Below, piece after piece: positions 1 to 64,000 of a stretch of 64,000 nucleotides of DNA (within the stretch, counting starts at the first letter, position 1; every line of letters begins with the position of its first letter). The notes beneath the pieces are model-generated. The model was not told the DNA's origin. It saw nothing but the letters and a program-made list of their open reading frames with translations, and did not search any database. Position numbers and translations under genes: made by a program. The stretch covers positions 128,023-192,022 of the forward strand of contig CAZZAM010000001.1 of assembly GCA_964652775.1 (NCBI GenBank), given 5' to 3'. Origin of the DNA: an uncultured candidatus Brocadiaceae bacterium (GTDB taxonomy: Bacteria; Planctomycetota; UBA11346).

Positions 1-496
1 ATACGAGAAGCACGCCCAAAAGCACAGCGGCTCTTGTGCGACGTGACGACAGCGGGCTCGTCCGACCGTGCTTTTTTCTGGAAATAACAGGCTGTTTTGC
101 GCATATATCAGCCAGTGTCCTGGTCTCAATAAATTTTAAGTAGGCGTTAAGAACCTTCCGCCACGCGTGATGGGTCAGGCAAGATTTTTCTCCGCGATAG
201 ATATGCCTGCTGGTATGCAGACCATGCGGCGCACTTGTGAATCCTTCGATCACGGTAATGACCTCCTTCAAGCGAATTTGTTTTGCTGGCTTGGCGAGTT
301 GGTATCCACCACCGGCTCCTCGAACTGCCGCGACCAATCCTGACTTACTCAAGGTCCAAAGAATCTTCGCCGTATAGTTGACAGGAATACCGCACTGGCG
401 CGAAACATCCTGACCCTGTCTTCGCTCTCCCTCCGGCAACTGAGCAAGATTCGCCAAGGCACGAAGGGCGTATTCAGTGGTAGTCGAGACGATCAT
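1..496 (-). CDS. Rrf2 family transcriptional regulator (3' end runs off the window)
   Basis: Absent from the ORF track because no stop is reached before position 1. My translation from the ATG (complement of 494-496) gives MIVSTTTEYALRALANLAQLPEGERRQGQDVSRQCGIPVNYTAKILWTLSKSGLVAAVRGAGGGYQLAKPAKQIRLKEVITVIEG...CLTHHAW. It has a wHTH and the 'VRGxGGGYxL' signature of Rrf2/IscR-type regulators. Confidence 0.8.
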   Translation of the reverse strand, partial: MIVSTTTEYALRALANLAQLPEGERRQGQDVSRQCGIPVNYTAKILWTLSKSGLVAAVRGAGGGYQLAKPAKQIRLKEVITVIEGFTSAPHGLHTSRHIYRGEKSCLTHHAWRKVLNAYLKFIETRTLADICAKQPVISRKKHGRTSPLSSRRTRAAVLLGVLLV

Positions 497-680
497 TTGT
501 GGATTAGTGTATCAAGATATCCTCTATTTGGCAACGTCAATACAGATGTCATCTAGACCGTTGCATCTATGTGGATGGGCATTGGACGGTGGCGTTCATT
601 ACATGGGCGATGGACTAGGTATGTCCGCGCACACGCCTCCTGTATCCGACATTCCGCAACACAATGGAAATTGAATGTAT

Positions 681-723
681 TGCGACTTTCAGACTCCCGG
701 ACCTCCGGACGGCTGCGTTCAGG
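681..723 (+). repeat. Truncated relative of the hairpin-repeat 3' arm (CCCGGAcc-TCCGGAc-GGCTGCGTTCAGG)
   Basis: TGCGACT..CCCGGACCTCCGGACGGCTGCGTTCAGGATG resembles the minus-strand sequence at 38259-38310 (..TCCGGACTTCCGGACTGCTGCGTTCAGGATG). It also resembles the 3' ends of the elements at 15227, 29909 and 36140 (GACTCCGGTCCTCCGG...TGCTGCGTTTAGG). Confidence 0.5.
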
Positions 724-853
724 ATGATTCCCGAAAGTTTGAAAACCGGGTGGATCACTCAGCGGATAGCCATGTGTTCCTCCAAACCGTTTCTCAGCCT
801 TGCCGATAGAGCCAGTCCATGGACAGCGCCAGCCCTTTCACCGCTTGATTGTA

Positions 854-3184
854 TCAGTACTTGAGGCTGATGTGGTTCTCGGGCCCGGTAACACCACGGA
901 TGTTCTGCGTTGTCGTGGTGATTTTATTTTCGCCCTTGTGCAAGGTCCACGTGAACGTGTCGCCGCTGGGTTGCCAGGGGCCTTCGTTCACCTTGACGAG
1001 GTAGGTTGCGAATCCCGGTGTCTGCGTGGTCATGACCACGTCCAGTTTTCCTACGCCCGCATCATACAAGGCGATCTTCGCCTCACCGAGGGTCCAAAAC
1101 ATCTCGTTCGGATTTGTCGGCGACTCGCGGCGATGCCAAGGGATCTCGCGATTCCAGTCATCGATGAGCATGAAGGCGTTATCACCAAAATCCTTGGGCG
1201 AATCGAGCAGGTTATTATTGCCGATATACATCAGGAATGCGTACTTCGAAACTGACACCAAGGTCGCATCCTTCTTTTCTCGTTTCTCGCCAACCACCTG
1301 CTGCATGTTCTTGTTCTCTGTCTTGATCCGTTCACTGCGAATTTCATACGAACTGAGCGGAATACCTACGTCATCCTTGCGCTCATAGTACGCATCGACG
1401 GTCGCATCAAAAATGACCCATTTACGGAACTGGTTCGACCAGACATCAGTGACCGTGTGCTCGGTGCCTGGTTCACGCAGTCGAATATCCATGAGCCGCG
1501 AGGTATAACCCAGGCTGTTTGCACAGGCCAGCATAACGTCGGCGTACTGCAGGCAGAAAAATCTCCCACCCTTCGCGCCTTCGGGAATTATCTCTAATGC
1601 ACTGTCGCTGACGATGCTGGGATGGTCGAACCGGAAGCGTCCTTTGACCCAGGTCATCAACCGACACATCTTATCGAGTTCGTCTTTACCATCCTTCACG
1701 ACGTCATCGAGTTTATAGGTCTCGCGCAGGAGCTTGAGCTTGGGATTATCTAAACGGTCATACGCAAATCGATCAGCAAATGTGCTGGTGATGATGTCCG
1801 GGTTCAGCACATCGAGGATTTCGATCTCACCGCCGGCCGCAGTCGCTTTTTCTCCTTTGGCAAGCTTGGCGAGATCGGGACCGGTGCGTGCGATAGGCTT
1901 GGCAACAACCGGTAACGGTGCTGGCTTGAATTCTGGCGGCGTCCATCCAGCGGCATAGGTCCCTTTCAAGGCGGCAAATGGATTTCCGCCAGACGTTCCC
2001 GCTGCCTCGGCCATGCCACTCTTGGCCGCGAACGCCGGATACGCACCGCTAGCCCAGTTTCCATTGGCGGCAAAGCCCGTCACCATGTCGTTGGCCTGAT
2101 ACCATCCTTGCTGAGCTTCCGTCGCCGCGCTGCCGCAATTGTAGAAAACATTGTCCTTCACCACGCCATCGTTAGCTCCCTCCAGAAACACGACGGCATG
2201 CGGCTCATCGCGACTTGAGGAGATGAACACGTTGTGTTCTACGGCAACACCAGGGACCGCGACAACTCCGGCGCAGGTCACATCCTCAAACACATTGTCC
2301 TTGATGATGAATCCCCTGCTGCGCGGACTGATCAGCCGAAATGCTTTGGCATGGCAGGTCTTGGCATAGTTGCCCTCGATCAGGATATTCTCGCACACTT
2401 GGCCGTCAGCGAGATAGCGAGCCAAGAATATGGCCGGATAACCCACGCCGCCCTGGTTGACCAAGGTGAAACGATTGTTGCGAATAACATGATTCTTGCC
2501 GGCCAAACGAATGCCGTCCCATATCGTGTCCTGAATCACGTTACCCTCGACGATGTTCCCATCGCCCGTGAGTTGAATGGGAAAGTAATTCACGCGGGTC
2601 AGGATGTTGCCTTTGATCAGGCAATTCCTGGTCTCACCCAGGCACATGACGCCGCTGAGATACTTCCGCCCATGGTGGATATTGTTGCCGATGACCTGAC
2701 ATCCCTCGACGTTGTTCAATTCAATGAATGCCCAGTTCGGATCTGCGGTGCCGGCCTTGTAGTTGAACTTGACAGCATAGCCGGGGACATCGTAGGCGAA
2801 CTCAAATCCCGTCAGGTGGGTGAAGTTTGAGTTGATCGCGACACTCCGAACCAGCACACCCGGACCGCCAACAAAACGGATTGGCTTGTCCTTCGTGCCG
2901 TGGTTTTTCGTCGTTACGCGTTCTTCGTACGTACCCGGGCGGATCTGCACGACGTCGCCAGCCTGCGCCGCATCCGCCGCCTTCTGCATACTCCGGAACG
3001 GATGCGCAGCAGAGCCATCATGCTTGTCGTCACCACTCGGGTCGACCACGATGGTCGGTGTCAACGGAACTGAAATCGGCGTCGCCAGGACGACCGGTGA
3101 ACGATTATCTCCGCACGATGTAGTGACCATCACCACAAGTGTAAGGCCCAGGCTAAGCGACAGGAGGCGTTGCTGGATGCTCAT
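854..3184 (-). CDS. Lipoprotein with an N-terminal right-handed parallel beta-helix domain and a C-terminal transglutaminase-like domain
   Basis: ORF 854..3232. The likely start is Met17 (ATG at 3184), giving the lipobox MSIQQRLLSLSLGLTLVVMVTTS|C. 'HPFRSMQKAADAAQAGDVVQIRPGTYEE' is followed by repeated 'GN.I..N' rungs (NNIHHG, IKGNIL, VEGNVI, IRNNRF), which indicates a pectate-lyase fold. The C-terminal 'FFCLQYADVMLACANSLGY...EHTVTDVW...VIFDATVD' fits the transglutaminase-core Cys/His/Asp pattern. Confidence 0.7.
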   Translation of the reverse strand: MSIQQRLLSLSLGLTLVVMVTTSCGDNRSPVVLATPISVPLTPTIVVDPSGDDKHDGSAAHPFRSMQKAADAAQAGDVVQIRPGTYEERVTTKNHGTKDKPIRFVGGPGVLVRSVAINSNFTHLTGFEFAYDVPGYAVKFNYKAGTADPNWAFIELNNVEGCQVIGNNIHHGRKYLSGVMCLGETRNCLIKGNILTRVNYFPIQLTGDGNIVEGNVIQDTIWDGIRLAGKNHVIRNNRFTLVNQGGVGYPAIFLARYLADGQVCENILIEGNYAKTCHAKAFRLISPRSRGFIIKDNVFEDVTCAGVVAVPGVAVEHNVFISSSRDEPHAVVFLEGANDGVVKDNVFYNCGSAATEAQQGWYQANDMVTGFAANGNWASGAYPAFAAKSGMAEAAGTSGGNPFAALKGTYAAGWTPPEFKPAPLPVVAKPIARTGPDLAKLAKGEKATAAGGEIEILDVLNPDIITSTFADRFAYDRLDNPKLKLLRETYKLDDVVKDGKDELDKMCRLMTWVKGRFRFDHPSIVSDSALEIIPEGAKGGRFFCLQYADVMLACANSLGYTSRLMDIRLREPGTEHTVTDVWSNQFRKWVIFDATVDAYYERKDDVGIPLSSYEIRSERIKTENKNMQQVVGEKREKKDATLVSVSKYAFLMYIGNNNLLDSPKDFGDNAFMLIDDWNREIPWHRRESPTNPNEMFWTLGEAKIALYDAGVGKLDVVMTTQTPGFATYLVKVNEGPWQPSGDTFTWTLHKGENKITTTTQNIRGVTGPENHISLKY

Positions 3185-3285
3185 ATGTATCTGATCCTGA
3201 GTTGATCTGACTGTGAAAGAGGATGGATCCACTCGACTGCTAGTCTATCTCCGCTGGCCATTCATTTCGGACATAAACTTCAGCG

Positions 3286-4341
3286 TTAGAACCCCGCCCA
3301 GATGCGCGGATTCTGCGTGCGACACGTTTCCAGGACAGCAATCGTCTGTCGCACGCTTTCGGGAGTAATGTCCAGGGCGACGCCATCACGGACGGCAGCC
3401 ACGAGGTTGTCAAAGAAACCGGCAAATCCGCGCGCTTTGACCACTGGCACCAACTCGTCCTGCCAAGGTAACACATCGTCATTCTTGTAGCTGCGATTAA
3501 CGGCCGGACCATCTTGGATGGCAATGGCCGGCGCGGCCTTGGGGTCGAACCACTTCAGTTTGATCCCCTCCGGGGTCAGGATCAGCCCACCGCACGTGCC
3601 AGCAATCATCCATGGCGGCTGCGGCGGGAAGGCCATGCAGTTCGAAGACATCACATCGATCACTGCTCCGTTTGCACAACGCAACAGAATTTGGCAATGA
3701 TCGTCGGCATCGCCGGGCGTTACAGTCCGCTGGAGATCCGCGAATACATCGCGTACTGGACTGTCGATCAGGTGCAGGCATTCATCAACCAAGTGCGAGG
3801 CGTGCACATTGTGCAACCCACCGCCCTTGGCCTTGCGCATTACCCAATCATTGCGACGGGTAAACGAGGTGCGATTGCACGACACCTGCACGATTCGTCC
3901 TAAGCGACCGGACTTCAAGATCTGACGAATCGCCACCATGTCATCCGAGTAGCGGTACGGATGATAGCAGGTCAGCAGACGCTTCGCGTGCTGTGCTGTA
4001 GCGATCATGCGGTCTGCCTCGGCGGTGCCCTGACACATGGGCTTATCAACCGCGACGTGGAGTCCGCGTTCAAGACAGTCGATGGCTTCCTGGCCATGAC
4101 CACCGCTAGGCGTTGCCAAAACAATCAACTCACCGATTGGATCCTCGAGGAAGTCAGCAAAGGAGGCATACGTCCGACAACCGATCTCGGCCTCAGCTTC
4201 GGCGCGCCGAGCGGCAACTGGCTCAATGGCCGCAACCACGCGAAAACGTGGATGGCCTTTGAGCATTTGTTTCCAATGGATGTCCCAGCCTGCTCGACCA
4301 AGCCCGGCGATGACCGTGGCGACCGGCGCACTGGATGTCAT
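3286..4341 (-). CDS. Gfo/Idh/MocA family oxidoreductase
   Basis: 351-aa ORF. It has an N-terminal Rossmann segment 'VATVIAGLGRAGWDIHW', 'LATPSGGHGQEAIDCLERGLHVAVDKPM', and a C-terminal alpha/beta dimerisation region typical of the family. Confidence 0.8.
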   Translation of the reverse strand: MTSSAPVATVIAGLGRAGWDIHWKQMLKGHPRFRVVAAIEPVAARRAEAEAEIGCRTYASFADFLEDPIGELIVLATPSGGHGQEAIDCLERGLHVAVDKPMCQGTAEADRMIATAQHAKRLLTCYHPYRYSDDMVAIRQILKSGRLGRIVQVSCNRTSFTRRNDWVMRKAKGGGLHNVHASHLVDECLHLIDSPVRDVFADLQRTVTPGDADDHCQILLRCANGAVIDVMSSNCMAFPPQPPWMIAGTCGGLILTPEGIKLKWFDPKAAPAIAIQDGPAVNRSYKNDDVLPWQDELVPVVKARGFAGFFDNLVAAVRDGVALDITPESVRQTIAVLETCRTQNPRIWAGF

Positions 4342-5420
4342 CAGTATTTCCCATCGGTGGTCTGGAAGTGGGTCGGCTTACCCAAGGATTTACGACCAGC
4401 GGCAAGCCAGTCCGCTGTCCAGCGCACAACGGTGGCCGGGGTCACGGTTGGATAGCCGAACCGTTCCAGCAACCGTCCTCCATCGTTGAGGTACATGCGT
4501 GGCGCCAGCGTCCCAGAAAATTTCGCCTTTTTACCCAGGTATTGTCCCGCATTGATCGCTACGCGCTCGACGGTCAGCGTCTCGGGGCCAGTTAAGTTGA
4601 CGAACGCCGACGGCGAGGCGCACAGTTCCAAGCAGCGCAGAATCATGCGATTCGCATCGCCCTGCCAAATGCCATTGAAGCACGGCACCGAGATATCAAC
4701 TGGCGCATCATCAAGAATCTGCCGGACTACGTCATGGATCACACCGTAGCGTAGATCGAGCGAGTAGTTGAGTCGTACGATGCATACCTTGGTACCAGCA
4801 CTGCGACTCGCGTATTCGAACACGCGCTCACGGGCCAAAGCGGACATCGCGTATTCACCAATCGGAACCGGTGTCACGTTCTCATCGCAACCGCCGCTTG
4901 CGGGTTCGGCCAACGGATAGACGCAGCCAGTCGACATCGCCACGATGTTTGCGTCGGCATAGCGACGCGCGACGTATGCAGGAGCCACCGCATTCATCGC
5001 CCATGTTGCCGACGAATCACCACTGGTGCCAAATTTTTTCCCGGCGAGGAAAACGACCCGCTTGGAGTCGGGCAGCTTATCGACCGCAGTAGGATTCAGG
5101 AGATCGCACGGCACGGTGGTGACGCCAGCCTGCTCAAGCCGCTCGCGCGATCCCTTCTCGCTGAATCGTGAAACACCGATCACCTTTGCTTTTGAACCAG
5201 CCTGCTTGAGCGCCCGCACAGCCAACATGGCCATGCTGATGCCCATCTTTCCGGCAACACCCAGAAGAACGAGGTCGCCTTTCCCAGCGCCAAGACTGGC
5301 GACCAGATCCGGCTGCGGCCTGGCGAGAAAATCATCGAGCGCGTTTTCGTCAGCGAAACCTGTCGGCAATGTTGACTCAGATCCAGGCATGGTCATCTCC
5401 GGTAAGGTGAGCACATGCAA
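4341..5420 (-). CDS. NAD(P)-dependent epimerase/dehydratase-family (extended SDR) protein
   Basis: 359-aa ORF. Its stop overlaps the start of the downstream oxidoreductase at 4341. It has the glycine-rich 'LVLLGVAGKMGISMA' segment and 'MSTGCVYP', with an epimerase-like length. Confidence 0.65.
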   Translation of the reverse strand: MHVLTLPEMTMPGSESTLPTGFADENALDDFLARPQPDLVASLGAGKGDLVLLGVAGKMGISMAMLAVRALKQAGSKAKVIGVSRFSEKGSRERLEQAGVTTVPCDLLNPTAVDKLPDSKRVVFLAGKKFGTSGDSSATWAMNAVAPAYVARRYADANIVAMSTGCVYPLAEPASGGCDENVTPVPIGEYAMSALARERVFEYASRSAGTKVCIVRLNYSLDLRYGVIHDVVRQILDDAPVDISVPCFNGIWQGDANRMILRCLELCASPSAFVNLTGPETLTVERVAINAGQYLGKKAKFSGTLAPRMYLNDGGRLLERFGYPTVTPATVVRWTADWLAAGRKSLGKPTHFQTTDGKY

Positions 5421-5467
5421 CCAGCATGGCAGAGGCTGTCAATCGACGCAGTTCAATGATCACTCTT

Positions 5468-5580
5468 GGTGAGCCGCCAAGGCGACAAGTACGCCAAGAA
5501 TGCAATATTTCACCTGCTCATCGCTCATCGAAAGACGCTTAGGCTGACCCTTGGCGCACTTAGCGCCTTGGCGGCTCACC
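5468..5580. other. Perfect 17-bp inverted repeat (GGTGAGCCGCCAAGGCG / CGCCTTGGCGGCTCACC) with a 79-nt spacer
   Basis: The arms at 5468-5484 and 5564-5580 are exact reverse complements. They lie in the intergenic gap between two minus-strand genes (stop at 5588, start at 5420). Confidence 0.7.
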
Positions 5581-5587
5581 CAATGAC

Positions 5588-6622
5588 TCAGCGTTTCTTA
5601 CCGCTGCCAATTCGCGCTCCAGCGAGCGCTGTCCGCGTTACCGCTTGGGCCTGTTTGATGCGTTGGGCTAATCCAGCCAGCTCTTCTCTGTTCGTGGCAA
5701 ATGATTTACTCCACGATGTGTCGGCCAGCCAACCATCGCACAAACCGCCTGCTTCGTCGAGAAACCGTAGGTGTGCCTCAAGCTTGGGAACACCATCGGC
5801 TACCCGATCTGCCGTACCATTGGCAACCAACCAGGCGCGAATCTCGACCAACTGACGATGTCGTTCCAGCTCGATCTTCATATACGATATCCAATGCGTT
5901 GCGTCGTCGCCGAGCTGATTGGCCAGATCGCTATTGCGAAACACCGACGCGGTCAACGAACGTAACGCAGCCACACCTGCAGGATGAGGCAACAGACGCT
6001 GGAGGCTGGTGAGACAAGCGCTGAGTTCCGGCACCACCGCTAATGCAGGGTCACTCAGATGCGTGAGCACATGCAATCCAAGCAATCGACCGTCATTGCC
6101 GCCGTCGATTAAGTCAGCCACTCCGCGCAACACCTGACCGGCCTCTGCGGCGCGAGCGGGATCGGCTGGCGCCAAGCGCTGAATAAGCGATGCGGTTACT
6201 TCCAGTTCACCGGCAAGGCGAATCGTTTCCGGCCACGAGCGTGCCAACTCAACAACGGTCATCGCCAATCCATCGCACGATTGACGTGAGGCCACGATCA
6301 ACGCCGTTACCACCAGTTCCCGATCAGCTCCACGAACCAGCAACGGCTTGATCGCCCGAGCCAACCGCACGCGCAGTTCCGCGCCGACTATATCCACCGG
6401 CAACGCTCGTTCCTGCATATCGCTCAACGCTGCGGTGTCTCCTGATTCAATAGCAGCAACCACCTCGGCGAGCGAGCGATGTCGACTCGGAGCACTGGTG
6501 TGGCGCGATCCGATGCCCACCAACACCGCAATGACAACGACGCCACTCATGATGACGAGCGGCCAACGTGACCTCGTCACCGCAACGCGATTGACCCGTG
6601 ACGAACCGCGTGATGGAGCCAT
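5588..6622 (-). CDS. Hypothetical membrane-anchored protein
   Basis: 344-aa ORF. It has one N-terminal TM helix (WPLVIMSGVVVIAVLVGIG) followed by an Ala/Leu/Arg-rich, probably helical domain. I recognised no family motif. Confidence 0.55.
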   Translation of the reverse strand: MAPSRGSSRVNRVAVTRSRWPLVIMSGVVVIAVLVGIGSRHTSAPSRHRSLAEVVAAIESGDTAALSDMQERALPVDIVGAELRVRLARAIKPLLVRGADRELVVTALIVASRQSCDGLAMTVVELARSWPETIRLAGELEVTASLIQRLAPADPARAAEAGQVLRGVADLIDGGNDGRLLGLHVLTHLSDPALAVVPELSACLTSLQRLLPHPAGVAALRSLTASVFRNSDLANQLGDDATHWISYMKIELERHRQLVEIRAWLVANGTADRVADGVPKLEAHLRFLDEAGGLCDGWLADTSWSKSFATNREELAGLAQRIKQAQAVTRTALAGARIGSGKKR

Positions 6623-6855
6623 GTCGAGAGGCGTACGTTATGCGCACCACGGTAGCAATTGCCCGTAGCGGAGCCCGAGTTGCTCTGTATTGCGCGCCGT
6701 ATGTGATGCCTCTAGTTCTTGGAAAAATAACCATAAGGCCTTGTTATATAAGTTTTTATAAATTTTTATGCCGACCGTTCCCACTCTATCCACAGCACGC
6801 GCCGCGCGCGATCTCAACACTTGGCGAACGCATCCGTAACCGCACACTCCCGCCC

Positions 6856-7092
6856 ATGGCTTCATACCGGACAGCGCTTCCCTGGTCACACGCAACCCAC
6901 GGCCTGCTGGTGCAGGCGGTCGATGACCAGAACTTCCTCAAGACGGCCCTGCAAGCTGGGTTTTCGTCGCATCAGCTCACCAGCTGGGTGAACCGGGGCG
7001 ACGTCCCGGCCACCTTCCGCGCCGCACTGCGCGCCCTGGTCGATGACTGGTACCACAAGCGCTCATTCGCAACGAACGGTCGGGTCGCCTAA
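6856..7092 (+). CDS. Hypothetical small protein (78 aa)
   Basis: This is an internal ATG of ORF 6598..7092, located after the AT-rich region at 6715-6775. The product is MASYRTALPWSHATHGLLVQAVDDQNFLKTALQAGFSSHQLTSWVNRGD..., which has a possible small HTH. Support is weak. Confidence 0.3.
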   Translation: MASYRTALPWSHATHGLLVQAVDDQNFLKTALQAGFSSHQLTSWVNRGDVPATFRAALRALVDDWYHKRSFATNGRVA

Positions 7093-7094
7093 AC

Positions 7095-7361
7095 GTGGCG
7101 CGGTGGTCGATCCAGAAGCTGGTGACCGCAACGATCAGCTTCCGGATCAGCAGCGATACGCCGAAAGGTTATCGAACTGCCTGTCGAGCCTTGCGTAAAA
7201 AACTCATCTTCGCTGAATCTACTGTATTCGCCGACGACGCTCACGTTATCGCCCAGGTCGGGCGTGCCCGCGTCCGTGTTGGCAAACGCACGCCAACTAT
7301 CCGCCGCCTGAAGGGTGACCGCGATGGACCGTCACTAACGATTGAGGAACGGTCGTCCTAA
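7095..7361 (+). CDS. Hypothetical protein (88 aa, GTG start)
   Basis: An ORF-track entry lying 3 nt after the previous ORF. It looks coding but has no recognisable motif. Confidence 0.25.
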   Translation: MARWSIQKLVTATISFRISSDTPKGYRTACRALRKKLIFAESTVFADDAHVIAQVGRARVRVGKRTPTIRRLKGDRDGPSLTIEERSS

Positions 7362-7384
7362 TTGCGGCACCTCGGTTGAACTGA

Positions 7385-8401
7385 TCACGGGCCAGCTGGG
7401 GTGTAGATCGGGGCAACGCGTAGGACGACCGGTTGGTCATCGCCAGAGCTTGAAATACGTTCAAGAAGACGTCGCACTGCCAGCCTACCCATTGCCGCAC
7501 GCGGTAGAAGAACGCGGTCATACAGCGTAGTTAGCGTGTTTTCACGTTCGGAATCACAGAACATGGCAACGTGCATGTGCGCAAGACGTGGCCACGATGC
7601 CGGTAAATGCTGGCGCAAATAAGGAACGAATTCTGGGGCGTGCCAATCATTTTCAAAAATAATCGCATCCGGCGGTTGGCTGGCCGTTTCGATTAACTTG
7701 CCCGCACATTTGGCGCCTGCTTGGTAGCGACAATTGCCAGACACCACCAAGGTGGGATCCAATTCCAATCCTGCGCGTTCGAATGCGGCGCGAATACCGG
7801 CGAATTTTTCGCTGCTATTGAGATCCTCGATGAGGCAGCGGACCACCGCAATGCGGCGGCAGCCACGGGCCAATAATCCCTCGGCAAGCCAGTAAGCGCC
7901 CATGAAATTATCTGGAGCAACCACATCGCGATCAGTGCGCAGCACCTGATACTCGATCTGCACCTGTGGTAGACCCAAAGGAAGCAGCGCTTGGTAGACG
8001 TCCTCATGTGGTCCGACGATCAAGCCGTCGAGATCCATCTCCGTAACCCGTCGGACTAGATCGGCGACCATTGCCGCCCTGGTTTTGCCGCGTTCTATAT
8101 CAGCCAGAACGAGACCGACCTCATAGGTCGTACCCAGTAATGGCTCGCAGAGTCCGCTAAACGTCCCAACGTGAAACCAACCCAACCGATGTTGCAGCCC
8201 ACAATAGGCGAGGCGGCGGGTCGTGGTCGAGCTAGCCTGATCAACCCGCCGACGCAACTTACGCAACCCAACTTGGTTCCGCTGCGCCATGGCGAGGATC
8301 TTGGCGCGCAGTGCCGTGGAAACCCGGCCTTGGCCATGCAGAACCATGGAGACTACCGCCGGCGAAACCCCCAGTTTTGACGCTATCTCCTTTTGCTGCA
8401 T
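7385..8401 (-). CDS. LacI family transcriptional regulator
   Basis: The N-terminal HTH is 'MQQKEIASKLGVSPAVVSMVLHGQGRVSTALRAKILAMAQ'. It is followed by a periplasmic-binding-protein-like sugar-binding core, for a total of 338 aa. Confidence 0.9.
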   Translation of the reverse strand: MQQKEIASKLGVSPAVVSMVLHGQGRVSTALRAKILAMAQRNQVGLRKLRRRVDQASSTTTRRLAYCGLQHRLGWFHVGTFSGLCEPLLGTTYEVGLVLADIERGKTRAAMVADLVRRVTEMDLDGLIVGPHEDVYQALLPLGLPQVQIEYQVLRTDRDVVAPDNFMGAYWLAEGLLARGCRRIAVVRCLIEDLNSSEKFAGIRAAFERAGLELDPTLVVSGNCRYQAGAKCAGKLIETASQPPDAIIFENDWHAPEFVPYLRQHLPASWPRLAHMHVAMFCDSERENTLTTLYDRVLLPRAAMGRLAVRRLLERISSSGDDQPVVLRVAPIYTPAGP

Positions 8402-8544
8402 GTATGTGTGATCAGCTCCAGGTCAGGCTAAGTCAAGTGCTGCCACCTACCCGTCCTCCTGCTGCGGGGTACGCTCGCGCGCTGACGTCGTAAGCCGTCC
8501 GCCCTGCATGCAGCAGTCCGAAAATCCAGACTGCTCCGGAAAGT

Positions 8545-9510
8545 TCACGGCTGCCCTGCTGGTAACGGGTCACCAGATTCGAGCAGGCGCATCTCCGTGA
8601 CTAATTCAACTGCCTCGCCAGGTGCCAATGCCCGTTCCACCGAGGTCAATTCCAACTCAGCGCTGGCCGGCTCTGCATCCTCGCCCGGCTTGGGCGGCCG
8701 ACCGACCCACACCTTGGCCGGTCCGCCTGAACCACGACGGATCAGCGCCAGACCACTGCCGTCGGCACCACGCCAGGCCAATACCTGGGCTGAAAAGATG
8801 GCTTCACCCGAGCGGATTGGATCGAGCGTCAGTGTGAGTTGTTCGCCATCGGCCGTAGCCTGCGACCAGCGCTCGGCCAATCCAATGGCAGTCTTCGCAT
8901 CCGCGGTACGAGCCAGCACACGCACCGGATAAGGAACCTGGGCGATCTGCCAGACCGCCACCGGTGTCGTGATGAGCGATCCCTCGACCCGTTCGAAACG
9001 AGTACCGCAACGCAGTGCGCCGTTCTCAAGTGTGAAGTCGCGAATCATGCGAACGCCATGGCTGGGCAACATACCGACGAGACGCAGATGACCGAGCTTC
9101 GGCGTGCTGGTGGTCAGCGGCCCATCAGTGCCAATCGGCGGAGGCCAGGCGCGACCAGCTAACGTTTTCCAGCTCGATTGCGGCCACGGCCACACGCGAT
9201 CGCCACCAGGATTATACCACGCCGACAAACAGCGCTCAGCGCGGGTGTTCTCGAACAGACGATTTGCGCCACCAACTTTTCCGAAGCGGGCAACACGGGC
9301 AAAGGCAGGAACCACCACCGCCTCCACGACACCGTCCGTGAGCCGCACGGCTTGTGGGTAAGCAAACACCGTCTGCTCCAAGATCTCACCGGCTACCAGG
9401 CTAGACGCGAGCAGCAGGGTGACGAAGGCGAGTCCGCATTCGTGCAGCGGCACATTCAGTTGGGCTATACGCATGCTGCCATGCTGTATGCATCCCGCTC
9501 TCATGGCCAA
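8545..9510 (-). CDS. Hypothetical secreted protein
   Basis: 321-aa ORF with a signal-like segment (GLAFVTLLLASSLVAG). The rest is rich in beta-strand-type sequence ('YNPGGDRVWPWPQ'). It might be an aldose-epimerase-like/DUF-type sugar-binding fold, but this is unverified. Confidence 0.55.
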   Translation of the reverse strand: MAMRAGCIQHGSMRIAQLNVPLHECGLAFVTLLLASSLVAGEILEQTVFAYPQAVRLTDGVVEAVVVPAFARVARFGKVGGANRLFENTRAERCLSAWYNPGGDRVWPWPQSSWKTLAGRAWPPPIGTDGPLTTSTPKLGHLRLVGMLPSHGVRMIRDFTLENGALRCGTRFERVEGSLITTPVAVWQIAQVPYPVRVLARTADAKTAIGLAERWSQATADGEQLTLTLDPIRSGEAIFSAQVLAWRGADGSGLALIRRGSGGPAKVWVGRPPKPGEDAEPASAELELTSVERALAPGEAVELVTEMRLLESGDPLPAGQP

Positions 9511-9571
9511 GACTCTTTCGCGGCCGACTGGTTAATTAACCAACGCTCATCAGTCCGGCCTCCCCCATGAT

Positions 9572-9583
9572 GATGAATTCACT
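9572..9583. promoter_or_regulatory. Weaker copy of the TGAATTCA palindrome (GATGAATTCACT)
   Basis: It lies in the divergent intergenic region between 8545..9510(-) and 9757..11358(+), 62 nt from the ATG at 9510. Confidence 0.35.
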
Positions 9584-9756
9584 TCCGGCAGTCCGAGTTG
9601 CCCTACTCAGATCCGCGCACCGCTCTAGAGTCACGATGAAGCCACACCGATGATCACATCAATAATCTTCACTCCAGCCTCACCGTTCTCGTTGCCAGCA
9701 AAACGTTCTCTCCCATCACGAGAGGTTGGCGTCAGTCACTGGCGTCTCCACACCCC

Positions 9757-11358
9757 ATGAATCACCAGACTGCCACGCTTCTTTCAGCGACCCCCGAGCC
9801 GCAGGACGCCGCTGTCCTCGCCATGTGGGCCCCCGTCGTCACCCATACGCATCTCCTGCGCACCGGTCGCCTCCCGGCTGTTCAAGTTCCTGATCTACTT
9901 CAGTCCTGGACTCACAACCATCGCGTTCGTGCCATCGGCGTCGGCTCACCGTGGGAATCGGCGTCCTCTGCTGCCTACGCGCGCGGTGAAGCGATTGATC
10001 GCGATCGTTACTATGCAGGCCTCATCCCACCGGCCGAGGTGATGTGCGCCGACGCCGTGCATGGCTTGGTGGCGGGGCTTAACAAGCACAGTTCGGGTTG
10101 TTGTTACTATCTCGACAACGAGACGCCGAAATGCCGCTATGGACACATCTGGTATTTTGGCTGGAAATACCTGTGGCCAGCGTGGCACGATTACGACCAG
10201 GGACGCGAGGTGTGGTTCAATGAATCGGACACTGCTGCTGAAATCAATCCGCTCACCGGCGCTCCGCATCGCCGACGGGCGTATCTTGAGGTCGTGCACG
10301 AGCAGCGCCGTCATGGCGCCCTCGCCATCTGGGCACATCCGACCAGCTGGTGGAAAGACCATGGTCACTTCGTAACCAACATTGCCGCCGAATTGCCGCT
10401 CCAACTCCACGCCGATGGTATGGTCGATGGCATGGCGGTGATGGGGTACGACGCCTGCCATCGCTCGTACCAGGAACTCTGGTTCCATCTCCTTGATAGT
10501 GGCGCTGTGATACCTGGTTTTGCCGAAACCGACGCCTGCTTTGACAATGGCGAACGAAAAGCGGACGAACTGCTGTTAGCGACCCGCTTGCCACTGGGAA
10601 ACGACGCCAGTCTTGAACGCATTATCGCCACCGCCCGCCGTGGCCTCGCCTTCGCTACATCTGGCCCCCATCTCACCATCACCATTGATGGCACCCCAAT
10701 GGGATCATCGCTGCCTACTGCCAGCGGCCGACGACATCGCGTTCGAATCACAGCTTGGCCAGCACCTGGTGAAGCCTGTCTGTCGCGCATCGAACTGATC
10801 GGTCGTGGAGGACGCGTTTTGGCGCAAGCACAGCAGTTTCCCGGTGGCACCATGGAATTCGGTCTCACTGGCCAAGATCAAGCCAACTGGGTTCTGGCTC
10901 GGGCTTGGGGCGAACACGAAGATCCCGACCAGTCCAAGCAACAAAAGATCCGGCAATTCGCCATCACCAATCCTGTCTATTTGACGCACGGAGCGCCATT
11001 CAGCCAAGTTCGCAGCGCCTATCGGCTCACGGTGCGCCCTGGCAGCCAGTGGGCTGGTGGGCTCGTTCGCTTCACCGATCCGCATGGTCTTGAGCTTGAA
11101 CGCGCAGCTCTGCGCGGCGGAACGACCATCGCCTGCGAACTGCCGGGAAATGCCCGCGCCGTGCTGACCAAAGATGGACGCGAACATGCGTTCTTCATCG
11201 CCAGCGAAGACCGCACAGTACAGAAACTCACCCGTCATCTCTGGGCCGGAGAATTTCTTACCGCATGTCCGAACGCCGCTTTCGGCGAAGTCCCCACTGC
11301 CGCCTTCAACCTTGAACCCATGCGCCGAGCCCTCGCCAGCGCCAGCCACACGGTGTAA
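9757..11358 (+). CDS. Hypothetical protein, possibly a PHP/CehA-McbA-like metal-dependent hydrolase
   Basis: 533-aa ORF. His-rich motifs are spaced as in PHP-fold enzymes ('VVTHTHLL', 'YGHIWYF', 'AIWAHPTSWW', 'FAETDAC'). The assignment is tentative. Confidence 0.45.
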   Translation: MNHQTATLLSATPEPQDAAVLAMWAPVVTHTHLLRTGRLPAVQVPDLLQSWTHNHRVRAIGVGSPWESASSAAYARGEAIDRDRYYAGLIPPAEVMCADAVHGLVAGLNKHSSGCCYYLDNETPKCRYGHIWYFGWKYLWPAWHDYDQGREVWFNESDTAAEINPLTGAPHRRRAYLEVVHEQRRHGALAIWAHPTSWWKDHGHFVTNIAAELPLQLHADGMVDGMAVMGYDACHRSYQELWFHLLDSGAVIPGFAETDACFDNGERKADELLLATRLPLGNDASLERIIATARRGLAFATSGPHLTITIDGTPMGSSLPTASGRRHRVRITAWPAPGEACLSRIELIGRGGRVLAQAQQFPGGTMEFGLTGQDQANWVLARAWGEHEDPDQSKQQKIRQFAITNPVYLTHGAPFSQVRSAYRLTVRPGSQWAGGLVRFTDPHGLELERAALRGGTTIACELPGNARAVLTKDGREHAFFIASEDRTVQKLTRHLWAGEFLTACPNAAFGEVPTAAFNLEPMRRALASASHTV

Positions 11359-11361
11359 CCC

Positions 11362-12012
11362 ATGCGACTCGTCTTCATTCGTCACGGAGAAATGCAGGGT
11401 GATCCCTGGTGCCGCCCATCCCGCCCCGTATCCGGCTGTCTCAGCGAACGCGGCATCGCGCAGGCCACCGCAACTGGGCGAGCGCTGGCCGGACGCTCAT
11501 GGCACCACGTGTTTGCCTCGCCACTGGGTCGGGCGCTGCAAACTGCCGAGATTGTATGCGGTCAGACAGCGCCGATTACAATTCTCGATTGTCTCCAGGA
11601 ATGGCTACCCAATCCCGATCTGGTCAAGGCTCCGAGCACGGTCTGGGAAGAGATGATGCGCCGTGATGCGAATCGACCAGTTGAAGAGTTGTGGCAGACC
11701 AATGCCGGTGAGGGCACGTACTCATTCTTCGGTCGTGTTGTACCTGGTGTGTTGCATGCCCTGGATGCGATCGGCTGTCATCCGCGTCACGGCGGATACG
11801 TCCTTGATGATGGACTAGCCAATGCGCAGGTCGCCATCGTCGCCCACGGTGGATCGCTGGGCGTGCTGCTCACGCATCTGCTCGGCCTGCGTCCATTCCC
11901 TGCGTCTTCATTCGGGTTTCAGTTGGCTGGCGTTGCCGAGCTTGAGTTATTTCCGCACGCCGGCGTATGCCACGTGCGGCTCATCTGCTCGGCTCCGGGA
12001 AGCGAAATCTAA
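11362..12012 (+). CDS. Histidine phosphatase family (phosphoglycerate-mutase-like) protein
   Basis: It has the catalytic 'RHG' motif at the N-terminus (MRLVFIRHGEMQGD) and the C-terminal 'AIVAHGGSLGVLL' motif. Length is 216 aa. Confidence 0.85.
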   Translation: MRLVFIRHGEMQGDPWCRPSRPVSGCLSERGIAQATATGRALAGRSWHHVFASPLGRALQTAEIVCGQTAPITILDCLQEWLPNPDLVKAPSTVWEEMMRRDANRPVEELWQTNAGEGTYSFFGRVVPGVLHALDAIGCHPRHGGYVLDDGLANAQVAIVAHGGSLGVLLTHLLGLRPFPASSFGFQLAGVAELELFPHAGVCHVRLICSAPGSEI

Positions 12013-12127
12013 AACGAATGGCGTCACTGCGCACCCGCCAGTGGAGTCCGTGGTCAACGCCACATCGTTACATGCCCGCGCAGTTTGTTCCATGCAATCG
12101 TCAACGATCATACACGGGAGATGCCTC

Positions 12128-15076
12128 ATGCCCATCCGCTTCCTACTCTGCTGTTTGTGCATCGGCCTGCTCGCTGGCAGCGAACCGGTCTACCTCGATC
12201 TCTCTGGTGTCGCTAACGTAGCACGCGAGGACGACGGTATTCCGAACAACGGTCAGGGTGGATGGACGGACGATGGCATCAACGACATGTTCACAAGTCC
12301 GTCGCTGCCACCAGGCACGCAGACAGTCAACGGAGTGCGTTTCCGCACGCTGAACCCCGTTGCCACCGGCGGCTCATCCGTGGTGATGCTCCGAGGCGCA
12401 ACCAGACCTACGCTGCCGCAGTCGGTGACGGTGTCAGCACATGGAGCAACGGGACGTTTTATTTACTTCGTTCACCATGGCGCGGCCCGTCCCAAGGGGA
12501 TAGCGCCAGCGGAGGTCGTCGCCACCTACACTGTCACCTATGCCGACGGTTCATCGGTGGCTATTCCGATCCGCGATGGTCGCGAGCTACGACACTGGTG
12601 GACAGGATCCTGGTGGGACAACAACGGCGCTGAAGCCTGGCCCGTGCTGATGGCGCAAAATGCTTACACCGCAAAGTGGCATCAATGGATTGGTCTATGG
12701 GCCACCTGTTGGACCAACCCCGAACCCGGCAAGGCGATCACCTCCATTACCCTCGCCTCGGCAGGCAGCGTGGCGCCGGCGATCTGGGCAATCACTATCG
12801 ACGATCAGAATTACCGCGAGACGGTCGGGGAAAAATACCAACTCGCAAAACCAGCAGAGGTACCGCCGGGCGCTTTCGACAGCCGCCTTGCCCTCGAACG
12901 CCACCTGATCAGACAAGAGATGCGCGCATCCGGCATGATCGTCGGCATGCGCTCGCTTGAACTGATTCGCCCCGATTTACTGGCCGTGACCATCGATGCA
13001 GCGGTGAGCGATGGCCCAGGCCTGGACGAAACGGCGGCAAAAACGCTACAGAATCCATCACGATTCAGTGTAGTCACCGCCGATACGTCACTGCAACCGC
13101 AGCATCCTGCTCAAGTGGGCCGCCAGTCCTATCTCTTCACCACCGCCGACATCGGACGCTTTCCGGTGAATCCGATTTTCTGGCATGTCTATTATCTGCG
13201 TTTGGCCGAGCCGCTGCGTTCGGGATCCCAGATTTCAGTGCGGGTCTCCGACCTCGCATCTGGACTCGTCTCTGCGCTGCCGCTCACGTTCCAACCTCAG
13301 ACCATGATTACGCCAACGTTAAAGGTCAACCAAGCCGCCTACTGCGCCGCTGCTAGTCGTCGTTACGCCTATCTTGGGTGGTGGGCCGGTGATCTCGGCG
13401 CGGTTGACTTCTCGAGTTTCAATCGCTTTGCCGTGATCGATGAAAAAAATGGAACTGAAGTGCTCGCTGGGGCCATCACCCCACGACCAGCCACCACCGA
13501 CAGCAAACTCACTCCTGCGGCGGATGGCAGCGATCCGCTCAGTGGCGAGCGCGTGTTCCAGATCGACCTGTCACCGCTGAAGCCCGGCCGTTACCACCTG
13601 CTGGTGCCGGGTCTGGGACGCTCGTGGAGTTTCGGCGTCGGCGGCGATGACGCCTGGCAACTCGCGCGAACCACGCTCCGTGGTCTGCTGACCCAGCGCT
13701 GCGGTTGCGATCTGCCCGCTTCCGCCACGTCCTATCCGCGACCTGCGTGCCACGTCAATGTCTATCAGCACGGACGTCTGGTTGGCGGCGTCAACGAACG
13801 CAGGACTGATGGCAAACTGGTCGTTGCTAATGCAGCGCTGTCCGCCGACGAACCAATCCGCTCGTTTCACGGTGGTTATCACGACGCTGGCGACTTCGAT
13901 TTGTTCTCCGGACACCTCGTCGCCACTGCTCGCATGTTGAATTCTTTTGAAGTACAGCCCAACGCGTGGCGCGATGGCGATCTGAATCTACCTGAAAGCG
14001 GCAATGGTATTCCCGATCTGCTCGACGAGGCAGCCTGGGGTCTCGCGTTCTATGCCGACAACCAAGCCGAAGATGGCAGTGTTCCAGCCGGTCGAGGGAA
14101 CGACGAGGACTACCAGAACAAAGAATGGATCAAGGACGGCGGCAAGGAACACGGCGCGATTCCCCGCTTCGGCGTGTTCCCGCCGACCCGCGCAGCGACC
14201 GCCACATTCGCCGCCGTGGCCGCGCAATTCGCGCGACTGGTCGCCCCCTTCGACGCGACCAAGGCCGCCATGTATCGCGAACGCGCCGAACGCGCCTGGA
14301 CCTGGGCGACGAAGGACGGCGGTGGGGATTACCGCAACAAGGGGCTCAGTTACGCACGCTACCTCTTGCCACGCTGTCTGGCCTGGGCCGCCACCGAACT
14401 GTGGGAAACGACCAGCAAGCCGGAATACCATGCATTCGTCATGACCAAACGCGCCGACCCGGAGACATGGGCAACCACTTGGCAGGACGTTGGCGAACTG
14501 GGCTACTTCCAGTGGCCGTTCGCGCGCGCAACGCAGGCAGGAACCGACGTCGGTTATCAACAGGAACTCCGCGCCGCTATCATCAAACAGGCGGATGGTC
14601 TCGTCGCATTGCTCGATCGGCCGTCATACCGCATGAGCTCGCGCACTGATGGTGCGGGCGGTTGGGGTAACCTGGTTGGCGGAGGCAATCGTGGTGGACT
14701 GTGCCTCTATGCATGGTTCCTGACTCGCGACGTGAAGTATCTTGATGCCGCATCGCTCAACGCCGACTACCAACTTGGATGCAATCCGCTCGGCCGCAGC
14801 TTCATCACCGGGGTCGGCAGTCGGCCACCTATCCATCCCGAGTTACGTCCGTGGCTCTATGACAAGAACGACCTGCCTGCACCAGGTGTTCCCGTCTATG
14901 GTCCAGGCGGTGGACCGAAATCGTTGCGCGGTTCCTATCCCGAGGCCGTCCCCACCTGGCGCTGCTGGCTCGACAATCCGGTTTCAGAGCTGCATAGCGA
15001 ATTCGACTTGGTGCGCATGGGTACCGAGGCGGGATTCCACGCGCTCCTGTGGATCGCCGGCAAGGACGTTCGCTAG
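12128..15076 (+). CDS. Glycoside hydrolase family 9 protein with N-terminal accessory and Ig-like (CelD_N-type) domains
   Basis: ORF 11822..15076. I place the start at the ATG at 12128, which gives the signal peptide MPIRFLLCCLCIGLLAGS. 'LKVNQAAYCAAASRRYAYLGWW' fits the Ig-like domain. 'FHGGYHDAGDFD' fits the GH9 DAGD catalytic motif. 'NPLGRSFITGVGSRPP' is present near the C-terminus. Confidence 0.85.
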   Translation: MPIRFLLCCLCIGLLAGSEPVYLDLSGVANVAREDDGIPNNGQGGWTDDGINDMFTSPSLPPGTQTVNGVRFRTLNPVATGGSSVVMLRGATRPTLPQSVTVSAHGATGRFIYFVHHGAARPKGIAPAEVVATYTVTYADGSSVAIPIRDGRELRHWWTGSWWDNNGAEAWPVLMAQNAYTAKWHQWIGLWATCWTNPEPGKAITSITLASAGSVAPAIWAITIDDQNYRETVGEKYQLAKPAEVPPGAFDSRLALERHLIRQEMRASGMIVGMRSLELIRPDLLAVTIDAAVSDGPGLDETAAKTLQNPSRFSVVTADTSLQPQHPAQVGRQSYLFTTADIGRFPVNPIFWHVYYLRLAEPLRSGSQISVRVSDLASGLVSALPLTFQPQTMITPTLKVNQAAYCAAASRRYAYLGWWAGDLGAVDFSSFNRFAVIDEKNGTEVLAGAITPRPATTDSKLTPAADGSDPLSGERVFQIDLSPLKPGRYHLLVPGLGRSWSFGVGGDDAWQLARTTLRGLLTQRCGCDLPASATSYPRPACHVNVYQHGRLVGGVNERRTDGKLVVANAALSADEPIRSFHGGYHDAGDFDLFSGHLVATARMLNSFEVQPNAWRDGDLNLPESGNGIPDLLDEAAWGLAFYADNQAEDGSVPAGRGNDEDYQNKEWIKDGGKEHGAIPRFGVFPPTRAATATFAAVAAQFARLVAPFDATKAAMYRERAERAWTWATKDGGGDYRNKGLSYARYLLPRCLAWAATELWETTSKPEYHAFVMTKRADPETWATTWQDVGELGYFQWPFARATQAGTDVGYQQELRAAIIKQADGLVALLDRPSYRMSSRTDGAGGWGNLVGGGNRGGLCLYAWFLTRDVKYLDAASLNADYQLGCNPLGRSFITGVGSRPPIHPELRPWLYDKNDLPAPGVPVYGPGGGPKSLRGSYPEAVPTWRCWLDNPVSELHSEFDLVRMGTEAGFHALLWIAGKDVR

Positions 15077-15226
15077 CGATTCGGCGGCGCTCCGTGGCAG
15101 CGTGGTTGATCACGTCCGAGCGGATTTATCCACGGATTACGACGATTACGCAGATCTTGCAGGCGCGAGACGGTCAAGAACACGAATTTCGAAATCTGTG
15201 TAAGCTGAGAAATCTGTGAACCGAGT

Positions 15227-15384
15227 CCCGGCGATGGGATCACATGGAGAACCGGAGGAACGGAGCAGGCAGCGGCTTAGAGAATCAACGGCGTTCACCC
15301 AGGAGGTGAGTGCTTCTTTCGCCGCAAACCCAGTGCGACTCCGGTCCTCCGGTTCTCCATGTCGATCGAATGCTGCGTTTAGGG
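15227..15384 (+). repeat. ~158-nt hairpin repeat element, copy 1
   Basis: This copy aligns nearly base for base with 29909-30057 and 36140-36296. The 5' arm ACATGGAGAACCGGAGGAACGGAGC is complementary to the 3' arm GACTCCGGTCCTCCGGTTCTCCATGT. It sits in a convergent intergenic gap. Confidence 0.85.
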
Positions 15385-15409
15385 TGAATACAATCTCGCA
15401 CTTCGGACG

Positions 15410-18400
15410 TCAGGCCTCGAAGGCAAGGTACATGCCGCTCCAAGGCTGAAGCTCCAAGGACAAACGGTGCCAGCCGTTCATCAATCGCTTGGTCGGAATG
15501 CGTCGGCCGGTTGCCAAATCGATTGCTGATCGTGCCGACATTGCCAAGCGCACGCGCACATCTGCTTTCATACGCGTTCGCAAGTGACTGAAGAGCAGGA
15601 AATATTCCTTACTGCCCTTACGAATCAATTCCTTCCAGGCAAAAAGATCATCGGTCTGATAGTCTTTGCCACGGATACCCAAATGCCGACAGAGACGCAT
15701 CAGGGTGTGGTTCGTCATGCGTTCATGACTCTCAAAGTCACGGAACTCGTCGATCGCATCGTCGGCATTGATATCGTAACCAGCGAGAAGCACGGCGCCT
15801 TTCCCAAGTGGTCGGCGAATCAGTACGGGCTTGCCACGGGTATCGGTAAGCAACGGCTCGCCGTCGCCAATGACCTCACTGGCGTTACCGCGCATGGTTC
15901 CCCCACCAAAGCTGGCAGGGAATTTGATCGTACGCTTGGTCCGATCTCCATAGCGCACATCTTCCAATCCGAGCACTTGCCTGAGGAACGTTCGCTGCAC
16001 GCGGCCCGCACCGAGGATCTCGCAGGTCTTGGGGAAGACGAGGAGGTTAAGTCCTTTCTCGATCGACTCACGCAACAGCCAATACCATGGCTCGTCCGAC
16101 GGTAGGGATTGAGATCCTTCGCGGCCGAAGAAATCATTGTCGGGCAGGGTCATCAGCTTGTAGCAGGAAAAATCGTAGCGGTGTTTGTCGCAGATCAGAT
16201 CAACCGGAAAATCCAGGCAGGTAGCGATGTTGGCCAGTGAGCGGCTCTTCCAGGCCATGCGATCGAACACCGCCAACTCAGGAGCCGCACGAACCGCGCC
16301 CATCAATTCCCGACGGATGAATCCCATGCGGGCAATATCTTCGCCATAGACTCCGAGATCGGGTCCGGGGATCGTGTTGTAGGACGCGTTAAGGCGAACC
16401 GATTGAAACAAGGCGTCGTCATACTGCCGGTACATCGCACCCACCTGCCATGCCTCACCACCCCAGCGAACTGAGTGCAGCGGGGCGCTATGCGCATACA
16501 CAGCCGTGGGATCGAATTTGCGTTCTTCGATCCAATGTTTTGCCTTGGCCTCAAGAAAGTACGTGGACACATCGGCAATGGAGCCTGCGCCATGGCCCGG
16601 CGGATCCGATGGCAACTTCGACGGCGCAAATTGACGGACGATGTTGTTGACGTGTCTGACACCAACATCAATTGACCACATGCGGAACTGCACATACACG
16701 CCAAAGGCGTCTTTCTCTTCGGAGTAAGGCACCGGCACATCGTTGAAACTCTGGAAATCCCGCGCAAATAGCCTGCCGACCGTAGCAAGTGACCAGCCCA
16801 ACTCGTCGCGGAGGTAGGCTGCAAAGGCCGTACGCTCGTGCGGAGAATAATCGAAAATCTTGTTGTCGCCCCCGTAATAGTAGTAGCCGTAGGGGAAGTC
16901 GGAGTTGCCGAAGTCATAAATAAAATTGAGCACGCGTGGATGCTCAGCATAGCGCTTGGTCATCGCTTCCAACATGCCGAAGTAGTGCGTGCGATAGAAC
17001 GGACTCCAAATACTTGGGAAGAAACCCGGCTTGCCGTGCCGGTCAATGGCTGGTTCCTTCAAGCTCCACCACGGCACGCCGCCATCGCCCAGGCCCGAAC
17101 CACGCGTGGTCGGGAACATCCATAACTGCAGTTGCAACTTTTCCTCTTCGGCCATCGCTAAAATCTCGTCGGGAATACGCCAGTCGTAAGTTCCAGGCTG
17201 GGGCTCGACATCTTCCCATGGAATGTTGACGCGGGCGTACTGGCAACCACGTGCGCGCATCTCGCGGCAAAAAAACCTGAACTCCTCCGTGATTTTCGGC
17301 TCCTGGAAAGACCAGTAGGTAGAAAACCCATAGCCGATATCGCTGGAGGCTGGCGCGGACAACGTACGCAAGGTGGTGGTCGCCAAGGTCCGAGTTTTGT
17401 TGCCATCACCGACCACGACATCGAGGCGCGAGACACCGAAGCGACGTGGTATGCGCAGCATCGATAGTCGGCGGCTTGCGCCTGCATTGACCGCAAATGA
17501 CCGCCAAACGCCGATCTCGCGGCCATCAGCAAGCACACGCACATCCATTGCCGTTCGCTCATGACCAAGATTGCGAATGGTCACCACCGGTAATTCAGCG
17601 TCGCCTTCAACAACCAACGGCCGCGCCTCAATTCCGGCCGCCAATTCCACCGGCTGGAGCCAAGCAAGCAAACTGAGAACCATGGGCCCAATGCCCTTCC
17701 ACTCTCGAGTAAGCAATCCGGGGTCACGGGTCCACGGCAGTTGGTAAGCACCATCAACATTCTCGCGCGGTTCGCCGCCGATGAATCCGATCACCGCCAA
17801 GCGCGCGCCAAGGAACTTCTTGCAACGTCGTTCCACCACCGTGACCGCAGAAGAACTGTCGGCGTGGCTATTACTTTCGATGCGGAGCAAGGGATGGGCT
17901 TCGTCGGGGGGAAATGCGGTGATGCGTAGCGCGGGAAAGTTTTTCCCGGTAAAGAAAGCGTGATCCTCAAGACGTCCAAGAATCTTCCGTCCGGTTTCGG
18001 TTAGGCCATCACCCGTGATGCGGCAGTCGTCATAGCAACGGGTCAGATGAAACCGCGAGGCGTGCATATTCCGCAGCGGAAACCATTTTCCATGATGTGG
18101 GAGATCACCCAGGAAAAATAACGAACCGCCAGCTGCATGAAAGGCGATCAAGCCCGCGAGCGCCTCCTCAGTAAAATCACCGCGGATATAGGGTATAACG
18201 AGGATGTCCGTATTGGAACGAGTGATCGTCCGCAGTTCCGCATGCCCGAGCAGGCGGAATGGCATGCGCCGGGATGCCAGCAGGGTGGCGATATCCTCGG
18301 CTCCGTACTCCGGCATCGCCTGGAATGCAGCGTCTTTGAAGACAGCTATTTTACCTACTGACCTCATGGGGGGAATCCTGTGTTGTTTTATGTCCGCACC

Positions 18401-18415
18401 GTGAATCAGTTTCAT
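15410..18415 (-). CDS. Large glycoside-hydrolase-like protein (GH42-type TIM barrel flanked by glutamine-amidotransferase-like domains)
   Basis: 1001-aa ORF. 'GCQYARVNIPWEDVEPQPGTYDWRIPDEILAMAEEEKLQLQLWMFPT' resembles the GH42/beta-galactosidase barrel. N- and C-terminal 'ILVIPY...AGGSLFFLGD' / 'GAVLLAGYD' segments resemble the GH42 trimerisation-type fold. Confidence 0.6.
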   Translation of the reverse strand: MKLIHGADIKQHRIPPMRSVGKIAVFKDAAFQAMPEYGAEDIATLLASRRMPFRLLGHAELRTITRSNTDILVIPYIRGDFTEEALAGLIAFHAAGGSLFFLGDLPHHGKWFPLRNMHASRFHLTRCYDDCRITGDGLTETGRKILGRLEDHAFFTGKNFPALRITAFPPDEAHPLLRIESNSHADSSSAVTVVERRCKKFLGARLAVIGFIGGEPRENVDGAYQLPWTRDPGLLTREWKGIGPMVLSLLAWLQPVELAAGIEARPLVVEGDAELPVVTIRNLGHERTAMDVRVLADGREIGVWRSFAVNAGASRRLSMLRIPRRFGVSRLDVVVGDGNKTRTLATTTLRTLSAPASSDIGYGFSTYWSFQEPKITEEFRFFCREMRARGCQYARVNIPWEDVEPQPGTYDWRIPDEILAMAEEEKLQLQLWMFPTTRGSGLGDGGVPWWSLKEPAIDRHGKPGFFPSIWSPFYRTHYFGMLEAMTKRYAEHPRVLNFIYDFGNSDFPYGYYYYGGDNKIFDYSPHERTAFAAYLRDELGWSLATVGRLFARDFQSFNDVPVPYSEEKDAFGVYVQFRMWSIDVGVRHVNNIVRQFAPSKLPSDPPGHGAGSIADVSTYFLEAKAKHWIEERKFDPTAVYAHSAPLHSVRWGGEAWQVGAMYRQYDDALFQSVRLNASYNTIPGPDLGVYGEDIARMGFIRRELMGAVRAAPELAVFDRMAWKSRSLANIATCLDFPVDLICDKHRYDFSCYKLMTLPDNDFFGREGSQSLPSDEPWYWLLRESIEKGLNLLVFPKTCEILGAGRVQRTFLRQVLGLEDVRYGDRTKRTIKFPASFGGGTMRGNASEVIGDGEPLLTDTRGKPVLIRRPLGKGAVLLAGYDINADDAIDEFRDFESHERMTNHTLMRLCRHLGIRGKDYQTDDLFAWKELIRKGSKEYFLLFSHLRTRMKADVRVRLAMSARSAIDLATGRRIPTKRLMNGWHRLSLELQPWSGMYLAFEA

Positions 18416-18470
18416 GCTGCAAAACTACCTGTTCCTGCCCACCTATTCAAACCATGGCCAAGCGGTTCAT

Positions 18471-18482
18471 GCTGAATTCAGC
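18471..18482. promoter_or_regulatory. Perfect palindrome GCTGAATTCAGC (candidate operator)
   Basis: It lies 56 nt upstream of the ATG at 18415. The same core recurs at 20173, 20256 and 23485. Confidence 0.5.
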
Positions 18483-18499
18483 AGCAGCCTACCAGCTGC

Positions 18500-20107
18500 T
18501 CACGCCGCCGTCGCAGCCGGCCGCGTAGTGGATGATGAGTCGCTCGTGGCAACCACGGCAACGGCGAGCATGATACGCTGGATGCACAGCGCGAGATCGC
18601 AGAGAACCGAATTGGCCTCATGCGGCATGCCCGCCAGTCGACGATGCGGATCCCCGTCGCGCAGATCCTCAACCATACGGACAGCCGCAGCAGTCTCGGC
18701 GTACAGCCGTTCCGTTAAACAACTATCGCGGGTAGCGAATACCGTCTCGGCGAGAATGAGAATACCTTCACCGGCAACAAACAACTCCGTAACCGACCGT
18801 TGTCCATCAGGTCCTAATTCATCCTTTCTCGCAATGGCCTCGGCAACCGTTTCGGCCAGTCGGCTCTCCACGACATCACCTGCAGATTCGAGAGCCGCCA
18901 CGTAACGCAGTTGCCGTAAGCATTCACTGCGGACTTCCTCGCTGGATCCGGCACTGCGACTCGCCAGATAATCACGAATGGCAGCATCAAGTGAGTCGAT
19001 GAGGTCGTCGGCCGCCACCGTCGCCCTGGCCGAGGCGCGATCTCCACTCTTCCAAGCAGCCTGGAGCTGCACCAGCATCGTGCGAACAGCCTCGGCCACG
19101 CGCAGTATTTCGCGGTATGATCCGGCCAGGGCCATGCGCGCATCGCCAGTGTCAGCAAATCGCGTGAGATAGCGCGGCGTGAGGCCACGATCGCCAGCCT
19201 CGCCAGACCATGGGCCGAGTCGTTTGATCAGCCAACCTCCACCCAGCATGCCGAATACAGCCGTCGCCAAATTAAATTGCAGATGCAACAGGGCCGCCGC
19301 CCATGACACATCCTCCGCCCATAAGGGTAGGACACCAGCGATGCTCACGGCAACCACAGCGAGCACCAATTTGATCACTGCATTGGCCATAGTGGGAAGG
19401 CGACTCGCCGGATGCCCCCAACCAATGATGAGGGCATTCATGGCAATTCCGGCGTTAGCTCCGGCCACCGTCGGCAGCACTGCTCCAACCGCCACCGCTG
19501 GCCCAGCTCCGGCGGCGATGCCAACCAGTAGAAGAATCGTGGCGGTACTTGACTGCAGTACCATCGTGAGAGCCCCGGCTGCAATCGCGAGCATCACCGG
19601 ATGGTTTGCTGCTACGCCCATCAACGTCCGCATCTCATCGTTGCGCAATCCGGCCGCGTGCTGGGTGATAATATGGAGGCCAAGAAAGACGAAGGCGAGT
19701 GACAGCAGGAGTTGGCCAACACCACGGATGCTCTCGTGCTGGGTGAATTGAAATAGTATCACGCCGACAATGATCAAGGCCGGCCAAGACCCGCCGATGC
19801 CTCCAGCGCCAGCGAGCACCAAAACCGTAATTCCAACGTTGGCACCCAACAGAATGCCAAGGATTCCGCGCGCGGTACCACCCGATTGACGCGCTAGCCG
19901 AGTTGCCACCGCCGCGGCACCAGAGGAAGACGGCGCAAGGCAGGCGAATCCAAATCCAAACATGAATCCACTGCCAGAATCACGCGCAAGACGGGGCAAC
20001 CAGCGTCCGCCATGCTCCTCAAGCAGTCGATCCACTCCCTTACGGAGAAAACGCAATGCGAATAGAATGATGCAAACACCAGCGACGAGTCCGATGAACG
20101 TGGCCAT
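18500..20107 (-). CDS. Na/Pi cotransporter family protein with a PhoU-like C-terminal domain
   Basis: 535-aa ORF. 'LFALRFLRKGVDRL', 'CLAPSSSGAAAV' and 'LGANVGITV' match the duplicated Na_Pi_cotrans motifs (QSSSA.T / GANIGTT). The C-terminal half is helical and PhoU-like. Confidence 0.75.
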   Translation of the reverse strand: MATFIGLVAGVCIILFALRFLRKGVDRLLEEHGGRWLPRLARDSGSGFMFGFGFACLAPSSSGAAAVATRLARQSGGTARGILGILLGANVGITVLVLAGAGGIGGSWPALIIVGVILFQFTQHESIRGVGQLLLSLAFVFLGLHIITQHAAGLRNDEMRTLMGVAANHPVMLAIAAGALTMVLQSSTATILLLVGIAAGAGPAVAVGAVLPTVAGANAGIAMNALIIGWGHPASRLPTMANAVIKLVLAVVAVSIAGVLPLWAEDVSWAAALLHLQFNLATAVFGMLGGGWLIKRLGPWSGEAGDRGLTPRYLTRFADTGDARMALAGSYREILRVAEAVRTMLVQLQAAWKSGDRASARATVAADDLIDSLDAAIRDYLASRSAGSSEEVRSECLRQLRYVAALESAGDVVESRLAETVAEAIARKDELGPDGQRSVTELFVAGEGILILAETVFATRDSCLTERLYAETAAAVRMVEDLRDGDPHRRLAGMPHEANSVLCDLALCIQRIMLAVAVVATSDSSSTTRPAATAA

Positions 20108-20172
20108 GCTGTCTCCTCTTGAGTTTCTACCAAGCCTTTGCGCCAGTCTGCACGGTTAGGTCTAGGATGCTT

Positions 20173-20184
20173 GCTGAATTCACT
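20173..20184. promoter_or_regulatory. GCTGAATTCACT (candidate operator half of a pair)
   Basis: It lies 66 nt upstream of the ATG at 20107. It pairs with the site at 20256-20267, 83 bp away, in the same divergent promoter region. Confidence 0.45.
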
Positions 20185-20255
20185 GATCTGCACATGTCAG
20201 TATGAGTTGCCTTCGCCAAGGAGCGCGACCATCGCTGTCCAGGACAAGGCGGAGC

Positions 20256-20267
20256 GGTGAATTCAGC
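20256..20267. promoter_or_regulatory. GGTGAATTCAGC (candidate operator half of a pair)
   Basis: It lies 95 nt upstream of the ATG at 20362 (SSF transporter). Its 11-mer GTGAATTCAGC is the exact reverse complement of GCTGAATTCAC within the 20173-20184 site. Confidence 0.45.
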
Positions 20268-20361
20268 AGTTCCGAATTGGTCTTCCACCTGTTAGCTTTC
20301 CACCCCGCTACGGTGATCTTGCCGCGGCGCCACATGGCCAACTCCCGCTGCCGGAGATCTG

Positions 20362-22404
20362 ATGAATCTGCATCCACTCGATATCGCAGTCATCGCCATT
20401 CCCCTGCTGGCGGTGTTCACCATCTCGATGGTGATGCGCCGCTATCTGCGCAGCGTTGCCGACTACCTGGCGGCCAGCCGCTCGTGCGGACGCTACCTGA
20501 TCTGCACCGCGGCAAGCGAAACTGGCGTCGGCGTCATCATCCTGGTCATGACGCTTGAGGTGTTCTCCAAGGTCGGCTTCAGCCTGAATCTCTGGCAGAG
20601 CTTCGTCGGTCTCATGTTCGTGATGCTCGCACTCTTCGCCTTCGTCACTTTCCGCTTCCGCGAAACGCGCGTTCTCACCTTTCACCAATTCTTCGAGGTC
20701 CGCTATTCGAAAGGACTGCGCGTATTTGCCACCACGCTCAACGTGTTCTCAGGTCTGTTCAATTTCGGTATCGTTCCCGGGGTCGGCGCCCGCTTCTTCG
20801 TCTACTATCTGAACCTGCCCGAGAACCTAATGATGTTTGGTGCCTCGATCCCCACCTTCTGGCCGGTAATGATCATTTTCATGGCAATCACCGTGTATTT
20901 CACCCTGTCTGGAGGAAACCTCTCGGTGATGATGACCGACTGTCTCGAGGGCGTCATCTCTGGCGTGTTCTATTTGGTCATCGCGTTCACCTTGTTCTTC
21001 TCGCTCACCTACGACCAAATGGGCGGCGCCCTGATGTCAGGTGAACCCGGCAAGTCCTATATCAACCCCTTTGACATATCGGGGCATCAGGATTTCAACG
21101 GTTTCTACATCATCATCGGCGTGGCGATGAGCCTCTATATCTATCGTGGCAACGCCTGGGACAGCGGCATGGCGGCCTCGGCGCGCAACGCCCACGAGGG
21201 GCGCATGGCCAGCATTCTCAGCATATGGCGCAGCCAGGCGCATGTCGCGATGCTGACCTTGGTTGCAGCGGGCGCATTCACCGTCCTCCATCACGCCGAC
21301 TTCACCAGCCAAGCGGAAGCCGTGAAGAATAGCATGACTAACCTGCCGCCACAACTCGCCACCCAGCAGACCATGTCGGCTGCTCTTGGCGTCTTGCTTC
21401 CTGCCGGAGTTAAAGGCGCGTTCTGCGCTGTGCTGCTGATGGGTCTCTTTGCCGGACAAAGTGCCGCTCTACACAGCTTCGGCACGGCCATCGTCCAGGA
21501 TATCGTCGTACCGAACCGCAAGAAGGCGTTCCAGCCCAAAGCCCAGATCCGCCTGCTACGCTGGTCGACCATTGGCGTCGCGGTGTTCGCACTCCTCTGG
21601 AGCATGTTCTATAAGCCAGCAGATTATCTGGTGATGGTGACGGCGGTAATTGGAGCTATCTACCTAGCCGGTGTCGGCGCGGTGGTGCTCGGCGGTCTCT
21701 ATTGGAAGCGCGCCACGACTGCTGGAGCCTGGGCCTCGCTGGGCGCTGGCGCCGTGTTGGCCATTACCGCGTATATCTTGCAACATTACTGGACCTCGTT
21801 GCAACCATTCCTGCTCAGCCTGACCGAAACCGGCAGCACCATCAACGCCTGGCTCAGCGCACACGCCGCTAAGTTTCCCGTCAACGGCCAGATCATGTCA
21901 CTCGTCATCTATGGCATATGCGGGACACTATTCGTCACCGTCTCGCTATGGACCTGCAAGGTGCCGTACGACATGGACCGCATGTTGCACCGCGGCAAAT
22001 ACCGTATTGATGAGGGCTTGGCGCCGGCTGAACCCAAAAAGCGTTGGAGCTTCCTGCGTCTCATCGGCGTCGATGAGAACTATACGAAAAAGGACAAGAT
22101 CCTCGTCTGCGCTACGTTTGGATGGACCCTGACCTGGAACCTCATCGCCTTTGGACTCGTCATGTGGAACATCTTCGTCAATCGCTGGACTGATCTCGAC
22201 TGGTGGCATTGGAAATACGTGGTTGGTATCATTCTGCCTCTCATCGTTGGCACAGTGACGACCATCTGGTTTACCATTGGTGCAGTGATCGACATGCGCG
22301 ACTTGTTCCGTCGTCTGCGCACAGTGAATCCTAACGATCAGGATGACGGTCGCGTCGTCGGCCACCAGAACCAAGGTGAGATTGACCTGGTGAAAAAGGA
22401 CTAA
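20362..22404 (+). CDS. Sodium:solute symporter (SSF) family transporter
   Basis: 680-aa polytopic ORF with an SSF-like N-terminus (MNLHPLDIAVIAIPLLAVFTISMVMRRYLRSVADYLAASRSCGRYL) and at least 13 hydrophobic segments. Confidence 0.85.
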   Translation: MNLHPLDIAVIAIPLLAVFTISMVMRRYLRSVADYLAASRSCGRYLICTAASETGVGVIILVMTLEVFSKVGFSLNLWQSFVGLMFVMLALFAFVTFRFRETRVLTFHQFFEVRYSKGLRVFATTLNVFSGLFNFGIVPGVGARFFVYYLNLPENLMMFGASIPTFWPVMIIFMAITVYFTLSGGNLSVMMTDCLEGVISGVFYLVIAFTLFFSLTYDQMGGALMSGEPGKSYINPFDISGHQDFNGFYIIIGVAMSLYIYRGNAWDSGMAASARNAHEGRMASILSIWRSQAHVAMLTLVAAGAFTVLHHADFTSQAEAVKNSMTNLPPQLATQQTMSAALGVLLPAGVKGAFCAVLLMGLFAGQSAALHSFGTAIVQDIVVPNRKKAFQPKAQIRLLRWSTIGVAVFALLWSMFYKPADYLVMVTAVIGAIYLAGVGAVVLGGLYWKRATTAGAWASLGAGAVLAITAYILQHYWTSLQPFLLSLTETGSTINAWLSAHAAKFPVNGQIMSLVIYGICGTLFVTVSLWTCKVPYDMDRMLHRGKYRIDEGLAPAEPKKRWSFLRLIGVDENYTKKDKILVCATFGWTLTWNLIAFGLVMWNIFVNRWTDLDWWHWKYVVGIILPLIVGTVTTIWFTIGAVIDMRDLFRRLRTVNPNDQDDGRVVGHQNQGEIDLVKKD

Positions 22405-22406
22405 AT

Positions 22407-23453
22407 GTGCTCTCGGGCACCATCATGCCATGCGCTGTCACTACCATCGTTGCCAACGGACGACGACGACTGCTTGAAGAAGCAGACAACGCCAGCACGG
22501 CTTTCAACTGGGGGGCCACAACATTAGCAAACGCGTTGTTACAGGCACACGACCAACTGCACGACGAAAACTACCTGTCGGTGCTGAAATGCTGGGCTCA
22601 GCGATCAATTACGGTTGGGGGAACCCCGCAGGATCCCGGAGGTAGTCTGTGGAAGATGGGTGCCGGATCGATCTTTGCTGCCTTGGCCCATTGCGAATCA
22701 GGCAGCAACGCAGCGTGGAATCTGCATTTGCGTTGTTGGCTGGATCACCTGGATGAGATTCCTCGCCTGCGCAACGGAACGTGGTCAAGCAAGTGGGATG
22801 CCCAGCAGATCTGGGTTGATTCTCTGATGACCCTGTGCCCGACATTATTGGCGGCAGCCGAATGCCTGAATCGCCCGCACTATTTGCAGCAAGCGGTCGA
22901 TACCTGTCTACTTTCTGCTGCAGTCCTCCAGGATAAACAAACTGGCCTGTGGTGGCATGCCTGGGATCAAGATACGCAGAAAACGCTCGGCACCTGGTGG
23001 TGCCGCGGCAATGCCTGGGCGCTTATGGCGATGGTCCAGGTCGCTGCTGTCGCCCCAGTACACTTGCGTGGCGTGGCGGAACTTCGACACCGGCTACAGC
23101 ATCTCGTTGCTGGGCTGTTATTGTTTCAACGCGGAGATGGTTCCTGGGGAACCGTACTCGACGATGCCGAAGCAACGATGGAAACATCTGGCCAAGCATT
23201 AATCGCAGCTTGGCTGGAACGCTATCGTCAGACCGGCTTGGTTGCTGATACGGATCGGATCGCCAGCGCCGCTGTACGCGGTTGGCAGGCGGTGTTACCA
23301 CATCTCGATGCGCACGGCACCTTGTCCGGAGTGAGCCTGGGCACCGGAGTCGGATCTGCTGCGGTATATCGATCGATCCCAACCACCGCCTGGCCGCTCT
23401 GGGGAAGCGCCGCTGCCGTGCATGGCGCACTCGCATTCGCAGATCCTCAATGA
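22407..23453 (+). CDS. Glycoside hydrolase family 88/105 (unsaturated uronyl hydrolase-like)
   Basis: 348-aa ORF starting 3 nt after the SSF gene. It has the 'WWCRGNAWALMAM' (W.RGNGW) motif and 'VDSLMT', consistent with an (alpha/alpha)6-barrel pattern. Confidence 0.75.
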   Translation: MLSGTIMPCAVTTIVANGRRRLLEEADNASTAFNWGATTLANALLQAHDQLHDENYLSVLKCWAQRSITVGGTPQDPGGSLWKMGAGSIFAALAHCESGSNAAWNLHLRCWLDHLDEIPRLRNGTWSSKWDAQQIWVDSLMTLCPTLLAAAECLNRPHYLQQAVDTCLLSAAVLQDKQTGLWWHAWDQDTQKTLGTWWCRGNAWALMAMVQVAAVAPVHLRGVAELRHRLQHLVAGLLLFQRGDGSWGTVLDDAEATMETSGQALIAAWLERYRQTGLVADTDRIASAAVRGWQAVLPHLDAHGTLSGVSLGTGVGSAAVYRSIPTTAWPLWGSAAAVHGALAFADPQ

Positions 23454-23484
23454 TTGATGCTCCGACTGGCTGTCTGCGTTGGTT

Positions 23485-23496
23485 GGTGAATTCAGC
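23485..23496. promoter_or_regulatory. GGTGAATTCAGC (candidate operator)
   Basis: It lies 32 nt after the GH88 stop and 68 nt upstream of the ATG at 23564. Confidence 0.45.
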
Positions 23497-23563
23497 TAGG
23501 AGTGTCCACGTAACCTTGCGTACATCAGGCCCGATCCGACCATCACATCTCATTGGAGAACCC

Positions 23564-25042
23564 ATGCTGGCCGACCACATCGACAATCTCCGCAATCAAA
23601 CTGCACATAATCAATGGTCTAGGCTGGTTCTCCTGCCCGGCCTCATGCTCTTCGCCCTCGTGCACACCGCCCACGCGGAAGACCGAGTGCTGAGTGTCAT
23701 CATCGATGCCGCGACTGCTCAGCCCGGCGAGCGGGGACCGGCCATCGATCCCTGGTTCTGGAACAAAGAGCAACACGAGAAGGCACTCCAACATTCCCAG
23801 TTGTCCTTCACGGATGTGGATGGCACCCGCTGCATGCGTATTGCCGTTAGCAAAGACCTTCCCTGGACGCGTGATCAATACGACATCACCGCAACCAACG
23901 GCCCAGACTACCTGGATCCGACATGCGACGCCATTCGCCTACGCTGCCGAGTAGTTGACGGCACTTTCCGTCTTACGCTGGGTGGCCCAACCAGTTACTT
24001 CGCCAACAGCGACGTCCTCACTGCCCCAGTCACGCTGACTCCGACCACCGAGTGGCGTGATGTCGTCATACCGCTCGACTGTGATCTCAGCCGCAATTTT
24101 CGCCGAGCAGGATTAGGAGCTAAAAACCCCATCGTTTCCTATACCCGTTGGATTCAAGAAGGGATGCGTGCGTATCTCCACTCCGGGAGTCAGGGCGTAC
24201 TCCTGATTCAGCGCATGGAACTCCTTGCCCAGGGTCGCGGCCAACCCTATCCGGTTCCCCCTGCCGGTGGCTTAACTGCGGTTGGTCCAGTGATCGCGCC
24301 CGTCGCCACAGATTTATTTTCCGCCTTCATTCAGCGGGATCTCGCTCTCACCGAACAACCGAAGATACCCAATCGCACCTGGAAACCAGCGACCGCATCC
24401 ATCGACGCTGCTAGCGGTCGTCCTGCGTGGTCGATCCGGATGCAGGGAACCGAAGAGGTGTCGTTCGCCGGTTGCCGCCTGACGGTCCCAGCCGCTGCCC
24501 AGGCTCTCACGATGGACATCAGCGCCGGTCAAATCCCGCGCGATCCCCTCAGTATAGATATCCTCTTCCTCGTGGCTGACGGAGAAGTTCCGTGGGAAAC
24601 TCTGGCCGCTCCACCGGCGTGGAAAGTCATCCCAGAGACGGCATTTAGTGTGTTCTTTACCGGCAAAACGACCGACTCCGTATCGCTCGCGCTCTACCAT
24701 GTCCGCCGCGCTGTGCCGGCAAAAACTACGGCCACCGTACTCATCCCGTGGGAAGACGCAGTCTGCATCTGGGGCGCAGGCACCTGCGCTGAGAGCTTTC
24801 TGCAACAGCGCAAACTCCAGCCCGAACGCATCCGTGCCCTGCTGGTCACGCCTTCGTACCGCCACTGCAGGACCGAAAGCCAGTTTACCATCGCCGCCAT
24901 CCAGTCGGTTGCACTACCCGCGGACTGGAAGCACCTCCGATCGTTCTTCCAACCAGCGCTCTCAGACCTGACCAGCGTACACGATCCCAAGGATGGTGGC
25001 TACGGTGGTCGATTGAATCAGCGCCAAAAGGTCAACCCATGA
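23564..25042 (+). CDS. Hypothetical secreted protein (two beta-sandwich/CBM-like halves)
   Basis: ORF 23282..25042. I place the start at the ATG at 23564, which gives a signal peptide (WSRLVLLPGLMLFALVHTAHA). The stop overlaps the start of the next gene (ATGA at 25039). Confidence 0.6.
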   Translation: MLADHIDNLRNQTAHNQWSRLVLLPGLMLFALVHTAHAEDRVLSVIIDAATAQPGERGPAIDPWFWNKEQHEKALQHSQLSFTDVDGTRCMRIAVSKDLPWTRDQYDITATNGPDYLDPTCDAIRLRCRVVDGTFRLTLGGPTSYFANSDVLTAPVTLTPTTEWRDVVIPLDCDLSRNFRRAGLGAKNPIVSYTRWIQEGMRAYLHSGSQGVLLIQRMELLAQGRGQPYPVPPAGGLTAVGPVIAPVATDLFSAFIQRDLALTEQPKIPNRTWKPATASIDAASGRPAWSIRMQGTEEVSFAGCRLTVPAAAQALTMDISAGQIPRDPLSIDILFLVADGEVPWETLAAPPAWKVIPETAFSVFFTGKTTDSVSLALYHVRRAVPAKTTATVLIPWEDAVCIWGAGTCAESFLQQRKLQPERIRALLVTPSYRHCRTESQFTIAAIQSVALPADWKHLRSFFQPALSDLTSVHDPKDGGYGGRLNQRQKVNP

Positions 25043-27603
25043 AGAATCCCCTCCTCTTGGTGGCGCTTACCGGCATCGTGTCGGTGTCTGCCGCCGACCT
25101 CAATCTCGGCCCTGCTGACGCGCCGTTCCGACTCGACTTCTCGTTGCCCCGTTATGACGGCGTCACCGAGCGGGTGTTCAGCGATCTCCAGGTTATCCAT
25201 CAGCGCATGGTCATCATTGGCAACGATTACACCCAAGAGGCACGGAAGGCGGCTTACGAGTCCAAGAAAACCGAGCTTGATGCGATCATGGCGGAAAAGA
25301 CCGAGCCATGGTCGCAAAAAAAGAAATACGACGCCGTGTTCGAGTCGGCGTTCCGCGAAGTCTATACCCAATATCAGCAACTCGATCAGGTGAACTTCTT
25401 CACCATCACTAGCAGCGATGATCCAACGTATGCTGCGGGCCTGCTGCCCGAGAAGGTAACCCGCTGGTGCATGCCGCGTGGCAACTACCGCGCCTTCGAG
25501 AAAACCCGCGGTCGCGAAACGACCTCGGGCGTCAACCTTGCCAACTTTTCGTATCTGACCCTGAAGGCACCACTCAAGACGGGTTGCACCTACACCATCA
25601 CGCAGGGTGACAAACGCCGAGTTACCTTCCTCTTCGACGAGAACCACACAATCAGCCGCGCACTCAAGGTGAACCAAAGCGGATACAGTCCACTAGCCAA
25701 ACGCAAATATGCGTACCTCGGCGCTTGGCAGGCAGGGTTCGGTGCCGTGTCGTTCGCCGACTGGGACAAGAAACCATTCGAGGTGATTGATGCCGATACC
25801 CGCAAAGTGGTTCACACCGGAACCATCGAGCTCCTTGCCAAAGATCCCAAAACCTGGATCGGCAGGACTGAGAGCTCCGCCGCCGGCGAAGACCTCTACC
25901 AACTCGATCTCTCGACCATGACCGCTCAAGGAGATTTCTACATCCGCGTCGCCGGTATTGGTCGTAGTTGGCCATTCACTCATAGTCCTGATGGCCCAGG
26001 TAAAGCGTTCTATCTCCATCTCCGTGGGCTATTTCACAACCGCAGCGGTCACGCCTTGGATGCCGCTTACACCGGTTGGCCGCGTCCGCTTGCCCACACA
26101 ACGGCATATGTCGGAGATTTCGCCCCGGAATCACCGGGCGCCAAATTTCCCGTCAATGCATTCATGGCCATCGTCAACTGGGCCAAGACCCACCCCGACG
26201 TCGAATGGGGCCCAGCGGGCAAAGGCGGTATCGGCGGTTGGTACGATGCCGCTGACTATGACAAACGGCGATCGCATTATGAAACCGTCTACGATTTGTT
26301 GATCGCCTACGAACTTGCGCCAAAAAAATTCACTGACGGCCAAGAAAACACCTACGAATCGACCAACGGCATCCCCGACATACTCGATGAGGTGGCGTGG
26401 GGACTGCTGGTGTGGCGCAACTCACAAGACAAAGCCGGTGGCATCAGCGGCCATCTTGAGGCTCGTAGACATCCAAATCCGGCCGGAGAAAAACCTGACG
26501 GCCGTCCGCACAATGATCCGGAACATTACTACTTCAGCGCCCGTGGCCGAGAAAGTTCCCTCACCTACGCCGGTGCCGCCGCCCACCTCGCACGATTACT
26601 GAAACCATTTAAGCCGGACGTCGCGCAAGAATGGCTAGATTCAGCGAAGCGCGCCTGGGTATTTGGCAGCGATCCGGCCAATCAGTATAAACGCGACGAC
26701 TACGCTGGCAGCGGCAAGCCGTACGCCGAGGACGATACGTACATCGCCGTTGCCTGGTGCCTGTCTGGACTCGAACTGTACATGGCAACCAAAGAGCAGC
26801 CGTATCTTGATAAGGCGATCGCACTCTTCCCGCAGATGAAGCCGAAATTGCAATGGCCGATCACCTATGCTCATCATAGCTGGTGGTGGGCGTTCTACGA
26901 TGATCCCGCCCTGCCAACTGCAATTCGTGCTGCCGAGCGCGCCGAATGGTGCAAAAAAGCCGATGCTATGGAACGTTTCACGCAGGATCCGTTCTATCGT
27001 AACCCGATCGATCCTCGTCGGGCGTGGCCCACATCCTGGGGCGTGGCAACCGGCACCAACGATGCCCGAACCCTCGTCATGGCCTGGGGTCTGACCCGCG
27101 AACAAAAGTATTTCGATGCCATCGCACTGACCGCGGACTGGCTGCAAGGCTGTAATCCCTTGGGTACCTCGTGGACCTCGGGCATCGGCTACACCTACCC
27201 ATGGTGTTTCTTCTCTGGCGAAAGCGAAGAAGACGGCATCGTCGATCCGGTTCCGGGATTCACGGTCTACGGCGTCATCGGCGGCATGCCGGTCGGCCCG
27301 CGTGTACGCGGATTCAACCTTGCTGAACGGACCAGAGAGGGTTGGACGATGAAGAAACGACTGCTGCCTGAGCACGTCACGCTTGATAAGGATTTAAAAC
27401 CAGCGTTGCCCTACTGGCGCGTGTGGTTCATGGATTACCACGATGCACCTGACATGCAGGAATACACCGTCAACGAGACAGTCTCGCCAAGCATTCTGAC
27501 GTATGCCGTCCTGTTGTCCGACGGTTGGATGCCCAGCGCACGACTCAAGTCGCTCAAGCCACGTGACGAACGCTTTGTCTTCGGCCAATGGCCAACTCCG
27601 TGA
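25039..27603 (+). CDS. Glycoside hydrolase family 9 protein (second paralogue)
   Basis: It has the signal peptide MKNPLLLVALTGIVSVSA. 'LKVNQSGYSPLAKRKYAYLGAWQ' fits the Ig-like domain. 'GGWYDAADYDKR' fits the DAGD-type motif. 'NPLGTSWTSGIGYTYP' and 'YTVNETV' are also present. Confidence 0.85.
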   Translation: MKNPLLLVALTGIVSVSAADLNLGPADAPFRLDFSLPRYDGVTERVFSDLQVIHQRMVIIGNDYTQEARKAAYESKKTELDAIMAEKTEPWSQKKKYDAVFESAFREVYTQYQQLDQVNFFTITSSDDPTYAAGLLPEKVTRWCMPRGNYRAFEKTRGRETTSGVNLANFSYLTLKAPLKTGCTYTITQGDKRRVTFLFDENHTISRALKVNQSGYSPLAKRKYAYLGAWQAGFGAVSFADWDKKPFEVIDADTRKVVHTGTIELLAKDPKTWIGRTESSAAGEDLYQLDLSTMTAQGDFYIRVAGIGRSWPFTHSPDGPGKAFYLHLRGLFHNRSGHALDAAYTGWPRPLAHTTAYVGDFAPESPGAKFPVNAFMAIVNWAKTHPDVEWGPAGKGGIGGWYDAADYDKRRSHYETVYDLLIAYELAPKKFTDGQENTYESTNGIPDILDEVAWGLLVWRNSQDKAGGISGHLEARRHPNPAGEKPDGRPHNDPEHYYFSARGRESSLTYAGAAAHLARLLKPFKPDVAQEWLDSAKRAWVFGSDPANQYKRDDYAGSGKPYAEDDTYIAVAWCLSGLELYMATKEQPYLDKAIALFPQMKPKLQWPITYAHHSWWWAFYDDPALPTAIRAAERAEWCKKADAMERFTQDPFYRNPIDPRRAWPTSWGVATGTNDARTLVMAWGLTREQKYFDAIALTADWLQGCNPLGTSWTSGIGYTYPWCFFSGESEEDGIVDPVPGFTVYGVIGGMPVGPRVRGFNLAERTREGWTMKKRLLPEHVTLDKDLKPALPYWRVWFMDYHDAPDMQEYTVNETVSPSILTYAVLLSDGWMPSARLKSLKPRDERFVFGQWPTP

Positions 27604-29075
27604 AGACGTCCATGCAACCGGTGGCCCCTCTGGATCTGCGGATCCCGATGAGCGACGGTGCATTGATTGCCGTGCATCGTTATCCAGCCCCGAACGGTGC
27701 ACCCGCACCAGCGGTGCTCATGACCACGCCGTACATGAAAGAGGGCAACGCCGGTTGGGCGCGGCGTCTGAATGAGTGCGGCTACGAAGCCTTGATCGCT
27801 GACGTCCGTGGCATCAACGGTTCGCAGGCGCGGTACGAAGGCCTGTTTTCGGAGCGAGAAATTCAGGACGGAGCTGAATTGGTAGAATGGATCGCGCGCC
27901 AGCCGTTTTGTGACGGCGGAGTTGCGCTCGGTGGAGCGTCGTACTGTGGTGCCAACCAACTGCTCATCGCGGCGCGCCAGCCGAAGGGCCTGCGCTGCAT
28001 CGCGCCGACCGTCTCGCCCGTGGATACCTACCGCGATATGTTTCACCGCGGCGCCATGCCCACGCATGTCTGGTGGCCCACCCATACCTACCTGCCATCC
28101 CGCCAGACGGACACCATGCAGCGAGGCTTGGTGGGATTTTTCAACGACGTGCTCTGTCCACCGTGCGACAACGAAGCGCATCGCCGCCGCTCCCCCGAAG
28201 CTGGACTCACGAAAATCACCTGTCCGGTACTCTGCCTCGGTGGCTGGCACGACTATTTCCTGCGCGGCACGATCCGTGTCTTCAACCTCGTCAGCGGTCC
28301 CAAGCGTCTCGTTGTCGGACCGTGGGGACATTGCGAGTCTGATGCCTTCGATGAATTGATTCCGTGGCTCGACTACTGGTTGCGTGGACGTGGTCCTAAT
28401 CCGACCACGAGCGAACGAGTGCGACTATTTCGCACCGGCATTGATCGCTGGGAAAGTCGCGACGATTGGGTCAACACGGCGCGTATGCAGTGGCAACGCT
28501 GGCATCTCATCACTACAGCCGCAGCTATTCCCGTTCACGCGAACATCAGCACGGTCGGTGCCGCACTCAATCCCAAACGGCAACACGCCGGCGATGCCCG
28601 CGATGGTATCTCGGTGTGGGCCGAGGATGGCGTCTTCGATGGCGAACCTGTTACCGCCGTAACTGATCTCACCGGGCCGATCGGCGTCCGCCTCGTCATG
28701 TGTTCATCGGAATGTCGTGATCTCGACCTGCGTGTTCGTCTATCTGTGGTCGCCGCTGATGGCTCCTGCCTGCAACTCGTGGAAGGACGACTGCGCGCCA
28801 GTCATCGCGCAACCAACGTAGAAAAAAGTTGGCGCACGAACGACGGTGAGGTCGTCGTTCCCTGGCATGAACACGAGCGCGAGGAATTGCTGCCGCTGGG
28901 TGAATCGGTCGCCATCGATATGGAAGTTGATCCGATCTGCCACCGACTGGCACCCGGCGATCGCTTACGCATGGGCATCACCATCGTCCGCGCCGACGAC
29001 GTGGTCGCCCCCTCCAGCGTGATCATCGATCCGCAGACCCGCATCCTGCTGCCGGTTGAAACTCATACGAACTGA
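27588..29075 (+). CDS. CocE/NonD family (S15 X-Pro dipeptidyl-peptidase-like) hydrolase
   Basis: 'IPMSDGALIAVHRYPAPNG..PAVLMTTPYMKEG' is followed by 'DVRGINGSQARYEG' and 'GGASYCGANQLL' (nucleophile elbow). The C-terminus is a beta-sandwich. An alternative start at 27612 would avoid overlapping the GH9 gene. Confidence 0.75.
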   Translation: MANSVKTSMQPVAPLDLRIPMSDGALIAVHRYPAPNGAPAPAVLMTTPYMKEGNAGWARRLNECGYEALIADVRGINGSQARYEGLFSEREIQDGAELVEWIARQPFCDGGVALGGASYCGANQLLIAARQPKGLRCIAPTVSPVDTYRDMFHRGAMPTHVWWPTHTYLPSRQTDTMQRGLVGFFNDVLCPPCDNEAHRRRSPEAGLTKITCPVLCLGGWHDYFLRGTIRVFNLVSGPKRLVVGPWGHCESDAFDELIPWLDYWLRGRGPNPTTSERVRLFRTGIDRWESRDDWVNTARMQWQRWHLITTAAAIPVHANISTVGAALNPKRQHAGDARDGISVWAEDGVFDGEPVTAVTDLTGPIGVRLVMCSSECRDLDLRVRLSVVAADGSCLQLVEGRLRASHRATNVEKSWRTNDGEVVVPWHEHEREELLPLGESVAIDMEVDPICHRLAPGDRLRMGITIVRADDVVAPSSVIIDPQTRILLPVETHTN

Positions 29076-29087
29076 CCAAGGAACCCT

Positions 29088-29867
29088 ATGGCTCTCGCTC
29101 ATCTCCACTACTGGAGTCCCGCTCTGCAAAAGCAGTGCGGCATGTTTGTCGCCATGCCTGATGCAGCGAGCAAGCCGCGACCGGTCGTGTATCTCCTGCA
29201 CGGTTTATCCGACGACCACACAATGTGGCAGCGTCGCTCGTCGATCGAGCGATACGCTGAGCGCTGCGGACTGATCGTCGTGATGCCCGATGGCGCACGT
29301 TCCTTCTACACCAACGCTGCTGATGGCTCTGGTAACTACGAACAACACATTCTGGATTCCATCGCCTATGTCGAACGTACCTTGCACTGCCGCAGTGATC
29401 GTGCAGCACGCGGCATCGGCGGTCTGTCCATGGGTGGCTACGGCGCGCTGAAAATCGCCCTCAAACATCCAGAACTCTTTTCTTCGGTGGCGATCCACTC
29501 CGCCCCCCTGGACATCGACAAGTGTCGCATCAGCAAGGACCGCAAGTCGCTATTCAACCGCGTTTTCGGCCCGGCCATCACACCGACCGAGGACTGCTTT
29601 GCTCTCGTCCGCAAGCTCAAGCGCATGAAGACGCGCTTCCCGCGTCTGCGCATCGATTGCGGCACCGAGGATGGTCTCATCGGACACAATGATCGGATGC
29701 ATGCGCTACTCAAACAACTTGGTGTCGAACACCATTACGGAACCCCGCCGGGTGGGCATGATTGGGAATACTGGGATCTCCATGTGCAATCAGCACTGGA
29801 GTTTCACCGCGACACGTTCGCGGGAATTTCCCGACGCGTCAGCCACCGCCGTCGCGCAAAAGCCTAG
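29088..29867 (+). CDS. Esterase (esterase D / CE1-like alpha/beta hydrolase)
   Basis: 'PVVYLLHGLSDDHTMW', 'GLSMGGYGALKIAL' (GxSxG) and 'GGHDWEYW'. Length is 259 aa. Confidence 0.85.
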   Translation: MALAHLHYWSPALQKQCGMFVAMPDAASKPRPVVYLLHGLSDDHTMWQRRSSIERYAERCGLIVVMPDGARSFYTNAADGSGNYEQHILDSIAYVERTLHCRSDRAARGIGGLSMGGYGALKIALKHPELFSSVAIHSAPLDIDKCRISKDRKSLFNRVFGPAITPTEDCFALVRKLKRMKTRFPRLRIDCGTEDGLIGHNDRMHALLKQLGVEHHYGTPPGGHDWEYWDLHVQSALEFHRDTFAGISRRVSHRRRAKA

Positions 29868-29908
29868 AGTCCATAAGCCTCATGTCGGCGTTTGAAAAAA
29901 GTTCTAGC

Positions 29909-30057
29909 TCCGGCGATGGGATAACATGGAGGACCGGAGGAACGGAGCAGACATGGGCTTAGAGAAACAACGGTGTTCGCCCAGCAGGCAAGTGCTCCTT
30001 TCGCCACAAATCCTGTGCGGCTCCGGTTCTCCATGTCGATCGAATGCTGCGTATAGG
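29909..30057 (+). repeat. Hairpin repeat element, copy 2 (one 8-nt arm unit shorter)
   Basis: It aligns with 15227-15384 and 36140-36296. The 3' arm is GGCTCCGG------TTCTCCATGT. It sits in a convergent intergenic gap. Confidence 0.85.
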
Positions 30058-30058
30058 T

Positions 30059-31156
30059 TTAACGATCACTGGTCGCTGACGGCACTGATCCAACCGCCAC
30101 ATCTGCAAATGTCGCAACCGCAGGATCGGTTACGTCTTCGTTGCTCACTACCACACCTGCGAGCAACGGCCCAGTGAAACTGGGAACCGTCATCGACTTT
30201 CCGACGCTGATCCAGGTCCGTCCATCATGGGACATTCCAGCGCTGATTTCCCTTTCACGGCGAACGAGGCGCAACCAGAGCGGATATGCTTCGTTCGCAA
30301 GCACCACTGATTCAATACGGCGGCCAGGGGTGTAACGACAACCCACTCTGACCCCATGATCCTTGTCTTGACCAAAAAATACCTTCGCGCTGTCTGTCTC
30401 CGTGGACAACCGGAGCATGATTCCAGCAAAGCCCTTTCCCTTGGCGCTCAGCGACATCAGCCGGGTGCTGACCATGCCGTCACCGATAAGCGTTGTTGCC
30501 GCCACCCGACAGATATCGCGATCATTCCAAATCACCTTTCCAACTCCACGCAGCGTCCAAATTCCAGCTGCTATATCTGGTCCTGAACCCATGTTGGGAA
30601 GACCAATATCGTAGCATGTCCAACCGGACAATCCCGTTATTGGTGCTGTAGTCGTCTTAGCGCGTGACGGCGGCGGCTGGATCGGACGAGTCGCCACCGG
30701 TACTGTAGGTACTGAAACCGGAGCTCGCTCGGTAGCGGATGGGCTTTGCAGCGGAGGCGCCTGAGTGACCGGGGTAACCGGGACTATCGTCGCAGCCGCG
30801 CTGGATGTCTCTGGTCGTCGCAACAACGACCACATGGTCACGAGAGACAGAGTGACAACGGCCACGACTGCCAAGAGCACCAATTGACGGGATCCGCCCG
30901 TCGATTGACGCACCTGCTGGCGGTCTTTCTGCATGCGATCCGAGGACGTTTCACGCTCCCATGAAGCCAACATCGAGGACACGGTTCCCAGCGGATGTCC
31001 AAAGATATCCCGTATCTGATCTTCCGACTGCGCTTCACCCTTGCGAAAAAGTTCGCGGACCCCAGCACGATCGAACGGACCACGGTCACCACGCAGGGTC
31101 AGAACGAAAAACGACTTGGCCGCTGGATCAGACATGGATGTCTGGGTAATATCCAA
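30059..31156 (-). CDS. Hypothetical single-pass membrane protein (GYF_2-like N-domain, Pro-rich linker, ConA/LamG-like C-domain; tentative)
   Basis: 365-aa ORF. It contains 'FFVLTLRGDRGPFDRAGVRELFRKGE', the TM segment LVLLAVVAVVTLSLVTMWSLL, a P/T/A-rich linker, and a C-terminal beta-rich segment of about 170 aa. Confidence 0.5.
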   Translation of the reverse strand: MDITQTSMSDPAAKSFFVLTLRGDRGPFDRAGVRELFRKGEAQSEDQIRDIFGHPLGTVSSMLASWERETSSDRMQKDRQQVRQSTGGSRQLVLLAVVAVVTLSLVTMWSLLRRPETSSAAATIVPVTPVTQAPPLQSPSATERAPVSVPTVPVATRPIQPPPSRAKTTTAPITGLSGWTCYDIGLPNMGSGPDIAAGIWTLRGVGKVIWNDRDICRVAATTLIGDGMVSTRLMSLSAKGKGFAGIMLRLSTETDSAKVFFGQDKDHGVRVGCRYTPGRRIESVVLANEAYPLWLRLVRREREISAGMSHDGRTWISVGKSMTVPSFTGPLLAGVVVSNEDVTDPAVATFADVAVGSVPSATSDR

Positions 31157-31286
31157 GGCGGGCCTCAGCCCGCAACCACCCCAAATATACCGTAATGCAA
31201 CACAATCACCGCTTTAATTGCGATGTTTAGGTGGCTTATTCGCCGCAGAGCTCGTCATCCCGTCCTTTGAACTGCGGATTATGGGA

Positions 31287-34200
31287 TTACGGCGATGTAA
31301 ACGCTTCGGTACGGCCCTGCGTCGTTGGACCCATCCTGGGATCGACAATCGGATTTCCGTGCCAACGGCTGAAAATAGAGTGAGCCCCGGTCATCGATCC
31401 ATCACCGGCCGGATCAACCGCGATAACCCGTTCAAGACTGGCCTCGGTCGCCAACTTGTCATTGCGACGATCCCAGAGTTCAGACCGGATGAACAGGCGC
31501 CACTTGTTGCACTGGCCGATATTCCAACGACCGGTTACCGAAAAATGTAGCTGCGGATCACCAACAGTGACAATGCCAGCGCCGGACACCGTTGTGGCAT
31601 CGACGATGCCGTCGCCATTGAGGTCAAGTGCCGGAGTGCCAAAGAGGCTCATACGAACGTCGTTCAAACGGTGCTCCAATTGACGCGACAGTGCCGCCCA
31701 GGTGGGCTTGTAATCAACATAGATCCCACTGGCGGCCGGATTTTCAATGGTTGGCCAGCCGAGGGACGTGTAGAGCTTGGTACCTGGATCGCGAACTCCC
31801 TTCACCGCGTAATTACGATATCCGTATTGACCAGGGTTACCGTCCTGGTTCAGAGCCATTCCACCACTCGACGTACAGCCTGCCGATCTGGTGGTACCAA
31901 TTTCAGTAGTGATGCCCGATAGCGCGTTCAACTGGTTCATCCGACCGAGTGGATACGGTGCCGAGTGGTCATTGGAGGGTGCCCCCAGATACACGGAATA
32001 ATCACTCGCGCTCATGGCTGTTGTACTCGCGTGGCTCGCTGCGTTGGTGTAGGCGATGGAAATACCCAAGTGGGCTAGGAACACCGTTTCCACGTCCTCA
32101 ATCTTGTCGTAACCCGTACTCAGTCCGGAAACTAATTTTCCATACTTGCGGTCAGACAAACAATCAACCAGGGTTTTCCAGAGCGCTGCAGTAATATCGT
32201 TCTGATATGACAACCGCTCATCCACCGTGTCGTTATTGTTACTCAGCAACGAATCACCCCCATTATCTGGCCGATTGCGGAAATAGTGGGTCTGGGAGTT
32301 ACTGTTCTGATAAAATTGACCAAAGACAAACACGTGGAACATATCTTCACCCGACCCTTGGCCAACGAATGGTGCCAATGGCGTGGTGTATTGCGTGGTC
32401 GCAGGAGCCGTAACGCTTGAATTCATCGCACGCTGGCACGAGGCAATGCCACCACCGTTAGCGTTTTGTAAATATGGAAAGCGAGCATAGCCAAACACCT
32501 CTGCAGGGGTAGCGACCACCTTAACGGCATGGCCAGGTGGGCTGGTGACGTACGCTACATAGGCAGTCGAATCGACACCGTTCAAGGTGAACACGCTGGT
32601 GCTGACCACCGTGACCGTATAGGGGCCACCATTCACCATAGTCATCCCCAGAACATCAGAAATATTTACCTGGTCCCCAGTAACCAATCCGTGAGATGCC
32701 GCTGTTACTGCGCACGGATTCGCCCTAGTAATTGCCGTAATATCCCGTCGCACTTCATCCACGGCGACCAATTCATCACGCACGGGATTCTTCCACACCA
32801 ATGGAGCATCGCCGGCGAAGGCATCGTTGCGGAAATAATACGTGCCCACCTCGGTACCATTCGCTGGCGGTCGCTTGTAGGTCGTGGTCAACACCACTGT
32901 ATTGCCTGCGCCGAGTGGAGGCAGCGCGCCGCCCTCAATGCCATCAGCGCCAGTTTTGGCCATACCGTCATCCCACACCGCAGCGAAAGCATCGCCCATC
33001 GTCGGACAGGCCTTGCGCGGGGGTATGGGTAACAAGTTACGCTGGTTCATCGAATAATTGAGGTGCGCCGAGCCGCTGCGCGACCGCGTGATGTAGTTAT
33101 CGATCTGACTATACCAATCCCCGGTCATGCCCGCGACCATGGCGACGCCCATTTCACGGGGCATCAATAGCATATTGACGTACCAGGGACAATCGATGTC
33201 CGCCAAACTGCCGTCGCCTTGGTTTCGTTTGGGCGACTTGGTTCGATCCAGATCAACTCCAAATGGGGTCGTACTGAAACAGCAGAGATCGACTGCGCGC
33301 GTTTGCGTACTGAGACTTTGCGTCAGGTCCGTAGATACCGAGCTCGACTCAAACCCCAATTTGGTGTGATACTGTGCCCAGCTCGCATTGGGTCCGGGTT
33401 GGAATTTCATCGGCGATGCCGGCGCTGACCACGGACTGCCGGGATCGGACGCCATGTCGTAGTTATAGAAATTACCTAACCAGCCCTGTCCCACAGCGAT
33501 ATTCATCATGCGGGTCAGCACGCCAGGAACGGCACTGCCCTTGTTGAGGCTCATGCTTACGCCATTGATCACAACCGTGGTTTTCACGTACGTTGGCGTG
33601 GCCCCCGACCAAGCATAAAATGCCGTGTTACCCTCTTGTCCGACGGGACCAGTGTACACCAAGCTACTGTTCTTTTTCACCCGGCCGGTTGATGAACCAT
33701 CGGTGACGCCCATGGCTCCGAACATGTTGCCGAGGGCCGTCGCATACTGCTGGGCCAGTGGGAAACTCGCACCGACCCAATCGGTATCGACTGGATCAAC
33801 CATGAAGGTCTGCTCGGCATTTGCCTGACTCAGACTGATCGTGGCGTTCGATCCTACAGCATACGACAAGGCCGCCGTTTTTCCCGAACCGAAGTAGGCC
33901 GCATCGCTCAGAAAAGCGACTGTTCCAGAGGCGATGGCAGCGGTTTCACCAGCACTGGGGGACGCAAACACTTCACCTGCGCCAGAGGGAACAATCTGAT
34001 TGCGTAGTCCATAGCGGAAGCGACCGCCGGTGGTCTTGGATAAAATATCCGGTCTGAAGTTGATGCTCATGTTCCCATCGAGGGGCAGCGCCATCACGGA
34101 AATCCGCGCCTCGTAGGCTGCTGATGCACGACTGGTCACCGGTAGGGGAATGAAGTTCTGATCATAATAAGCCATGGTGAACCATTTGGGCCAAGTCGCC

Positions 34201-35099
34201 GCGTTGGCGTTGTTGTACACCAGGCCGCGGAATCCATCGTAACTGTTCTGTGATTGCCAACTGGCGTTATCGCTGCCATTTTGGAACCAACCGGTGTTCA
34301 AACTGTTGCGCCACGGAGCGTACTGCATCGGCACCGCCAAAGTCCGCGCATCCATGCTGTCAACGATCGTCGGCCGCGTCGGATCACTCCAGGGAGTTGG
34401 GCTGCCCGCTCCTACGGCAATGAGGTTCCACCGCGTACTCGCCGGCGGGACCGTGGCGGTTGGACCGTTGGCAGCGTTACAGAGATAGTATGCCCCCGAG
34501 TAGAAAACATACTGGCCAGCGCTGTAACTAAGACTCGCCGACCACACCCTTGATGGGCCATACTGGTTGGCTGGCCATTGGCTGCTGGTCGTGCCCAGCG
34601 CATTGATGTCGGTGGTGCCGTCGGTCGCGCCAACCCGGCCTTCAAAGAAAAACTTCCAATTGAGACCCGTCCGCGCGGCAGGCACGACGGGGATCGGCCC
34701 ACCGTAATTATACATGACCTGACGCTCGGTTTGATTGGGAATATACACGTCCGGATAGCGCTGGGGTAGCTGCGCGGTGAACGCCGCTTGGTAGTCACTC
34801 ATCAGGATCTGCTGCGCGTACATCGCTCCAGCAATGGCTGTTTGCGCCGCAATTTGTCCAGCCGTTTGACGGGTTCCGCTCTCGCGCTGACTAGCCATCA
34901 AACCGACGAAGGTACCAGCCAACATCACGATCGTCCCCAGAATGAGCAGGACCATGAGTGCTACTGACCCGCGACGCGCAGTGTCGCCTGGGGGTGTGCA
35001 TGGCTGACGGAAACGCACGAACTGCAACGACACAGTCCGGACTTCTACATTCGCGATGGACAGACGCTGCTTGCTCTGAACTTGATAGCACATGATCAC
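31287..35099 (-). CDS. Giant GspK/PilX-like minor pseudopilin (1270 aa)
   Basis: The N-terminus 'ARRGSVALMVLLILGTIVMLAGTFVGL' is GspK-type, with no Glu at +5. The start (GTG 35099 or ATG 35093) abuts or overlaps the stop of the upstream pseudopilin gene. Confidence 0.7.
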   Translation of the reverse strand: MIMCYQVQSKQRLSIANVEVRTVSLQFVRFRQPCTPPGDTARRGSVALMVLLILGTIVMLAGTFVGLMASQRESGTRQTAGQIAAQTAIAGAMYAQQILMSDYQAAFTAQLPQRYPDVYIPNQTERQVMYNYGGPIPVVPAARTGLNWKFFFEGRVGATDGTTDINALGTTSSQWPANQYGPSRVWSASLSYSAGQYVFYSGAYYLCNAANGPTATVPPASTRWNLIAVGAGSPTPWSDPTRPTIVDSMDARTLAVPMQYAPWRNSLNTGWFQNGSDNASWQSQNSYDGFRGLVYNNANAATWPKWFTMAYYDQNFIPLPVTSRASAAYEARISVMALPLDGNMSINFRPDILSKTTGGRFRYGLRNQIVPSGAGEVFASPSAGETAAIASGTVAFLSDAAYFGSGKTAALSYAVGSNATISLSQANAEQTFMVDPVDTDWVGASFPLAQQYATALGNMFGAMGVTDGSSTGRVKKNSSLVYTGPVGQEGNTAFYAWSGATPTYVKTTVVINGVSMSLNKGSAVPGVLTRMMNIAVGQGWLGNFYNYDMASDPGSPWSAPASPMKFQPGPNASWAQYHTKLGFESSSVSTDLTQSLSTQTRAVDLCCFSTTPFGVDLDRTKSPKRNQGDGSLADIDCPWYVNMLLMPREMGVAMVAGMTGDWYSQIDNYITRSRSGSAHLNYSMNQRNLLPIPPRKACPTMGDAFAAVWDDGMAKTGADGIEGGALPPLGAGNTVVLTTTYKRPPANGTEVGTYYFRNDAFAGDAPLVWKNPVRDELVAVDEVRRDITAITRANPCAVTAASHGLVTGDQVNISDVLGMTMVNGGPYTVTVVSTSVFTLNGVDSTAYVAYVTSPPGHAVKVVATPAEVFGYARFPYLQNANGGGIASCQRAMNSSVTAPATTQYTTPLAPFVGQGSGEDMFHVFVFGQFYQNSNSQTHYFRNRPDNGGDSLLSNNNDTVDERLSYQNDITAALWKTLVDCLSDRKYGKLVSGLSTGYDKIEDVETVFLAHLGISIAYTNAASHASTTAMSASDYSVYLGAPSNDHSAPYPLGRMNQLNALSGITTEIGTTRSAGCTSSGGMALNQDGNPGQYGYRNYAVKGVRDPGTKLYTSLGWPTIENPAASGIYVDYKPTWAALSRQLEHRLNDVRMSLFGTPALDLNGDGIVDATTVSGAGIVTVGDPQLHFSVTGRWNIGQCNKWRLFIRSELWDRRNDKLATEASLERVIAVDPAGDGSMTGAHSIFSRWHGNPIVDPRMGPTTQGRTEAFTSP

Positions 35100-36109
35100 G
35101 GCGCCTTGGTGGTAAAGGTAAATGCCTGACGCAGACCGGTGGCCCGGTCCACCAGGGTCAAGGCAATCTGCAACTGCCGGGGACGCAGCAGATTCGACGC
35201 GGTGTCCGTCGTGGTATAACCCTCACCATCGATGCTCGTATTGTATCCGCCCCCAGCATCGGCCACGGTCACTCCCGCACGGGTGAGCATGCTGATCGAA
35301 CAGTCTTCGACGTTATCGACGAGAACCCGCGTTTGATCTGGAATGGGAACCGCATCCCAAATGCTGGTCAATGCGGTGTTAGACAACGATAAGTTGAGTT
35401 GATCTGCTGCGATCATCGAGTTAGGAACCTGGTTGCTGATGGGATTGGTGGTCCGCTCAGCGGTCATGCCCAAATAATTACGGGTTGTTCCATCGGCATC
35501 GACGCCGGTCAGAAACAGCATATCGTAGATCTTCACTTGTCTCGCCACGGCGGGGGTGGCGGACAGTGGATCGTAGAAGCTCATTATGCCATTGAGGAAT
35601 TCGCTATAGGTACGGACCGCACTGGGGCGCGCTCCGATAACCGGCCGGAACATCATACCAATGTCATTGATGGTGAACATGCGCAGATTCGGATACCAGA
35701 CATAGCCATACGCCGGGGGTGACGCCGCCCGGGTCAGGCTCCGCGAAGCGGCCTTCCACTCCCAGCGCACCCAACCGAAATCCACGTCCTTAGGAAAATT
35801 GTAAGAGGCCTGTTCCCAAAATTCGCGCGCTGAACGCATACCAGTGAACTGGACTATCGACTTAACGCCACCGCTGTAGGTGGTGGTCCCATTGCAGGCG
35901 ACATGCTGCAAGAGACAGGCCATGTCGCGTTCCCATTGCTCGGCGATGTCCCCGGCTTGGCGATGCAAACGAACGGTGGCTTCAGCGCGTTGGATCAGGC
36001 GCTTGCTGTGTTGATACGCCGCCATGGCCAATCCCATGACGGCCATACCCAAGGCCATGGCCACCATCATTTCGATCAGCGTGAAACCACGACGTGACAT
36101 CACCGTCAT
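35096..36109 (-). CDS. GspJ-like pseudopilin (about 337 aa)
   Basis: ORF 35096..36310, but residues 1-67 are a read-through of the repeat element. The start is probably Met68 or Met71 (36109/36100), giving MTVMSRRG|FTLIEMMVAMALGMAVMGLAMAAY, a prepilin cleavage/methylation motif. Confidence 0.75.
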   Translation of the reverse strand: MTVMSRRGFTLIEMMVAMALGMAVMGLAMAAYQHSKRLIQRAEATVRLHRQAGDIAEQWERDMACLLQHVACNGTTTYSGGVKSIVQFTGMRSAREFWEQASYNFPKDVDFGWVRWEWKAASRSLTRAASPPAYGYVWYPNLRMFTINDIGMMFRPVIGARPSAVRTYSEFLNGIMSFYDPLSATPAVARQVKIYDMLFLTGVDADGTTRNYLGMTAERTTNPISNQVPNSMIAADQLNLSLSNTALTSIWDAVPIPDQTRVLVDNVEDCSISMLTRAGVTVADAGGGYNTSIDGEGYTTTDTASNLLRPRQLQIALTLVDRATGLRQAFTFTTKAP

Positions 36110-36139
36110 GGATGCGGACGTTGCGACACGCCTGCTAGA

Positions 36140-36296
36140 TCCGGCGATGAGATCACATGGAGGAACGGAGGAACGGAGCAGGCATGGGCTTGGAGAATCA
36201 ACGGCATTCACCCAACATGTGATTGCTTTCTTCGCCGCGCATACCGTGCGACTCCGGTCCTCCGGTTCTCCATGTCGATCAGATGCTGCGTTTGGG
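36140..36296 (+). repeat. Hairpin repeat element, copy 3 (inside the pseudopilin operon)
   Basis: It aligns with the copies at 15227 and 29909. It occupies the 197-nt gap between the I-like and J-like pseudopilin genes, in the orientation opposite to transcription. Confidence 0.85.
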
Positions 36297-36306
36297 ATCA
36301 TGGAAC

Positions 36307-36753
36307 TCATCGGCTCACCACGCTGACGAGGCCAGCCAGTTTCTGCCCGCTTTCACCCCAGAACACATTCACTTGGACCAGATCGACACTGTGGCTCATC
36401 GCCTGGAGGATAGTCCGCTCGACATAGTAACCGTTGAGGAAACCGGTAACCGGCGAATCCGCCATGGTCTTCGCTGCATCAACGAGCGCGGGGTCAACCA
36501 GGGCCGTACGCGCGGTTGATTCGGCGGTGGCCATGCCAACGGCAATGTGCGACTCGCGCGTTCCGATGGTCGTCAGGGCCAGGACCGACAGCAAACCCAT
36601 GGACAGCAAGAGGAGCGCGATGATGACATCGATCAGGGTGAAGGCCCGACGAATAGGCGAACCACGACGAGCAATAGTCCGGACTTCCGGACTTCCGGAC
36701 TTCCGAACGACTTCGCCTCGGTTCACAGCACGATGCGTGTGATTGGTGCTCAT
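36307..36753 (-). CDS. GspI-like pseudopilin (148 aa)
   Basis: 'RRA|FTLIDVIIALLLLSMGLLSVLAL' prepilin-type N-terminus. The ATG at 36753 overlaps the upstream stop (ATGA). The size is typical of GspI. Confidence 0.75.
   Translation of the reverse strand: MSTNHTHRAVNRGEVVRKSGSPEVRTIARRGSPIRRAFTLIDVIIALLLLSMGLLSVLALTTIGTRESHIAVGMATAESTARTALVDPALVDAAKTMADSPVTGFLNGYYVERTILQAMSHSVDLVQVNVFWGESGQKLAGLVSVVSR
36678..36707. repeat. Tandem octamer array TCCGGAct x3 plus a degenerate unit
   Basis: TCCGGA occurs at 36678, 36686 and 36694, and TCCGAA at 36702. The array lies inside the 5' coding leader of the I-like pseudopilin. Confidence 0.9.
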
Positions 36754-38330
36754 GGCTTGGGCTTGATCCAGGGGTACGGGTCGTGTTGCTGCAGCATTTC
36801 GGGCTCAAGGGCACCAGTAACGCGGATCTTGTTCGCATCCCCATCAGTAACGGCGCAATACACCCAGCCATTGCCCCAGATCCGATCGGCGGTGGGAACA
36901 TTGACCTCGATGGCGTCAAGCCAGGCCTGAATACTCGCAAATGGTCGAATGCTGCGGACTGCCCCGGTTGGTTCGCTGACCACGATCCGGCGCATCGGCA
37001 GTAGCGACTTCAATGCGATGCTTGGGCTGGTAAAACTCGTGAGGTCGTCTGGTGCATCCTTGGCGACGGTGACCGATGGACCGCCAATCGCATCGCCCGC
37101 GAAGTAGATGATGCCATCGTCACGGCCGTGAAAGACATAGTTACTCGTCACAGCACCGTATTGCGGCTGGGCAATTTTCTTGGGCGCTGCGAGACCCGTG
37201 GCATCCATCCACGCCCAGGCCGAGTACAACGCCGCACGATTATAAAACGTCAGGGCCCGAGCCTGACCGTCACCAAGGAAGACGATGGCGAAATCCATCC
37301 AGTACCCATTGAGGACCGGACGCGGCGTACCGATTTGCGTCGCGTCACAACAGGGCCGCATCTCCTCTTGCGCACTGTTCCGCGCCGGAGTTTGCGCCGC
37401 GTTGCTGGGGGTGTACCAGCAGTCGCACAAGGCCGCATTGGTGCTGTTGGTCACCGGGATCGCTGTTTGCGCGTCATTCCATCTAAAAACACCTGGGCGA
37501 CCAGGGTTACCAGTTTGGAAAGCGTCGTGATTGGCGCCGCGATAGGTGCATTCGTAATCCAACCCCGAACCATAGATGGTGGTGTCGTAGCCAGCAAAGG
37601 CGCGCATCGTGTAGGCTGAACCCGAACCGGTGAGGTAGCCAAACCAGGGGCGGGGATAGGTGGTGCTGAGCGCCGCGATGCCGGTGCGGGTTGGCGTATC
37701 CTGGGACCACGCCGTAGCAGCAATGCCATACTGGGCGCGATCAACCGGAATCTGCGCCACCGCCGGGGTGTGGAGATTGTCCTCGACATCGCCCAGCGCC
37801 AAGAACCGCGTCCCCCTTGGCAAATAGAATGGTTCGCCGATTTGCGCGCGTTGGACGGTTGCAGCAAAGCGCTGAGCTGATCCGCGTGAACCCATCTTGG
37901 TGGACTCGGGAGCGCCGCTCATGCGTGGCAACAGGTCGTAGCCTTTCTCTGGTCCGATGATGGCGCACCAGTGCCGGCCAGGAAAGACTTTTGGATCCGA
38001 CTCATCCCAGTTGCGGAGGATGGCTCCCGAACCTTTGTTCTCGAGGTGAAACACCACGCAGTGGGGCTTGCCCGACGTGATGGCCAGATTGCGCGCCTTG
38101 AGCAGCATGCGTTCCACCCCATTCGCGGCCTGCTCAACCTGGATCTCAGCCTGGCCTTTGCTCAGCATCCCGCTCGACATCGTGATCCCTGCGAGGATTG
38201 AGATAATCCCGATGACGACCAGCAGTTCGATCAGCGTAAACGCACGGGTAATACGGCTCATCCTGAACGCAGCAGTCCGGAAGTCCGGAAGTCCGGAAGT
38301 CCGGACTGCGTCAATGAGGTTAATGATCAT
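36750..38330 (-). CDS. GspH/FimT-like pseudopilin (526 aa)
   Basis: 'ITRA|FTLIELLVVIGIISILAGI' is followed by 'AANGVERMLLKARNLAITSGKPHCVVF' (GspH-like). The start is either the ATG at 38330 (3 nt after the upstream stop) or the internal ATG at 38261. Confidence 0.75.
   Translation of the reverse strand: MIINLIDAVRTSGLPDFRTAAFRMSRITRAFTLIELLVVIGIISILAGITMSSGMLSKGQAEIQVEQAANGVERMLLKARNLAITSGKPHCVVFHLENKGSGAILRNWDESDPKVFPGRHWCAIIGPEKGYDLLPRMSGAPESTKMGSRGSAQRFAATVQRAQIGEPFYLPRGTRFLALGDVEDNLHTPAVAQIPVDRAQYGIAATAWSQDTPTRTGIAALSTTYPRPWFGYLTGSGSAYTMRAFAGYDTTIYGSGLDYECTYRGANHDAFQTGNPGRPGVFRWNDAQTAIPVTNSTNAALCDCWYTPSNAAQTPARNSAQEEMRPCCDATQIGTPRPVLNGYWMDFAIVFLGDGQARALTFYNRAALYSAWAWMDATGLAAPKKIAQPQYGAVTSNYVFHGRDDGIIYFAGDAIGGPSVTVAKDAPDDLTSFTSPSIALKSLLPMRRIVVSEPTGAVRSIRPFASIQAWLDAIEVNVPTADRIWGNGWVYCAVTDGDANKIRVTGALEPEMLQQHDPYPWIKPKP
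38276..38305. repeat. Tandem octamer array TCCGGAag x4
   Basis: TCCGGA occurs at 38276, 38284, 38292 and 38300. On the coding strand it is followed by CTGCTGCGTTCAGGATG, where the ATG is the internal start at 38261. Confidence 0.9.
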
Positions 38331-38333
38331 GAC

Positions 38334-40211
38334 TCAGTGTTTCCGCGTGACTTGAGGGCGTAGATTATCTGTGTTGGCCGCGTTCGTACGTACGGCATGA
38401 AACAAGCTGTCGCGGCCCGCGCTTAACAGTTCGAAATCCCGTTCTTCACCCATGGGCGCACACAAACGGATATCGTAAGCCGCGACGTTGGTATCATACG
38501 CGCCGTTACGCACGCGATCATAGTAGAGTTCACTGCCCCCCTGTTCACCATCGCCATTGTCATCCTTCCACGGTTCGACCAGTTTACTTCCGTCTTTGGA
38601 CACACAGTAGTACACCACGCCGCCGCGCTTGTGGGTTGGTACCGACTGAACCGCAACCCGACTGGGAATGGCGGTGCCGAATATCGGATAGGGATCGCCG
38701 CATTCCTCCATGTCGATGCCGTGCAATGCCCACACATGCGGACCACCGATCATGGGCGAAGGAGGTGACGTTGCCGAGGGGCAGTGGTAGTCGATGAGGG
38801 ATATATCCATGGCATCGGCCCGCACAGGCACTCCACGATCATTCACCCGATCAGTGACATAGCAGTAGCCGGGCGTGTAGAGCGGCGGAGCGTGATAACC
38901 GGTAATCATACCCGAGGTGTCGCCGGCCAGCGGAATGAGACTCGTCAAATCCGAACTCGGATCTGGGTGATAAAGTAACATGCAGCCCTTGCCATACATG
39001 CTCTGTCCGCGCTGATTGGGACTAGTGCCTGAGATAAACGCATTGCCGTTGAGCTGGGCAAGACGGCAATTGATCGTCTTCTTCGCCGGCAGACCTTCGT
39101 TGATATAGACCAGCGGCTGTCCGTAAGCATCCAGGATATCCACCTTCGTGTCGCCATCGAGATCCGACTTCAGGTAATTGTCCAACTGACCGCCAAGGTA
39201 GTCATCATGCCAGGGATCGCTCAAGGTCGCAACGTTGATCGTCTTGGAAGCACTAGTCTCACCCAACGAAACGCCTGATGCATCCGTACCGCTGTCGTAG
39301 GTGTAATTGCCGGCGGCAACACCATGACGCAAACCACGCAGATACGCATCTGCCGCATCGCGCGGCCGAGCATAACTGACATAAATGGGGAAGAGCTGGT
39401 TGATCCAACTCGCAAAGTAACCGAGGCCACCAGCAACGTGATAATCGCCGCTATATGGCGTCGGCTGCCGGGACATCAACATCGGGGCCACGCGGAAGTG
39501 ATCGAAAATCCTTTTCACTTCGCGTTCGCCCAGTGACACCGGTCCGGTGGCATCATAGTGCGCCCAGTCCTTTGCGGGCGCCGCGGTCACCGTCTGGGTC
39601 ATATTGGCCGCGTTAAACAGCGGTGGCAAATCCAGCCCAGCACACACCACATTCCCGTAGCTGCCGATGTGGTAGAAGCGATCGAGTTCGATGGTGCGCA
39701 TGGAATTCGCATTATTGAGCGCCAAGGTTTTGTCAGCTGCGACCATCGGGGTTCCCAAACTATAAAACAGGCCATTGCCAATCGCCCAGGTCGTCGGCGT
39801 ACTTGCCGGCGCCCACACCGTGTCGTTGTCCGGCGTCGGCAGTCCGGTTGCTGCGGCAACCTTGACCAGCCCATCATCAAAGCCGCCGCTTTCCGTCTGT
39901 ACTGGTGGCGCGGAATAAAAGCCCCTGGGATAGAAACCCATTTCGCTCCGGAACGTACGCAGGGCGGTATCAACCTTGTCCAACACCAATTGAGTCTGGG
40001 ATCGCTTGGCCGACTGGCGCACGCTCATCAGCCCGCCGTAGGTCATGGACGACAAAATCGCGATGATGCTGATGACCACCAACATCTCGATCAGCGAAAA
40101 CCCCCTCCGCCCAGACCCAGGACATGACGGCACACTTCCGAACCGGGAAACAAGCTCACATGAAGAAACGTATGGCATGGTACTGTGAATTGTGTCCATC
40201 CAGGCCATCAC
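38334..40211 (-). CDS. GspG-like pseudopilin with large insertions (625 aa)
   Basis: 'GRRG|FSLIEMLVVISIIAILSSM' is followed by 'AKRSQTQLVLDKVDTALRTFRSEMGFYP'. The later 'DGDTKVDILDAYGQPLVY' and C-terminal 'DFELLSAGRDS' mirror the GspG landmarks (DPWG.PY.Y / F.L.S.G.DG). Confidence 0.75.
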   Translation of the reverse strand: MMAWMDTIHSTMPYVSSCELVSRFGSVPSCPGSGRRGFSLIEMLVVISIIAILSSMTYGGLMSVRQSAKRSQTQLVLDKVDTALRTFRSEMGFYPRGFYSAPPVQTESGGFDDGLVKVAAATGLPTPDNDTVWAPASTPTTWAIGNGLFYSLGTPMVAADKTLALNNANSMRTIELDRFYHIGSYGNVVCAGLDLPPLFNAANMTQTVTAAPAKDWAHYDATGPVSLGEREVKRIFDHFRVAPMLMSRQPTPYSGDYHVAGGLGYFASWINQLFPIYVSYARPRDAADAYLRGLRHGVAAGNYTYDSGTDASGVSLGETSASKTINVATLSDPWHDDYLGGQLDNYLKSDLDGDTKVDILDAYGQPLVYINEGLPAKKTINCRLAQLNGNAFISGTSPNQRGQSMYGKGCMLLYHPDPSSDLTSLIPLAGDTSGMITGYHAPPLYTPGYCYVTDRVNDRGVPVRADAMDISLIDYHCPSATSPPSPMIGGPHVWALHGIDMEECGDPYPIFGTAIPSRVAVQSVPTHKRGGVVYYCVSKDGSKLVEPWKDDNGDGEQGGSELYYDRVRNGAYDTNVAAYDIRLCAPMGEERDFELLSAGRDSLFHAVRTNAANTDNLRPQVTRKH

Positions 40212-40297
40212 TAACAGAGGCCAGACAGATTGACCGCCCTGCGTATGACACGCGCTCGAGACCTATCTGAGCATTGAACCTTTAAGGAGCGCTTGAT

Positions 40298-40434
40298 TCA
40301 CACGGAGGAACGGAGGCAACGGAGCAGACCGGGTTTGCCGGTCTGATGTCCATCACCCGTGGATGAATAGGTCACAATGTGTAACCCAATCGCTCGAACT
40401 TCGTTACCTCCGTTCCTCCGTGTGAACTGCTCCG
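40298..40434 (+). repeat. Variant hairpin repeat element (AACGGAGG-type arms)
   Basis: TCACACGGAGGAACGGAGGCAACG (40299-40322) pairs with CGTTACCTCCGTTCCTCCGTGTGA (40402-40425) at 23 of 24 positions. There is an inner hairpin CAGACCGG-gtttg-CCGGTCTG at 40325-40345. The element lies in the divergent region upstream of the pseudopilin operon. Confidence 0.75.
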
Positions 40435-40553
40435 TCTAGGTTGAACCCCAGTCTGCCTGAGACCCGTGGCTCATTCGCCAGTCCAGCCCGCCCAACCTGG
40501 GTGTTCTCTACCTGCGGTCTCCCTGCATTCTCTGCTGCCGAGAGGATTCCTGC

Positions 40554-41894
40554 ATGCGCCCCCTGTTCCTGATATTCCTCGCCTCAATCACGATGGCTGC
40601 TCAAGCCCCAGCCAAACAACCCTCGGTCGAGGAGGGCGTCATCCTCGACCTGTGCAATCAATACCGCACCGATCAGCAGCGGATCCGTTTTCGTCTGGAA
40701 GACATGGTCCGACGCAATGAGCTCCCGACCGACAAAGCAACCAAGGACGCTTGGCTACTCGCCAATACCGGCCATCGGCAAGCCTTAGCACCGGTAGTTA
40801 TGAATCCGCTCCTCAATGCGGCTGCGCGGAATCTACTGATCTCCAAAGTCCTTCCCGAGCGACTCAAGGCCATTGACGCCATCGCTCCCCTCAAGGCGGT
40901 CAACTACACCCCGGACAGCAGTGGCCTGGTGGTGATTGGACGCGATGCCAGTTCAGCATCGGTAGCCTTCTTGACCGCCCTCATGGCAGTCACCAGTGAA
41001 AAGGAGATTCGCCCAGGATACGTCATGCCGAGCTTCACCGCCGCCCAGGTATTCCAACCCCAATGGCGGGAAGTTGGCATCGCGGTCATTGTGGAGGGAG
41101 CCAAGTTTCACACCGCCATGGTCTTCGGTTTGGGATCGGCCCAACGCTATGTCGGCGGAGTCGTTTTCGCCGACGCCAACCACAATGGTCGCTTCGATGC
41201 GGGTGAAGGCCGTCCGGGTATTGAGGTCAAGTCCGGCGGCATCGGGATGACCACCGGACCTGCAGGCGCGTGGTGGATGTTCTTGGACAATGGCGATCCC
41301 GTCACAGTGGAATTCAACGGCGAAGGATTCACGGCCAACCGTCCGGTGGTACGCGGCACGGCGAACCTCTGTATTGATTGGCGCATGCCGCTGGCAGCGG
41401 ACAATAAATCCGCCGACAAATTGATGGCGGACGTGAAACGGGCCGTCGGCCCGGATCCGCAACGGAAAGCCTTAGCCGCGCTGATCGCCGGAACCCGGGT
41501 CGCCATTCTTGATGAGGCACACCAGACCAAAGTGACCGCGCTTGTGGCTGGCATGATGGGCGAATACACGACGGCGGTCAAACGCTGCATGGATGCGCTC
41601 ACCGACACCCATCAGAATTTTCTCGCACGTTTCGACCGTATTAAAGCGACCTGCCGCGGGTCCTTCGTCGCTATGTTCAAGGAAATCGAGGACATTCATC
41701 GCTTGGGGCAACTGGTCGCCGCCTTCCAAGCAGCGCCCCCTGATCAGCAGACCAAGCAAGGGCCTGATTTACTCAGGGACATCACGAAAGCCCGCGAGGC
41801 CTCCGGCGAACCGCTGCTGGATCAGCAGTATGTTTTCATGCTCGAAGGCGTCGCTTCCGTCCTCAACACGTTGGAACCGGTGGCAAAACCTTAA
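40554..41894 (+). CDS. Secreted protein with a CAP/SCP-like N-domain (tentative)
   Basis: 446-aa ORF with the signal peptide MRPLFLIFLASITMAAQA. 'LCNQYR...LNAAARNLL...GIAVIVEGAKFHTAMVFG' resembles a CAP domain. 'DANHNGRFDAGEGRPGIEV' resembles an SdrD-B/CarboxypepD_reg-like segment. The C-terminus is helical. Confidence 0.55.
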   Translation: MRPLFLIFLASITMAAQAPAKQPSVEEGVILDLCNQYRTDQQRIRFRLEDMVRRNELPTDKATKDAWLLANTGHRQALAPVVMNPLLNAAARNLLISKVLPERLKAIDAIAPLKAVNYTPDSSGLVVIGRDASSASVAFLTALMAVTSEKEIRPGYVMPSFTAAQVFQPQWREVGIAVIVEGAKFHTAMVFGLGSAQRYVGGVVFADANHNGRFDAGEGRPGIEVKSGGIGMTTGPAGAWWMFLDNGDPVTVEFNGEGFTANRPVVRGTANLCIDWRMPLAADNKSADKLMADVKRAVGPDPQRKALAALIAGTRVAILDEAHQTKVTALVAGMMGEYTTAVKRCMDALTDTHQNFLARFDRIKATCRGSFVAMFKEIEDIHRLGQLVAAFQAAPPDQQTKQGPDLLRDITKAREASGEPLLDQQYVFMLEGVASVLNTLEPVAKP

Positions 41895-41908
41895 CCGCCA
41901 CCGTTAAC

Positions 41909-42625
41909 CTAGGGACGATAGATCCACGTACACGGGTCGGTCGCACTCCCCTTTTTGCCCCACGAATAGACATACGGATACGGTCGCGCTTTGGTGATGT
42001 CGCGACCGTTGCGCGCTTTCTCGTAATTGTTGGTCGCATCCCAATTCCAATCCGGCAAGGTCAGGTCAACGCTCGAGCCGTGCGTACAAGCGAAGGCGCT
42101 GCGCGTCGCCAACGGTAAGCTGAAGCGGTAGCGATAGGGATGCTTCCAGGGATCGAGCAACCGACGATCCGTATCACCAGGATCGTGGTGCGGAACGGGC
42201 AGCGGAAGACCTGCAGTGTCCAGCAAGGTAATAACGCCATCGATTACCGTGCCTGCCCGATTGTCGTGCCGACATAACGAGAAGGCTAATTCAGGATCAG
42301 TGGCCTCGTCGTAATGATGATAGGTGATTGAAGCAGGGACGGCTGGCAACGCAGGGCCGTAGGGATTCAATATCCCCAATGGCCCCGGGAACGGATAGCG
42401 TTTCTGGTCATCGTTTGATGCGTATTGTTCAATCGAACTTACCAACTGCGCCACGGCTTGTTTCGCCTCTGCCACCCGCGCATTTTCCCGCACCAAGCTA
42501 ATTGCTGGAATAAGCATACCAGCCAACACGGCAATGATCGAGATCACGATCAGCAATTCCACCAGGGTGAACCCCCAATGAGATCGCTGCGTCGGCAGGT
42601 AAGTACAACAATGGTGGCGGCTCAT
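41909..42625 (-). CDS. Orphan GspG-like pseudopilin
   Basis: ORF 41909..42790. The likely start is the ATG at 42625, which gives MSRHHCCTYLPTQRSHWG|FTLVELLIVISIIAVLAGML. 'LLDPWKHPYRY' and 'VYSWGKKGS' are GspG-like landmarks. Confidence 0.7.
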   Translation of the reverse strand: MSRHHCCTYLPTQRSHWGFTLVELLIVISIIAVLAGMLIPAISLVRENARVAEAKQAVAQLVSSIEQYASNDDQKRYPFPGPLGILNPYGPALPAVPASITYHHYDEATDPELAFSLCRHDNRAGTVIDGVITLLDTAGLPLPVPHHDPGDTDRRLLDPWKHPYRYRFSLPLATRSAFACTHGSSVDLTLPDWNWDATNNYEKARNGRDITKARPYPYVYSWGKKGSATDPCTWIYRP

Positions 42626-42717
42626 GCATCCTCGCGGCAGCTTTCGCCGTGGCCTTGGTGTCCACGAGTCGAAGGATGCAGAAACGTTTGCGGGCGGTGA
42701 CATACGGAAGTCCGTCA

Positions 42718-43662
42718 TCACCCTCCCCCGGTCCTGCGGAATATCCGACTGCTGAATACCGGGCCAAGCGTATGATGCAGCGGGATCCAACCAAGCTGCT
42801 GTATGGGGACATCCAAGCGTTGACCGGCCGGTAATCTGCGTGGCTCACCGCCAACCGGATGAACTTCCACACTGCCCCGACTCACCGCGATCGCCGTTCC
42901 CGCCGCTACGACCTGGATCCGCACGGCAGCATCCTGCACGGCAATGGAAGCGGCCTTGGTTTGCACAGCGAGGGGCACGTCTGTTGGCGACACTTCGCTG
43001 ATCAGTTCACCACGTACCAAGGAAAAGCTGCGTCGGAGACCTTCAACTTCTTCGACAACCGCTTCGGTATTTGCCGCCAACTCGCAGGTACCACCACGCA
43101 GCGATATCTTCACGTGGCTATCGGGTTCGATGTGCAGGCGATCTCCAACCCGCAGACTTGTGCCGGCCTTCAGGGCTATTGTCATTCCGTCACGCACGAT
43201 GAATGCGCTTCCTTCGGTTTGGGCGATGATCGGGACCAGGTATTGCGCGCGCAGCGCCATGGCACCCAGAGCCAATGTAATGATGCCCGTGACAATCAGA
43301 ATTGATGCGGCCGCAGCCCAACCAGCCCAGCGGCGGGTGACGTTGGTCCGTGCTGAGGGACGCGGCGGCGATGATGACGGACCAGGTGCCAACAGCCGCG
43401 CGCTATCAACCGATCCGGCAGCGGCATGGCGACCAATTTCAGCAAGATGCCCGTGCATGCGTGCCAGGACGGTAAATCGTGCGCGATAGGATGGATCGGA
43501 TTGCAGGAGCGCGTTGAGCTGGGCGACTGCGGCAGCGTCGGCATCGCCAGCGAGGTACTGCGTGGCGAGATCAGCGAATACATCGGCGGACTCGTCGAGG
43601 ATGAGAGGAGCACCTTCATTGCCACGGGCCACGCTGGAGCGTGGCGTTCCCAGGGGAGTCAT
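42718..43662 (-). CDS. FecR-family anti-sigma factor
   Basis: The ATG at 43662 overlaps the sigma-factor stop (ATGA). The N-terminus is 'LATQYLAGDADAAAVAQLNALLQSDPSYRARF'. There is one TM (WAGWAAAASILIVTGIITLALGAMAL) and a C-terminal FecR-like beta domain. Confidence 0.75.
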   Translation of the reverse strand: MTPLGTPRSSVARGNEGAPLILDESADVFADLATQYLAGDADAAAVAQLNALLQSDPSYRARFTVLARMHGHLAEIGRHAAAGSVDSARLLAPGPSSSPPRPSARTNVTRRWAGWAAAASILIVTGIITLALGAMALRAQYLVPIIAQTEGSAFIVRDGMTIALKAGTSLRVGDRLHIEPDSHVKISLRGGTCELAANTEAVVEEVEGLRRSFSLVRGELISEVSPTDVPLAVQTKAASIAVQDAAVRIQVVAAGTAIAVSRGSVEVHPVGGEPRRLPAGQRLDVPIQQLGWIPLHHTLGPVFSSRIFRRTGGG

Positions 43663-44192
43663 GGCGAGCCACGCTGGAGCATGGGGTTCCCAGGAACGCC
43701 CCCCTGCATGCATTGGGCGAGCGCTTTGTACACGCGGCTATAGGCGACCTGCACGGCACCTAGTGTCTTGCCGACGCGCAAGGCGATGGATGCGCCGTCC
43801 AGATTATCGGCAAAGCGCAAACGGATCAGCGACCGCGCAAATGGACTCAGACGATCCAGACAGCGTTCAAGCTGTTCGATATCCTCACGGCCGGACTCAG
43901 GATTATGCTGCGACCATTCCGACTCCAGCATCGCCAAGGTCGTATCATCAAGGCAACGATCGCGGCGGTGACTGCGTCGGGCTTCGTTCAGCGCGAGGTT
44001 GCGCGCTGTCGTGCGAACCCATGCCATGGCGTGTCCCGGGTGATCAAACTTATCACAAGCATCATTGGCGCGGATGAGCGTTTCCTGAAACACGTCCTCG
44101 CCCGCCGTGCGATCGGGCAACACGACAGCGATCCAACCGAGGATGGCACCACGGCGGTCGAGCAACAAATGAAGCAGTTCGTCGCGCTGCAC
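43659..44192 (-). CDS. ECF-type RNA polymerase sigma-70 family factor
   Basis: 177 aa. Region 2 is 'EDVFQETLIRANDACDKFD...AWVRTTARNLALNEARR'. Region 4 is 'LSPFARSLIRLRFADNLDGASIALRVGKTLGAVQVAYSRVYKAL'. Confidence 0.85.
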   Translation of the reverse strand: MQRDELLHLLLDRRGAILGWIAVVLPDRTAGEDVFQETLIRANDACDKFDHPGHAMAWVRTTARNLALNEARRSHRRDRCLDDTTLAMLESEWSQHNPESGREDIEQLERCLDRLSPFARSLIRLRFADNLDGASIALRVGKTLGAVQVAYSRVYKALAQCMQGGVPGNPMLQRGSP

Positions 44193-44238
44193 GGGGTCCT
44201 CAGGGGAGAAGTGTGCTCAGCGAGGGGACAACCAACAG

Positions 44239-44265
44239 GGAACCGAGCTGTAAAGGCCGCGTATC
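44239..44265 (+). promoter_or_regulatory. Possible ECF-type promoter (GGAAC-N16-CGTAT)
   Basis: GGAACCGAGCTGTAAAGGCCGCGTATC lies about 130 nt upstream of the ATG at 44393. This is a motif match only. Confidence 0.25.
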
Positions 44266-44392
44266 ACCGCCGTGTGTGAGACTGCCAGCACCGTGCTCTC
44301 TTGGATTAGAAGTGGGCGGCAACACGCATGAACAGTTGCTACCTCACCTACCTTCTCGACTGGGGATACCTCTGTAGACTGAAGCACCATCC

Positions 44393-47329
44393 ATGACCAC
44401 CTCAGATACTGACGACGAACAACTGCTTGCAGGCTGGCGAGCCGGTCAAGACGAGGTGGCACTCCAGACTCTCTACGCTCGTCATGCCCGACTGGTTGCC
44501 TCAACCTGCCGACGCTGCGGCTCCCCCGACGCTGATGAGGCAACGCAGGCCGTATTCATGGTGCTTATGCGGCGCTCTGGCTCAGTCCCCAACCGCTGCT
44601 TGGCTGGATGGCTGACCATTACTGCACGTCGTGTCGTTCATCATCAACACCGAGCTATTCAGCGTCGGCAACATCACGAACAGGAAGCAGCCATGAAACT
44701 CGCTTGTCAACCTCCGGAACTCGCTGAATCCTCATCCTGGGATGACGCTCGTCAGCACCTCGACGCCGCACTCGCCCAACTCAGCGCTGGCCGTCGCGAA
44801 GCCGTAGTACGCTACTTTCTCGAACAGAAGACCCAGTCAGTCGTAGCCACAGAACTTGGCTGTTCGACTGAGGCCGTGAAGACGCGCGTTCATGAAGGAT
44901 TGGAAAGTCTGCGTGCCTTTTTCACTCGCCGTGGTGTGCCCCTCAGCGTCGCCGCCATTTCCAGTGGTCTTGCTACCGAAATAGCTGCCGCCGAGCCGAA
45001 TCTCATGGCGACGTTCATCAATGTCTCAGCAACGCCAAGTTCCAACGCCTCAGCAACCATCCTCGCTCAGAAAGTTTGTAACGCCATGCTGCTCAACTCC
45101 ATCACCTGGACCGCTGCTGCCGTGATCGTCATCGGTTCAGGACTGACCGCCGCACTAGTCCTTGGTGCCGATACCCAACCGCCTCCGCCTCCAACTGTAA
45201 ATGCACAGCCCGAACTGGTCGAATTAACAAACTTCCGAAGTGGTATTTCACTAACCATCGATGGCCGCCTTGGTCGTGATTATGTCGTTGAACGACTCTT
45301 CCACGACGCCAAGGCCGATGACCACAGCGTCATCTATATGCGCAGTGGGACGAAAATGTCGCTGGCGCATAACGCCCTCAATGTCTACCAGGTCGATTCG
45401 AGCAGCCCCTTCAAGCAAGTGGGCATCAATGGTCCAGACGGCAAGCCCGACAGTGGCGACGAGGGAATCATCAATTTCAAAATTGACCGCGATCAGCAAA
45501 CGGGATCGAATTGGTCCGCTGGATATCAGGATCGCGGCAATACGAAATCCCAGCAATCTTGCCAAGCCTACGTGCATCCGTTCTCGCTTGCGGATTTAGA
45601 GTTTGAGCCTGGCAGCAAAGTTATTGGCAGTGTTGGCCTGCAGCCAGGCGCCGTTCCGGGACCCAACTTCTATTATCGTGGGCAACTCGACGCCTACGGC
45701 GATGAGTGGCACAGCCTGACGGTTGCCGACGACGACAGCTCATTTCAGGGTGCTCACTACACCCACAAGCATTCCAGTGACGGGAAGGTTTTTCTCTTCG
45801 TCGTCGATCCTAAAACGCCCTGTCTCAGTGTGCGTGCGCTTACCGACCAAGCACAATTTTACACCACGCCGGCAAAGACCTATTTTTTGCCGCGCATTCA
45901 TGAGCAGACCACGTACATTGCGAACGACGTCGAGTTGCAGCTACATAATCTTTGCAATGAGCGGACGATCTTTTACCGCATCGATCAAGGGGAGGCGCAG
46001 AACTACCAAGCACCACTGCGGAGCGAGAGCTTCTCCGATGGGGCTCATGTTCTCGAGTACTGGATCGACGGTGGACCGCACCGGACCCGTGCCGTGGTCA
46101 AAAACCCCGTCTCGCCCGGCGCCCAAGAAACGCATCCTCGGCTGCTGTGGGCTGATGACGCTGAACTCGCCACGATCCGTGCGCGACTTGGTCGAGAGCC
46201 ATATAAAACCATCTACGATGGAAGCCGAACGTCTGCGAAAGGTGCTGGGCACACGGCTATTGATGCGATCCTTGGGCGTGGCTCACGTAACTGGGTGAGT
46301 GCAGCGCTGGGCAACGCTTTCATTGCAAAAATCGAAGGCCCAGAGGCCAAAACGCCAACCGGAACCCGCACGTTCGCCAGCTATGCCAAACACGTACTGC
46401 TCGACAACAAACTGAGCTTCGATCCGGTCGGCATGGAGTTGAATCACAACTTTGCTCCGATGCCCACCGCCGAGTGGAATGCCTACGGCTATTACGTGGT
46501 GAATGAAGTGTACGATCTGGCCCTGGCCTACGACTTGCTGATCAGCTTCTATCGCGCCGACCAAGCGCCAGGCGGCATTACCCCAATCGAGGATCTGAAG
46601 ATACGCGATCTGCTAGCGCATTGGATCGCGATTCAGACGTACGAACTGCGTGGTTTTGAATCCGCGCCGTGGCCTCCGCGGGCAGATCCCGGCGTCGGGA
46701 TGTGGGATACCGCACGGTTGTCTGGCGCAGCTGTAGCCGCCATGGCCATGCCCGGCTACGACACGCCCTATTACGGCACCAGCGGTTTTGATGGAAAGAG
46801 TACGGCGAAGCACCAGGGCATTCCGTTCACTGGACAAGCGTTCACCTGGAAGGAACTGTTCATCGACGCCAACCAAGAGGTCGCAACGACGCCGCGCCTC
46901 TGCCGCCGATTCAACCAACTTGACGGCGGTCTTATTACCGCCAACGGACAGTTTTTTGATCGGCGTGATTATTTCGCGAATCCTCTCATGGGTCACTGTT
47001 TCCAGATCTTGGCGAACACCGCTGTCAGGACCTGTGGGAAACGCTGGCCTCTGCTTGAGCGCGCATTTGCACATGCAGCAGCCGGCCTGCTGGAAGGCGG
47101 AAAAGTTGCCGACGCATCAGACAAAGGGCCGGCCATGTTCGCCCTGCCATTGATCGTGAACCACCAGTTTCCCGCCATCGCAAACCTCATGCGCGACAAC
47201 ATAGACAAACAACCCGTCAATTACGACAACGGCAGGCGCAACGTTAACTCTCGTGGTTATATACTGTACACGGTCGGCGTGCTGGGCCTGATCTGGTACC
47301 AGGATGACATTGGGAAGGAACGGCCCTAA
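44393..47329 (+). CDS. ECF sigma factor fused via one TM helix to a large heparinase II/III- or alginate-lyase-like extracytoplasmic domain
   Basis: 978 aa. Region 2 is 'ATQAVFMVLMRR'. Region 4 is 'REAVVRYFLEQKTQSVVATELGCSTEAVKTRVHEGLESLRAFF'. The TM is 'ITWTAAAVIVIGSGLTAALVLG'. 'HPRLLWADDAELATIRARLGREPYK' is typical of the N-terminus of heparinase II/III-type lyase folds. Confidence 0.75.
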   Translation: MTTSDTDDEQLLAGWRAGQDEVALQTLYARHARLVASTCRRCGSPDADEATQAVFMVLMRRSGSVPNRCLAGWLTITARRVVHHQHRAIQRRQHHEQEAAMKLACQPPELAESSSWDDARQHLDAALAQLSAGRREAVVRYFLEQKTQSVVATELGCSTEAVKTRVHEGLESLRAFFTRRGVPLSVAAISSGLATEIAAAEPNLMATFINVSATPSSNASATILAQKVCNAMLLNSITWTAAAVIVIGSGLTAALVLGADTQPPPPPTVNAQPELVELTNFRSGISLTIDGRLGRDYVVERLFHDAKADDHSVIYMRSGTKMSLAHNALNVYQVDSSSPFKQVGINGPDGKPDSGDEGIINFKIDRDQQTGSNWSAGYQDRGNTKSQQSCQAYVHPFSLADLEFEPGSKVIGSVGLQPGAVPGPNFYYRGQLDAYGDEWHSLTVADDDSSFQGAHYTHKHSSDGKVFLFVVDPKTPCLSVRALTDQAQFYTTPAKTYFLPRIHEQTTYIANDVELQLHNLCNERTIFYRIDQGEAQNYQAPLRSESFSDGAHVLEYWIDGGPHRTRAVVKNPVSPGAQETHPRLLWADDAELATIRARLGREPYKTIYDGSRTSAKGAGHTAIDAILGRGSRNWVSAALGNAFIAKIEGPEAKTPTGTRTFASYAKHVLLDNKLSFDPVGMELNHNFAPMPTAEWNAYGYYVVNEVYDLALAYDLLISFYRADQAPGGITPIEDLKIRDLLAHWIAIQTYELRGFESAPWPPRADPGVGMWDTARLSGAAVAAMAMPGYDTPYYGTSGFDGKSTAKHQGIPFTGQAFTWKELFIDANQEVATTPRLCRRFNQLDGGLITANGQFFDRRDYFANPLMGHCFQILANTAVRTCGKRWPLLERAFAHAAAGLLEGGKVADASDKGPAMFALPLIVNHQFPAIANLMRDNIDKQPVNYDNGRRNVNSRGYILYTVGVLGLIWYQDDIGKERP

Positions 47330-47347
47330 CGATTATTGCGACTATGC

Positions 47348-48451
47348 TCAGGGCCGGATGGCATGCTTGATCACAAACGCCAGCAACGCCTCGCATTGAA
47401 AAAACTTCGGAGCCATCGGATCAGAGACGCTCGTATGGCCGCCACCGGGGATAACGATGACCTGCATGTCACCGCCAATGGCCTTGTAGCGTTTGGCGAT
47501 TTCGGCTGAGTTCTTCTCGAGCGGCACGGTGCCGTCTTTATCGCCGTGGACGTGCAGGATGGGAATATGCGCCTTGGCAATCGGCGCGAGGCGTTCGATC
47601 GGATTGTGCTGCGACAACAGCTTGTCCAACTCTGCGACGGTCATTCCGTACGCCGTCGCGGCCTTCTCCATGCCGGGATAGCTACGCAGATCGCCAACCG
47701 GATAGATGCCAGCGATCGCAGCAACGCACTCGGGATGTTCCGCGGCCCAGTTGTAGAGCATGAGACCACCGCGACTTTGTGGCAGCAGCACCACCTTCTT
47801 GGCAAGTCCATGCTTGCTGGTCGCCACGTCGTAGAACTCGGTGAACGCGGCGCGGCCAGCCGGATTGCCCATGCTTTCGCCGACCGAAACAGACACGACG
47901 GCGATGCCGGCATCGAACAATCGTTTGCACATCCACGCGTTGGCTTGGCTGAGTCCATTGGGCGCGTACCAGACCCAGGGCAGCGGCCCCTTGTTCGTCC
48001 GCTGCGTGGGCACGTAGATCACTGCCTGCGTTGGCTTGCCACCAATGAGCGCGGCCAGCAGAACCGTGACAGCCGTGCTGCCCATCATGGTCGCATTCCA
48101 GTACTCCGGCTTTTTCGCTTTCAGAACCAGCGTGCCGGCACTCCAAGTTGGCTCAAAGCCACTGAGAAAACCAACATAATCCATTGCCTTGCGCAGCGTC
48201 ATGCCCTTGGCGAGTGGAACCACCCACGGCTTGGTGGCATCACCCTCGAAGGTCACCTGCATGGGGATTCCGGTCTTCTGCGTCAGATCAAGGACAACGT
48301 CATGGACCGATTTCCACTGTTCGTACGTTTCGCTCAGCGGTTTGTTCCACCCATCGCCAGGCAGTTCAGCCGAATGCAGTGCTATGACCATACTCAGCAA
48401 GCTCCCGATAACACTGATACAGAATGTTGAGCGGATCATGTCAGATCCCAC
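47348..48451 (-). CDS. Secreted alpha/beta hydrolase (dienelactone hydrolase/prolyl-oligopeptidase-like)
   Basis: 367 aa with a signal peptide (FCISVIGSLLSMVIALHSA). It contains 'LLPQSRGGLMLYNWAA' and 'ILHVHGDKDGTVPLEKNS...GGGH'. Confidence 0.65.
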   Translation of the reverse strand: MGSDMIRSTFCISVIGSLLSMVIALHSAELPGDGWNKPLSETYEQWKSVHDVVLDLTQKTGIPMQVTFEGDATKPWVVPLAKGMTLRKAMDYVGFLSGFEPTWSAGTLVLKAKKPEYWNATMMGSTAVTVLLAALIGGKPTQAVIYVPTQRTNKGPLPWVWYAPNGLSQANAWMCKRLFDAGIAVVSVSVGESMGNPAGRAAFTEFYDVATSKHGLAKKVVLLPQSRGGLMLYNWAAEHPECVAAIAGIYPVGDLRSYPGMEKAATAYGMTVAELDKLLSQHNPIERLAPIAKAHIPILHVHGDKDGTVPLEKNSAEIAKRYKAIGGDMQVIVIPGGGHTSVSDPMAPKFFQCEALLAFVIKHAIRP

Positions 48452-49223
48452 GTTGCTTCAACCACGCACGGTCGGCCGCTGCGTGATCCCAGGTTGGTCC
48501 CTTCCAGCAATGTTCGACCGACATGGTGCCGCTGTAGCCGTCACGCAGTACTTCAGCGAAGAGCGGCGTGAGGTACTCGCTGCCATCGTTCAAATAACCA
48601 GTTTTTTCAGGGCCATACGGATGCTGGAGATGGAAATGCTGAATGTCTGGCTTGAGCAAACGATAGCCGATCAACGGATCACTGACTCCATCCGCCTGGT
48701 ACAGCACTTTCAGATTCGCGGCTTGAACCAGATCAAACAACCGCCGCGTTGATACTGGCGTATCGGCCAGCGTATGTGCGTGGGTTTCGACCACGAAGAG
48801 GATATCCGGGGCAAGTGACGTGATCTTTTTGAGATTGGTCACCGCACGCTGCCACTGTTCCGGCGTCGCAACTGCCGAGCCGATGCCGTCGTTTCCAGCA
48901 TCAACGAATGTGCGAATGCGTTTGGCGCCCAGTCGTCGAGCATAGCCAGCAAAACGAGCGGCAGACTCAATGGACTCTTTCACCAGATCGGGCAGATCGC
49001 GAGTCAGCCAGAAGTACGGCGACACTACTTCGATGCGCAGCTTCTTGGACTCAGCCAAGCGCCGAATCGCGTCAAGTTCAGCGTCGGTTTTGCCGTTGAT
49101 GTGCTGGGCGAAGATCTCGACTCCGTCATAGCCGATATCCGCCAGACGTGGAATGATCTCCTCAATTGGCTGGTCACGAAAGGCGAGAGAACAGTAACAG
49201 AGAACAGGGCGCGGCTTGTTCAT
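48441..49223 (-). CDS. Sugar phosphate isomerase/epimerase (xylose-isomerase-like TIM barrel)
   Basis: ORF 48441..49289. The start is probably the ATG at 49223 (ATGA overlap with the upstream stop), giving MNKPRPVLCYCSLAFRDQPIEEIIPRLADIGYDGVEIF...VETHAHT...EH. Confidence 0.7.
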   Translation of the reverse strand: MNKPRPVLCYCSLAFRDQPIEEIIPRLADIGYDGVEIFAQHINGKTDAELDAIRRLAESKKLRIEVVSPYFWLTRDLPDLVKESIESAARFAGYARRLGAKRIRTFVDAGNDGIGSAVATPEQWQRAVTNLKKITSLAPDILFVVETHAHTLADTPVSTRRLFDLVQAANLKVLYQADGVSDPLIGYRLLKPDIQHFHLQHPYGPEKTGYLNDGSEYLTPLFAEVLRDGYSGTMSVEHCWKGPTWDHAAADRAWLKQRGI

Positions 49224-49975
49224 GTCGTGGCCTTCTTCTTGGTTGAACCTTCTGGAGCCAGCCAACTGAAATCGTAGCGCGGTTTCCACTTCAAGCGTTC
49301 ACAGGTGTATTTCACCGCAGCGCGTTCCAACGATTCCTGCGTACTCATGACGTTGAACATTTCGAAACCCAGGTCCGGGCATTCCAGACACAGACGCGCA
49401 ACCTCGCCGATATCGCGACGATCGGTGTCGGCATAATTGATCTCGCCGATCTTCTTGCCGTACTTATCGACATTCGCCTCGCCATCGAGGATGTAGCCGA
49501 CGCGCAAACATGCGATCTGCATCTTCTCAACACGGGCAAATTGTTCGGCGATGACTTCCTGCAGCACCTTGGACAACGAGTAGTACTCGGTGCCACGGAG
49601 CGGCTGCTCGCTCGGCTTGGTACTAATGTTCGCCACCGATGTACTAGAGATAAGCACGATCCGTTTCACGCCACACGCCTTAGCCGCATGGAACAGATTG
49701 GCCGTACCCGTGACATTGATATCGAACGGCATCTTCGGTGTTTGGTAGTTGATGTTCTTTTCACCACGCGGCGCCATGTGGCCGATGACCAACGCATCCA
49801 TGCCGCGCATTGCCGCTTCGACTTGGGCGTAGTTCTCAACGCTGCCAACGACAACTTCGTGGCGCGAGGTGAACGGTACGACATCCATCAGTCGCAGCGT
49901 GTGATTGTGTTCTTCAAATGGGATAACTAAGCCGCGGCCAAGGAATCCACCAGCACCGGTGATGAGGATTTTCAT
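49220..49975 (-). CDS. NAD-dependent epimerase/dehydratase (SDR) family protein
   Basis: ORF 49220..50197. The start is probably the ATG at 49975, giving MKILITGAGGFLGRGLV (a GxxGxxG Rossmann motif). 'YSLSK' is the catalytic YxxxK. Confidence 0.8.
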   Translation of the reverse strand: MKILITGAGGFLGRGLVIPFEEHNHTLRLMDVVPFTSRHEVVVGSVENYAQVEAAMRGMDALVIGHMAPRGEKNINYQTPKMPFDINVTGTANLFHAAKACGVKRIVLISSTSVANISTKPSEQPLRGTEYYSLSKVLQEVIAEQFARVEKMQIACLRVGYILDGEANVDKYGKKIGEINYADTDRRDIGEVARLCLECPDLGFEMFNVMSTQESLERAAVKYTCERLKWKPRYDFSWLAPEGSTKKKATT

Positions 49976-50106
49976 GCTGCTTACTCCTGTGGCGAGAATG
50001 GTGGCAGCATGATCGGCAATGCCAGCGGCGCTGGGAAGGTCAAGCGCCTGCTTGACCTTGAGCATCGCATTGCCCCATGGTCGAGCTGGTGCTCGACCCT
50101 CCCAGG

Positions 50107-52368
50107 CTAGAACGCGTCGAAGGAGATCATCTGCAGATCGACGCCAAAAGACGTAAGCATAGCCGTGCATGCCTCGATCATCTTCGGTGGTCCGCACAGA
50201 TAAAACTCAATCGCGCGCGGGTTGGCGTGTGTCGCCAGATATTTCTCACGCACGACCTCATGAATGAACCCAGTTGGACCATCCCAGGCATCCCCTTCCT
50301 GCGGTTCGCTGAGCGCGGGATGGAACGTGAAGTTGCGGTTACGAGCGGCGATCGCAGCAAAGTCCTCGTGATAGAATAATTCGCGGCGCGAACGCGCTCC
50401 GTACCAATAACTCACTCGACGCGCGGTTGGCTCCTGACCGAACAACTGCAATAGATGCGCACGAATCGGCGCCATGCCCGCGCCACCGCCGATGTAAACC
50501 ATCTCGCGCTGGGTCGGCTTGATGTGGAAATCACCGAAGGGACCAATGCCAGTCACCGTGTCGCCGGGCTTGAGGCTGAACACCCACGCTGAACCGACAC
50601 CCGGCGGGATGGTGCCTCCTGGTGGCGGCGTTGCGATGCGGATGTTGAAGCGCAGGCCGCGTTCATTGGGCCCACTGGCGATCGAATAATTATTGCGACG
50701 ACTCGTGCCATCGTGGCTGGCGGCTAACTCCAGCAAACCTTGTGCGCGCCAGGATGCCGCAAAAGGTTCAGGAATGATCAGGTCACGGAAAGCGATGCGC
50801 CCGTAATTCGGAATGTCGAGCTGCAGGTAATCACCCGGCGTAAATGCACAGGCACCGTCAAGCGGCTCTAACACCAACTCGGTGATGAACGTGGCGACCA
50901 AGCGATTGGAGACGACCCGGAAGCGCAACGTGCGTTGTTCACGCGCGCCAGCTCCACCGGCCGCCGCAACGTTCAACCACAGGGTGCCATCGCGGTTCTC
51001 AAGTTGGTAGGTTCGCAGCGCGCGACACACCGGCGCCCGCGCTGGCGATCCGTCGCTCAGTTCGAAGCGCCCGTTGTGCTTCGGACATTCGATCTGCCGA
51101 CCCTTCACTAAACCTTCAGCTAGGTGACTGTTACCGTGGGTACAGATGCCGTCCGTCGCGTGGTACGCGCCTTCATCGGTCAAATAGAGCGCATAGGTAC
51201 GCTTGCCATGATCGCAGCGGATGACCTGACCGCGCGCAAGTTGCGCTGCCGCACCGACGGCCAACCAACCCGCGTTATCGGGTATCCCGGAGACGGCATA
51301 CTGAGTCGGTGATGATCGCGACGGCGGCGTGGGCAGTTGACGATGCACGCACCAGGTTGGTTCACGTCGCTGACGCAGTAGCGCCGGAATGATCTCACGG
51401 AATGCGGCAACGATGCTTGGATAGGGCGTCGGCATGTCGGCCTTCACCGCGGCATGCAGTCTGGGGAGATTATGATACGGCACGAGGGGAAACATATGGT
51501 GCTCGACGTGATAATTCATATTCCAGTACAAGTAGCGGTGCAGCCAGTTCATGTACACCGTGCGGCAGTTGAGCCGGTGATCGAGCACGTCTTCAGCCAG
51601 GCCAGCGTGCTGCGTCAGACCGTACATCGGCATCAACCACGAACCATAGAGGTTCGGCAAACCAATGAACATGAGCGGCAAGATGCTGCCACTGACCAGA
51701 GCTGTTGCGATGACCGCCGCGTAAATCAACGCCGAGATCCGCGCCTTGAAGAAGACCTTGCCGTATTCGCTTTCGGGCACGTACATGCGCTCGTCCGGAT
51801 GCATGACGCCAACGCAATGCATGGCGAGGCGGGTGAAATACATCTTCATCGCCATGACGCCGAAGAAACTCAAGATGAGACCAGTGAAATCCGGCGGACG
51901 AGGCACCGCAATCTCAGGATCACGGCCGGTAATGATCGTGTCGCTGTGATGACGGGTGTGGCTCCAACGCCACGGCGTCGATTCGCGCATGACCATGAAC
52001 GAAGCGATCTCGTACAATACATTGTTCATCCAATCGGTCTTGAACGCCGTGCCGTGACTCGACTCATGCCAACGTGAGTCAGATGTCGTTCCGTAAATGA
52101 CGCCGTAGATCGCAAACGGAATAATCGCCCACCACGACGGCCACAACACATACCCAGCCCAACCGGAAACCCCCAGCAGCGTGAACCAGATCAGCGTATC
52201 GCGGATCGCCGGGCCATCGCGACGCTCAAGCAACCTGCGCATCTCATCACGCGGCACGTGGCAGGTGTACCAATCAGCTTCGGCAAGTCCGCGTTCGATC
52301 GCGCGGCGGGCATTGGCGTCGGAAAGACTGTAGTCGGTGACGGAAGCAGGGGCAGTGGCGGTAGTCAT
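50107..52368 (-). CDS. Three-domain fusion: membrane fatty-acid-desaturase-like di-iron domain, Rieske [2Fe-2S] domain, and NqrF-like FAD/NAD(P)H reductase
   Basis: The start is at the ATG at 52368 (MTTATAPAS). The His boxes are 'HESSH', 'HTRHH' and 'HVEHH'. The Rieske motif is 'CTHGNSH...CPKHNGRF'. The FNR module has 'RNNYSIAS' and 'GGGAGMAPIRAHL', and ends 'YLCGPPKMIEACTAMLTSFGVDLQMISFDAF', which closely resembles the NqrF C-terminus. Confidence 0.8.
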   Translation of the reverse strand: MTTATAPASVTDYSLSDANARRAIERGLAEADWYTCHVPRDEMRRLLERRDGPAIRDTLIWFTLLGVSGWAGYVLWPSWWAIIPFAIYGVIYGTTSDSRWHESSHGTAFKTDWMNNVLYEIASFMVMRESTPWRWSHTRHHSDTIITGRDPEIAVPRPPDFTGLILSFFGVMAMKMYFTRLAMHCVGVMHPDERMYVPESEYGKVFFKARISALIYAAVIATALVSGSILPLMFIGLPNLYGSWLMPMYGLTQHAGLAEDVLDHRLNCRTVYMNWLHRYLYWNMNYHVEHHMFPLVPYHNLPRLHAAVKADMPTPYPSIVAAFREIIPALLRQRREPTWCVHRQLPTPPSRSSPTQYAVSGIPDNAGWLAVGAAAQLARGQVIRCDHGKRTYALYLTDEGAYHATDGICTHGNSHLAEGLVKGRQIECPKHNGRFELSDGSPARAPVCRALRTYQLENRDGTLWLNVAAAGGAGAREQRTLRFRVVSNRLVATFITELVLEPLDGACAFTPGDYLQLDIPNYGRIAFRDLIIPEPFAASWRAQGLLELAASHDGTSRRNNYSIASGPNERGLRFNIRIATPPPGGTIPPGVGSAWVFSLKPGDTVTGIGPFGDFHIKPTQREMVYIGGGAGMAPIRAHLLQLFGQEPTARRVSYWYGARSRRELFYHEDFAAIAARNRNFTFHPALSEPQEGDAWDGPTGFIHEVVREKYLATHANPRAIEFYLCGPPKMIEACTAMLTSFGVDLQMISFDAF

Positions 52369-52378
52369 GGGGATTGGT

Positions 52379-53422
52379 TCAGGAAATCGTGAAACGGAAG
52401 ACGGTGCGTTGATGATAGGGACGTCCCGGACGAACCATGATATCACCGAGATCAGGCCGCGTACTGCCATCGGGATAGCGCTGCGATTCGAGGCAGAAAC
52501 CCGTGTGTTTACCATAAGCACGGCCAGATGGACCGACACAGGAACCATCAAGCATCACGCCGGAATAGAACTGCAAAGCTGGCTCGGTGCTGAGTACTTC
52601 CAACGTACGACCACTCTGCGGATCACGTGCCCAGGCAACCGGAATCGGAGCAGGATTCGGATCGCGCGCGATACAGTAGTTGTCGCCATGCTGTTGATCT
52701 AGATGAGGGATCACGTCGCCAAGCCGACGTGGTCGCCGTAGATCTGCTGGTGTCCCAGCAACAGGAACCAGCTTGCCGGATAAGGTCATCTCAGCACCCA
52801 GCGGCGGCACGCGTTGATCCGCTGCGATCGAGAGATGATGATCGTCAATGCGGCCTGAACCTTCGCCGGCAAGATTGAAATACGTGTGATTGGTGAGACT
52901 GAGTGGCGTTGGCCGATCACCGGTCGCAACATAATCGAGCGTCAGTGCACCAGTGTCATCAAGGCTATAGGTTACGACAACAGCAACGGTTCCAGGATAA
53001 CCCTCTTCGCCATGCGGGCTGGTATAGCTGAGTTGAACTGCATTGGTTGGACTCGTTCCGGGAACATCACTCATCGCCCAGAGCCGCTGATCGAAGCCAA
53101 CAACTCCACCGTGCAGATGGTTCTTACCGTTGTTGAGCGCGAGTTGAATTGCTGTGCCATCAACCAACAGTCGGCCAGCAGTAACCCGACCGGCGATTCG
53201 CCCGACGATGCAGCCGAAGTACGGATGCCGTTTGAGATAGGGCTCCAAGCGATCAAAGCCCAATGCCACCGAGGCCATGCGTCCAGCGCGATCGGGCATA
53301 CTGATGCGCGTGATCGTGCCGCCATAGGCGATGACGTCGACTTCGACGCCGCGTTGATTCTTGAGCGTACGAATGGGAACCGCACGTCCGTCGGGTAAGG
53401 TTCCGAAAATGCGCTCAGTCAT
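52379..53422 (-). CDS. galM: Aldose 1-epimerase (galactose mutarotase)
   Basis: The start is at the ATG at 53422 (MTERIFGTLPDGRAV). It contains 'VIAYGGTITRI', 'NNGKNHLHGG', 'TNHTYFNL' and 'FCLE'. Confidence 0.85.
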   Translation of the reverse strand: MTERIFGTLPDGRAVPIRTLKNQRGVEVDVIAYGGTITRISMPDRAGRMASVALGFDRLEPYLKRHPYFGCIVGRIAGRVTAGRLLVDGTAIQLALNNGKNHLHGGVVGFDQRLWAMSDVPGTSPTNAVQLSYTSPHGEEGYPGTVAVVVTYSLDDTGALTLDYVATGDRPTPLSLTNHTYFNLAGEGSGRIDDHHLSIAADQRVPPLGAEMTLSGKLVPVAGTPADLRRPRRLGDVIPHLDQQHGDNYCIARDPNPAPIPVAWARDPQSGRTLEVLSTEPALQFYSGVMLDGSCVGPSGRAYGKHTGFCLESQRYPDGSTRPDLGDIMVRPGRPYHQRTVFRFTIS

Positions 53423-53495
53423 GGCTGCCTCAGAGAAACAACATCGCAACGTTCAAGACTTACGCGAAAATTTCTAGAACATGCCAGCGGGTTGA

Positions 53496-53669
53496 CAGGG
53501 CCAACGGCCCGAACCCATCCCAGCCCAGGGCAACGCCCTGGGGAATGAGATGCGTAGATATGAGCCCTGTAGGGGCGATCTATTGGGTCGCCCCTACAGG
53601 GCTCACCGAATATTTGAACCATACCCAGGGCGTTGCCCTGGGCTGGGATAGGTCGGGCCGTTGGCCCTG
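53496..53669. repeat. Compound palindromic element (~174 nt, three nested hairpins)
   Basis: The outer arms CAGGGCCAACGGCCCGA...CCCAGGGCAACGCCCTGGG and CCCAGGGCGTTGCCCTGGG...TCGGGCCGTTGGCCCTG are complementary. The central hairpin is GAGCCCTGTAGGGGCGA-tctattggg-TCGCCCCTACAGGGCTC. Confidence 0.8.
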
Positions 53670-53809
53670 CAGGAGAAACGCAGACACGAGTCCGAATTAT
53701 TCTCGCCTGCTTTCTCGTCATGACATCTGGCCGCATGCCGATCAACCTCCTGGGGCGGCTAGGTCATCGGGAATTTGCGTGTGGTCAATGCCATGGTTGG
53801 GGTAGAGGG

Positions 53810-53928
53810 GAATGTAGAATGCTCGAATGTAGAATGCTCGAATGTGTGGGAAACTTCCGTGCCCGGCGTTTTTTAAGGGGTATCCACTCGAGCATTCGAG
53901 CATTCGAGCATTCGAGCATTCTACATTC
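53810..53928. repeat. Long inverted repeat whose arms are tandem GAATGCTC/GAGCATTC octamers
   Basis: The left arm is GAATGTAGAATGCTCGAATGTAGAATGCTCGAATG. The right arm is (GAGCATTC)x4-TACATTC. GAATGTAGAATGCTCGAATG (53810-53829) is exactly complementary to 53909-53928. Confidence 0.85.
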
Positions 53929-53972
53929 AAACTGCCTGGAGCCGCCGCGCATCTGTGCTATGAGGACGCACC

Positions 53973-54833
53973 ATGACCATCACGCCTGAGGGCTGCACCA
54001 TCGTCCAGCTTGCCGTCCCCTCCGCTGCGATGAACCGATCGATCCAGGCAACTGTGGTCTTGCCGCCTGCCTATCAATACGACGCATCACGACGCTTTCC
54101 GATCCTCTACGCGATGCACGGGACTGGCGCGCCACACAATTGCTGGAGCGAAATGATTCCTCTGCGCAAGGCACTAGCCGATCAGCCGATGATCGTCGCC
54201 ATGTTCGATGCCGACAACGCCTCGTGGTATCTCGACTCGCCACAGATTCAGACTAATTATCTGCGGCCGCCGCCAAAAGACGCGCCGGGACAACCCGCGC
54301 AACCGCCCATCCGTTCGCTGTTCACCACCTTCTTCTTCAACGAGTTCATCCCCTACGTTGATCAGCAATTCCGCACCAACTCCAAGCAACGTCTGCTGAC
54401 TGGATTCTCGATGGGTGGATTCGGCGCGTTCCACTATCTGTTGACCAAGCCGGACATGTTTATGTCGGTCAGTGCACTAAGTGGTGCGTTTATGAATTTG
54501 GCACAGCCGGCAAAGGAATTCATCGATCGACTAGCCACCCTGCTCGGCGACTACGACGTTGATCGATCTGGCTACCGTGCCATCGATCTGCAGATGCGCA
54601 TCATCGATCAAACGCTTAAAAACGTACGCCTACCACCGATATTTTTCCACTGCGGAAGCGAGGACGAAGTTCCGCGCTTACTGGAAAGCAATCGTGACTT
54701 CGCCCGATTCCTTGCCGCCATGAAGATCCCTGCCCGCTACTTGGAGACCGAAGGGAAGCACAACTGGCCATTCTGGCGTGACGCATCGGCCGGCATCATT
54801 GACTTCCACTGGCGAACTCTGCACCCACAGTGA
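53973..54833 (+). CDS. Esterase (CE1/esterase-D-like), paralogue 1, no signal peptide
   Basis: 'FPILYAMHGTGAPHNCW', 'GFSMGGFGAFHYLL' and 'GKHNWPFW'. Length is 286 aa. Confidence 0.85.
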   Translation: MTITPEGCTIVQLAVPSAAMNRSIQATVVLPPAYQYDASRRFPILYAMHGTGAPHNCWSEMIPLRKALADQPMIVAMFDADNASWYLDSPQIQTNYLRPPPKDAPGQPAQPPIRSLFTTFFFNEFIPYVDQQFRTNSKQRLLTGFSMGGFGAFHYLLTKPDMFMSVSALSGAFMNLAQPAKEFIDRLATLLGDYDVDRSGYRAIDLQMRIIDQTLKNVRLPPIFFHCGSEDEVPRLLESNRDFARFLAAMKIPARYLETEGKHNWPFWRDASAGIIDFHWRTLHPQ

Positions 54834-55837
54834 TTCGGACACCAGTATCAAGGGATCGCATGCGACGCTCGTTTCTACCAGTCTGCATTATTCTGTTCTG
54901 CTGGTGGTTCGCGGGCTGCGCGACAGATCGACCACCGATCACAAGCAAAGCGATCGCTGCAGTCACGCCCACTGCAGAAGGCTGCACCGTGATGCGTCTG
55001 TCCGTCCCGTCCGCTGCGATGGGCCGACCGGTACAGATCGTTGCGCTGTTGCCACCAACGTACCAGCAAGATCCCACCGCCCGCTTCCCAGTCCTGTATG
55101 CCCTGCATGGCTCCAGTGCCGCGTGTGATTGCTGGGCTGATATGGCTCCGCTGCGCGCCGCCTTGGTCAAGCAGCCGATGATCGTCCTGATGTTCGATGG
55201 CGACAGTGGATCAATGTACCTCGACTCGCCAATCCTGCAGACCGACTACCTGCGTCCACCGCCCAAGGGCTCCCCTACCCGTCCTGCTCCGCCGCCAGCA
55301 CGTTCGTTATTCACCACGTTTTTCTTCGACGAGCTCATCCCCAGCACCGATCTGCTGTTCCGCTCCCATCCGAAACAGCGTATGTTGACCGGTTTTTCGA
55401 TGGGCGGTTACGGCGCGTTCCACTATATGCTGTGCCGACCAGATGCATTTGTCTCGGTCAGCTCACTCAGTGGCGCATTCATGTCGATGGCACACCCATC
55501 CAAAGATACCAGCGAGTGGATGAGCGAACTTCTTGGTGATCCAAAAGTGAATCATGTGCGTTTCCGTGAAGTAGACATCGAGCTGCGCCTCATTGATGCT
55601 GTCATCAGGAAGATTCCGCTACCACCGATATTCCTCCATTGCGGATCAGATGACACTGGACTGGTCGAAGGCAATCGTGACTTCGCCCGCTTCCTCGCCG
55701 CCATGCGTGTTCCCTCACGCTACCTGGAAACACCCGGAGAGCACAATTGGAAGTTCTGGCGCGATGCATCACTTGGAATCATCGACTTTCATTGGCGTAC
55801 CCTGCATCCACAGTCTCAGTCTGCAGCAACCAAGTGA
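54830..55837 (+). CDS. Esterase (CE1/esterase-D-like), paralogue 2, lipoprotein
   Basis: ATGA overlap with paralogue 1. The lipobox is 'LFCWWFAG|C'. It contains 'FPVLYALHGSSAACDCW' and 'GFSMGGYGAFHYML'. Confidence 0.85.
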   Translation: MIRTPVSRDRMRRSFLPVCIILFCWWFAGCATDRPPITSKAIAAVTPTAEGCTVMRLSVPSAAMGRPVQIVALLPPTYQQDPTARFPVLYALHGSSAACDCWADMAPLRAALVKQPMIVLMFDGDSGSMYLDSPILQTDYLRPPPKGSPTRPAPPPARSLFTTFFFDELIPSTDLLFRSHPKQRMLTGFSMGGYGAFHYMLCRPDAFVSVSSLSGAFMSMAHPSKDTSEWMSELLGDPKVNHVRFREVDIELRLIDAVIRKIPLPPIFLHCGSDDTGLVEGNRDFARFLAAMRVPSRYLETPGEHNWKFWRDASLGIIDFHWRTLHPQSQSAATK

Positions 55838-55851
55838 TCCTGGATTCCATC

Positions 55852-56781
55852 ATGCATCGCATCCTGTTCTCCATCGCGACCATCATGCTCAGCTTCGTTT
55901 GCGGAGCCTGTGCAGCGCGACCAGTCGCTCAACCCAAACCGGCAGTCACGGTCACGCCCGAGGGATGTACGGTACGACGCTTCTCGGTTCCATCCGCTGC
56001 GATGGGGCGATCCATCGACGCGGTCGTTGTCTTGCCGCCAGCCTATGAGAAGGATCCGACGGCTCACTTCCCGATTCTCTACGCCCTCCACGGTCGCGGC
56101 GCTGCGTTTGATTGCTGGAGTGAGATGAAGCCGTTGTGCGCGGCGCTGGTCAAAAAGCCGATGATTGTCGCTTCGTTCGATGCCGACAATGCCTCATGGT
56201 ATCTTGATGCGCCGTTGCCGCAGACCAAATACCTGCGCCCCGGAGGCGACGCTGGGCCAAGTTCACCGCCAACCCGCTCGCAGTTCACCACCTTCTTTTT
56301 TGACGAATTCATTCCCTATATCGACCGTGAGTATCGCAGCGAACCCAAGCAACGCATGCTGACCGGATTCTCGATGGGCGGCTACGGTGCGTTCCACTAT
56401 CTACTCTCCAGGCCAGAGGCATTCGTTTCTATAAGCGCACTCAGTGGCGCCTTTCGCTCCATGACGCAGCCGAACAAAGCGCTGGTTCCGCTGATCGGCG
56501 AACATCCCCAGGAGAGCGTTCGCTATCGTGCGGTTGATCTCCAATTGCGACTCATCGATGCGGTCCTTAGGAAAGTCCCACTGCCGCCAATCTTTATTCA
56601 CTGCGGTACCGAGGACAGCGGACTGATCGAAAACAATCGCGACTTCGCGCGCTTTCTCACCGCACTGAACATCCCTGCTCGCTATCTGGAAACCGCTGGG
56701 GAACACAACTGGCCATTCTGGCGCGATGCTTCGCCTGGCATCGTCGACTTTCACTGGCGCTCGCTGCATCCCGTTCAATGA
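55852..56781 (+). CDS. Esterase (CE1/esterase-D-like), paralogue 3, lipoprotein
   Basis: ORF 55747..56781. The start is at the ATG at 55852 (MHRILFSIATIMLSFVCGA|C). It contains 'FPILYALHGRGAAFDCW' and 'GFSMGGYGAFHYLL'. Confidence 0.85.
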   Translation: MHRILFSIATIMLSFVCGACAARPVAQPKPAVTVTPEGCTVRRFSVPSAAMGRSIDAVVVLPPAYEKDPTAHFPILYALHGRGAAFDCWSEMKPLCAALVKKPMIVASFDADNASWYLDAPLPQTKYLRPGGDAGPSSPPTRSQFTTFFFDEFIPYIDREYRSEPKQRMLTGFSMGGYGAFHYLLSRPEAFVSISALSGAFRSMTQPNKALVPLIGEHPQESVRYRAVDLQLRLIDAVLRKVPLPPIFIHCGTEDSGLIENNRDFARFLTALNIPARYLETAGEHNWPFWRDASPGIVDFHWRSLHPVQ

Positions 56782-56784
56782 GCC

Positions 56785-57513
56785 ATGACCACCGTTCGCT
56801 CCATTCGTGCATTCACCATCAACGTCACCGCCGGAACGCGTTGCCTGGAGCATCGACATCCAGTCACCGAGATCGTGGTCAACTTCGGAGCTAGTGGTGT
56901 CCTGCATCAAGACGGCAAACGCCGAACCTATCGTGATGGTGACAGCTTCGTCTATCAACCCGGCAGCTCGCACTGGATTGAGACAACCAAATCCGGCGAA
57001 CAAGTGTGTTTGAATGTTGCTGGTTGTGGCGCTGAAGTCATTCCACCGGGCGTCTATACCTCGGCCAGTGTCGTCGAAGCCGCAAAACGCGTACGCGCAG
57101 CGTTGAGCGGCAGCATGATCCACCAGCAAGAACGCATTGATCTGTTGTCCGGTCTACTTGTGCTTTCCTTAGCCGAAACCATCAAGCCACCGTCCGGACT
57201 CGCTGAACGCGCCCAACATCTGCTCAACGAAGGCTTAGCTGATGGACGCGGCGTGAGTGAAGCCGCTCATGCCTTACGCATCAGCCCCGATCGTCTGCGG
57301 CAAGTATTTCGCAAAGCCTTCGGCATCAGTCCGCTGAACTACCTCATGCAACGCCGGCTCGATCGCGCCCGCGACCTACTGGCATCGTCCGGACTTCCCA
57401 TTCAGGAAATCGCTGAAACCTGCGGTATGCCCGATGCGTTTTATTTCGCGCGCTTCTTCCGCCGCGCTACTGGCGTCACACCAACTGCGTGGCGGCAGAC
57501 TCACGCTTCGTAA
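56785..57513 (+). CDS. AraC family transcriptional regulator (cupin N-domain)
   Basis: The C-terminal double HTH is 'LRQVFRKAFGISPLNYLMQRRLDRARDLLASSGLPIQEIAETCGMPDAFYFARFFRRATGVTPTAWRQ'. Confidence 0.9.
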   Translation: MTTVRSIRAFTINVTAGTRCLEHRHPVTEIVVNFGASGVLHQDGKRRTYRDGDSFVYQPGSSHWIETTKSGEQVCLNVAGCGAEVIPPGVYTSASVVEAAKRVRAALSGSMIHQQERIDLLSGLLVLSLAETIKPPSGLAERAQHLLNEGLADGRGVSEAAHALRISPDRLRQVFRKAFGISPLNYLMQRRLDRARDLLASSGLPIQEIAETCGMPDAFYFARFFRRATGVTPTAWRQTHAS

Positions 57514-58201
57514 CCACCGCTGTGCCGAATTCGACGTCCGCATCGCGGTAGATTCCAATCTTCGTCCAATCAGTCGGCGTGCCGACCGGGAACGCGCGCA
57601 TGTTGATCGATACGCGTTCACGACCGGATTGATTTGGCGTGACGCGGTGCCAGCACAATCCGCTCAGCAGCACCAGGGTTCCCGCGCGCGGCGTCAGCAC
57701 GACCTGACCGGGAATATCTTCCTGCGCTTCGTTCGCTGAAACGCGACCCCTCCGGTGACTGCCAGGAACGACGACAACTGCGCCGTCCTCGGGACGAACA
57801 TCGCTGGTATAAAAGAGGCGGTTGAGATTGAATCGGCCGCCATCAGCACGGCAGTCCTGATGCCATGCCTGACCACGACCGCCTGGCGCAGACCAGAACG
57901 TGATCGAGCTTTTCCCTTCCCAGCCCGCGCCAATCACTGCATCTGTCAATGTGTTCAATGCAGGATCTTGGTGCAGCGCAACGAAATCCGGGTCACCTTT
58001 GGACAATGGATCGCCACCAAAAACATCGCAAGCCGTGTCATAACCGCTGACGACCACCGGATGATTCGTATTCACCGGCTTGTGTCGAGCCAAAGCCTGA
58101 CGCATCACGTCGCAGCGAGTTAGGGAGAGAAAGTTTTCGATCACCACGTATCCGTCAGTGGCGAAGCGCGAGCGTAGGTCGGTGTAGGTCATGGTGGACA
58201 T
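57476..58201 (-). CDS. Phytanoyl-CoA dioxygenase (PhyH) family Fe(II)/2-oxoglutarate oxygenase
   Basis: 'FATDGYVVIENFLS', 'WHQD' (HxD) and 'LLSGLCWHRVTPNQSGRERVS'. The 3' end overlaps the AraC gene convergently by 38 nt. Confidence 0.65.
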   Translation of the reverse strand: MSTMTYTDLRSRFATDGYVVIENFLSLTRCDVMRQALARHKPVNTNHPVVVSGYDTACDVFGGDPLSKGDPDFVALHQDPALNTLTDAVIGAGWEGKSSITFWSAPGGRGQAWHQDCRADGGRFNLNRLFYTSDVRPEDGAVVVVPGSHRRGRVSANEAQEDIPGQVVLTPRAGTLVLLSGLCWHRVTPNQSGRERVSINMRAFPVGTPTDWTKIGIYRDADVEFGTAVVTKRESAATQLV

Positions 58202-58271
58202 TATGCAGACCGGCGTTTGCGATAACCATGGACGAAGCCGTGTTCGTGGGCTGGACTTTTCCGCAGGGACG

Positions 58272-60434
58272 TTATGGCGTGATCGGAACCTGTGCTGACA
58301 GTTCTTTCGCGTAGGCGTCCGCCTTGGGTCGCCAGGTCGTCCACATGACGTTCAGGAATTCGTTGCCCCAGCAGTACTCTACAAAGTTTTTGCCAATGCT
58401 GGGCACGCCCTGTTCTTTGACCCAGCGATCGACGTAGTCGAAGAATGGTGGATGTTTCCAGATGTCCTGCGCACCCATGAGTCGCGCCGCGAGGGCGGGA
58501 CCGATCCAGGTGACGCTGCAGATTTTGCGATAGCCGAAGCTCGGACCGTCGAGTTTGCCGTCCGGATCACGAATGTCTTTGTCGCCACTGGCAGTCATGC
58601 CCTTGGTCATGAGCTGATGGAAGATCACCTGTTGATTGCCCGCATCGTTGCCCCACAGCGGCTTGCCCTGCGGATATTCCGGCGTGGGCACCCCGTACCA
58701 CGTATGTGCATCCTCACCAAACTTGTCGACCGTGCCCGTACGCGAATTGGAGGATGCGACCAGCGCTGGTTGCTCCTGCATCGCTTGGTCATCAAGCATG
58801 ATTCCTGCAAACAGGATCGGCCAGCGACGAGCATTGCCGAAGCCGCCATATCCGCGCCACGCATCGCCGTTGTTCATGCTGATCGCATGTAGATCAATGC
58901 CAAGCTGAACCAGACGAACCGTCAGCGCCTCGCGCTCGGGAATATCTAACAGCACCATCATCGCCATCGTCGAAGCGTCATTGCCAAAATAATACGGCTG
59001 CATGTTCTCACGCGGATGCATCGTCGCGTTTGAGTTTCCCTTGATGGCAATGTGGTCCAACCACACGCGCTGCATCACGGTGCTGACATCGGGCAGGCGC
59101 ACGCCGCTCGGCGGTGGCAGCTTGGGCAGGCGCTTCCATTGCACCTGCGACTCGGTCTTGATCGGTTTATCGCCTGCCACATACGGTGGACGGAACGCGT
59201 CTGCCGGCGGAATCTTGTCGACTACGGTCAATACAGCAGCGGTTTCCAATCCTTCGTAAGCGCCACCGATGCGCGGCGATTCCATACCGATCGTGGACAC
59301 CAATGAACGCACGCCCTCCAGTCGCAATGGGAATGTTGCCCGCAATGTCTCGTCGTACTTGGGACTGAATTTCCACTCCTGACGATAGCCCTGTTTGGCA
59401 GACGGAACTGGATCGACCATGGATCCATGGCGCACACCATCCCACCCCGGACTCACCGCGTTAATCACCACCGGACCAAGCACCCAGTAATCGCCGTTCA
59501 CGAATTGGCCACTGGCAACTGGTTCAGCAAACGTCCAGGTGATGCCGTACTGCGTGATCGAGTCCGTCTTCGTTGCGACGACATGATTGACGGCAGCAAC
59601 TGGCGCCGGGAAGATCGCGCGATTCGGCACTGGCCGCTGATCTGCGCCACGCAGCACGAACGGCAGACAACACGCAATCCCAATGAGTCCGACAGCCACA
59701 CCCGCTGCAGCCGGGCGAGTAGACATGAACAACTGTATTTTCTGGATCACGGTGAGGCGAACAGTCGTCGTTGGCAGATTACCGCCAGCAGCCGACGCAG
59801 CGATGGAGCCTGCCGCCGCCACCACCTGTGGTGACGCCGCATAGGCCGGCTGCGCTGCGAGCAGACTAGCGATAACCGTTGTGGTGACCACCGCACCGCG
59901 CGCACCCAGCAGATCGCGCAACCGCGACCGCGCGCGTGAGAGTCGTTGCGACACCGTATTTTCACTCGCGCCGACAGCGGTGGCGACCTCAGCCTGGGAC
60001 AGACCAGCAAAATAATGCAGGTCGATGACTTCGCGATCGGCCTCGGGCAGGCGTGCCACCAGCGCGCGCACGTCCTCGGCGAGATCATTCGGTTGCGGGG
60101 TCGAACGCTGCAGCGTCATGGCTAATTCCTCTCGGCGTTGCCGCCGTCGATCACTGCGCCGCACCCGCAGACACGCGATCTGCACCAAGCGTCCAACCCA
60201 TGCGGCAAAGGGGACACTGCCGTCGAAGCGGCTGGCCGAGCGCGCGAGCTGGAGGAATGCCTCCTGCACCGCGTCATCAGCATCAGCCTGATTACCCAAA
60301 GCGCGTCGGGCCTGGGTGTACGCCTGATCAGCACAGGCGCGCAGGGCGCGATCCAATGCCGCAGTGTCACCACCTTGCGCGTAGGCGAGGTAGTCGGCAG
60401 CGCCGGGATGCGCGTCAACGACAGTTGGATCCAT
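58272..60434 (-). CDS. ECF sigma factor fused via a TM helix to an extracytoplasmic domain paralogous to the neighbouring lipoprotein
   Basis: 720 aa. Region 2 is 'DADDAVQEAFLQLARSASRFDG..FAAWVGRLVQIACLRVRR'. Region 4 is 'REVIDLHYFAGLSQAEVATAVGASENTVSQRLSRARSRLRDLL'. The TM is 'AAAGVAVGLIGIACCLPFVL'. The C-domain begins 'ITQYGITWTFAEPVASGQFVNGDYWVLGPV'. Confidence 0.8.
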   Translation of the reverse strand: MDPTVVDAHPGAADYLAYAQGGDTAALDRALRACADQAYTQARRALGNQADADDAVQEAFLQLARSASRFDGSVPFAAWVGRLVQIACLRVRRSDRRRQRREELAMTLQRSTPQPNDLAEDVRALVARLPEADREVIDLHYFAGLSQAEVATAVGASENTVSQRLSRARSRLRDLLGARGAVVTTTVIASLLAAQPAYAASPQVVAAAGSIAASAAGGNLPTTTVRLTVIQKIQLFMSTRPAAAGVAVGLIGIACCLPFVLRGADQRPVPNRAIFPAPVAAVNHVVATKTDSITQYGITWTFAEPVASGQFVNGDYWVLGPVVINAVSPGWDGVRHGSMVDPVPSAKQGYRQEWKFSPKYDETLRATFPLRLEGVRSLVSTIGMESPRIGGAYEGLETAAVLTVVDKIPPADAFRPPYVAGDKPIKTESQVQWKRLPKLPPPSGVRLPDVSTVMQRVWLDHIAIKGNSNATMHPRENMQPYYFGNDASTMAMMVLLDIPEREALTVRLVQLGIDLHAISMNNGDAWRGYGGFGNARRWPILFAGIMLDDQAMQEQPALVASSNSRTGTVDKFGEDAHTWYGVPTPEYPQGKPLWGNDAGNQQVIFHQLMTKGMTASGDKDIRDPDGKLDGPSFGYRKICSVTWIGPALAARLMGAQDIWKHPPFFDYVDRWVKEQGVPSIGKNFVEYCWGNEFLNVMWTTWRPKADAYAKELSAQVPITP

Positions 60435-60506
60435 GTTGCTACCCTTTACTTCCCGCCGCTAACCCGGACCTGACATGGAAGTTAGGGGCCAGAAATGCCA
60501 CGGTCC

Positions 60507-60522
60507 AGAAGTCCGGACTTCT
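60507..60522. other. Perfect 16-bp palindrome AGAAGTCCGGACTTCT
   Basis: It is its own reverse complement. It lies 4 nt downstream of the lipoprotein stop (60527) and 73 nt upstream of the sigma-fusion ATG (60434). It carries the same GTCCGGAC core as the octamer arrays. Confidence 0.8.
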
Positions 60523-60526
60523 CCCA

Positions 60527-62200
60527 TTAGCGCGTGGGCCGATCGTCTGCCGGCTGTGCCGGTTTCCCGCCGACCACCGTGCTGCGGTAGGTTTCCCACA
60601 TCGCACGCTGGAAGGCCCCGCTGAAAATGTGCTGGGTCTTCTCCTGATCCTTCCAGTCGGCTTCTTTCATGGCCCACGCCACGTAGCGATCCGTATAGAC
60701 GAACAACGCGTCATGCTTCCAGTTCGCCTGCTGCCCCATCAGCAAAGCAGGCAGGATCAATCCGGGATACGACATGCCGTTGATCGTGCGGTAGAGGTGA
60801 TGAAGAAAGTTGTTCAATGTCTTTGGCCCATCCAAACCCGGCGCGAATCCACCAACGTTCCACTCAGCCATGCCAATGTCTGCCGGCTCATAAGGAACCA
60901 ATTTCTTAGAGCGTTTATCTGGTGCCCAGGCCGCGGAATGGGTCATGTCCACCGCCGCTTGGTCGATGAAACTCGTCTGCCCATCCTCAGCGAATCCCCA
61001 ATACGGCATGTCCTTTGAACGGCTACCGATCGTCTGCATGTGCTGGTTATCGAGCATCAATCCGGCAAAAATTATCGGCCATTTGCGCCCGTGATTCAAA
61101 CCACCCTTGCCCCACCAAAAGCCACCGTTGTCGGCGATGTACGACAGATCAATCCCCAGTTGGACGAAACGGATCAGCAACGCGTCTTTGTTTTGTCCCT
61201 GCTTGGCGATGAGGTCTTCCTCCTTGAGCATCAGCATGAGGGCCGCCTCGCCAACAGCGGCACACCATTCGCGCCCATAGTTGGGCATATTCTCGGACGG
61301 ACTCGCGTACTGCGTGCCATCACCGAGATGACTGAAGTGGTCAATCCACGGGCGTTGGAATTTACTTACCAGTGACTCGAGTTTGGGCATCGGCGTGACC
61401 AGCGGCAGATTCGGGAGCAAATCCTTGCGCAACGACTTGACCGAATACAGCGGCTTGTCGCTGCCACTATATGGCGGTCGAAACGACGTCGCGCCCAGAT
61501 CCGGCGGAACGCTGGCCAACACGGTAAGGACGGCCGCCGAACGCAACTGCGGTCGCCCGCCCATCTCGTGACTGATGGTCGATACCAGTGAAGATGACGC
61601 CGACAACTCCAACGGATGACTCGCACTGACGCCCAGTGCGACGTTTTTGGACGGATCGAAGCGCGCTGGATACATCCGGCCACTGATCGGATGCCAACGA
61701 TAGATGTCTGAATCGTAACCCTGCTGTCCACCAGCAACCGGCATCGGATTCAGCATGGAACCATGCATCATCCGCGGTTGGGGATCGCTGCCACCGAGCG
61801 TAAAACCCTTCAGCGTCGTGGTGCCAATCAGCTCAGCGGACGGCGGGTTAATGGTGATGATCTTCACCGGACCAACCACCCAATAGTCACCATTGGCGAA
61901 CTGACCACTCGGCACTGGCGCAGCAAAAGTCCAGGTGATGCCGTACTGCGTCACCTGGGAAACCATCGGCGCCTGTGCCGAGGACGAGGTCGCCGGAGTC
62001 GTTGTTGGAACAACTGGCGCAGGAACCACAGGTGGAACTGGTGCCGCTGGTGTGGGTGCAGGCGCAGGCGCAGGCGCTGGGGCCGTCGTTACCGGAGTCG
62101 CTGAGGGAGCAGGCGTTGGTGCCTGTGGTTTCTCGTTGCAACTCAGGAGTGCAACCCCGAGACAGCCAAGGAATAGTTTCGCGAGATTCATTTCAGACAT
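60527..62200 (-). CDS. Lipoprotein of unknown family (free paralogue of the sigma-fusion C-domain)
   Basis: 557 aa with the lipobox 'GVALLS|C' and a long A/P/T linker. 'VTQYGITWTFAAPVPSGQFANGDYWVVGPV', 'HGSMLNP', 'FRPPYSGSDKP', 'FVQLGIDL' and 'GRKWPIIFAGLMLDNQHMQ' all have counterparts in 58272..60434. Confidence 0.75.
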   Translation of the reverse strand: MSEMNLAKLFLGCLGVALLSCNEKPQAPTPAPSATPVTTAPAPAPAPAPTPAAPVPPVVPAPVVPTTTPATSSSAQAPMVSQVTQYGITWTFAAPVPSGQFANGDYWVVGPVKIITINPPSAELIGTTTLKGFTLGGSDPQPRMMHGSMLNPMPVAGGQQGYDSDIYRWHPISGRMYPARFDPSKNVALGVSASHPLELSASSSLVSTISHEMGGRPQLRSAAVLTVLASVPPDLGATSFRPPYSGSDKPLYSVKSLRKDLLPNLPLVTPMPKLESLVSKFQRPWIDHFSHLGDGTQYASPSENMPNYGREWCAAVGEAALMLMLKEEDLIAKQGQNKDALLIRFVQLGIDLSYIADNGGFWWGKGGLNHGRKWPIIFAGLMLDNQHMQTIGSRSKDMPYWGFAEDGQTSFIDQAAVDMTHSAAWAPDKRSKKLVPYEPADIGMAEWNVGGFAPGLDGPKTLNNFLHHLYRTINGMSYPGLILPALLMGQQANWKHDALFVYTDRYVAWAMKEADWKDQEKTQHIFSGAFQRAMWETYRSTVVGGKPAQPADDRPTR

Positions 62201-62290
62201 GGACTGATGCTCCGTGATGAGTTCGAGGTGTTATGAGTCTAAACAACGCGATCCAAGGCAACCGCACCGCGCTGCAGTAGGGCATGGCTA

Positions 62291-64000
62291 TTAGAAACTG
62301 CCCAGCGCAGCACCGATATCCATGGGATTCACCGGCGCCAAAGCGGTGAAGTCAAAATCGGGGAAGACGTCGCGCGGATAGAACGCGGCGACGTCCTTGC
62401 CCGCGCCATGCGCCGGACCGTCTGGCCGTAGCGTATAATCGAGCGCAGCGGGATCCTTGAACAACGTCGTCTGGTCTTTGACCACCAACTCCGTTTCGCC
62501 CAACTTCCAACCATAGCGATCGGCCTGAAATGTTCCAAGCGAGGTAAAGATATTGTGGCTGCGTCCGATGCGCTCGGGGGCCTTATGGTTGAATGCCCCA
62601 CCATCAATGATGTTGTTCATGACGATGTATTCCTTCTTGGCATCGCCGCCGATGCTGAGCGACGCACCAACCGTGGCTCGCGCCATCGTATTATTCAGAA
62701 ACACAATCTTGCCCGTCGCCCATGGACCACGACTCGTATTCGGCCATTCGTTGACGTTCTTGTTATTGCCAACGCCATCGGTGACGTTGTTGATGAACCA
62801 TAGATTGCCGCTGTCTTGGAACGTGATCGGGGTCTGCGCCTCGGTGATCAGATTGCCGACCACCAAGATATTTTCGCAAGCGATGTAGAGCGTCAGGCCA
62901 TTGGCATGCGTGGCATAGATATTGGTGATGACATTGCCAATGATCTGAACGCGCCGCCCATGATAGACCGGCAATCCTGTGCCGCCGGAGAACTCGATGC
63001 GATTCTTGCGCACGACGGCGTCCTCGACATCGGACAGAAAAATGCCGCGGTTGCCGATGTTCCAGGCAACGTGGTTGCCCTCGACCAACGCCTTCCGGGT
63101 ATGGGCCAGATGGATCCCGCCATACCCGTTTTCGTCGCTCGCGTTATGGGTGACGACATTATTGCGGACGACAATCCCGGTGCTGGGCTTTGTCGCGTCA
63201 GCGTTCGCGCAGATGCCGGTGCCTTCCAACATGCCAGTGCCACTGAATTTCCTGACCACGAAGCCATCGATCTCGACATAGCTCTGCGTGCCGAGATCGA
63301 ATCCACGCATGCGATGCGAAGCCGAAATCCGCTCGTCAAGCCGCTCAGCGTTCCGCGGCCACAACAGCAGTCGACGCTTGCCGTCAGCAGCCGGACCGCT
63401 GAGAAAAAACTCGCCCGGCGTATCGATCGCATGCGGACTGTTCTTGATCGCAAAAAACTGATCACGCTTGTCATCGTAGATCGCGCCTTTCCCGAGATCC
63501 TTAAATACAATCCGATGTTCGCCGGGAACAAACGCATCAATCTCGCGGATGCGGATGCGATTGTCGTTCACCCACATCAACGCGAGGGCATCCTTAAACG
63601 AGTTCTCTGCGTTCTGCTGCAGATGCTCGGGCGATACAATCGACGTCAGCGTGATGTTGTCGTGCTTCACTGGAAAAAACGAATCCGTCCGGTTGTAGAA
63701 GAAGAAGTCCTTGGGATTCGGATCCTGCGCCGGCCACAGGAATTCGTCGGCTTGCATAGCCGGGTTAAACTCATGGAGATTGATCCGAAACGGAGAGTCC
63801 GCCGCGACCATCGCGGTAAAAATCTCGGAAAATCGCGGACTCCCATAGGCCTCTTCCGGACTGGCGCAACGCTTCCAGCCGGTTACCGGATCCGACCCAT
63901 CAAGTATCGCACGACCGTCGCCCCACCCGGTGCCCTTATAGATGATGCGCGCTGTCGCCGTGCCGCTGGCCGGAACACGAATGCTGCCGCGATACACCAC
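62291..64000 (-). CDS. Right-handed parallel beta-helix repeat protein (N-terminus beyond window)
   Basis: At least 569 aa with repeated rungs 'VVRNNVVTHN', 'VEGNHVAWN', 'VRKNRIEF', 'IIGNVITN', 'VVGNLITE', 'FINNVTDG', 'FLNNTMA' and 'VMNNIIDG'. This indicates a pectate-lyase/polysaccharide-lyase-type fold. Confidence 0.75.
   Translation of the reverse strand: MVYRGSIRVPASGTATARIIYKGTGWGDGRAILDGSDPVTGWKRCASPEEAYGSPRFSEIFTAMVAADSPFRINLHEFNPAMQADEFLWPAQDPNPKDFFFYNRTDSFFPVKHDNITLTSIVSPEHLQQNAENSFKDALALMWVNDNRIRIREIDAFVPGEHRIVFKDLGKGAIYDDKRDQFFAIKNSPHAIDTPGEFFLSGPAADGKRRLLLWPRNAERLDERISASHRMRGFDLGTQSYVEIDGFVVRKFSGTGMLEGTGICANADATKPSTGIVVRNNVVTHNASDENGYGGIHLAHTRKALVEGNHVAWNIGNRGIFLSDVEDAVVRKNRIEFSGGTGLPVYHGRRVQIIGNVITNIYATHANGLTLYIACENILVVGNLITEAQTPITFQDSGNLWFINNVTDGVGNNKNVNEWPNTSRGPWATGKIVFLNNTMARATVGASLSIGGDAKKEYIVMNNIIDGGAFNHKAPERIGRSHNIFTSLGTFQADRYGWKLGETELVVKDQTTLFKDPAALDYTLRPDGPAHGAGKDVAAFYPRDVFPDFDFTALAPVNPMDIGAALGSF

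Follow-up and report, generated by a model that had tools for sequence, protein, structure and literature searches.

A 64,000-nt stretch of DNA (the window) from an uncultured candidatus Brocadiaceae bacterium of a Hainich groundwater metagenome carries a family of hairpin repeats whose arms are built of octamers. What kind of element these repeats are, and how they came to be dispersed, is the question addressed here. An earlier note on this DNA had proposed either REP/MITE-like elements or a structured RNA, and had named no described family to which they might belong.

Copies, arms and predicted folds of the hairpin repeats

The sequences of copies 1-3, read at the positions listed in Table 1, aligned almost base for base, as had been reported. 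A profile built from these copies recovered them at E = 1e-58 to 1e-62, and its sole further match in the window was the suspected variant near 40298 (about 40295-40446, E = 5.5e-6), referred to here as variant copy 4. The core 15-mer GGAGGAACGGAGCAG was found four times, against 0.15 occurrences expected. The four copies are 150-180 bp each, dispersed and all intergenic, and no ORF was found in any of them, in agreement with the earlier note. An ORF called at 35096-36310, across copy 3, was rejected as over-extended; a start at about 36109 fits the pilin-like N-terminal methylation motif, and copy 3 is therefore intergenic as well. The surroundings of the copies cover every arrangement (two convergent, one minus-strand pair and one divergent), and the flanking genes (GH9, GH42-like, esterase and pilin-like) are unrelated. 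All four copies are in the + orientation, but four of four on one strand has a probability of 1/8, which is not significant, and an orientation bias was dropped.

Table 1. Hairpin repeats and other periodic arrays in the window
Feature	Position	Strand	Arms or units	Context
Copy 1	15227..15384	+	15242-15265 (ACATGGAGAACCGGAGGAACGGAG) / 15339-15362 (CTCCGGTCCTCCGGTTCTCCATGT)	flanked by a GH9 gene (end at 15076) and a GH42-like gene (end at 15410) that converge
Copy 2	29909..30057	+	5' arm 29924-29947; 3' arm 30021-30036, one 8-nt unit shorter	flanked by an esterase gene (end at 29867) and an unknown ORF (end at 30059) that converge
Copy 3	36140..36296	+	36155-36178 / 36252-36275	two minus-strand genes: stop of 36307-36753 and true start (~36109) of a pilin-like gene
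Variant copy 4	~40270..40446	+	40297-40324 (TTCACACGGAGGAACGGAGGCAACGGAG) / 40399-40426	between divergent gene starts
Gene-less hairpin, 31-nt arms	5468..5580		unit CGCCAAGG; GGTGAGCCGCCAAGGCGACAAGTACGCCAAG / CTTGGCGCACTTAGCGCCTTGGCGGCTCACC	between two minus-strand ORFs
Self-complementary array, 46-nt hairpin	38266..38311		TCCGGAAG x4	ends 8 nt upstream of a minus-strand pilin-like ATG
Hairpin	53803..53932		GAATGTA/GAATGCTC units (5' arm); CGAGCATT x4 (3' arm)	divergent intergenic region
Array, period 8	36672-36713		TCCGGACT x3	inside predicted N-terminal extension of a minus-strand pilin-like gene

The mutually complementary arms of about 24 nt described earlier were recovered: those of copy 1 are 24 nt long and 96% complementary, and those of variant copy 4 are 28 nt long and 93% complementary. 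The window stems thus measure 24-28 bp, with 73-74 nt between the arms. The 8-nt period of the arms is real, with lag 8 alone enriched among lags 4-15 (4 arrays in the window vs 0 expected), and copy 2 has indeed lost exactly one 8-nt unit, the loss being confined to its 3' arm. In the window copies the 5' arm switches among unit variants while the 3' arm is constant, and the arm changes are therefore uncompensated. The predicted minimum free energies of the copies range from -57 to -80 kcal/mol, with z-scores of -2.1 to -8.1 on both strands. On folding, the second stem proposed for the interior was formed in copy 1 and was partial in copies 2 and 3. Its reported change from A-T to G-C on both sides in copy 2, next to a broken pair, is present in the sequences of copies 1 and 2, and is without statistical weight in a set of three sequences.

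The ends of the window family read CCGGCGATGGGATCACATGGAGG...CTCCATGTCGATC. The outer 15-20 nt of copies 1-3 pair weakly, and variant copy 4 has an extended outer repeat, in which an inverted symmetry (TTSAACCT..AG) reaches about 25 nt past the arms stated earlier, out to about 40270 and 40446. No recognisable gene remnant was found in the loops of copies 1-4, and no sigma-70-like promoter or U-tract terminator was found at any of the four copies. An intrinsic terminator was dropped for want of a U-tract. A CsrA sponge was dropped because the GGA motifs are paired inside the stem, and an integron attC site because the copies lie outside cassette arrays.

The structured-RNA half of the earlier reading was not supported, because only the arms pair, covariation is absent and the neighbouring genes are unrelated. 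An Rfam search gave no match at the copies, either at the gathering threshold or at E <= 10. In an alignment of nine related copies from three planctomycete genomes, 21 pairs were essentially invariant, with a covariation term of +0.57. No shared interior structure was seen in this alignment, and the interior is not conserved across subfamilies.

Three more hairpins with periodic arms, built of other units, were found in the window (Table 1). The period-8 arrays at 38266-38311 and 36672-36713 each lie at the 5' end of a pilin-like (N_methyl) gene on the minus strand; an influence on translation is conceivable, as is variation in the number of units. A separate region, 53496-53669, is dense in perfect palindromes, with arms of 30 nt (53513/53624), 18 nt (53561/53588) and 17 nt (53496/53653). 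Within this cluster, a full-length match to the Acido-Lenti-1 RNA (RF01687) was found at 53624-53668 (+), with a score of 35.8 bits (E = 1.9e-4), just below the gathering score of 37.

Relatives in other genomes and the genes between inverted arrays

A genome scan with the pattern GGAGRAMCGGAGG-N70-100-CTCCGKTYCTCC returned 84 stretches, most of which are true arm-bearing hairpins and a few of which look like chance coding matches. The hosts belong to Planctomycetota, Acidobacteriota (Vicinamibacterales), Gemmatimonadota, Verrucomicrobiota, Bacteroidota (Fibrella, Spirosoma and Dyadobacter), Proteobacteria and Armatimonadota, and include a Thermoplasmatota-labelled MAG; hairpins with (N)CGGAGGA arms occur in many phyla. 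Across subfamilies the arms are common and the loops different. The number of units differs among copies and even between both arms of one copy, as in a locus with six extra units on one arm only (L021). A plasmid BLAST search with copy 1 and a pattern scan of viral contigs gave no match, and a metagenome scan with the most conserved 21-mer of the window family gave a single partial copy. In that metagenome contig (L086 4826-5050, minus strand), the window family is present as a 3' arm only, beside a different octamer hairpin with AACCATCA units (GTTATTGGTTGATGGTTCATGGTG ... GTTAACCATCAACCATCAACCATAAACC). In Fibrella arboris, one 8-kb block (L036) holds an octamer-arm hairpin and an IS200-like Y1 transposase gene (4200-4860; PF01797, E = 8e-21) between 58-nt inverted repeats, in a RAYT-with-REPs-like arrangement.

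The closest view of how such hairpins relate to genes was given by the MAG DATDQL, in which common ends of about 30 nt, followed by ACGGAGGA arrays, bracket either short loops or a gene. The ends gttccgttg..cccgccaggatCACACGGAGGAACGGAGG bracket short loops at three places in one block (L044 2520-2640, 6830-6970 and 7430-7570) and also in L004 and L043, and the same ends bracket a 156-aa ORF at L044 3770-4410. This ORF belongs to the GxxExxY family of PD-(D/E)XK nucleases (PF13366, E = 5e-31; TIGR04256, E = 4e-30). Gene-bearing and gene-less forms with common ends coexist in this one genome. The window and DATDQL families have ends in common over about 20-35 nt: the left end of the window family, ccggcgatgGGATCACATGGAGGAACGGAG, resembles the DATDQL ends cccgccaGGATCACACGGAGGAACGGAGG, and from gatCACATGG onward the window ends have the same 20 nt as one DATDQL end. 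The density of elements in DATDQL is very high, with four arm-bearing elements in a single 8-kb block (L044) and adjacent elements in L004. DATDQL is labelled archaeal, which would mean that the class extends to archaea, unless the bin is contaminated.

Two more GxxExxY genes in inverted arrays were found in L006, one with ACGGAGGA units and the other with GCGCAGAG units. Thirteen GxxExxY genes were then considered that had been chosen regardless of arms (7 plasmid-borne and 6 from the protein database). Six of the 13 had flanking inverted-repeat scores of 33-69, above all of the background (maximum 31, mean 16.2, n = 1,720 placements), and seven were without a clear arm pair. Some sampled genes outside the six had a 5' arm only, or a gene-less hairpin of like units adjoining (L089, L090, L097, L104 and L105b). 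The units vary by cassette, examples being CACAGAGA, CGCAGAGG and CGCAAAGG. The arms bracketing a Planctomycetota GxxExxY gene (L096) match the CGCCAAGG unit type of the window hairpin at 5468-5580, and the two arms are identical over an 11-nt run, GCGCCTTGGCG. In a Fusobacteria plasmid (L094 500-1020), the repeat on either side of the GxxExxY gene is direct instead of inverted (22 nt, CAGATTTAATCCGTGTACCTAT); its source could be either a target that was duplicated or an arm that was rearranged. Arms acting as a Shine-Dalgarno donor for the cargo gene were dropped because the spacing from arm to start codon is inconsistent.

A second type of gene was found in the same position. In L053, an S23p gene (PF05635) lies inside GGAGAAAN / TTCTCCGN arrays, of which the GGAGAAAN type is like the hairpin arms. 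Each of the eight plasmid-borne genes examined for the S23p four-helix bundle (L108-L115) has flanking tandem arrays with units of 6-8 nt; in five of the eight the arrays are inverted and score 40-56, higher than any of the 1,720 background placements. Two of these S23p genes, with flanking heptamer arrays, lie between cas6 and cas4, in plasmids of Anabaena sp. 90 (L110) and Pseudanabaena (L113). When all ORFs of 70-260 aa in the related loci (about 1 Mb) were scored blind, about a dozen distinct genes proved to be flanked by inverted repeats: eight GxxExxY genes, one S23p gene and one RAYT-like transposase, the remainder being one spurious ORF between two hairpins and one unknown ORF without a Pfam match. 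Both GxxExxY and S23p genes are thus statistically associated with flanking inverted arrays. Neither gene was found within the window.

The class can be described by its architecture. Tandem units of 6-9 nt make up two inverted arrays, of which the purine-rich one always lies 5' of the pyrimidine-rich one, and the loop between them either is short, without coding sequence, or contains one small GxxExxY (PF13366) or S23p (PF05635) gene. The 5' arm was purine-rich in 20 of the 20 arms tallied, including all six window hairpins tallied. Since the arms stay complementary while the units differ, what is conserved across the class appears to be the stem and not the unit sequence. Cassettes with an ORF have host genes on both sides on the same strand. 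Sites of GxxExxY genes (X) include fabD-X-fabG, radA-X, X-dnaJ-grpE, rsfS-X-rlmH, yicC-X-gmk-rpoZ, gltB-X-gltD and gcvPB-X; the SPOUT methyltransferase gene at the rsfS site is presumably rlmH. At L104 7600-10390, a GIY-YIG gene separates gcvPA from gcvPB, which is itself directly followed by a GxxExxY gene; two different small nuclease genes have therefore been inserted in one conserved operon.

The residues D..ExK are invariant in the GxxExxY proteins, and a structure model with a pLDDT of 95 shows a PD-(D/E)XK fold. In a fold search this model matched Cas4, lambda exonuclease and a splicing endonuclease, all weakly (TM 0.45-0.5), and a sequence search of the PDB gave marginal Cas4 matches only. 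According to the model, GxxExxY is a minimal PD-(D/E)XK nuclease, to which the fold search assigns no specific function; the invariant residues and the confident model suggest that the predicted nuclease is active. In a 2012 survey, PF13366 was listed as of 'unknown' function with 'multiple transfers' (PMC3424549). The family is very large: one search gave at least 7,995 significant matches, from 8,000 candidates scored.

Origin of the window copies

We infer that the window copies belong to this class of cassettes as its gene-less forms. Three near-identical copies dispersed in unrelated intergenic contexts support this, and we consider it probable that all four are gene-less, non-autonomous members of a cross-phylum foldback cassette class, either miniatures or vacant sites. 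An empty-site allele was sought at copy 2 and none was found: the closest homologue of the neighbouring esterase is only 64% identical, and two other assemblies of the site also contain copy 2.

Some steps by which such cassettes might persist and spread can be suggested. In a read-through transcript, the 24-28 bp stem would be an RNase III substrate, by analogy with the 23S rRNA IVS, and the cut would remove the insert from the host transcript, which could limit harm to the operon. With the G-rich arm first, the C-rich arm would never be single-stranded, and Rho loading might be avoided, although this is speculative. The copies presumably spread at the DNA level. One candidate process is homing, in which the nuclease would stimulate copying between sites that have matching arms; another is a DDE transposase acting in trans, as the 3-bp duplications of a sister family would suggest.

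That sister family is also an argument for a different explanation, namely that the repeats are classical MITEs, whose octamer arrays are (sub)terminal repeats with reiterated sites for a DDE transposase (IS5/ISL2-like or IS630-like) supplied in trans and whose association with small ORFs is incidental. We regard this as unlikely. The sister family, in the Planctomycetota MAG MGR_bin356 (loci L017, L021, L037 and L051), has arms and some loop homology with copies 1-3, together with perfect 16-bp termini, GAAGCTGTCTTGAAAG, and 3-bp TNA duplications (TTA, TCA and TAA). Such termini and duplications are the signature of IS5-family or Harbinger-type transposition, and they point to a DDE transposase rather than a nuclease. 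The window copies are without these 16-bp termini; their outermost ends are poorly complementary, and pairing is confined to the sub-terminal arms. TA(G) is found on both sides of each window copy, perfect in copy 2 and with one mismatch in the other three; it could be a target duplication or could come from a palindromic CTAG inside the ends. Small size (below 300 bp), multiple copies and intergenic position fit a MITE, and the REP/MITE-like half of the earlier reading was right in kind, the repeats being multi-copy, non-coding, intergenic foldbacks. However, neither the window nor the related loci (about 1 Mb) yielded a transposase with matching termini, and in this same DNA the only genes found between such arms were GxxExxY and S23p. 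No duplications were seen in the Vicinamibacterales and DATDQL families, whose ends are fuzzy. Furthermore, the unit sequences diverge widely between cassettes while the architecture is kept, which would be unexpected for the binding site of a single transposase family.

It seems decidedly improbable that the repeats are host-maintained REP-like arrays, in which the hairpin would serve to stabilise or terminate transcripts, with small selfish ORFs homing secondarily into the loops. Two copies do lie between convergent gene ends, and the stems are very stable on both strands. Paired convergent heptamer arrays in Xanthomonas are abundant and positionally conserved and have no known function (PMC4692102), and slippage can vary the number of units, as in copy 2 and in the locus with six extra units on one arm (L021). 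However, no U-tract or other terminator-like feature was found at any copy, and one copy lies between divergent starts and another within a co-directional gene pair. One arm sequence spans phyla, and horizontal spread is therefore favoured over a local origin.

A structured non-coding RNA of conserved fold, acting as an sRNA or a cis-regulatory element, is very improbable indeed, for against the strong predicted folds, the outer-stem G-U pairs on the + strand only and the single inner-stem change on both sides in copy 2 stand an Rfam search that was empty even at E <= 10, zero covariation over 21 pairs in nine sequences, an interior structure that is not conserved, the absence of a promoter-like site at the copies, unrelated neighbours in every arrangement, and genes around copy 3 that oppose the strand with the G-U pairs.

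Relation to known systems

The earlier note could name no described family for the repeats, and none was found in Rfam, in the literature searched for the arm sequences or in a 2024 review of prokaryotic MITEs (PMC10969869), where nothing of this kind is mentioned. The architecture is likewise undescribed in the literature searched for the arm sequences, GxxExxY, PF13366, the IVS protein with inverted repeats, STRR and Chunjie.

If GxxExxY and S23p genes are the cargo of hairpin cassettes, with gene-less hairpins like those in the window as relics or landing pads, several loose ends would be linked: intergenic tandem 7-9-mers, inverted SSR pairs, the IVS, and small genes within conserved clusters, such as those interposed in fabD-fabG, gltB-gltD, yicC-gmk and cas6-cas4. 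It is quite possible, and we propose it tentatively, that the 23S rRNA IVS, the cyanobacterial STRR pairs, the Xanthomonas GGGAATC pairs and the window hairpins form one undescribed selfish class, in which a GxxExxY or S23p gene sits in co-evolving inverted arrays of 6-9-nt units, inserts co-directionally into conserved operons, insulates itself through RNase III and spreads by nuclease-stimulated copying into gene-less landing pads. A cargo role of this kind would bear on the origin of the IVS and on the roles of the very large families PF13366 and PF05635. In practice, the hairpins can inflate ORF calls, as with the wrongly extended ORF over copy 3, and those inside operon transcripts are, by analogy, likely RNase III sites.

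Among known systems, the 23S rRNA IVS come closest to the window copies, being selfish inserts of 100-450 nt with a terminal inverted-repeat stem of more than 20 bp that is an RNase III substrate. An S23p ORF occupies the loop of some IVS, and many others have no ORF and form hairpins near the size of the window copies. In Coxiella, the IVS is a selfish element of 428 nt. Its loop contains an S23p ORF, RNase III cuts its terminal stem of 28 bp, and strains differ in how many tandem heptamers (GACAGAT) it has (PMC4990558). IVS also occur in Leptospira, Salmonella and others; no origin has been established for them since they were discovered, nor a function for S23p (PF05635) (PMC4990558). With stems of 24-28 bp and 73-74 nt between the arms, the window copies fall in the range of IVS (stem of at least 20 bp, loop of 50-400 nt). 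They differ in lying outside rRNA, between protein-coding genes, with no insertion in helix 25/45; an Rfam search of the window detected neither rRNA nor another Rfam family. In addition, their arms are built of 8-nt units over the whole length, and the GxxExxY nuclease that serves as cargo in this class has not been reported for IVS. The S23p loop ORF of the IVS is absent from the window copies and present in their class relatives (L053 and L108-L115).

The Xanthomonas GGGAATC and cyanobacterial STRR/GGGGAYT arrays are similar in that two convergent 7-nt arrays of variable number lie in intergenic regions and are capable of forming a stem-loop (PMC4692102). They differ from the window repeats, in which the unit is 8 nt long and does not form G4, and in which the arrays bracket a conserved loop and make up a dispersed repeat family. 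The Xanthomonas study drew no link to ORFs, and S23 and 'four helix' are mentioned 0 times in it (PMC4692102).

In the REP/REPIN-RAYT system, too, gene-less palindromes are abundant, and copies that enclose a small nuclease-type gene are less common. REPs are defined as imperfect palindromes of 20-40 nt with a GTAG or CGTC tag (PMC3733652), whereas the arms considered here are tandem arrays of 24-60 nt, and those in the window start with ACATGGAG or CACACGGAG and have no such tag. RAYT has an HUH/Y1 fold, whereas the protein of this class is predicted to have a PD-(D/E)XK fold.

Chunjie, a prokaryotic MITE, inserts into an operon without disturbing it, according to a title cited in PMC10969869, and to that extent it is like the elements described here. 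The window elements share with Correia, Nezha and Chunjie the form of a short, non-coding, multi-copy, intergenic foldback. They differ from such MITEs in that no parent IS or transposase was found for the window family in the window and the related loci, the arms are tandem arrays of variable unit number, and the gene in matching arms encodes a predicted PD-(D/E)XK nuclease or S23p and no transposase. Long inverted arms made of short tandem sub-repeats in variable copy number are also a feature of the eukaryotic Foldback (FB) elements; these are kilobase-scale and have other associated proteins, and their likeness to the window hairpins is one of analogy only.

What the first reader, a model, noticed from the sequence alone, without database searches (positions are those of the whole stretch)
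18471..23496. Shared palindrome G[C/G]TGAATTCA[G/C][C/T] in the promoter regions of the glycan-utilisation genes
Seen: my manual scan found the 8-mer TGAATTCA six times in the window. Five copies lie in the small non-coding fraction. These are 18471-18482 (GCTGAATTCAGC, perfect), 20173-20184, 20256-20267, 23485-23496 and, more weakly, 9572-9583. The sixth (32417-32424, flanks CT/TC) is inside a gene. A rough base-composition estimate gives fewer than one expected copy per 64 kb.

The intergenic copies sit 56-95 nt upstream of start codons. The genes concerned are the GH42-like gene, the Na/Pi-type transporter, the SSF-GH88 operon, the hypothetical/GH9/CocE/esterase operon, and the secreted protein next to the LacI gene. 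Two copies lie 83 bp apart in one divergent region.

Inference: this is the operator of a local regulon. The adjacent LacI-family regulator (7385..8401) is a candidate, although LacI operators usually have a central CG, so another regulator is possible.
Basis: partly seen in the sequence, partly recalled or inferred. Interest (0 to 1): 0.6.

Follow-up and report, generated by a model that had tools for sequence, protein, structure and literature searches.

The report
Repressor binding sites in glycan locus
The repeated TGAATTCA palindrome is real and is very probably the binding site of the neighbouring LacI-family sugar regulator, which would switch about fifteen glycan-degrading and transport genes on and off together; this is an ordinary kind of bacterial switch, with an unusual A/T-rich centre, in a little-studied phylum.

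Summary
Observation confirmed. TGAATTCA occurs 6 times in the window against about 1 expected. Five copies are intergenic, 57-99 nt upstream of starts of glycan-utilisation transcription units. The sixth, at 32418 and not 32417, is an intragenic copy with poor flanks and looks like chance.

The full element is a 14-bp even palindrome, tGsTGAATTCAsCa. Site 1 (18470-18483) is a perfect TGCTGAATTCAGCA.

The decisive evidence is comparative. The adjacent LacI-family protein (7385-8401, minus strand) has only four close orthologue clusters (57-66% identity) among 5.8 billion proteins. The three whose DNA could be fetched lie in 68-73% GC contigs with the same gene set. Each carries 3-4 copies of TGAATTCA against 0.02-0.07 expected. 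All copies are intergenic, 41-105 nt upstream of orthologous operons, and one lies in the regulator's own divergent promoter in all three.

Twenty-three control loci with SSF homologues but no such regulator show only background counts. Genome-wide the word is not enriched, so this is a local regulon.

The missing central CG is a known minority state in the family. The protein's hinge region is basic and non-canonical, which may explain the AATT centre (inferred).

Verdict: a new member of a known kind, of moderate interest. The scan has noted LacI operators in other Planctomycetota before.

The parts
18470..18483 (.). Operator site 1: TGCTGAATTCAGCA, a perfect 14-bp palindrome. It lies 57 nt upstream of the GH42-like gene and 16 nt past the stop of the NaPi gene.
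   Evidence: highest flank score in the genome
20172..20185 (.). Operator site 2: TGCTGAATTCACTG, 67 nt upstream of the NaPi/PhoU transporter gene on the minus strand.
20255..20268 (.). Operator site 3: CGGTGAATTCAGCA, 96 nt upstream of the SSF-GH88 operon on the plus strand and 83 bp from site 2.
23484..23497 (.). Operator site 4: TGGTGAATTCAGCT, 69 nt upstream of ATG 23564. The orthologous operon in L031 has its site at the same 69-nt spacing.
9571..9584 (.). Operator site 5 (weaker right half): TGATGAATTCACTT, in the divergent region between 8545-9510 (minus strand) and 9757-11358 (plus strand).
9529..9542 (.). Variant perfect palindrome TGGTTAATTAACCA, whose centre is 43 bp from that of site 5. 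It may be a second, degenerate operator in the same promoter region (status uncertain).
7385..8401 (-). Divergent LacI-family regulator (P0007, 338 aa), the proposed protein that binds the palindrome.
   Evidence: Pfam; PDB matches; orthologues; model
8545..9510 (-). Secreted hypothetical protein, weakly DUF4380-like, upstream of the LacI gene on the same strand. It is possibly co-transcribed with the LacI gene, which would make the regulator autoregulated through site 5.
   Evidence: co-transcription is inferred
9757..15076 (+). Putative regulated unit: 533-aa hypothetical protein, histidine phosphatase (His_Phos_1) and GH9. Orthologues of the 533-aa gene carry the site 55-57 nt upstream in L033 and L035.
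15410..18415 (-). Regulated gene: GH42-like glycosidase.
   Evidence: site 1 lies upstream
18500..20107 (-). Regulated gene: Na/Pi-cotransporter-type protein with a PhoU domain. A NaPi gene also sits in the orthologous locus of P0004.
20362..23453 (+). Regulated operon: SSF sodium:solute symporter plus GH88.
   Evidence: site 3 lies upstream
23564..29867 (+). Regulated operon: 492-aa secreted hypothetical protein, GH9, S15/CocE-type hydrolase and esterase. The same order, hypothetical-S15-GH9, is found beside the LacI orthologue in L031.

Best explanation
The palindrome tGsTGAATTCAsCa is the operator of the LacI-family regulator encoded at 7385-8401. A dimer of this protein binds one 14-bp site, or two, in each of five or six promoter regions. 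Together these cover about 15 genes: two GH9, a GH42-like gene, GH88, an S15/CocE hydrolase, an esterase, a histidine phosphatase, SSF and NaPi-type transporters, three hypothetical proteins, and probably the regulator's own gene.

By analogy with the family, binding blocks transcription until a sugar produced by the pathway binds the C-terminal periplasmic-binding-protein-like domain and releases the protein.

Shown here: the sites, their placement, their palindromic symmetry, their co-occurrence with the regulator across genomes, and the family membership of the protein. Inferred: physical binding, repression as opposed to activation, and the identity of the inducer. Also inferred is that the helix-turn-helix reads the outer tGsTG while the basic linker (VGLRKLRRRV) reads the narrow minor groove of the central AATT, in place of the family's usual leucine lever in a CpG step.
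For: (1) Clustering. The window holds 6 copies against 1.05 expected. Four of the genome's 20 STGAATTCAS fall within 5 kb. The three best-flanked copies in the genome are all here.

(2) Symmetry. Over 16 sites from four genomes, position +/-6 is G/C in 29 of 32 half-sites and +/-5 is S in 26 of 32. This is the pattern expected of a dimeric protein.

(3) Co-occurrence with the regulator. The contigs carrying orthologues P0003, P0005 and P0006 (57-66% identity) hold 4, 3 and 4 copies at 68-73% GC, with Poisson P of 1e-6, 7e-7 and 1e-6.

(4) Placement. All those copies are intergenic, and nearly all lie 41-105 nt from a start codon. PMC4052901 reports that more than 75% of LacI-family sites lie 30-140 nt upstream.

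(5) Autoregulation. A site lies in the divergent promoter of the LacI orthologue in L031, L033 and L034-36. The same survey finds autoregulation in 72% of family members.

(6) Orthologous promoters keep the site. The 492/481-aa gene (63% identity) has it 69 nt upstream in both the window and L031, while the flanking DNA has diverged. The 533-aa gene (59% identity) has it in L033 and L035.

(7) Negative control. Twenty-three loci (233 kb) with SSF homologues but no P0007 homologue hold 5 copies, none of them upstream of the SSF gene.

(8) Phyletic pattern. In 401 genomes of the phylum, the regulator clade is found only in G000 and five genomes of one family. Three of those five, plus G000 and its congener G001, are the only genomes with the 492-aa target family.

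(9) No other regulator. The LacI gene is the only DNA-binding gene in or beside the cluster.

(10) Family membership. The protein matches RbsR and CcpA structures over its full length (E = 3e-9) and folds confidently (pLDDT 85).

(11) Promoter architecture. In L033 two sites flank a TATAAT hexamer, which fits repression.
Against: - There is no binding or expression data.
- The operator lacks the central CG found in about 90% of family motifs.
- The LacI gene in the window has no site in the 143-nt gap directly upstream of it, so autoregulation here depends on co-transcription with 8545-9510.
- The orthologous loci were found through the regulator, so its presence in them is by construction. 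Only the motif's recurrence there is independent evidence.
- The four genomes are related, and at least one is congeneric, so they are not fully independent.
- The more distant orthologues (about 40% identity, family f57) lack TGAATTCA.
- No sigma-70-like promoter was detected near the sites, so the position relative to the promoter, and hence the sign of regulation, is unknown.
- The exact-8-mer search exaggerates how conserved the core appears.
Confidence: 0.8

Rival explanations
1. The palindrome is the operator of a different, unidentified transcription factor encoded elsewhere in the genome, and the LacI-family gene is only a neighbour.
For: The centre is AATT and not CG. The window's LacI gene has no site immediately upstream. 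An unchecked note on another genome (e1-3873178) reports a TGAATTCA palindrome with no regulator next to it.
Against: The motif follows the LacI orthologues into three other contig sets and sits in their own promoters. No other DNA-binding gene is conserved across those loci. Control loci without the regulator lack the motif.
Confidence: 0.1
2. The element is a promoter element, for example the -35 box of an ECF sigma factor such as the lyase-fused sigma at 44393-47329 or the one at 58272-60434, and not a repressor site.
For: The spacing to start codons is fairly constant at 55-75 nt. In the window, three sites read GTGAATTCAGC(A/T) in the direction of the downstream gene. ECF sigma genes are present in the window. 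TGAAT resembles some ECF -35 boxes (from memory).
Against: No shared -10-like element lies at a fixed distance downstream. The motif is symmetric on both flanks across 16 sites, and the orientation bias disappears in the orthologous loci, where L033 has GGTGAATTCACC throughout. Single sites serve divergent gene pairs. The orthologous contigs show no ECF gene next to the sites.
Confidence: 0.05
3. The copies are chance occurrences or a small non-regulatory repeat, such as a mobile-element scar, an RNA hairpin or a restriction-site effect.
For: Genome-wide the word is not over-represented (76 copies against 74.3 expected). GAATTC is the EcoRI site. One copy is intragenic.
Against: The clustering statistics hold in four genomes. 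There is no similarity beyond 14 bp between copies. GAATTC is not avoided (1104 copies against 1165 expected). No Rfam family matches. As RNA the 12-mer could form at most a 4-bp stem.
Confidence: 0.03

Closest known systems
Local LacI/GalR-family sugar repressors and their operators, as catalogued by comparative genomics (Ravcheev et al. 2014, PMC4052901; RegPrecise)
   Same: The domain architecture is the same: an N-terminal HTH followed by a periplasmic-binding-protein-like sensor. The operator is an even palindrome. Sites lie 30-140 nt upstream of starts. The regulator gene is clustered with carbohydrate-utilisation targets, and orthologues are autoregulated from a divergent promoter.
   Different: The operator centre is AATT, whereas 1173 of the 1303 surveyed motifs have a central CG. 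The protein scores just at the Pfam LacI-HTH threshold, and its match stops before the hinge (residues 4-39, profile positions 3-38 of 46). The hinge sequence is VG[LV]RKL[RH][RK]R[VI] where RbsR has YAPSALARSL and CcpA has YRPNAVARGL. The phylum is not covered by that survey (0 mentions).
Cra/FruR operator of Enterobacteria (consensus about GCTGAAAC|GTTTCAGC, recalled from memory)
   Same: It shares the outer half-site letters GCTGAA / TTCAGC, which are identical to site 1 here.
   Different: Cra has four more central base pairs, including the CG. Here the two half-sites abut directly. The proteins are not close relatives; the best PDB matches are RbsR and CcpA at E of about 1e-9. The resemblance is a lead and was not tested.
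The canonical LacI paralogue in the same genome (G000 contig C2, about 136687-137700)
   Same: It belongs to the same family, is also next to a glycoside hydrolase, and also has palindromes upstream of its own gene.
   Different: Its hinge is canonical (FRPSSLAHRL). Its 14-bp palindromes, TGCCACCGGTGGCA and TGCTACCGGTGGCA, have the central CG and occur nowhere else in the genome. This gives a within-genome contrast in which hinge type tracks operator centre, but it is a single comparison.
LacI operator regulons noted earlier by this scan in other Planctomycetota (e1-918303, e1-1170609)
   Same: A LacI-family gene is flanked by 14-bp palindromes that tie glycan genes, and in orthologous loci a DUF1559 pilin-like gene, into one unit.
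   Different: Those operators have the canonical CG centre (for example TGGGAACGTTCCCA). They come from different genomes and different regulators. No look-alike of P0007 was seen in the scan.

Membership tests
LacI/GalR family transcription factor (the protein at 7385-8401) | N-terminal LacI-type helix-turn-helix | tested here: met
   PF00356 scores 27.8 bits against a cut-off of 27, over residues 4-39. A whole-genome scan gives 31 bits. The AF2 model has helices at 3-10, 14-21 and 29-42. The match is marginal and covers only profile positions 3-38 of 46.
LacI/GalR family transcription factor (the protein at 7385-8401) | C-terminal periplasmic-binding-protein-like (type I) effector domain | tested here: met
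   PF13377 scores 34.8 bits and PF00532 25.6 bits. The protein aligns over its full length with RbsR 9ny7 (E = 3.4e-9) and with CcpA. pLDDT exceeds 85 over residues 100-338.
LacI/GalR family transcription factor (the protein at 7385-8401) | Hinge helix with the conserved Y-x-P-[NS]-x-x-A-x-x-L signature (the leucine lever that inserts into the central CpG) | tested here: not met
   The aligned segment is VGLRKLRRRVDQ, and the clade consensus is VG[LV]RKL[RH][RK]R[VI]. The Pfam match ends before it. AF2 gives pLDDT below 50 and no helix for residues 46-58. Whether a helix forms on DNA cannot be told from these data.
LacI-family operator | Even palindrome of constant spacing bound by a dimer | tested here: met
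   The motif is a 14-bp even palindrome, and the flanks at +/-5 and +/-6 are conserved symmetrically over 16 sites. Perfect examples are TGCTGAATTCAGCA in the window and TGGTGAATTCACCA in L033.
LacI-family operator | Central CG pair | tested here: not met
   The centre is A|T, within AATT, in all 16 sites. The survey lists 49 of 1303 family motifs with a different central pair, so this feature is typical of the family but not obligatory.
LacI-family operator | Location 30-140 nt upstream of start codons of target genes, clustered with the regulator gene | tested here: met
   The gaps are 57, 67, 96, 69 and 63-99 nt in the window, and 41-105 nt for 12 of the 14 site-gene pairs in the orthologous loci.
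LacI-family operator | Autoregulation of the regulator gene | tested here: inconclusive
   This is met in L031, L033 and L034-36, where the site lies 41-75 nt upstream of the LacI orthologue. In the window the nearest sites are upstream of the preceding gene 8545-9510, and the 143-nt gap before the LacI gene has none.
LacI-family operator | Physical binding by the regulator, relieved by a small-molecule effector | not testable with these tools
   This needs EMSA, DAP-seq or reporter assays.

The most novel reading that the evidence does not exclude
This small clade of LacI-family proteins has only five 90%-identity clusters among 5.8 billion proteins. It may have replaced the family's hinge helix and leucine lever with a flexible arginine/lysine-rich linker. 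That linker would read the intrinsically narrow minor groove of an AATT centre, which would be a distinct way for a LacI-family protein to recognise the middle of its operator. Hinge type would then co-vary with operator centre. The canonical paralogue in the same genome pairs a canonical hinge with a CG centre. The sister clade at about 40% identity has palindromes such as GATGAA-G-TTCATC next to its genes, with the same TGAA half-site at a different spacing.
Probability: 0.3. Interest if true: 0.55.

Novelty: new member of a known kind. Interest (0 to 1): 0.35.

Why it matters
The result gives a concrete, testable regulon in a phylum with almost no characterised transcription factors. It ties three conserved proteins of unknown function to the same sugar-responsive switch as two GH9, GH88 and GH42-like enzymes: the 492-aa secreted protein, the 533-aa protein and a histidine phosphatase. 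A NaPi-type transporter belongs to the same set. That narrows the search for their substrate.

The operator itself is a clean natural case of a LacI-family site without the central CpG, paired with a non-canonical hinge. This could be informative for how the family reads the middle of its operators, and for designing orthogonal repressor-operator pairs.

It is not surprising in kind. Local LacI regulons are common, and the scan has already seen several in Planctomycetota.

Tried and rejected
- Footprinting through the SSF transporter failed. Homologues in relatives and metagenomes (35-58% identity) sit in other gene contexts and carry no motif, so they were too distant. They were reused later as negative controls.
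- The regulator was not found in its own taxonomic family (48 genomes, E <= 1e-20) or in a pattern scan of genome contigs.
- Genome-wide enrichment is absent. The 8-mer count equals its max-order Markov expectation. The 14-mer with up to 3 mismatches lies only at the high end of shuffled-palindrome controls. The idea of a global regulon was rejected.
- A shared -10 or ECF-type promoter downstream of the motif was looked for by eye and with the sigma-70 scan. Nothing consistent was found.
- Other readings were checked and dropped: an RNA element (Rfam, no match) and restriction-site avoidance (GAATTC is not depleted).
- The possibility that the canonical LacI paralogue on contig C2 binds the C2:134628 copy was rejected, because that paralogue has its own CG-centred palindromes.
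- The more distant orthologues (family f57 and P0009) do not carry TGAATTCA, so they could not extend the footprint.
- DNA for the contig of P0004 was unavailable.
- The literature search for the 8-mer returned only primer sequences. No paper on planctomycete LacI operators was found.
Full report
**Observation.** The window is G000:C1:128023-192022 of a 4.18-Mb, 59% GC assembly. TGAATTCA occurs at 9574, 18473, 20175, 20258, 23487 and 32418. Dinucleotide shuffles give 1.05 +/- 1.10, and none of 100 shuffles reaches six. Only the sixth coordinate is off by one.

After correcting the start of the fourth downstream gene to ATG 23564, the gaps to the start codons are 57, 67, 96 and 69 nt. For the fifth copy the gap is 63-99 nt. 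The 32418 copy lies inside a large ORF with non-matching flanks. It is the one chance copy that the composition predicts.

**Genes.** Pfam assigns the downstream genes as follows:
- a GH42-like glycosidase (15410-18415, minus strand);
- a NaPi-cotransporter/PhoU protein (18500-20107, minus strand);
- SSF symporter plus GH88 (20362-23453);
- an operon of a secreted 492-aa hypothetical protein, GH9, an S15/CocE-type hydrolase and an esterase (23564-29867);
- a 533-aa hypothetical protein, His_Phos_1 and GH9 (9757-15076).

The only DNA-binding gene in or beside this block is the LacI-family gene at 7385-8401. An AraC gene and two ECF-type sigma genes lie 20-35 kb away.

**Shape of the element.** Site 1 is a perfect 14-bp palindrome, TGCTGAATTCAGCA. 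I pooled 16 sites from four genomes and counted both orientations. Position +/-6 is G/C in 29 of 32 half-sites, +/-5 is G or C in 26 of 32, and +/-7 is T/A in 16 of 32. Nothing is conserved beyond that.

The motif is therefore tGsTGAATTCAsCa, which is symmetric as expected for a dimer. In the window three sites read GTGAATTCAGC towards the downstream gene. That orientation bias disappears in the related loci, so I do not read it as a directional promoter element.

A variant perfect palindrome, TGGTTAATTAACCA, lies at 9529-9542. Its centre is 43 bp from that of site 5.

**Genome-wide picture.** The genome holds 76 copies, which equals the max-order Markov expectation of 74.3. GAATTC is not avoided. 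Four of the 20 STGAATTCAS lie in this 5-kb stretch, and the three best-flanked copies in the genome are sites 1, 3 and 4.

The next best intergenic copies are these:
- C34:13298, upstream of hemE;
- C2:134628, between an ADH-like gene and an MGH1/GH63-like gene;
- the one-mismatch TGCTGAATGCAGCA at C14:8182, 118 nt upstream of a GH2 gene.

This is a local regulon with at most a few outlying members, not a global one.

**Link to the regulator.** Footprinting through the SSF gene failed because its homologues are too distant and sit in other contexts. The regulator itself was informative. It has no orthologue in 48 genomes of its own family. Among 5.8 billion protein clusters it has only four relatives at 57-66% identity.

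Their contigs carry the same genes: GH9, the S15 hydrolase, the 481-aa and 531-533-aa hypothetical proteins, His_Phos_1, a NaPi transporter and a DUF1559-type pilin-like gene. In the three contig sets with DNA, at 68-73% GC, TGAATTCA occurs as follows:

| Locus | Copies | Expected | Poisson P |
|---|---|---|---|
| L031 | 4 | 0.070 | 1e-6 |
| L033 | 4 | 0.072 | 1e-6 |
| L035 | 3 | 0.016 | 7e-7 |

Every copy is intergenic. In each locus one copy lies in the divergent promoter between the LacI orthologue and a target operon, 41-75 nt from the LacI start. The others lie 55-105 nt upstream of GH9, the 533-aa gene, the pilin-like gene and others.

The 492/481-aa orthologues (63% identity) have the site exactly 69 nt upstream in both genomes, while the surrounding DNA has diverged. 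The 533-aa orthologues (59% identity) carry it at 55-57 nt in L033 and L035.

As a control, 23 loci (233 kb) with SSF homologues have no P0007 homologue and only five copies, none of them upstream of the SSF gene.

In a sample of 401 genomes of the phylum, the regulator clade appears only in G000 and five genomes of one other family. The 492-aa target family appears only in G000, a congener and three of those same genomes.

**Protein.** P0007 aligns over its full length with RbsR and CcpA structures (E = 3e-9 to 2e-8). Its AF2 model has pLDDT 85. It is a divergent member, though. The LacI-HTH Pfam match is at threshold and ends before the hinge.

Where RbsR has YAPSALARSL and CcpA has YRPNAVARGL, this clade has VG[LV]RKL[RH][RK]R[VI]. 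The model leaves residues 46-58 unstructured.

A canonical LacI paralogue on contig C2 of the same genome has the usual hinge (FRPSSLAHRL). It also has two unique CG-centred palindromes, TGCCACCGGTGGCA and TGCTACCGGTGGCA, upstream of its own gene.

The sister clade at about 40% identity lacks TGAATTCA. It shows AT-rich upstream regions with GATGAAGTTCATC-like palindromes or GTGAATCCA, which have the same TGAA half-site at a different spacing.

**Mechanism.** The 14-bp length matches the family's core operator. I infer that the recognition helices read the outer tGsTG and that the basic linker contacts the AATT centre. Repression is the likeliest sign of regulation because it is the family norm. 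It also fits L033, where two sites bracket a TATAAT hexamer. Both the sign and the inducer therefore remain inferred.

**Comparison with what is known.** The survey of 1303 LacI-family regulons (PMC4052901) reports even palindromes in 1251, a central CG in 1173, a different central pair in 49, more than 75% of sites 30-140 nt upstream, and autoregulation in 72%. The present case fits on every count except the central pair, where it joins a known minority.

That survey does not cover Planctomycetota. I found no paper on LacI operators in the phylum. Earlier notes of this scan describe CG-centred LacI operators in other planctomycete genomes.

**Verdict.** It is a new member of a known kind. A modest chance remains that the hinge/centre pairing represents a distinct recognition mode.

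Noticed in passing
window 9529-9542: A perfect 14-bp palindrome, TGGTTAATTAACCA, differs from the operator consensus only at the +/-3 pair (G/C changed to T/A). Its centre is 43 bp from that of site 5, in the same intergenic region. It may be a weaker second operator or unrelated.
   Followed up: partly
G000 contig C2:136499-136512 and 136655-136668: Two CG-centred palindromes, TGCCACCGGTGGCA and TGCTACCGGTGGCA, are unique in the genome. They lie upstream of a canonical LacI paralogue next to an MGH1/GH63-like hydrolase, and are probably that paralogue's own operators.
   Followed up: partly
G000 contig C14:8182-8195: TGCTGAATGCAGCA has one mismatch to site 1. It lies 118 nt upstream of a 1169-aa GH2 protein with an F5/8 type C domain, which may be an outlying member of the regulon.
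   Followed up: partly
L033 6300-6370: Two operator copies 32 bp apart bracket a TATAAT hexamer upstream of the 533-aa orthologue. This is the only place where a recognisable -10 box sits beside the sites.
   Followed up: no
L047 5860-5900; L038 upstream of its LacI orthologue: Sister-clade regulators at about 40% identity have AT-rich upstream regions containing GATGAAGTTCATC or GATGAAGTTAATCA. The TGAA half-site is the same, but with one extra central base.
   Followed up: partly
L033 6461-7255; L034 5560-6315: In the orthologous loci a DUF1559-type (N_methyl / SBP_bac_10) pilin-like gene carries the operator 69-105 nt upstream. This echoes earlier scan notes that LacI regulators control such genes in Planctomycetota. 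In the window no such gene lies directly under a site, although a large pseudopilin cassette adjoins the locus at 31287-40211.
   Followed up: no
window 18484-18502: An imperfect inverted repeat (AGCAGC / GCTGCT, 8-nt spacer) lies between the NaPi stop codon and site 1. No T-run follows it, so it is not a typical intrinsic terminator.
   Followed up: no
G000 C61:8623 and C20:63004: Two intergenic copies share the longer string TGCTGAATTCATAGG. One lies 73 nt upstream of a 994-aa serine/threonine kinase-like gene and the other near a contig end. They may be a small repeat, not operators.
   Followed up: no

What the first reader, a model, noticed from the sequence alone, without database searches (positions are those of the whole stretch)
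31287..40211. Operon of five hyper-expanded GspG/H/I/J/K-like pseudopilins with no assembly machinery in cis
Seen in the sequence: five co-directional minus-strand ORFs with almost no spacing. There is a 3-nt gap at 38331-38333, an ATGA overlap at 36750-36753 and a GTGA overlap at 35096-35099. Each opens with a class-III (prepilin) signal: RRG|FSLIEML (625 aa), TRA|FTLIELL (526 aa), RRA|FTLIDVI (148 aa), RRG|FTLIEMM (~337 aa), and RRG|SVALMVLL lacking Glu+5 (1270 aa).

Established knowledge: the canonical T2SS order is G-H-I-J-K, GspK characteristically lacks Glu+5, and usual sizes are roughly 150/170/125/200/330 aa. The first ORF keeps GspG landmarks ('AKRSQTQLVLDKVDTALRTFRSEMGFYP', 'LDAYGQPLVY', C-terminal 'DFELLSAGRDS') split by insertions of several hundred aa. 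The second has a GspH/FimT-like 'AANGVERMLLKARNLAITSGKPHCVVF'.

Inference: this is a complete major-plus-minor pseudopilin set whose globular parts are inflated 2-4 fold. That would be a fibre built to display large binding or enzymatic modules, and it is embedded between glycan-utilisation loci. I am not aware of a characterised pseudopilus or pilus with subunits of this size.
Basis: partly seen in the sequence, partly recalled or inferred. Interest (0 to 1): 0.85.

Follow-up and report, generated by a model that had tools for sequence, protein, structure and literature searches.

The report
Giant orphan pseudopilin gene cassette
A groundwater Planctomycetota genome carries a conserved set of six pilus-subunit-like genes, four of them two to four times the normal size, sitting among sugar-degrading genes with no pilus-building machinery nearby; it is a rare, uncharacterised variant of a known kind of system and its fold and function remain unproven.

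Summary
Five tightly packed minus-strand ORFs at 31287-40211 each open with a prepilin-type signal, and the last lacks Glu+5.

The set is larger than reported. A sixth, smaller GspG-like gene (g, 41909-42625) belongs to it. It lies directly upstream of the cassette in relatives and is the likelier polymerising subunit. The I-like protein is not enlarged.

The g-G-H-I-J-K order and sizes recur in at least seven other loci. One genome has two cassettes in tandem. Wherever flanks exist they hold glycan-degradation genes and regulators, and never T2SS or T4P machinery.

The family is very rare, with about five K-like clusters among 1.84 billion representative proteins.

Similarity to GspG/H/I/J/K is sub-threshold and confined to the N-terminal helix. 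The exception is g, whose globular part matches GspG (hhalign E 1e-5). Both AlphaFold runs failed (pLDDT 27 and 32), so the "inflated pseudopilin fold" is untested.

The window's K subunit alone has gained an E1_FCCH beta-barrel and a CBM5/12-like motif.

Best reading: an orphan type IV filament subunit set that builds a roughly 300 kDa tip complex tied to glycan use. It is a new variant of a known kind, of moderate interest.

The parts
41909..42625 (-). g: small GspG-like pseudopilin and candidate polymerising (major) subunit. About 220 aa and 24.5 kDa mature. The ORF is open to 42790; Met56 at 42625 is the likely start. The class-III signal WG|FTLVELL lies at 42509-42574.
   Evidence: - 55-57% identical to the N_methyl gene directly upstream of giant G in L001 and L002.
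- GspG is its best NCBIfam hit, sub-threshold. Pfam T2SSG is sub-threshold at the DPWxxxYxY motif in window g and L002 g, and at the N-terminal helix in L001 g.
- hhalign against 8 reference GspG sequences gives E 8e-18. With alpha1 removed it gives Prob 83%, E 1e-5, against 0.46 for a reversed control.
40554..41894 (+). Intervening 446-aa ORF with a Sec-like N-terminus. It separates g from G in the window only. Function unknown.
   Evidence: No Pfam or NCBIfam hit. Absent between g and G in L001, L002 and L009, where the two genes abut.
38334..40211 (-). G: giant GspG-like subunit, 588 aa and 63.7 kDa mature. Signal RRG|FSLIEML at 40041-40103. PGAP calls the start at Met12 (40178).
   Evidence: - N_methyl 32.5 bits. 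GspG TIGR01710 38 bits against a cut-off of 88.85, covering profile positions 1-61 only.
- Orthologues P0004 and P0005 are 42-43% identical over 93-94% of the length.
- Weak colinear hhalign hits of DAYGQPLVY and DFELLSAGRD to GspG motifs.
- AF2 pLDDT 27.
36750..38330 (-). H: GspH/FimU-position subunit, 496 aa and 53.8 kDa mature. Signal TRA|FTLIELL at 38160-38243.
   Evidence: - N_methyl 24.7 bits. Best NCBIfam hits are ComGD and GspH, N-terminal only. The L009 orthologue scores GspH 48 bits against a cut-off of 80.
- 49-52% identical to the L001 and L002 orthologues.
- PDB profile search hits the helix only.
36307..36753 (-). I: small GspI/PilV-position subunit, 111 aa and 11.7 kDa mature, so not enlarged. 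Signal RRA|FTLIDVI (Asp at +5) at 36559-36645. The leader is at least 28 aa, because the only start codons are codons 1 and 10.
   Evidence: PilV TIGR02523 scores 30 bits sub-threshold, and XpsI 13 bits (E 0.066) for the window I; GspI (18 bits) appears only for the L009 orthologue. 48-53% identical to the L001/L002 orthologues; alignment identities to all five orthologues 32-61%. Start-codon inventory.
35096..36310 (-). J: GspJ/PilW-position subunit, 329 aa and 36.3 kDa mature. Signal RRG|FTLIEMM at 36017-36088. The start is either 36310 (ATGA overlap with the I stop) or Met68 at 36109.
   Evidence: N_methyl 30.5 bits. No subfamily-specific hit (GspJ 17 bits against 64.85). 44-48% identical to orthologues.
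31287..35099 (-). K: giant GspK-position cap subunit, about 1226 aa and 131 kDa mature. N-terminus RRG|SVALMVLL without Glu+5.
   Evidence: - Colinear with orthologues of 933-1183 aa.
- Three homologues hit the N-terminus of the GspK model NF037980 at E 0.002-0.016.
- hhalign is best against GspK (E 0.004 against 0.07 or worse for G/H/I/J).
- No PDB hit.
- AF2 of homologue P0021 gives pLDDT 32.
34380..34622 (-). Window-specific insertion 1 in K (about residues 160-240) with a CBM5/12-like motif (residues 186-211, 34467-34544).
   Evidence: Gap in the L001 and L002 orthologues. Pfam CBM_5_12 E 0.007-0.008, 16.6-16.9 bits, below the cut-off of 26.2.
32460..32747 (-). Window-specific insertion 2 in K (about residues 785-880) holding an E1_FCCH-type small beta-barrel (residues 800-851, 32547-32702).
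   Evidence: - Pfam E1_FCCH 32-36 bits, above the cut-off of 29.5. It also resembles the phage endosialidase beta-barrel weakly (E 0.002).
- Absent from P0021-P0024 and P0136 and from L001/L002.
- The domain recurs in a P22-like phage structural gene and accounts for nearly all of the 150 listed hits (2392 in total).
42718..43713 (-). FecR-like anti-sigma gene immediately upstream of g and co-directional with it. A candidate regulator.
   Evidence: Pfam FecR E 9e-9. In L009 a zf-HC2 anti-sigma-like gene and a STAS gene sit at the same position. L001 and the 15-kb contig have LacI-family genes.
44393..47329 (+). Divergent ECF-type sigma factor fused to a C-terminal extension of about 800 aa. 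A candidate regulator.
   Evidence: Sigma70_r2 and r4 at residues 27-175.
38268..38307 (.). (GTCCGGAA)n palindromic repeat inside the H leader region. Related copies lie at 36676-36715 (I leader) and 35020-35045 (K leader).
   Evidence: 10 matches in the window against 0.11 expected. Other copies lie at the intergenic sites 696 and 60503.

Best explanation
This is an orphan, lineage-restricted set of six type IV filament subunit genes of the T2SS type: g, G, H, I, J and K.

**Proposed steps (inferred).**
1. Each product enters the inner membrane through its N-terminal hydrophobic helix.
2. A prepilin peptidase encoded elsewhere trims it after the Gly or Ala at -1.
3. I, J and K nucleate a tip or priming complex. 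K, which lacks Glu+5, forms the cap.
4. H and the giant G join beneath it.
5. The small GspG-like g polymerises below them.
6. A GspE/F-type or PilB/C-type motor located outside this locus drives assembly.

**Size and variation.** The globular parts of G, H, J and K are about 4.3, 3.1, 1.8 and 3.9 times the length of their E. coli counterparts, and have no recognisable fold. The resulting head would weigh about 300 kDa. Its variable insertions act as binding modules. In this genome those are a CBM5/12-like motif and a beta-barrel of the kind found in phage tail proteins.

**Likely job.** The cassette always lies among carbohydrate-active enzymes, sulfatase-related genes and sugar-responsive regulators. 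The most probable role is therefore polysaccharide capture or retrieval at the cell surface or in the enlarged periplasm, or docking of the neighbouring enzymes.

**Shown versus inferred.**
- Shown: the signals, the gene order, its conservation, the GspG-like globular domain of g, the domain insertions and the genomic context.
- Inferred: processing, polymerisation, tip location and glycan binding.
For: **Signals and order**
- There are five class-III signals plus a K-type N-terminus without Glu+5.
- Stop/start overlaps (ATGA, ATGA, GTGA) and a 3-nt gap indicate one translationally coupled operon.

**Conservation**
- Each protein has a colinear orthologue at 37-57% identity.
- Gene orders in relatives:
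  - L001: g-G-H-I-J-K.
  - L009 (GCA_016745075.1): g-G-H-I-J-K.
  - L002 and the 15-kb contig: g-I-G-H-J-K.
  - L020: G-H-I-J-K directly followed by a second cassette.
  - L007, L008, L010 and a JGI contig: H-I-J-K or J-K.

**Subfamily signal, sub-threshold**
- Best NCBIfam hits follow gene position. g and G hit GspG. H hits GspH in L009 (48 bits); the window H scores ComGD (29 bits) above GspH (24 bits). I hits PilV and GspI. K homologues hit GspK.
- The hhalign matrix agrees for g, G, I and K.
- The globular part of g matches the GspG globular part at Prob 83%, E 1e-5. DPWKHPYRY aligns on DPWGNDYVL. The reversed control gives 0.46.
- The size ranking (I smallest, K largest) matches the GspI-J-K tip complex (PMC7248040).

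**Binding modules**
- K has variable insertion hot spots.
- In the window, E1_FCCH scores above its cut-off and a CBM5/12-like motif is sub-threshold. Both are absent from orthologues.

**Context**
- Window: GH88, two GH9, a GH42-like protein, four esterases, beta-helix proteins, aldose epimerase, and LacI, AraC and ECF-sigma/FecR regulators.
- L001: alginate-lyase/heparinase-II/III protein with a weak CBM6 hit, SASA, sulfatase, LacI.
- L020: polysaccharide lyase and a GH78-like rhamnosidase.
- L009: FGE-sulfatase.

**Precedents**
- Large tip-located subunits are known: modular pilins, CofB, and PilY1 presented by minor pilins (PMC8179133, PMC7541494).
- Planctomycetal fibres and type IV pili have been implicated in polysaccharide binding (as summarised in PMC11131199).
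Against: - No curated family cut-off is reached by any of the six proteins except the generic N_methyl motif.
- All PDB-profile matches stop at the N-terminal helix, and I and K have none.
- Both structure predictions were unusable (pLDDT 27 and 32). A pilin fold in G, H, J and K is therefore not shown.
- H and I have Ala at -1, and the window I has Asp at +5. Both are non-canonical for prepilin peptidase and for subunit docking.
- The leaders in the window are unusually long: at least 28 aa for I, and up to 72 aa for J.
- No peptidase, ATPase, platform or secretin gene was seen in any locus. Their presence in these genomes could not be checked.
- The CBM5/12 hit is below threshold, and no glycan binding has been demonstrated.
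- The link to glycan use is by neighbourhood only. In CAZyme-rich Planctomycetota that carries less weight than it would elsewhere.
Confidence: 0.5

Rival explanations
1. This is a conventional secretion pseudopilus. The cassette supplies an alternative, substrate-specific set of pseudopilins for a periplasmic T2SS piston. That piston expels the neighbouring glycoside hydrolases, lyases and esterases, and the enlarged tip recognises the cargo rather than the glycan.
For: - The G-H-I-J-K order and GspG-type N-termini are those of T2SS rather than T4aP operons (L012 as reference).
- PGAP names G and H "type II secretion system protein".
- The neighbouring genes encode enzymes that must be exported.
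- T2SS involvement in cellulose utilisation is documented in Cytophaga (PMC5553014, title and abstract only).
Against: - A tip of about 300 kDa is far larger than any known T2SS tip. It would have to work under, or pass through, a secretin.
- The CBM-like and tail-protein-like inserts in K suggest binding to glycan rather than to protein.
- Two cassettes in tandem within one genome are unusual for T2SS.
- No Gsp core genes lie nearby in any locus.
Confidence: 0.25
2. These are not filament subunits. The prepilin-like N-terminus serves only as an inner-membrane anchor or export signal for large periplasmic or surface proteins. This has been suspected for the many prepilin-tagged paralogues of PVC bacteria. 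The proteins would act as a membrane-tethered glycan-binding or scaffolding complex without polymerising.
For: - Nothing beyond the N-terminal helix is recognisably pilin-like in G, H, I, J or K.
- Ala at -1 and long leaders are atypical.
- No assembly genes lie in cis.
- From my own knowledge: Planctomycetota encode very many orphan prepilin-motif proteins (DUF1559, HX9DG).
Against: - The strictly conserved six-member order mirrors a priming complex. It has one small I-type, one Glu5-less K-type and one GspG-like member. That is hard to explain for independent anchored proteins.
- Glu+5 is kept in g, G, H and J in all orthologues. This residue matters for subunit-subunit contacts in filaments.
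Confidence: 0.17
3. The feature is an artefact: assembly chimeras, fused or decayed genes, or over-extended ORF calls.
For: The longest ORF forms include N-terminal extensions that carry REP-like repeats. Gene callers disagree on starts. For G they give 564, 583 and 614 aa.
Against: - Full-length colinear orthologues exist in unrelated samples.
- The same sequence appears in independent assemblies of the same site.
- Gene junctions are conserved.
- Only the start positions are uncertain, not the genes.
Confidence: 0.03

Closest known systems
T2SS pseudopilins GspG-H-I-J-K (for example the E. coli gsp/etp and Klebsiella pul systems; GspI-J-K tip complex, Korotkov & Hol 2008, as cited in PMC7248040)
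   Same: - Class-III signals and the G-H-I-J-K gene order with coupled junctions.
- I is the smallest and K the largest, and K lacks Glu+5.
- The g globular domain is homologous to GspG, including the DPWGxxY motif.
   Different: - There are two G-type genes (g and a 64-kDa G).
- H, J and K are 1.8-3.9 times the normal size.
- No curated Gsp model reaches its cut-off.
- No gspC/D/E/F/L/M/O genes lie in cis.
- One genome carries two cassettes in tandem.
- The cassette is embedded in carbohydrate-utilisation genes.
T4aP core minor pilins plus PilY1 (FimU-PilV-PilW-PilX-PilY1; priming and tip complex, PMC7541494, PMC7248040)
   Same: A four-member priming set homologous to H-I-J-K presents a protein of more than 100 kDa at the fibre tip. 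That is the functional picture proposed here. The best NCBIfam hit for I is PilV.
   Different: - Here the large tip component is itself a K-type subunit with an N-terminal helix, not a non-pilin beta-propeller.
- There is no PilY1/PilC family hit.
- The G-type major-subunit signature is GspG, not PilA.
- The gene order starts with G.
Modular pilins (PilB and PilC of Streptococcus sanguinis, CofB, TcpB, ComZ; survey in PMC8179133)
   Same: An N-terminal pilin module carries bulky extra modules for binding and is expected at the tip. Lectin and CBM-type modules are common.
   Different: - Those are single enlarged subunits among normal ones, and the largest reported is 860 aa.
- Here four of six subunits are enlarged.
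- The extra mass appears as insertions and extensions without recognised domains, apart from E1_FCCH in K.
- The largest reaches about 1226 aa.
Verru_Chthon cassette proteins A-D (NCBIfam TIGR02596, TIGR02598-TIGR02600; uncharacterised, Verrucomicrobiota)
   Same: As I recall it: a PVC-lineage multi-copy orphan cassette of prepilin-motif proteins plus one very large protein. Here H weakly hits D (24-32 bits), and J (13-23 bits) and one I orthologue (19 bits) hit C.
   Different: All scores are far below the cut-offs (70 and 256.5). K has no hit to protein A. The composition differs (six genes, with GspG-like members). This is not the same family.

Membership tests
Type IV filament subunit (prepilin-type N-terminal cleavage/methylation, PF07963 / TIGR02532) | A short basic leader, Gly at -1, Phe at +1, Glu at +5, then a hydrophobic helix of about 20 residues, with the HMM above its cut-off | tested here: met
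   - N_methyl scores 32.5 (G), 24.7 (H), 30.5 (J) and 21.7 (g) bits against a cut-off of 21.2. I scores 15.9, which is sub-threshold.
- TIGR02532 is above its cut-off of 16.3 for g, G, H and J.
- Deviations: Ala at -1 in H and I, Asp at +5 in I, long leaders, and K lacks the motif by design.
GspG major pseudopilin (TIGR01710, PF08334) | Whole-protein HMM score at or above the curated cut-off | tested here: not met
   - Window g: 33 bits.
- Window G: 38 bits.
- L009 g: 49 bits.
- All are measured against a cut-off of 88.85 and match profile positions 1-63 only.
- PF08334: 13.8-18.3 bits against a cut-off of 21.
GspG major pseudopilin (TIGR01710, PF08334) | Globular domain homologous to GspG (beta-sheet with the DPWGxxY and SxGxDG motifs) | tested here: inconclusive
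   - g: hhalign with alpha1 removed gives Prob 83%, E 1e-5 over 69 columns, against 0.46 for the reversed control. This counts as met.
- Giant G: only two weak colinear hits (E 0.004 and 0.005; Prob 7-9%).
GspH / FimU (TIGR01708) | HMM at or above its cut-off; GspH fold | tested here: not met
   24 bits (window) to 48 bits (L009) against a cut-off of 80, covering profile positions 2-68 of 169 only. The fold was not testable.
GspI / PilV (TIGR01707, TIGR02523) | HMM at or above its cut-off; small subunit of about 100-125 aa | tested here: not met
   - PilV scores 21-30 bits against 52.2, and GspI scores 18 bits against 44.35.
- The size criterion is met (111 aa mature).
- The PDB profile search found nothing significant.
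GspJ / PilW (TIGR01711) | HMM at or above its cut-off | tested here: not met
   17 bits against 64.85, N-terminal only. hhalign does not discriminate J from G, H or I.
GspK / PilX (NF037980, PF03934) | No Glu+5; largest subunit; last in the pseudopilin gene run | tested here: met
   G|S(V/I/L)xL... without an acidic residue at +5 in the window and in seven homologues. Largest and last gene in every locus.
GspK / PilX (NF037980, PF03934) | HMM at or above its cut-off; pilin fold with an inserted alpha-domain | tested here: not met
   - The window K has no hit. Homologues score 15-18 bits against a cut-off of 130, at the N-terminus only.
- hhalign against E. coli GspK gives E 0.004 over 22 columns.
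- AF2 pLDDT 32, so the fold is untestable.
Canonical T2SS locus | Pseudopilin genes linked to gspD/E/F/L/M and a prepilin peptidase | tested here: not met
   - None was found among all ORFs of 200 aa or more in the window.
- None was found within 10 kb in L001, L009 or L020.
- Compare the reference locus L012.
- Presence elsewhere in the genome could not be tested.
Verru_Chthon cassette (TIGR02596, TIGR02599, TIGR02600) | HMMs at or above their cut-offs | tested here: not met
   D scores 13-32 bits against 70. C scores 12-23 bits against 256.5. A has no hit.
PilY1 / PilC tip adhesin | C-terminal beta-propeller domain (Neisseria_PilC) | tested here: not met
   No such Pfam hit in K or its homologues at E <= 0.1.
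Modular pilin (sense of PMC8179133) | An N-terminal pilin signature plus at least one additional domain not specific to pilus biology | tested here: inconclusive
   G, H and J carry the signature plus 200-450 extra residues, but no recognised domain. K has E1_FCCH above its cut-off but no N_methyl signature.

The most novel reading that the evidence does not exclude
In some Planctomycetota, individual glycan-utilisation loci carry their own interchangeable set of pseudopilins. These re-tool one shared type IV filament machine with a giant, substrate-specific tip. This would be a pilus-based counterpart of the SusC/D pairs of Bacteroidota PULs, used to catch and reel in particular polysaccharides or to dock the cognate enzymes. 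Three findings would be signatures of such a modular system:
- the tandem cassettes in one genome;
- the variable insertions in K;
- the sugar-responsive regulators next to each cassette.
Probability: 0.15. Interest if true: 0.85.

Novelty: new variant of a known kind. Interest (0 to 1): 0.55.

Why it matters
**Open question.** How Planctomycetota take up whole polysaccharides is unresolved. Surface fibres have been implicated, but no genes have been assigned to them.

**What this offers.** A conserved pseudopilin cassette always sits among carbohydrate-active enzymes. Its cap subunit acquires CBM-like and phage-tail-like modules. That gives concrete candidate genes to test.

**Wider consequences if the products are filament subunits.**
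- They would extend the known size range of type IV filament components. Four subunits of 36-131 kDa would sit in one tip.
- They would show that the priming complex, and not only single modular pilins, can be elaborated.
- They would also supply about 2,500 residues of sequence with no recognisable fold.

Tried and rejected
**1. Structure route.**
- AlphaFold2 on G with a 3-sequence alignment gave pLDDT 27.
- AlphaFold2 on the K homologue P0021 with a 6-sequence alignment gave pLDDT 32.
- Both models are unusable, so fold search was not run, because its matches would be meaningless.

**2. PDB sequence and profile searches.** All six families matched only N-terminal helices or nothing.

**3. 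Homologue and locus searches.**
- Word-indexed homologue searches with K, and then with a K alignment, returned only the protein itself and a phage protein sharing E1_FCCH.
- Two scans of 185,579 species-representative genomes found no relatives.
- The first scan of JGI metagenomes also found none. A second scan with a broader K alignment found one partial locus.

**4. Exhaustive search with K.** It was dominated by the E1_FCCH insert. Only about five genuine K-like clusters emerged.

**5. Reference T2SS operons from plasmids.** Only two or three canonical H/I/J/K references were obtained. The hhalign matrix therefore has low power for those families.

**6. Walking out of the window.** This reached only short ENA contigs. 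One showed narGHJI to the left and no pilus genes.

**7. Readings rejected.**
- Membership of the Verru_Chthon cassette: scores are far below the cut-offs.
- A PilY1-type K: no propeller domain.
- A phage origin for the locus: only the small E1_FCCH barrel is shared with phage L003.
- REP-like repeats as system-specific regulatory sites: copies also occur at unrelated intergenic sites.

Full report
**1. What is in the sequence**

| ORF | Coordinates | Length (aa) |
|---|---|---|
| G | 38334-40211 | 625 |
| H | 36750-38330 | 526 |
| I | 36307-36753 | 148 |
| J | 35096-36310 | 404 (337 from Met68) |
| K | 31287-35099 | 1270 |

I read the junctions directly from the sequence:
- G/H is TGA-GTC-ATG.
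- H/I is ATGA.
- I/J is ATGA.
- J/K is GTGA.

A six-frame scan finds exactly five class-III signal motifs in the 64-kb window. K begins RRG|SVALMVLL and has no acidic residue at +5.

Pfam N_methyl passes its cut-off for G, H, J and the extra gene. It is sub-threshold for I.

Mature sizes, and length ratios to the E. coli Gsp precursors read from L011:

| Subunit | Mature size (kDa) | E. coli precursor (aa) | Length ratio (mature aa / precursor aa) |
|---|---|---|---|
| g | 24.5 | 145 | 1.5 |
| G | 63.7 | 145 | 4.1 |
| H | 53.8 | 169 | 2.9 |
| I | 11.7 | 125 | 0.9 |
| J | 36.3 | 195 | 1.7 |
| K | 131 | 327 | 3.7 |

Four subunits are therefore greatly enlarged. I is of ordinary size.

**2. A sixth member**

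The extra gene, called g here, opens WG|FTLVELL. It is 55-57% identical to the N_methyl gene that lies directly upstream of the giant G gene in two related loci.

In the window g is separated from G by a plus-strand 446-aa ORF of unknown function (40554-41894). That ORF is absent at this position in relatives.

g is the most GspG-like member:
- GspG is its best NCBIfam hit.
- Pfam T2SSG gives sub-threshold hits in all three orthologues, at the DPWxxxYxY motif in two of them (window g and L002 g).
- hhalign against eight reference GspG sequences from plasmid-borne T2SS loci gives E 8e-18.
- With the N-terminal helix removed from both profiles, the globular parts still match at Prob 83%, E 1e-5. 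DPWKHPYRY aligns on DPWGNDYVL. A reversed-template control gives E 0.46.

g is thus the better candidate for the polymerising subunit.

**3. Conservation and rarity**

Each of the six proteins has a colinear orthologue at 37-57% identity in independent assemblies.

| Locus | Gene order |
|---|---|
| L001 | g-G-H-I-J-K |
| L009 (NCBI GCA_016745075.1; a distant version with G of 420 aa and K of 933 aa) | g-G-H-I-J-K |
| L002 and a 15-kb contig | g-I-G-H-J-K |
| L020 | G-H-I-J-K, followed directly by that second cassette: eleven pseudopilin-like genes in a row |
| L007, L008, L010 | H-I-J-K |
| A JGI contig | J-K |

In the orthologues the leaders are short (MRHHA|F, MTASRA|F, MTQLRFQRQTA|F).

The family is very rare:
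- An exhaustive HMMER search of 1.84 billion representative proteins with K found 2392 hits. Nearly all of the 150 listed hits match through one inserted domain.
- Only five full-length K-like clusters, plus fragments, are genuine.
- Each cluster holds one or two sequences.
- Two scans of 185,579 species-representative genomes found nothing.
- Two metagenome scans found one partial locus.

The window belongs to a 257-kb contig of a Planctomycetota MAG from Hainich groundwater well H51. PGAP labels G and H generically as "type II secretion system protein". The conservation, together with identical sequence in separate assemblies, excludes chimeras.

**4. How far the Gsp assignment can be tested**

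- No curated Gsp, Pil or Com model reaches its cut-off.
- All matches cover only the N-terminal 60-70 residues.

| Subunit | Best sub-threshold hit | Score (bits) | Cut-off |
|---|---|---|---|
| g and G | GspG | 33-49 | 88.85 |
| H | GspH (the window H scores ComGD higher, 29 bits) | 24-48 | 80 |
| I | PilV and GspI | 21-30 and 18 | 52.2 and 44.35 |
| J | nothing specific | – | – |
| Three K homologues | N-terminus of GspK | 15-18 | 130 |

A small hhalign matrix against E. coli references agrees for g, G, I and K. It has low power. Profile searches of the PDB with all six families match only pilin helices or nothing.

The support is weak: E 0.004-0.005 and Prob 7-9%, against 0.45 for the control.

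Both AlphaFold2 runs failed. G with three sequences gave pLDDT 27. The K homologue P0021 with six sequences gave pLDDT 32. I therefore ran no structure search.

The central claim, that these are pseudopilin folds inflated by insertions, is neither confirmed nor refuted. It rests on four things:
- the signals;
- gene order;
- the size ranking (I smallest, K largest, as in the GspI-J-K complex; PMC7248040);
- the Glu5-less K.

**5. Insertions in K**

Aligned with its orthologues, the window's K has two private insertions.
- **Residues about 785-880.** These contain an E1_FCCH-type small beta-barrel at 32-36 bits, above the cut-off of 29.5. It also resembles the beta-barrel of phage endosialidase weakly. 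The same domain occurs in a structural gene of a P22-like phage contig. It is absent from all other K homologues.
- **Residues about 160-240.** These carry a CBM5/12-like W...Y..G..V.Y.G..Y...W pattern, but only at 16.6-16.9 bits, below the cut-off of 26.2.

Other homologues carry different insertions at similar places. This is the pattern expected of an exposed, ligand-facing component. That reading is an inference.

**6. Context**

No T2SS or T4P machinery family was found among the ORFs of 200 aa or more in the window. None lies within 10 kb of the cassette in L001, L009 or L020.

The neighbours are carbohydrate genes and regulators:
- **Window:** GH88, two GH9, a GH42-like protein, four esterases, beta-helix proteins, aldose epimerase, a sodium:solute symporter-family transporter, and LacI and AraC regulators. 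A FecR-like gene lies directly upstream of g, with a divergent ECF-sigma fusion.
- **L001:** LacI, an alginate-lyase/heparinase-II/III protein with a weak CBM6 hit, a SASA esterase and a sulfatase.
- **L020:** a polysaccharide lyase and a GH78-like rhamnosidase.
- **L009:** an anti-sigma-like gene, a STAS gene and an FGE-sulfatase gene.

Planctomycetota cluster many CAZymes, and about a third of cluster genes are unassigned. Fibres and type IV pili have been linked to polysaccharide binding in cultured species (PMC11131199).

**7. Interpretation**

**Best reading (confidence 0.5).** This is an orphan T2SS-type set of type IV filament subunits.
- Its products are processed and assembled by machinery encoded elsewhere.
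- I, J and K, with H and G, form a tip or priming complex of about 300 kDa.
- That complex sits on a short polymer of g.
- Its variable modules bind polysaccharide or dock the neighbouring enzymes.

**Rivals.**
- A conventional secretion piston for the adjacent enzymes (0.25).
- Non-polymerising proteins that use the prepilin-like helix only as an anchor (0.17).
- An artefact (0.03).

**Points against the best reading.**
- There is no fold evidence.
- H and I have Ala at -1.
- The window I has Asp at +5.
- The leaders are long.
- I could not check whether a peptidase and motor exist in the genome.

**8. Comparison and novelty**

The closest systems are:
- GspGHIJK;
- the T4aP minor-pilin/PilY1 priming complex (PMC7541494);
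- modular pilins, with the largest reported at 860 aa (PMC8179133);
- the uncharacterised Verru_Chthon cassettes of Verrucomicrobiota (recalled from NCBIfam descriptions).

The cassette works most like the first two. It fails every family-specific HMM test and cannot be filed as a member of any of them. I rate it a new variant of a known kind:
- the principle (prepilin-type subunits, tip complex, grafted modules) is known;
- the scale (four enlarged subunits, a 131-kDa K-type cap), the second G-type gene, the tandem duplication and the consistent embedding in glycan loci are not described.

Interest is moderate (0.55). The cassette is specific and testable, and it bears on planctomycetal polysaccharide uptake. 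It still lacks structural or expression evidence.

**9. An unexplained detail**

In the window, the regions between each upstream stop codon and the H, I, J and K signals contain copies of two repeat families:
- (GTCCGGAA)n;
- TCACACGGAGGAACGGAGG.

Both also occur at unrelated intergenic sites. Yet all four reading frames stay open back to a start codon coupled to the preceding stop. For I, the only possible start codons (codons 1 and 10) lie upstream of the repeat. At least in I, the repeat must therefore be translated as part of a leader of 28 aa or more. Orthologues have leaders of 2-16 aa. Whether such leaders are tolerated because they are cleaved off is untested.

Noticed in passing
window 38268-38307, 36676-36715, 35020-35045; also 696-710 and 60503-60517: - Tandem octamer (GTCCGGAA)n, which contains the 10-nt palindrome AGTCCGGACT and can form hairpins.
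- It gives 10 matches in the window against 0.11 expected.
- Three copies lie inside the predicted leader-coding regions of H, I and K.
- In I, no start codon lies downstream of the repeat, so it appears to be translated.
   Followed up: partly
window 40297-40324 / 40399-40426 (inverted pair), 36150-36171, 15240-15258, 29922-29940: - A second repeat family, TCACACGGAGGAACGGAGG, gives 5 matches against 0.03 expected.
- An inverted pair, 28 nt long and 93% complementary, lies in the G upstream region.
- One copy lies in the long form of the J leader.
- Two copies lie at unrelated intergenic sites.
- It looks like a REP-like element. A regulatory role was not tested.
   Followed up: partly
window 44393-47329 (+) and 58272-60434 (-): Two ECF-type sigma factors are fused to long C-terminal extensions of unknown function (978 and 720 aa; the sigma domains occupy only the first 175 residues or so). 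The first lies divergent from a FecR-like gene (42718-43713) that directly precedes the pseudopilin gene g.
   Followed up: no
L003 10001-12916 (Logan SRR29078252): The E1_FCCH barrel of the window's K is shared with a 971-aa protein in the structural module of a P22-like phage contig (portal, coat and Phage_stabilise genes nearby). The same domain accounts for nearly all of the 150 listed hits (2392 in total) in the exhaustive search. It behaves as a mobile module of tail-type proteins.
   Followed up: partly
L020 5532-13186 plus the 15-kb contig of ERR3697022: One genome carries two paralogous cassettes back to back. The first is G-H-I-J-K and the second is g-I-G-H-J-K. In the second cassette the I gene has moved ahead of G.
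   Followed up: partly
window 40554-41894 (+): A 446-aa ORF with a signal-peptide-like N-terminus and no family hit is inserted between g and G. It converges on g and is absent from that position in all relatives.
   Followed up: partly
window 50107-52551 (-): An 814-aa fusion of a fatty-acid desaturase domain with Rieske [2Fe-2S] and NAD-binding oxidoreductase domains. This looks like a self-sufficient desaturase or oxygenase architecture.
   Followed up: no
window 53973-56781 (+): Three consecutive "putative esterase" (PF00756) genes in tandem, with a fourth at 29088-29867. This may be a deacetylation or feruloyl-esterase battery for the local glycan substrates.
   Followed up: no
L005 6263-13473 (ENA ERZ1292634, left of the window): A respiratory nitrate reductase cluster (NarG, NarH and NarI families, with an unassigned 175-aa gene between NarH and NarI), preceded by an Rrf2/cytochrome c fusion, lies just beyond the window's left edge.
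   Followed up: no
window 30059-31156 (-): A 365-aa gene directly downstream of K has a central transmembrane segment, a Pro/Thr/Ala/Ser-rich linker and a weak concanavalin-A-like C-terminal hit (GH43_C2, E 0.018). It is not conserved downstream of K in relatives.
   Followed up: no
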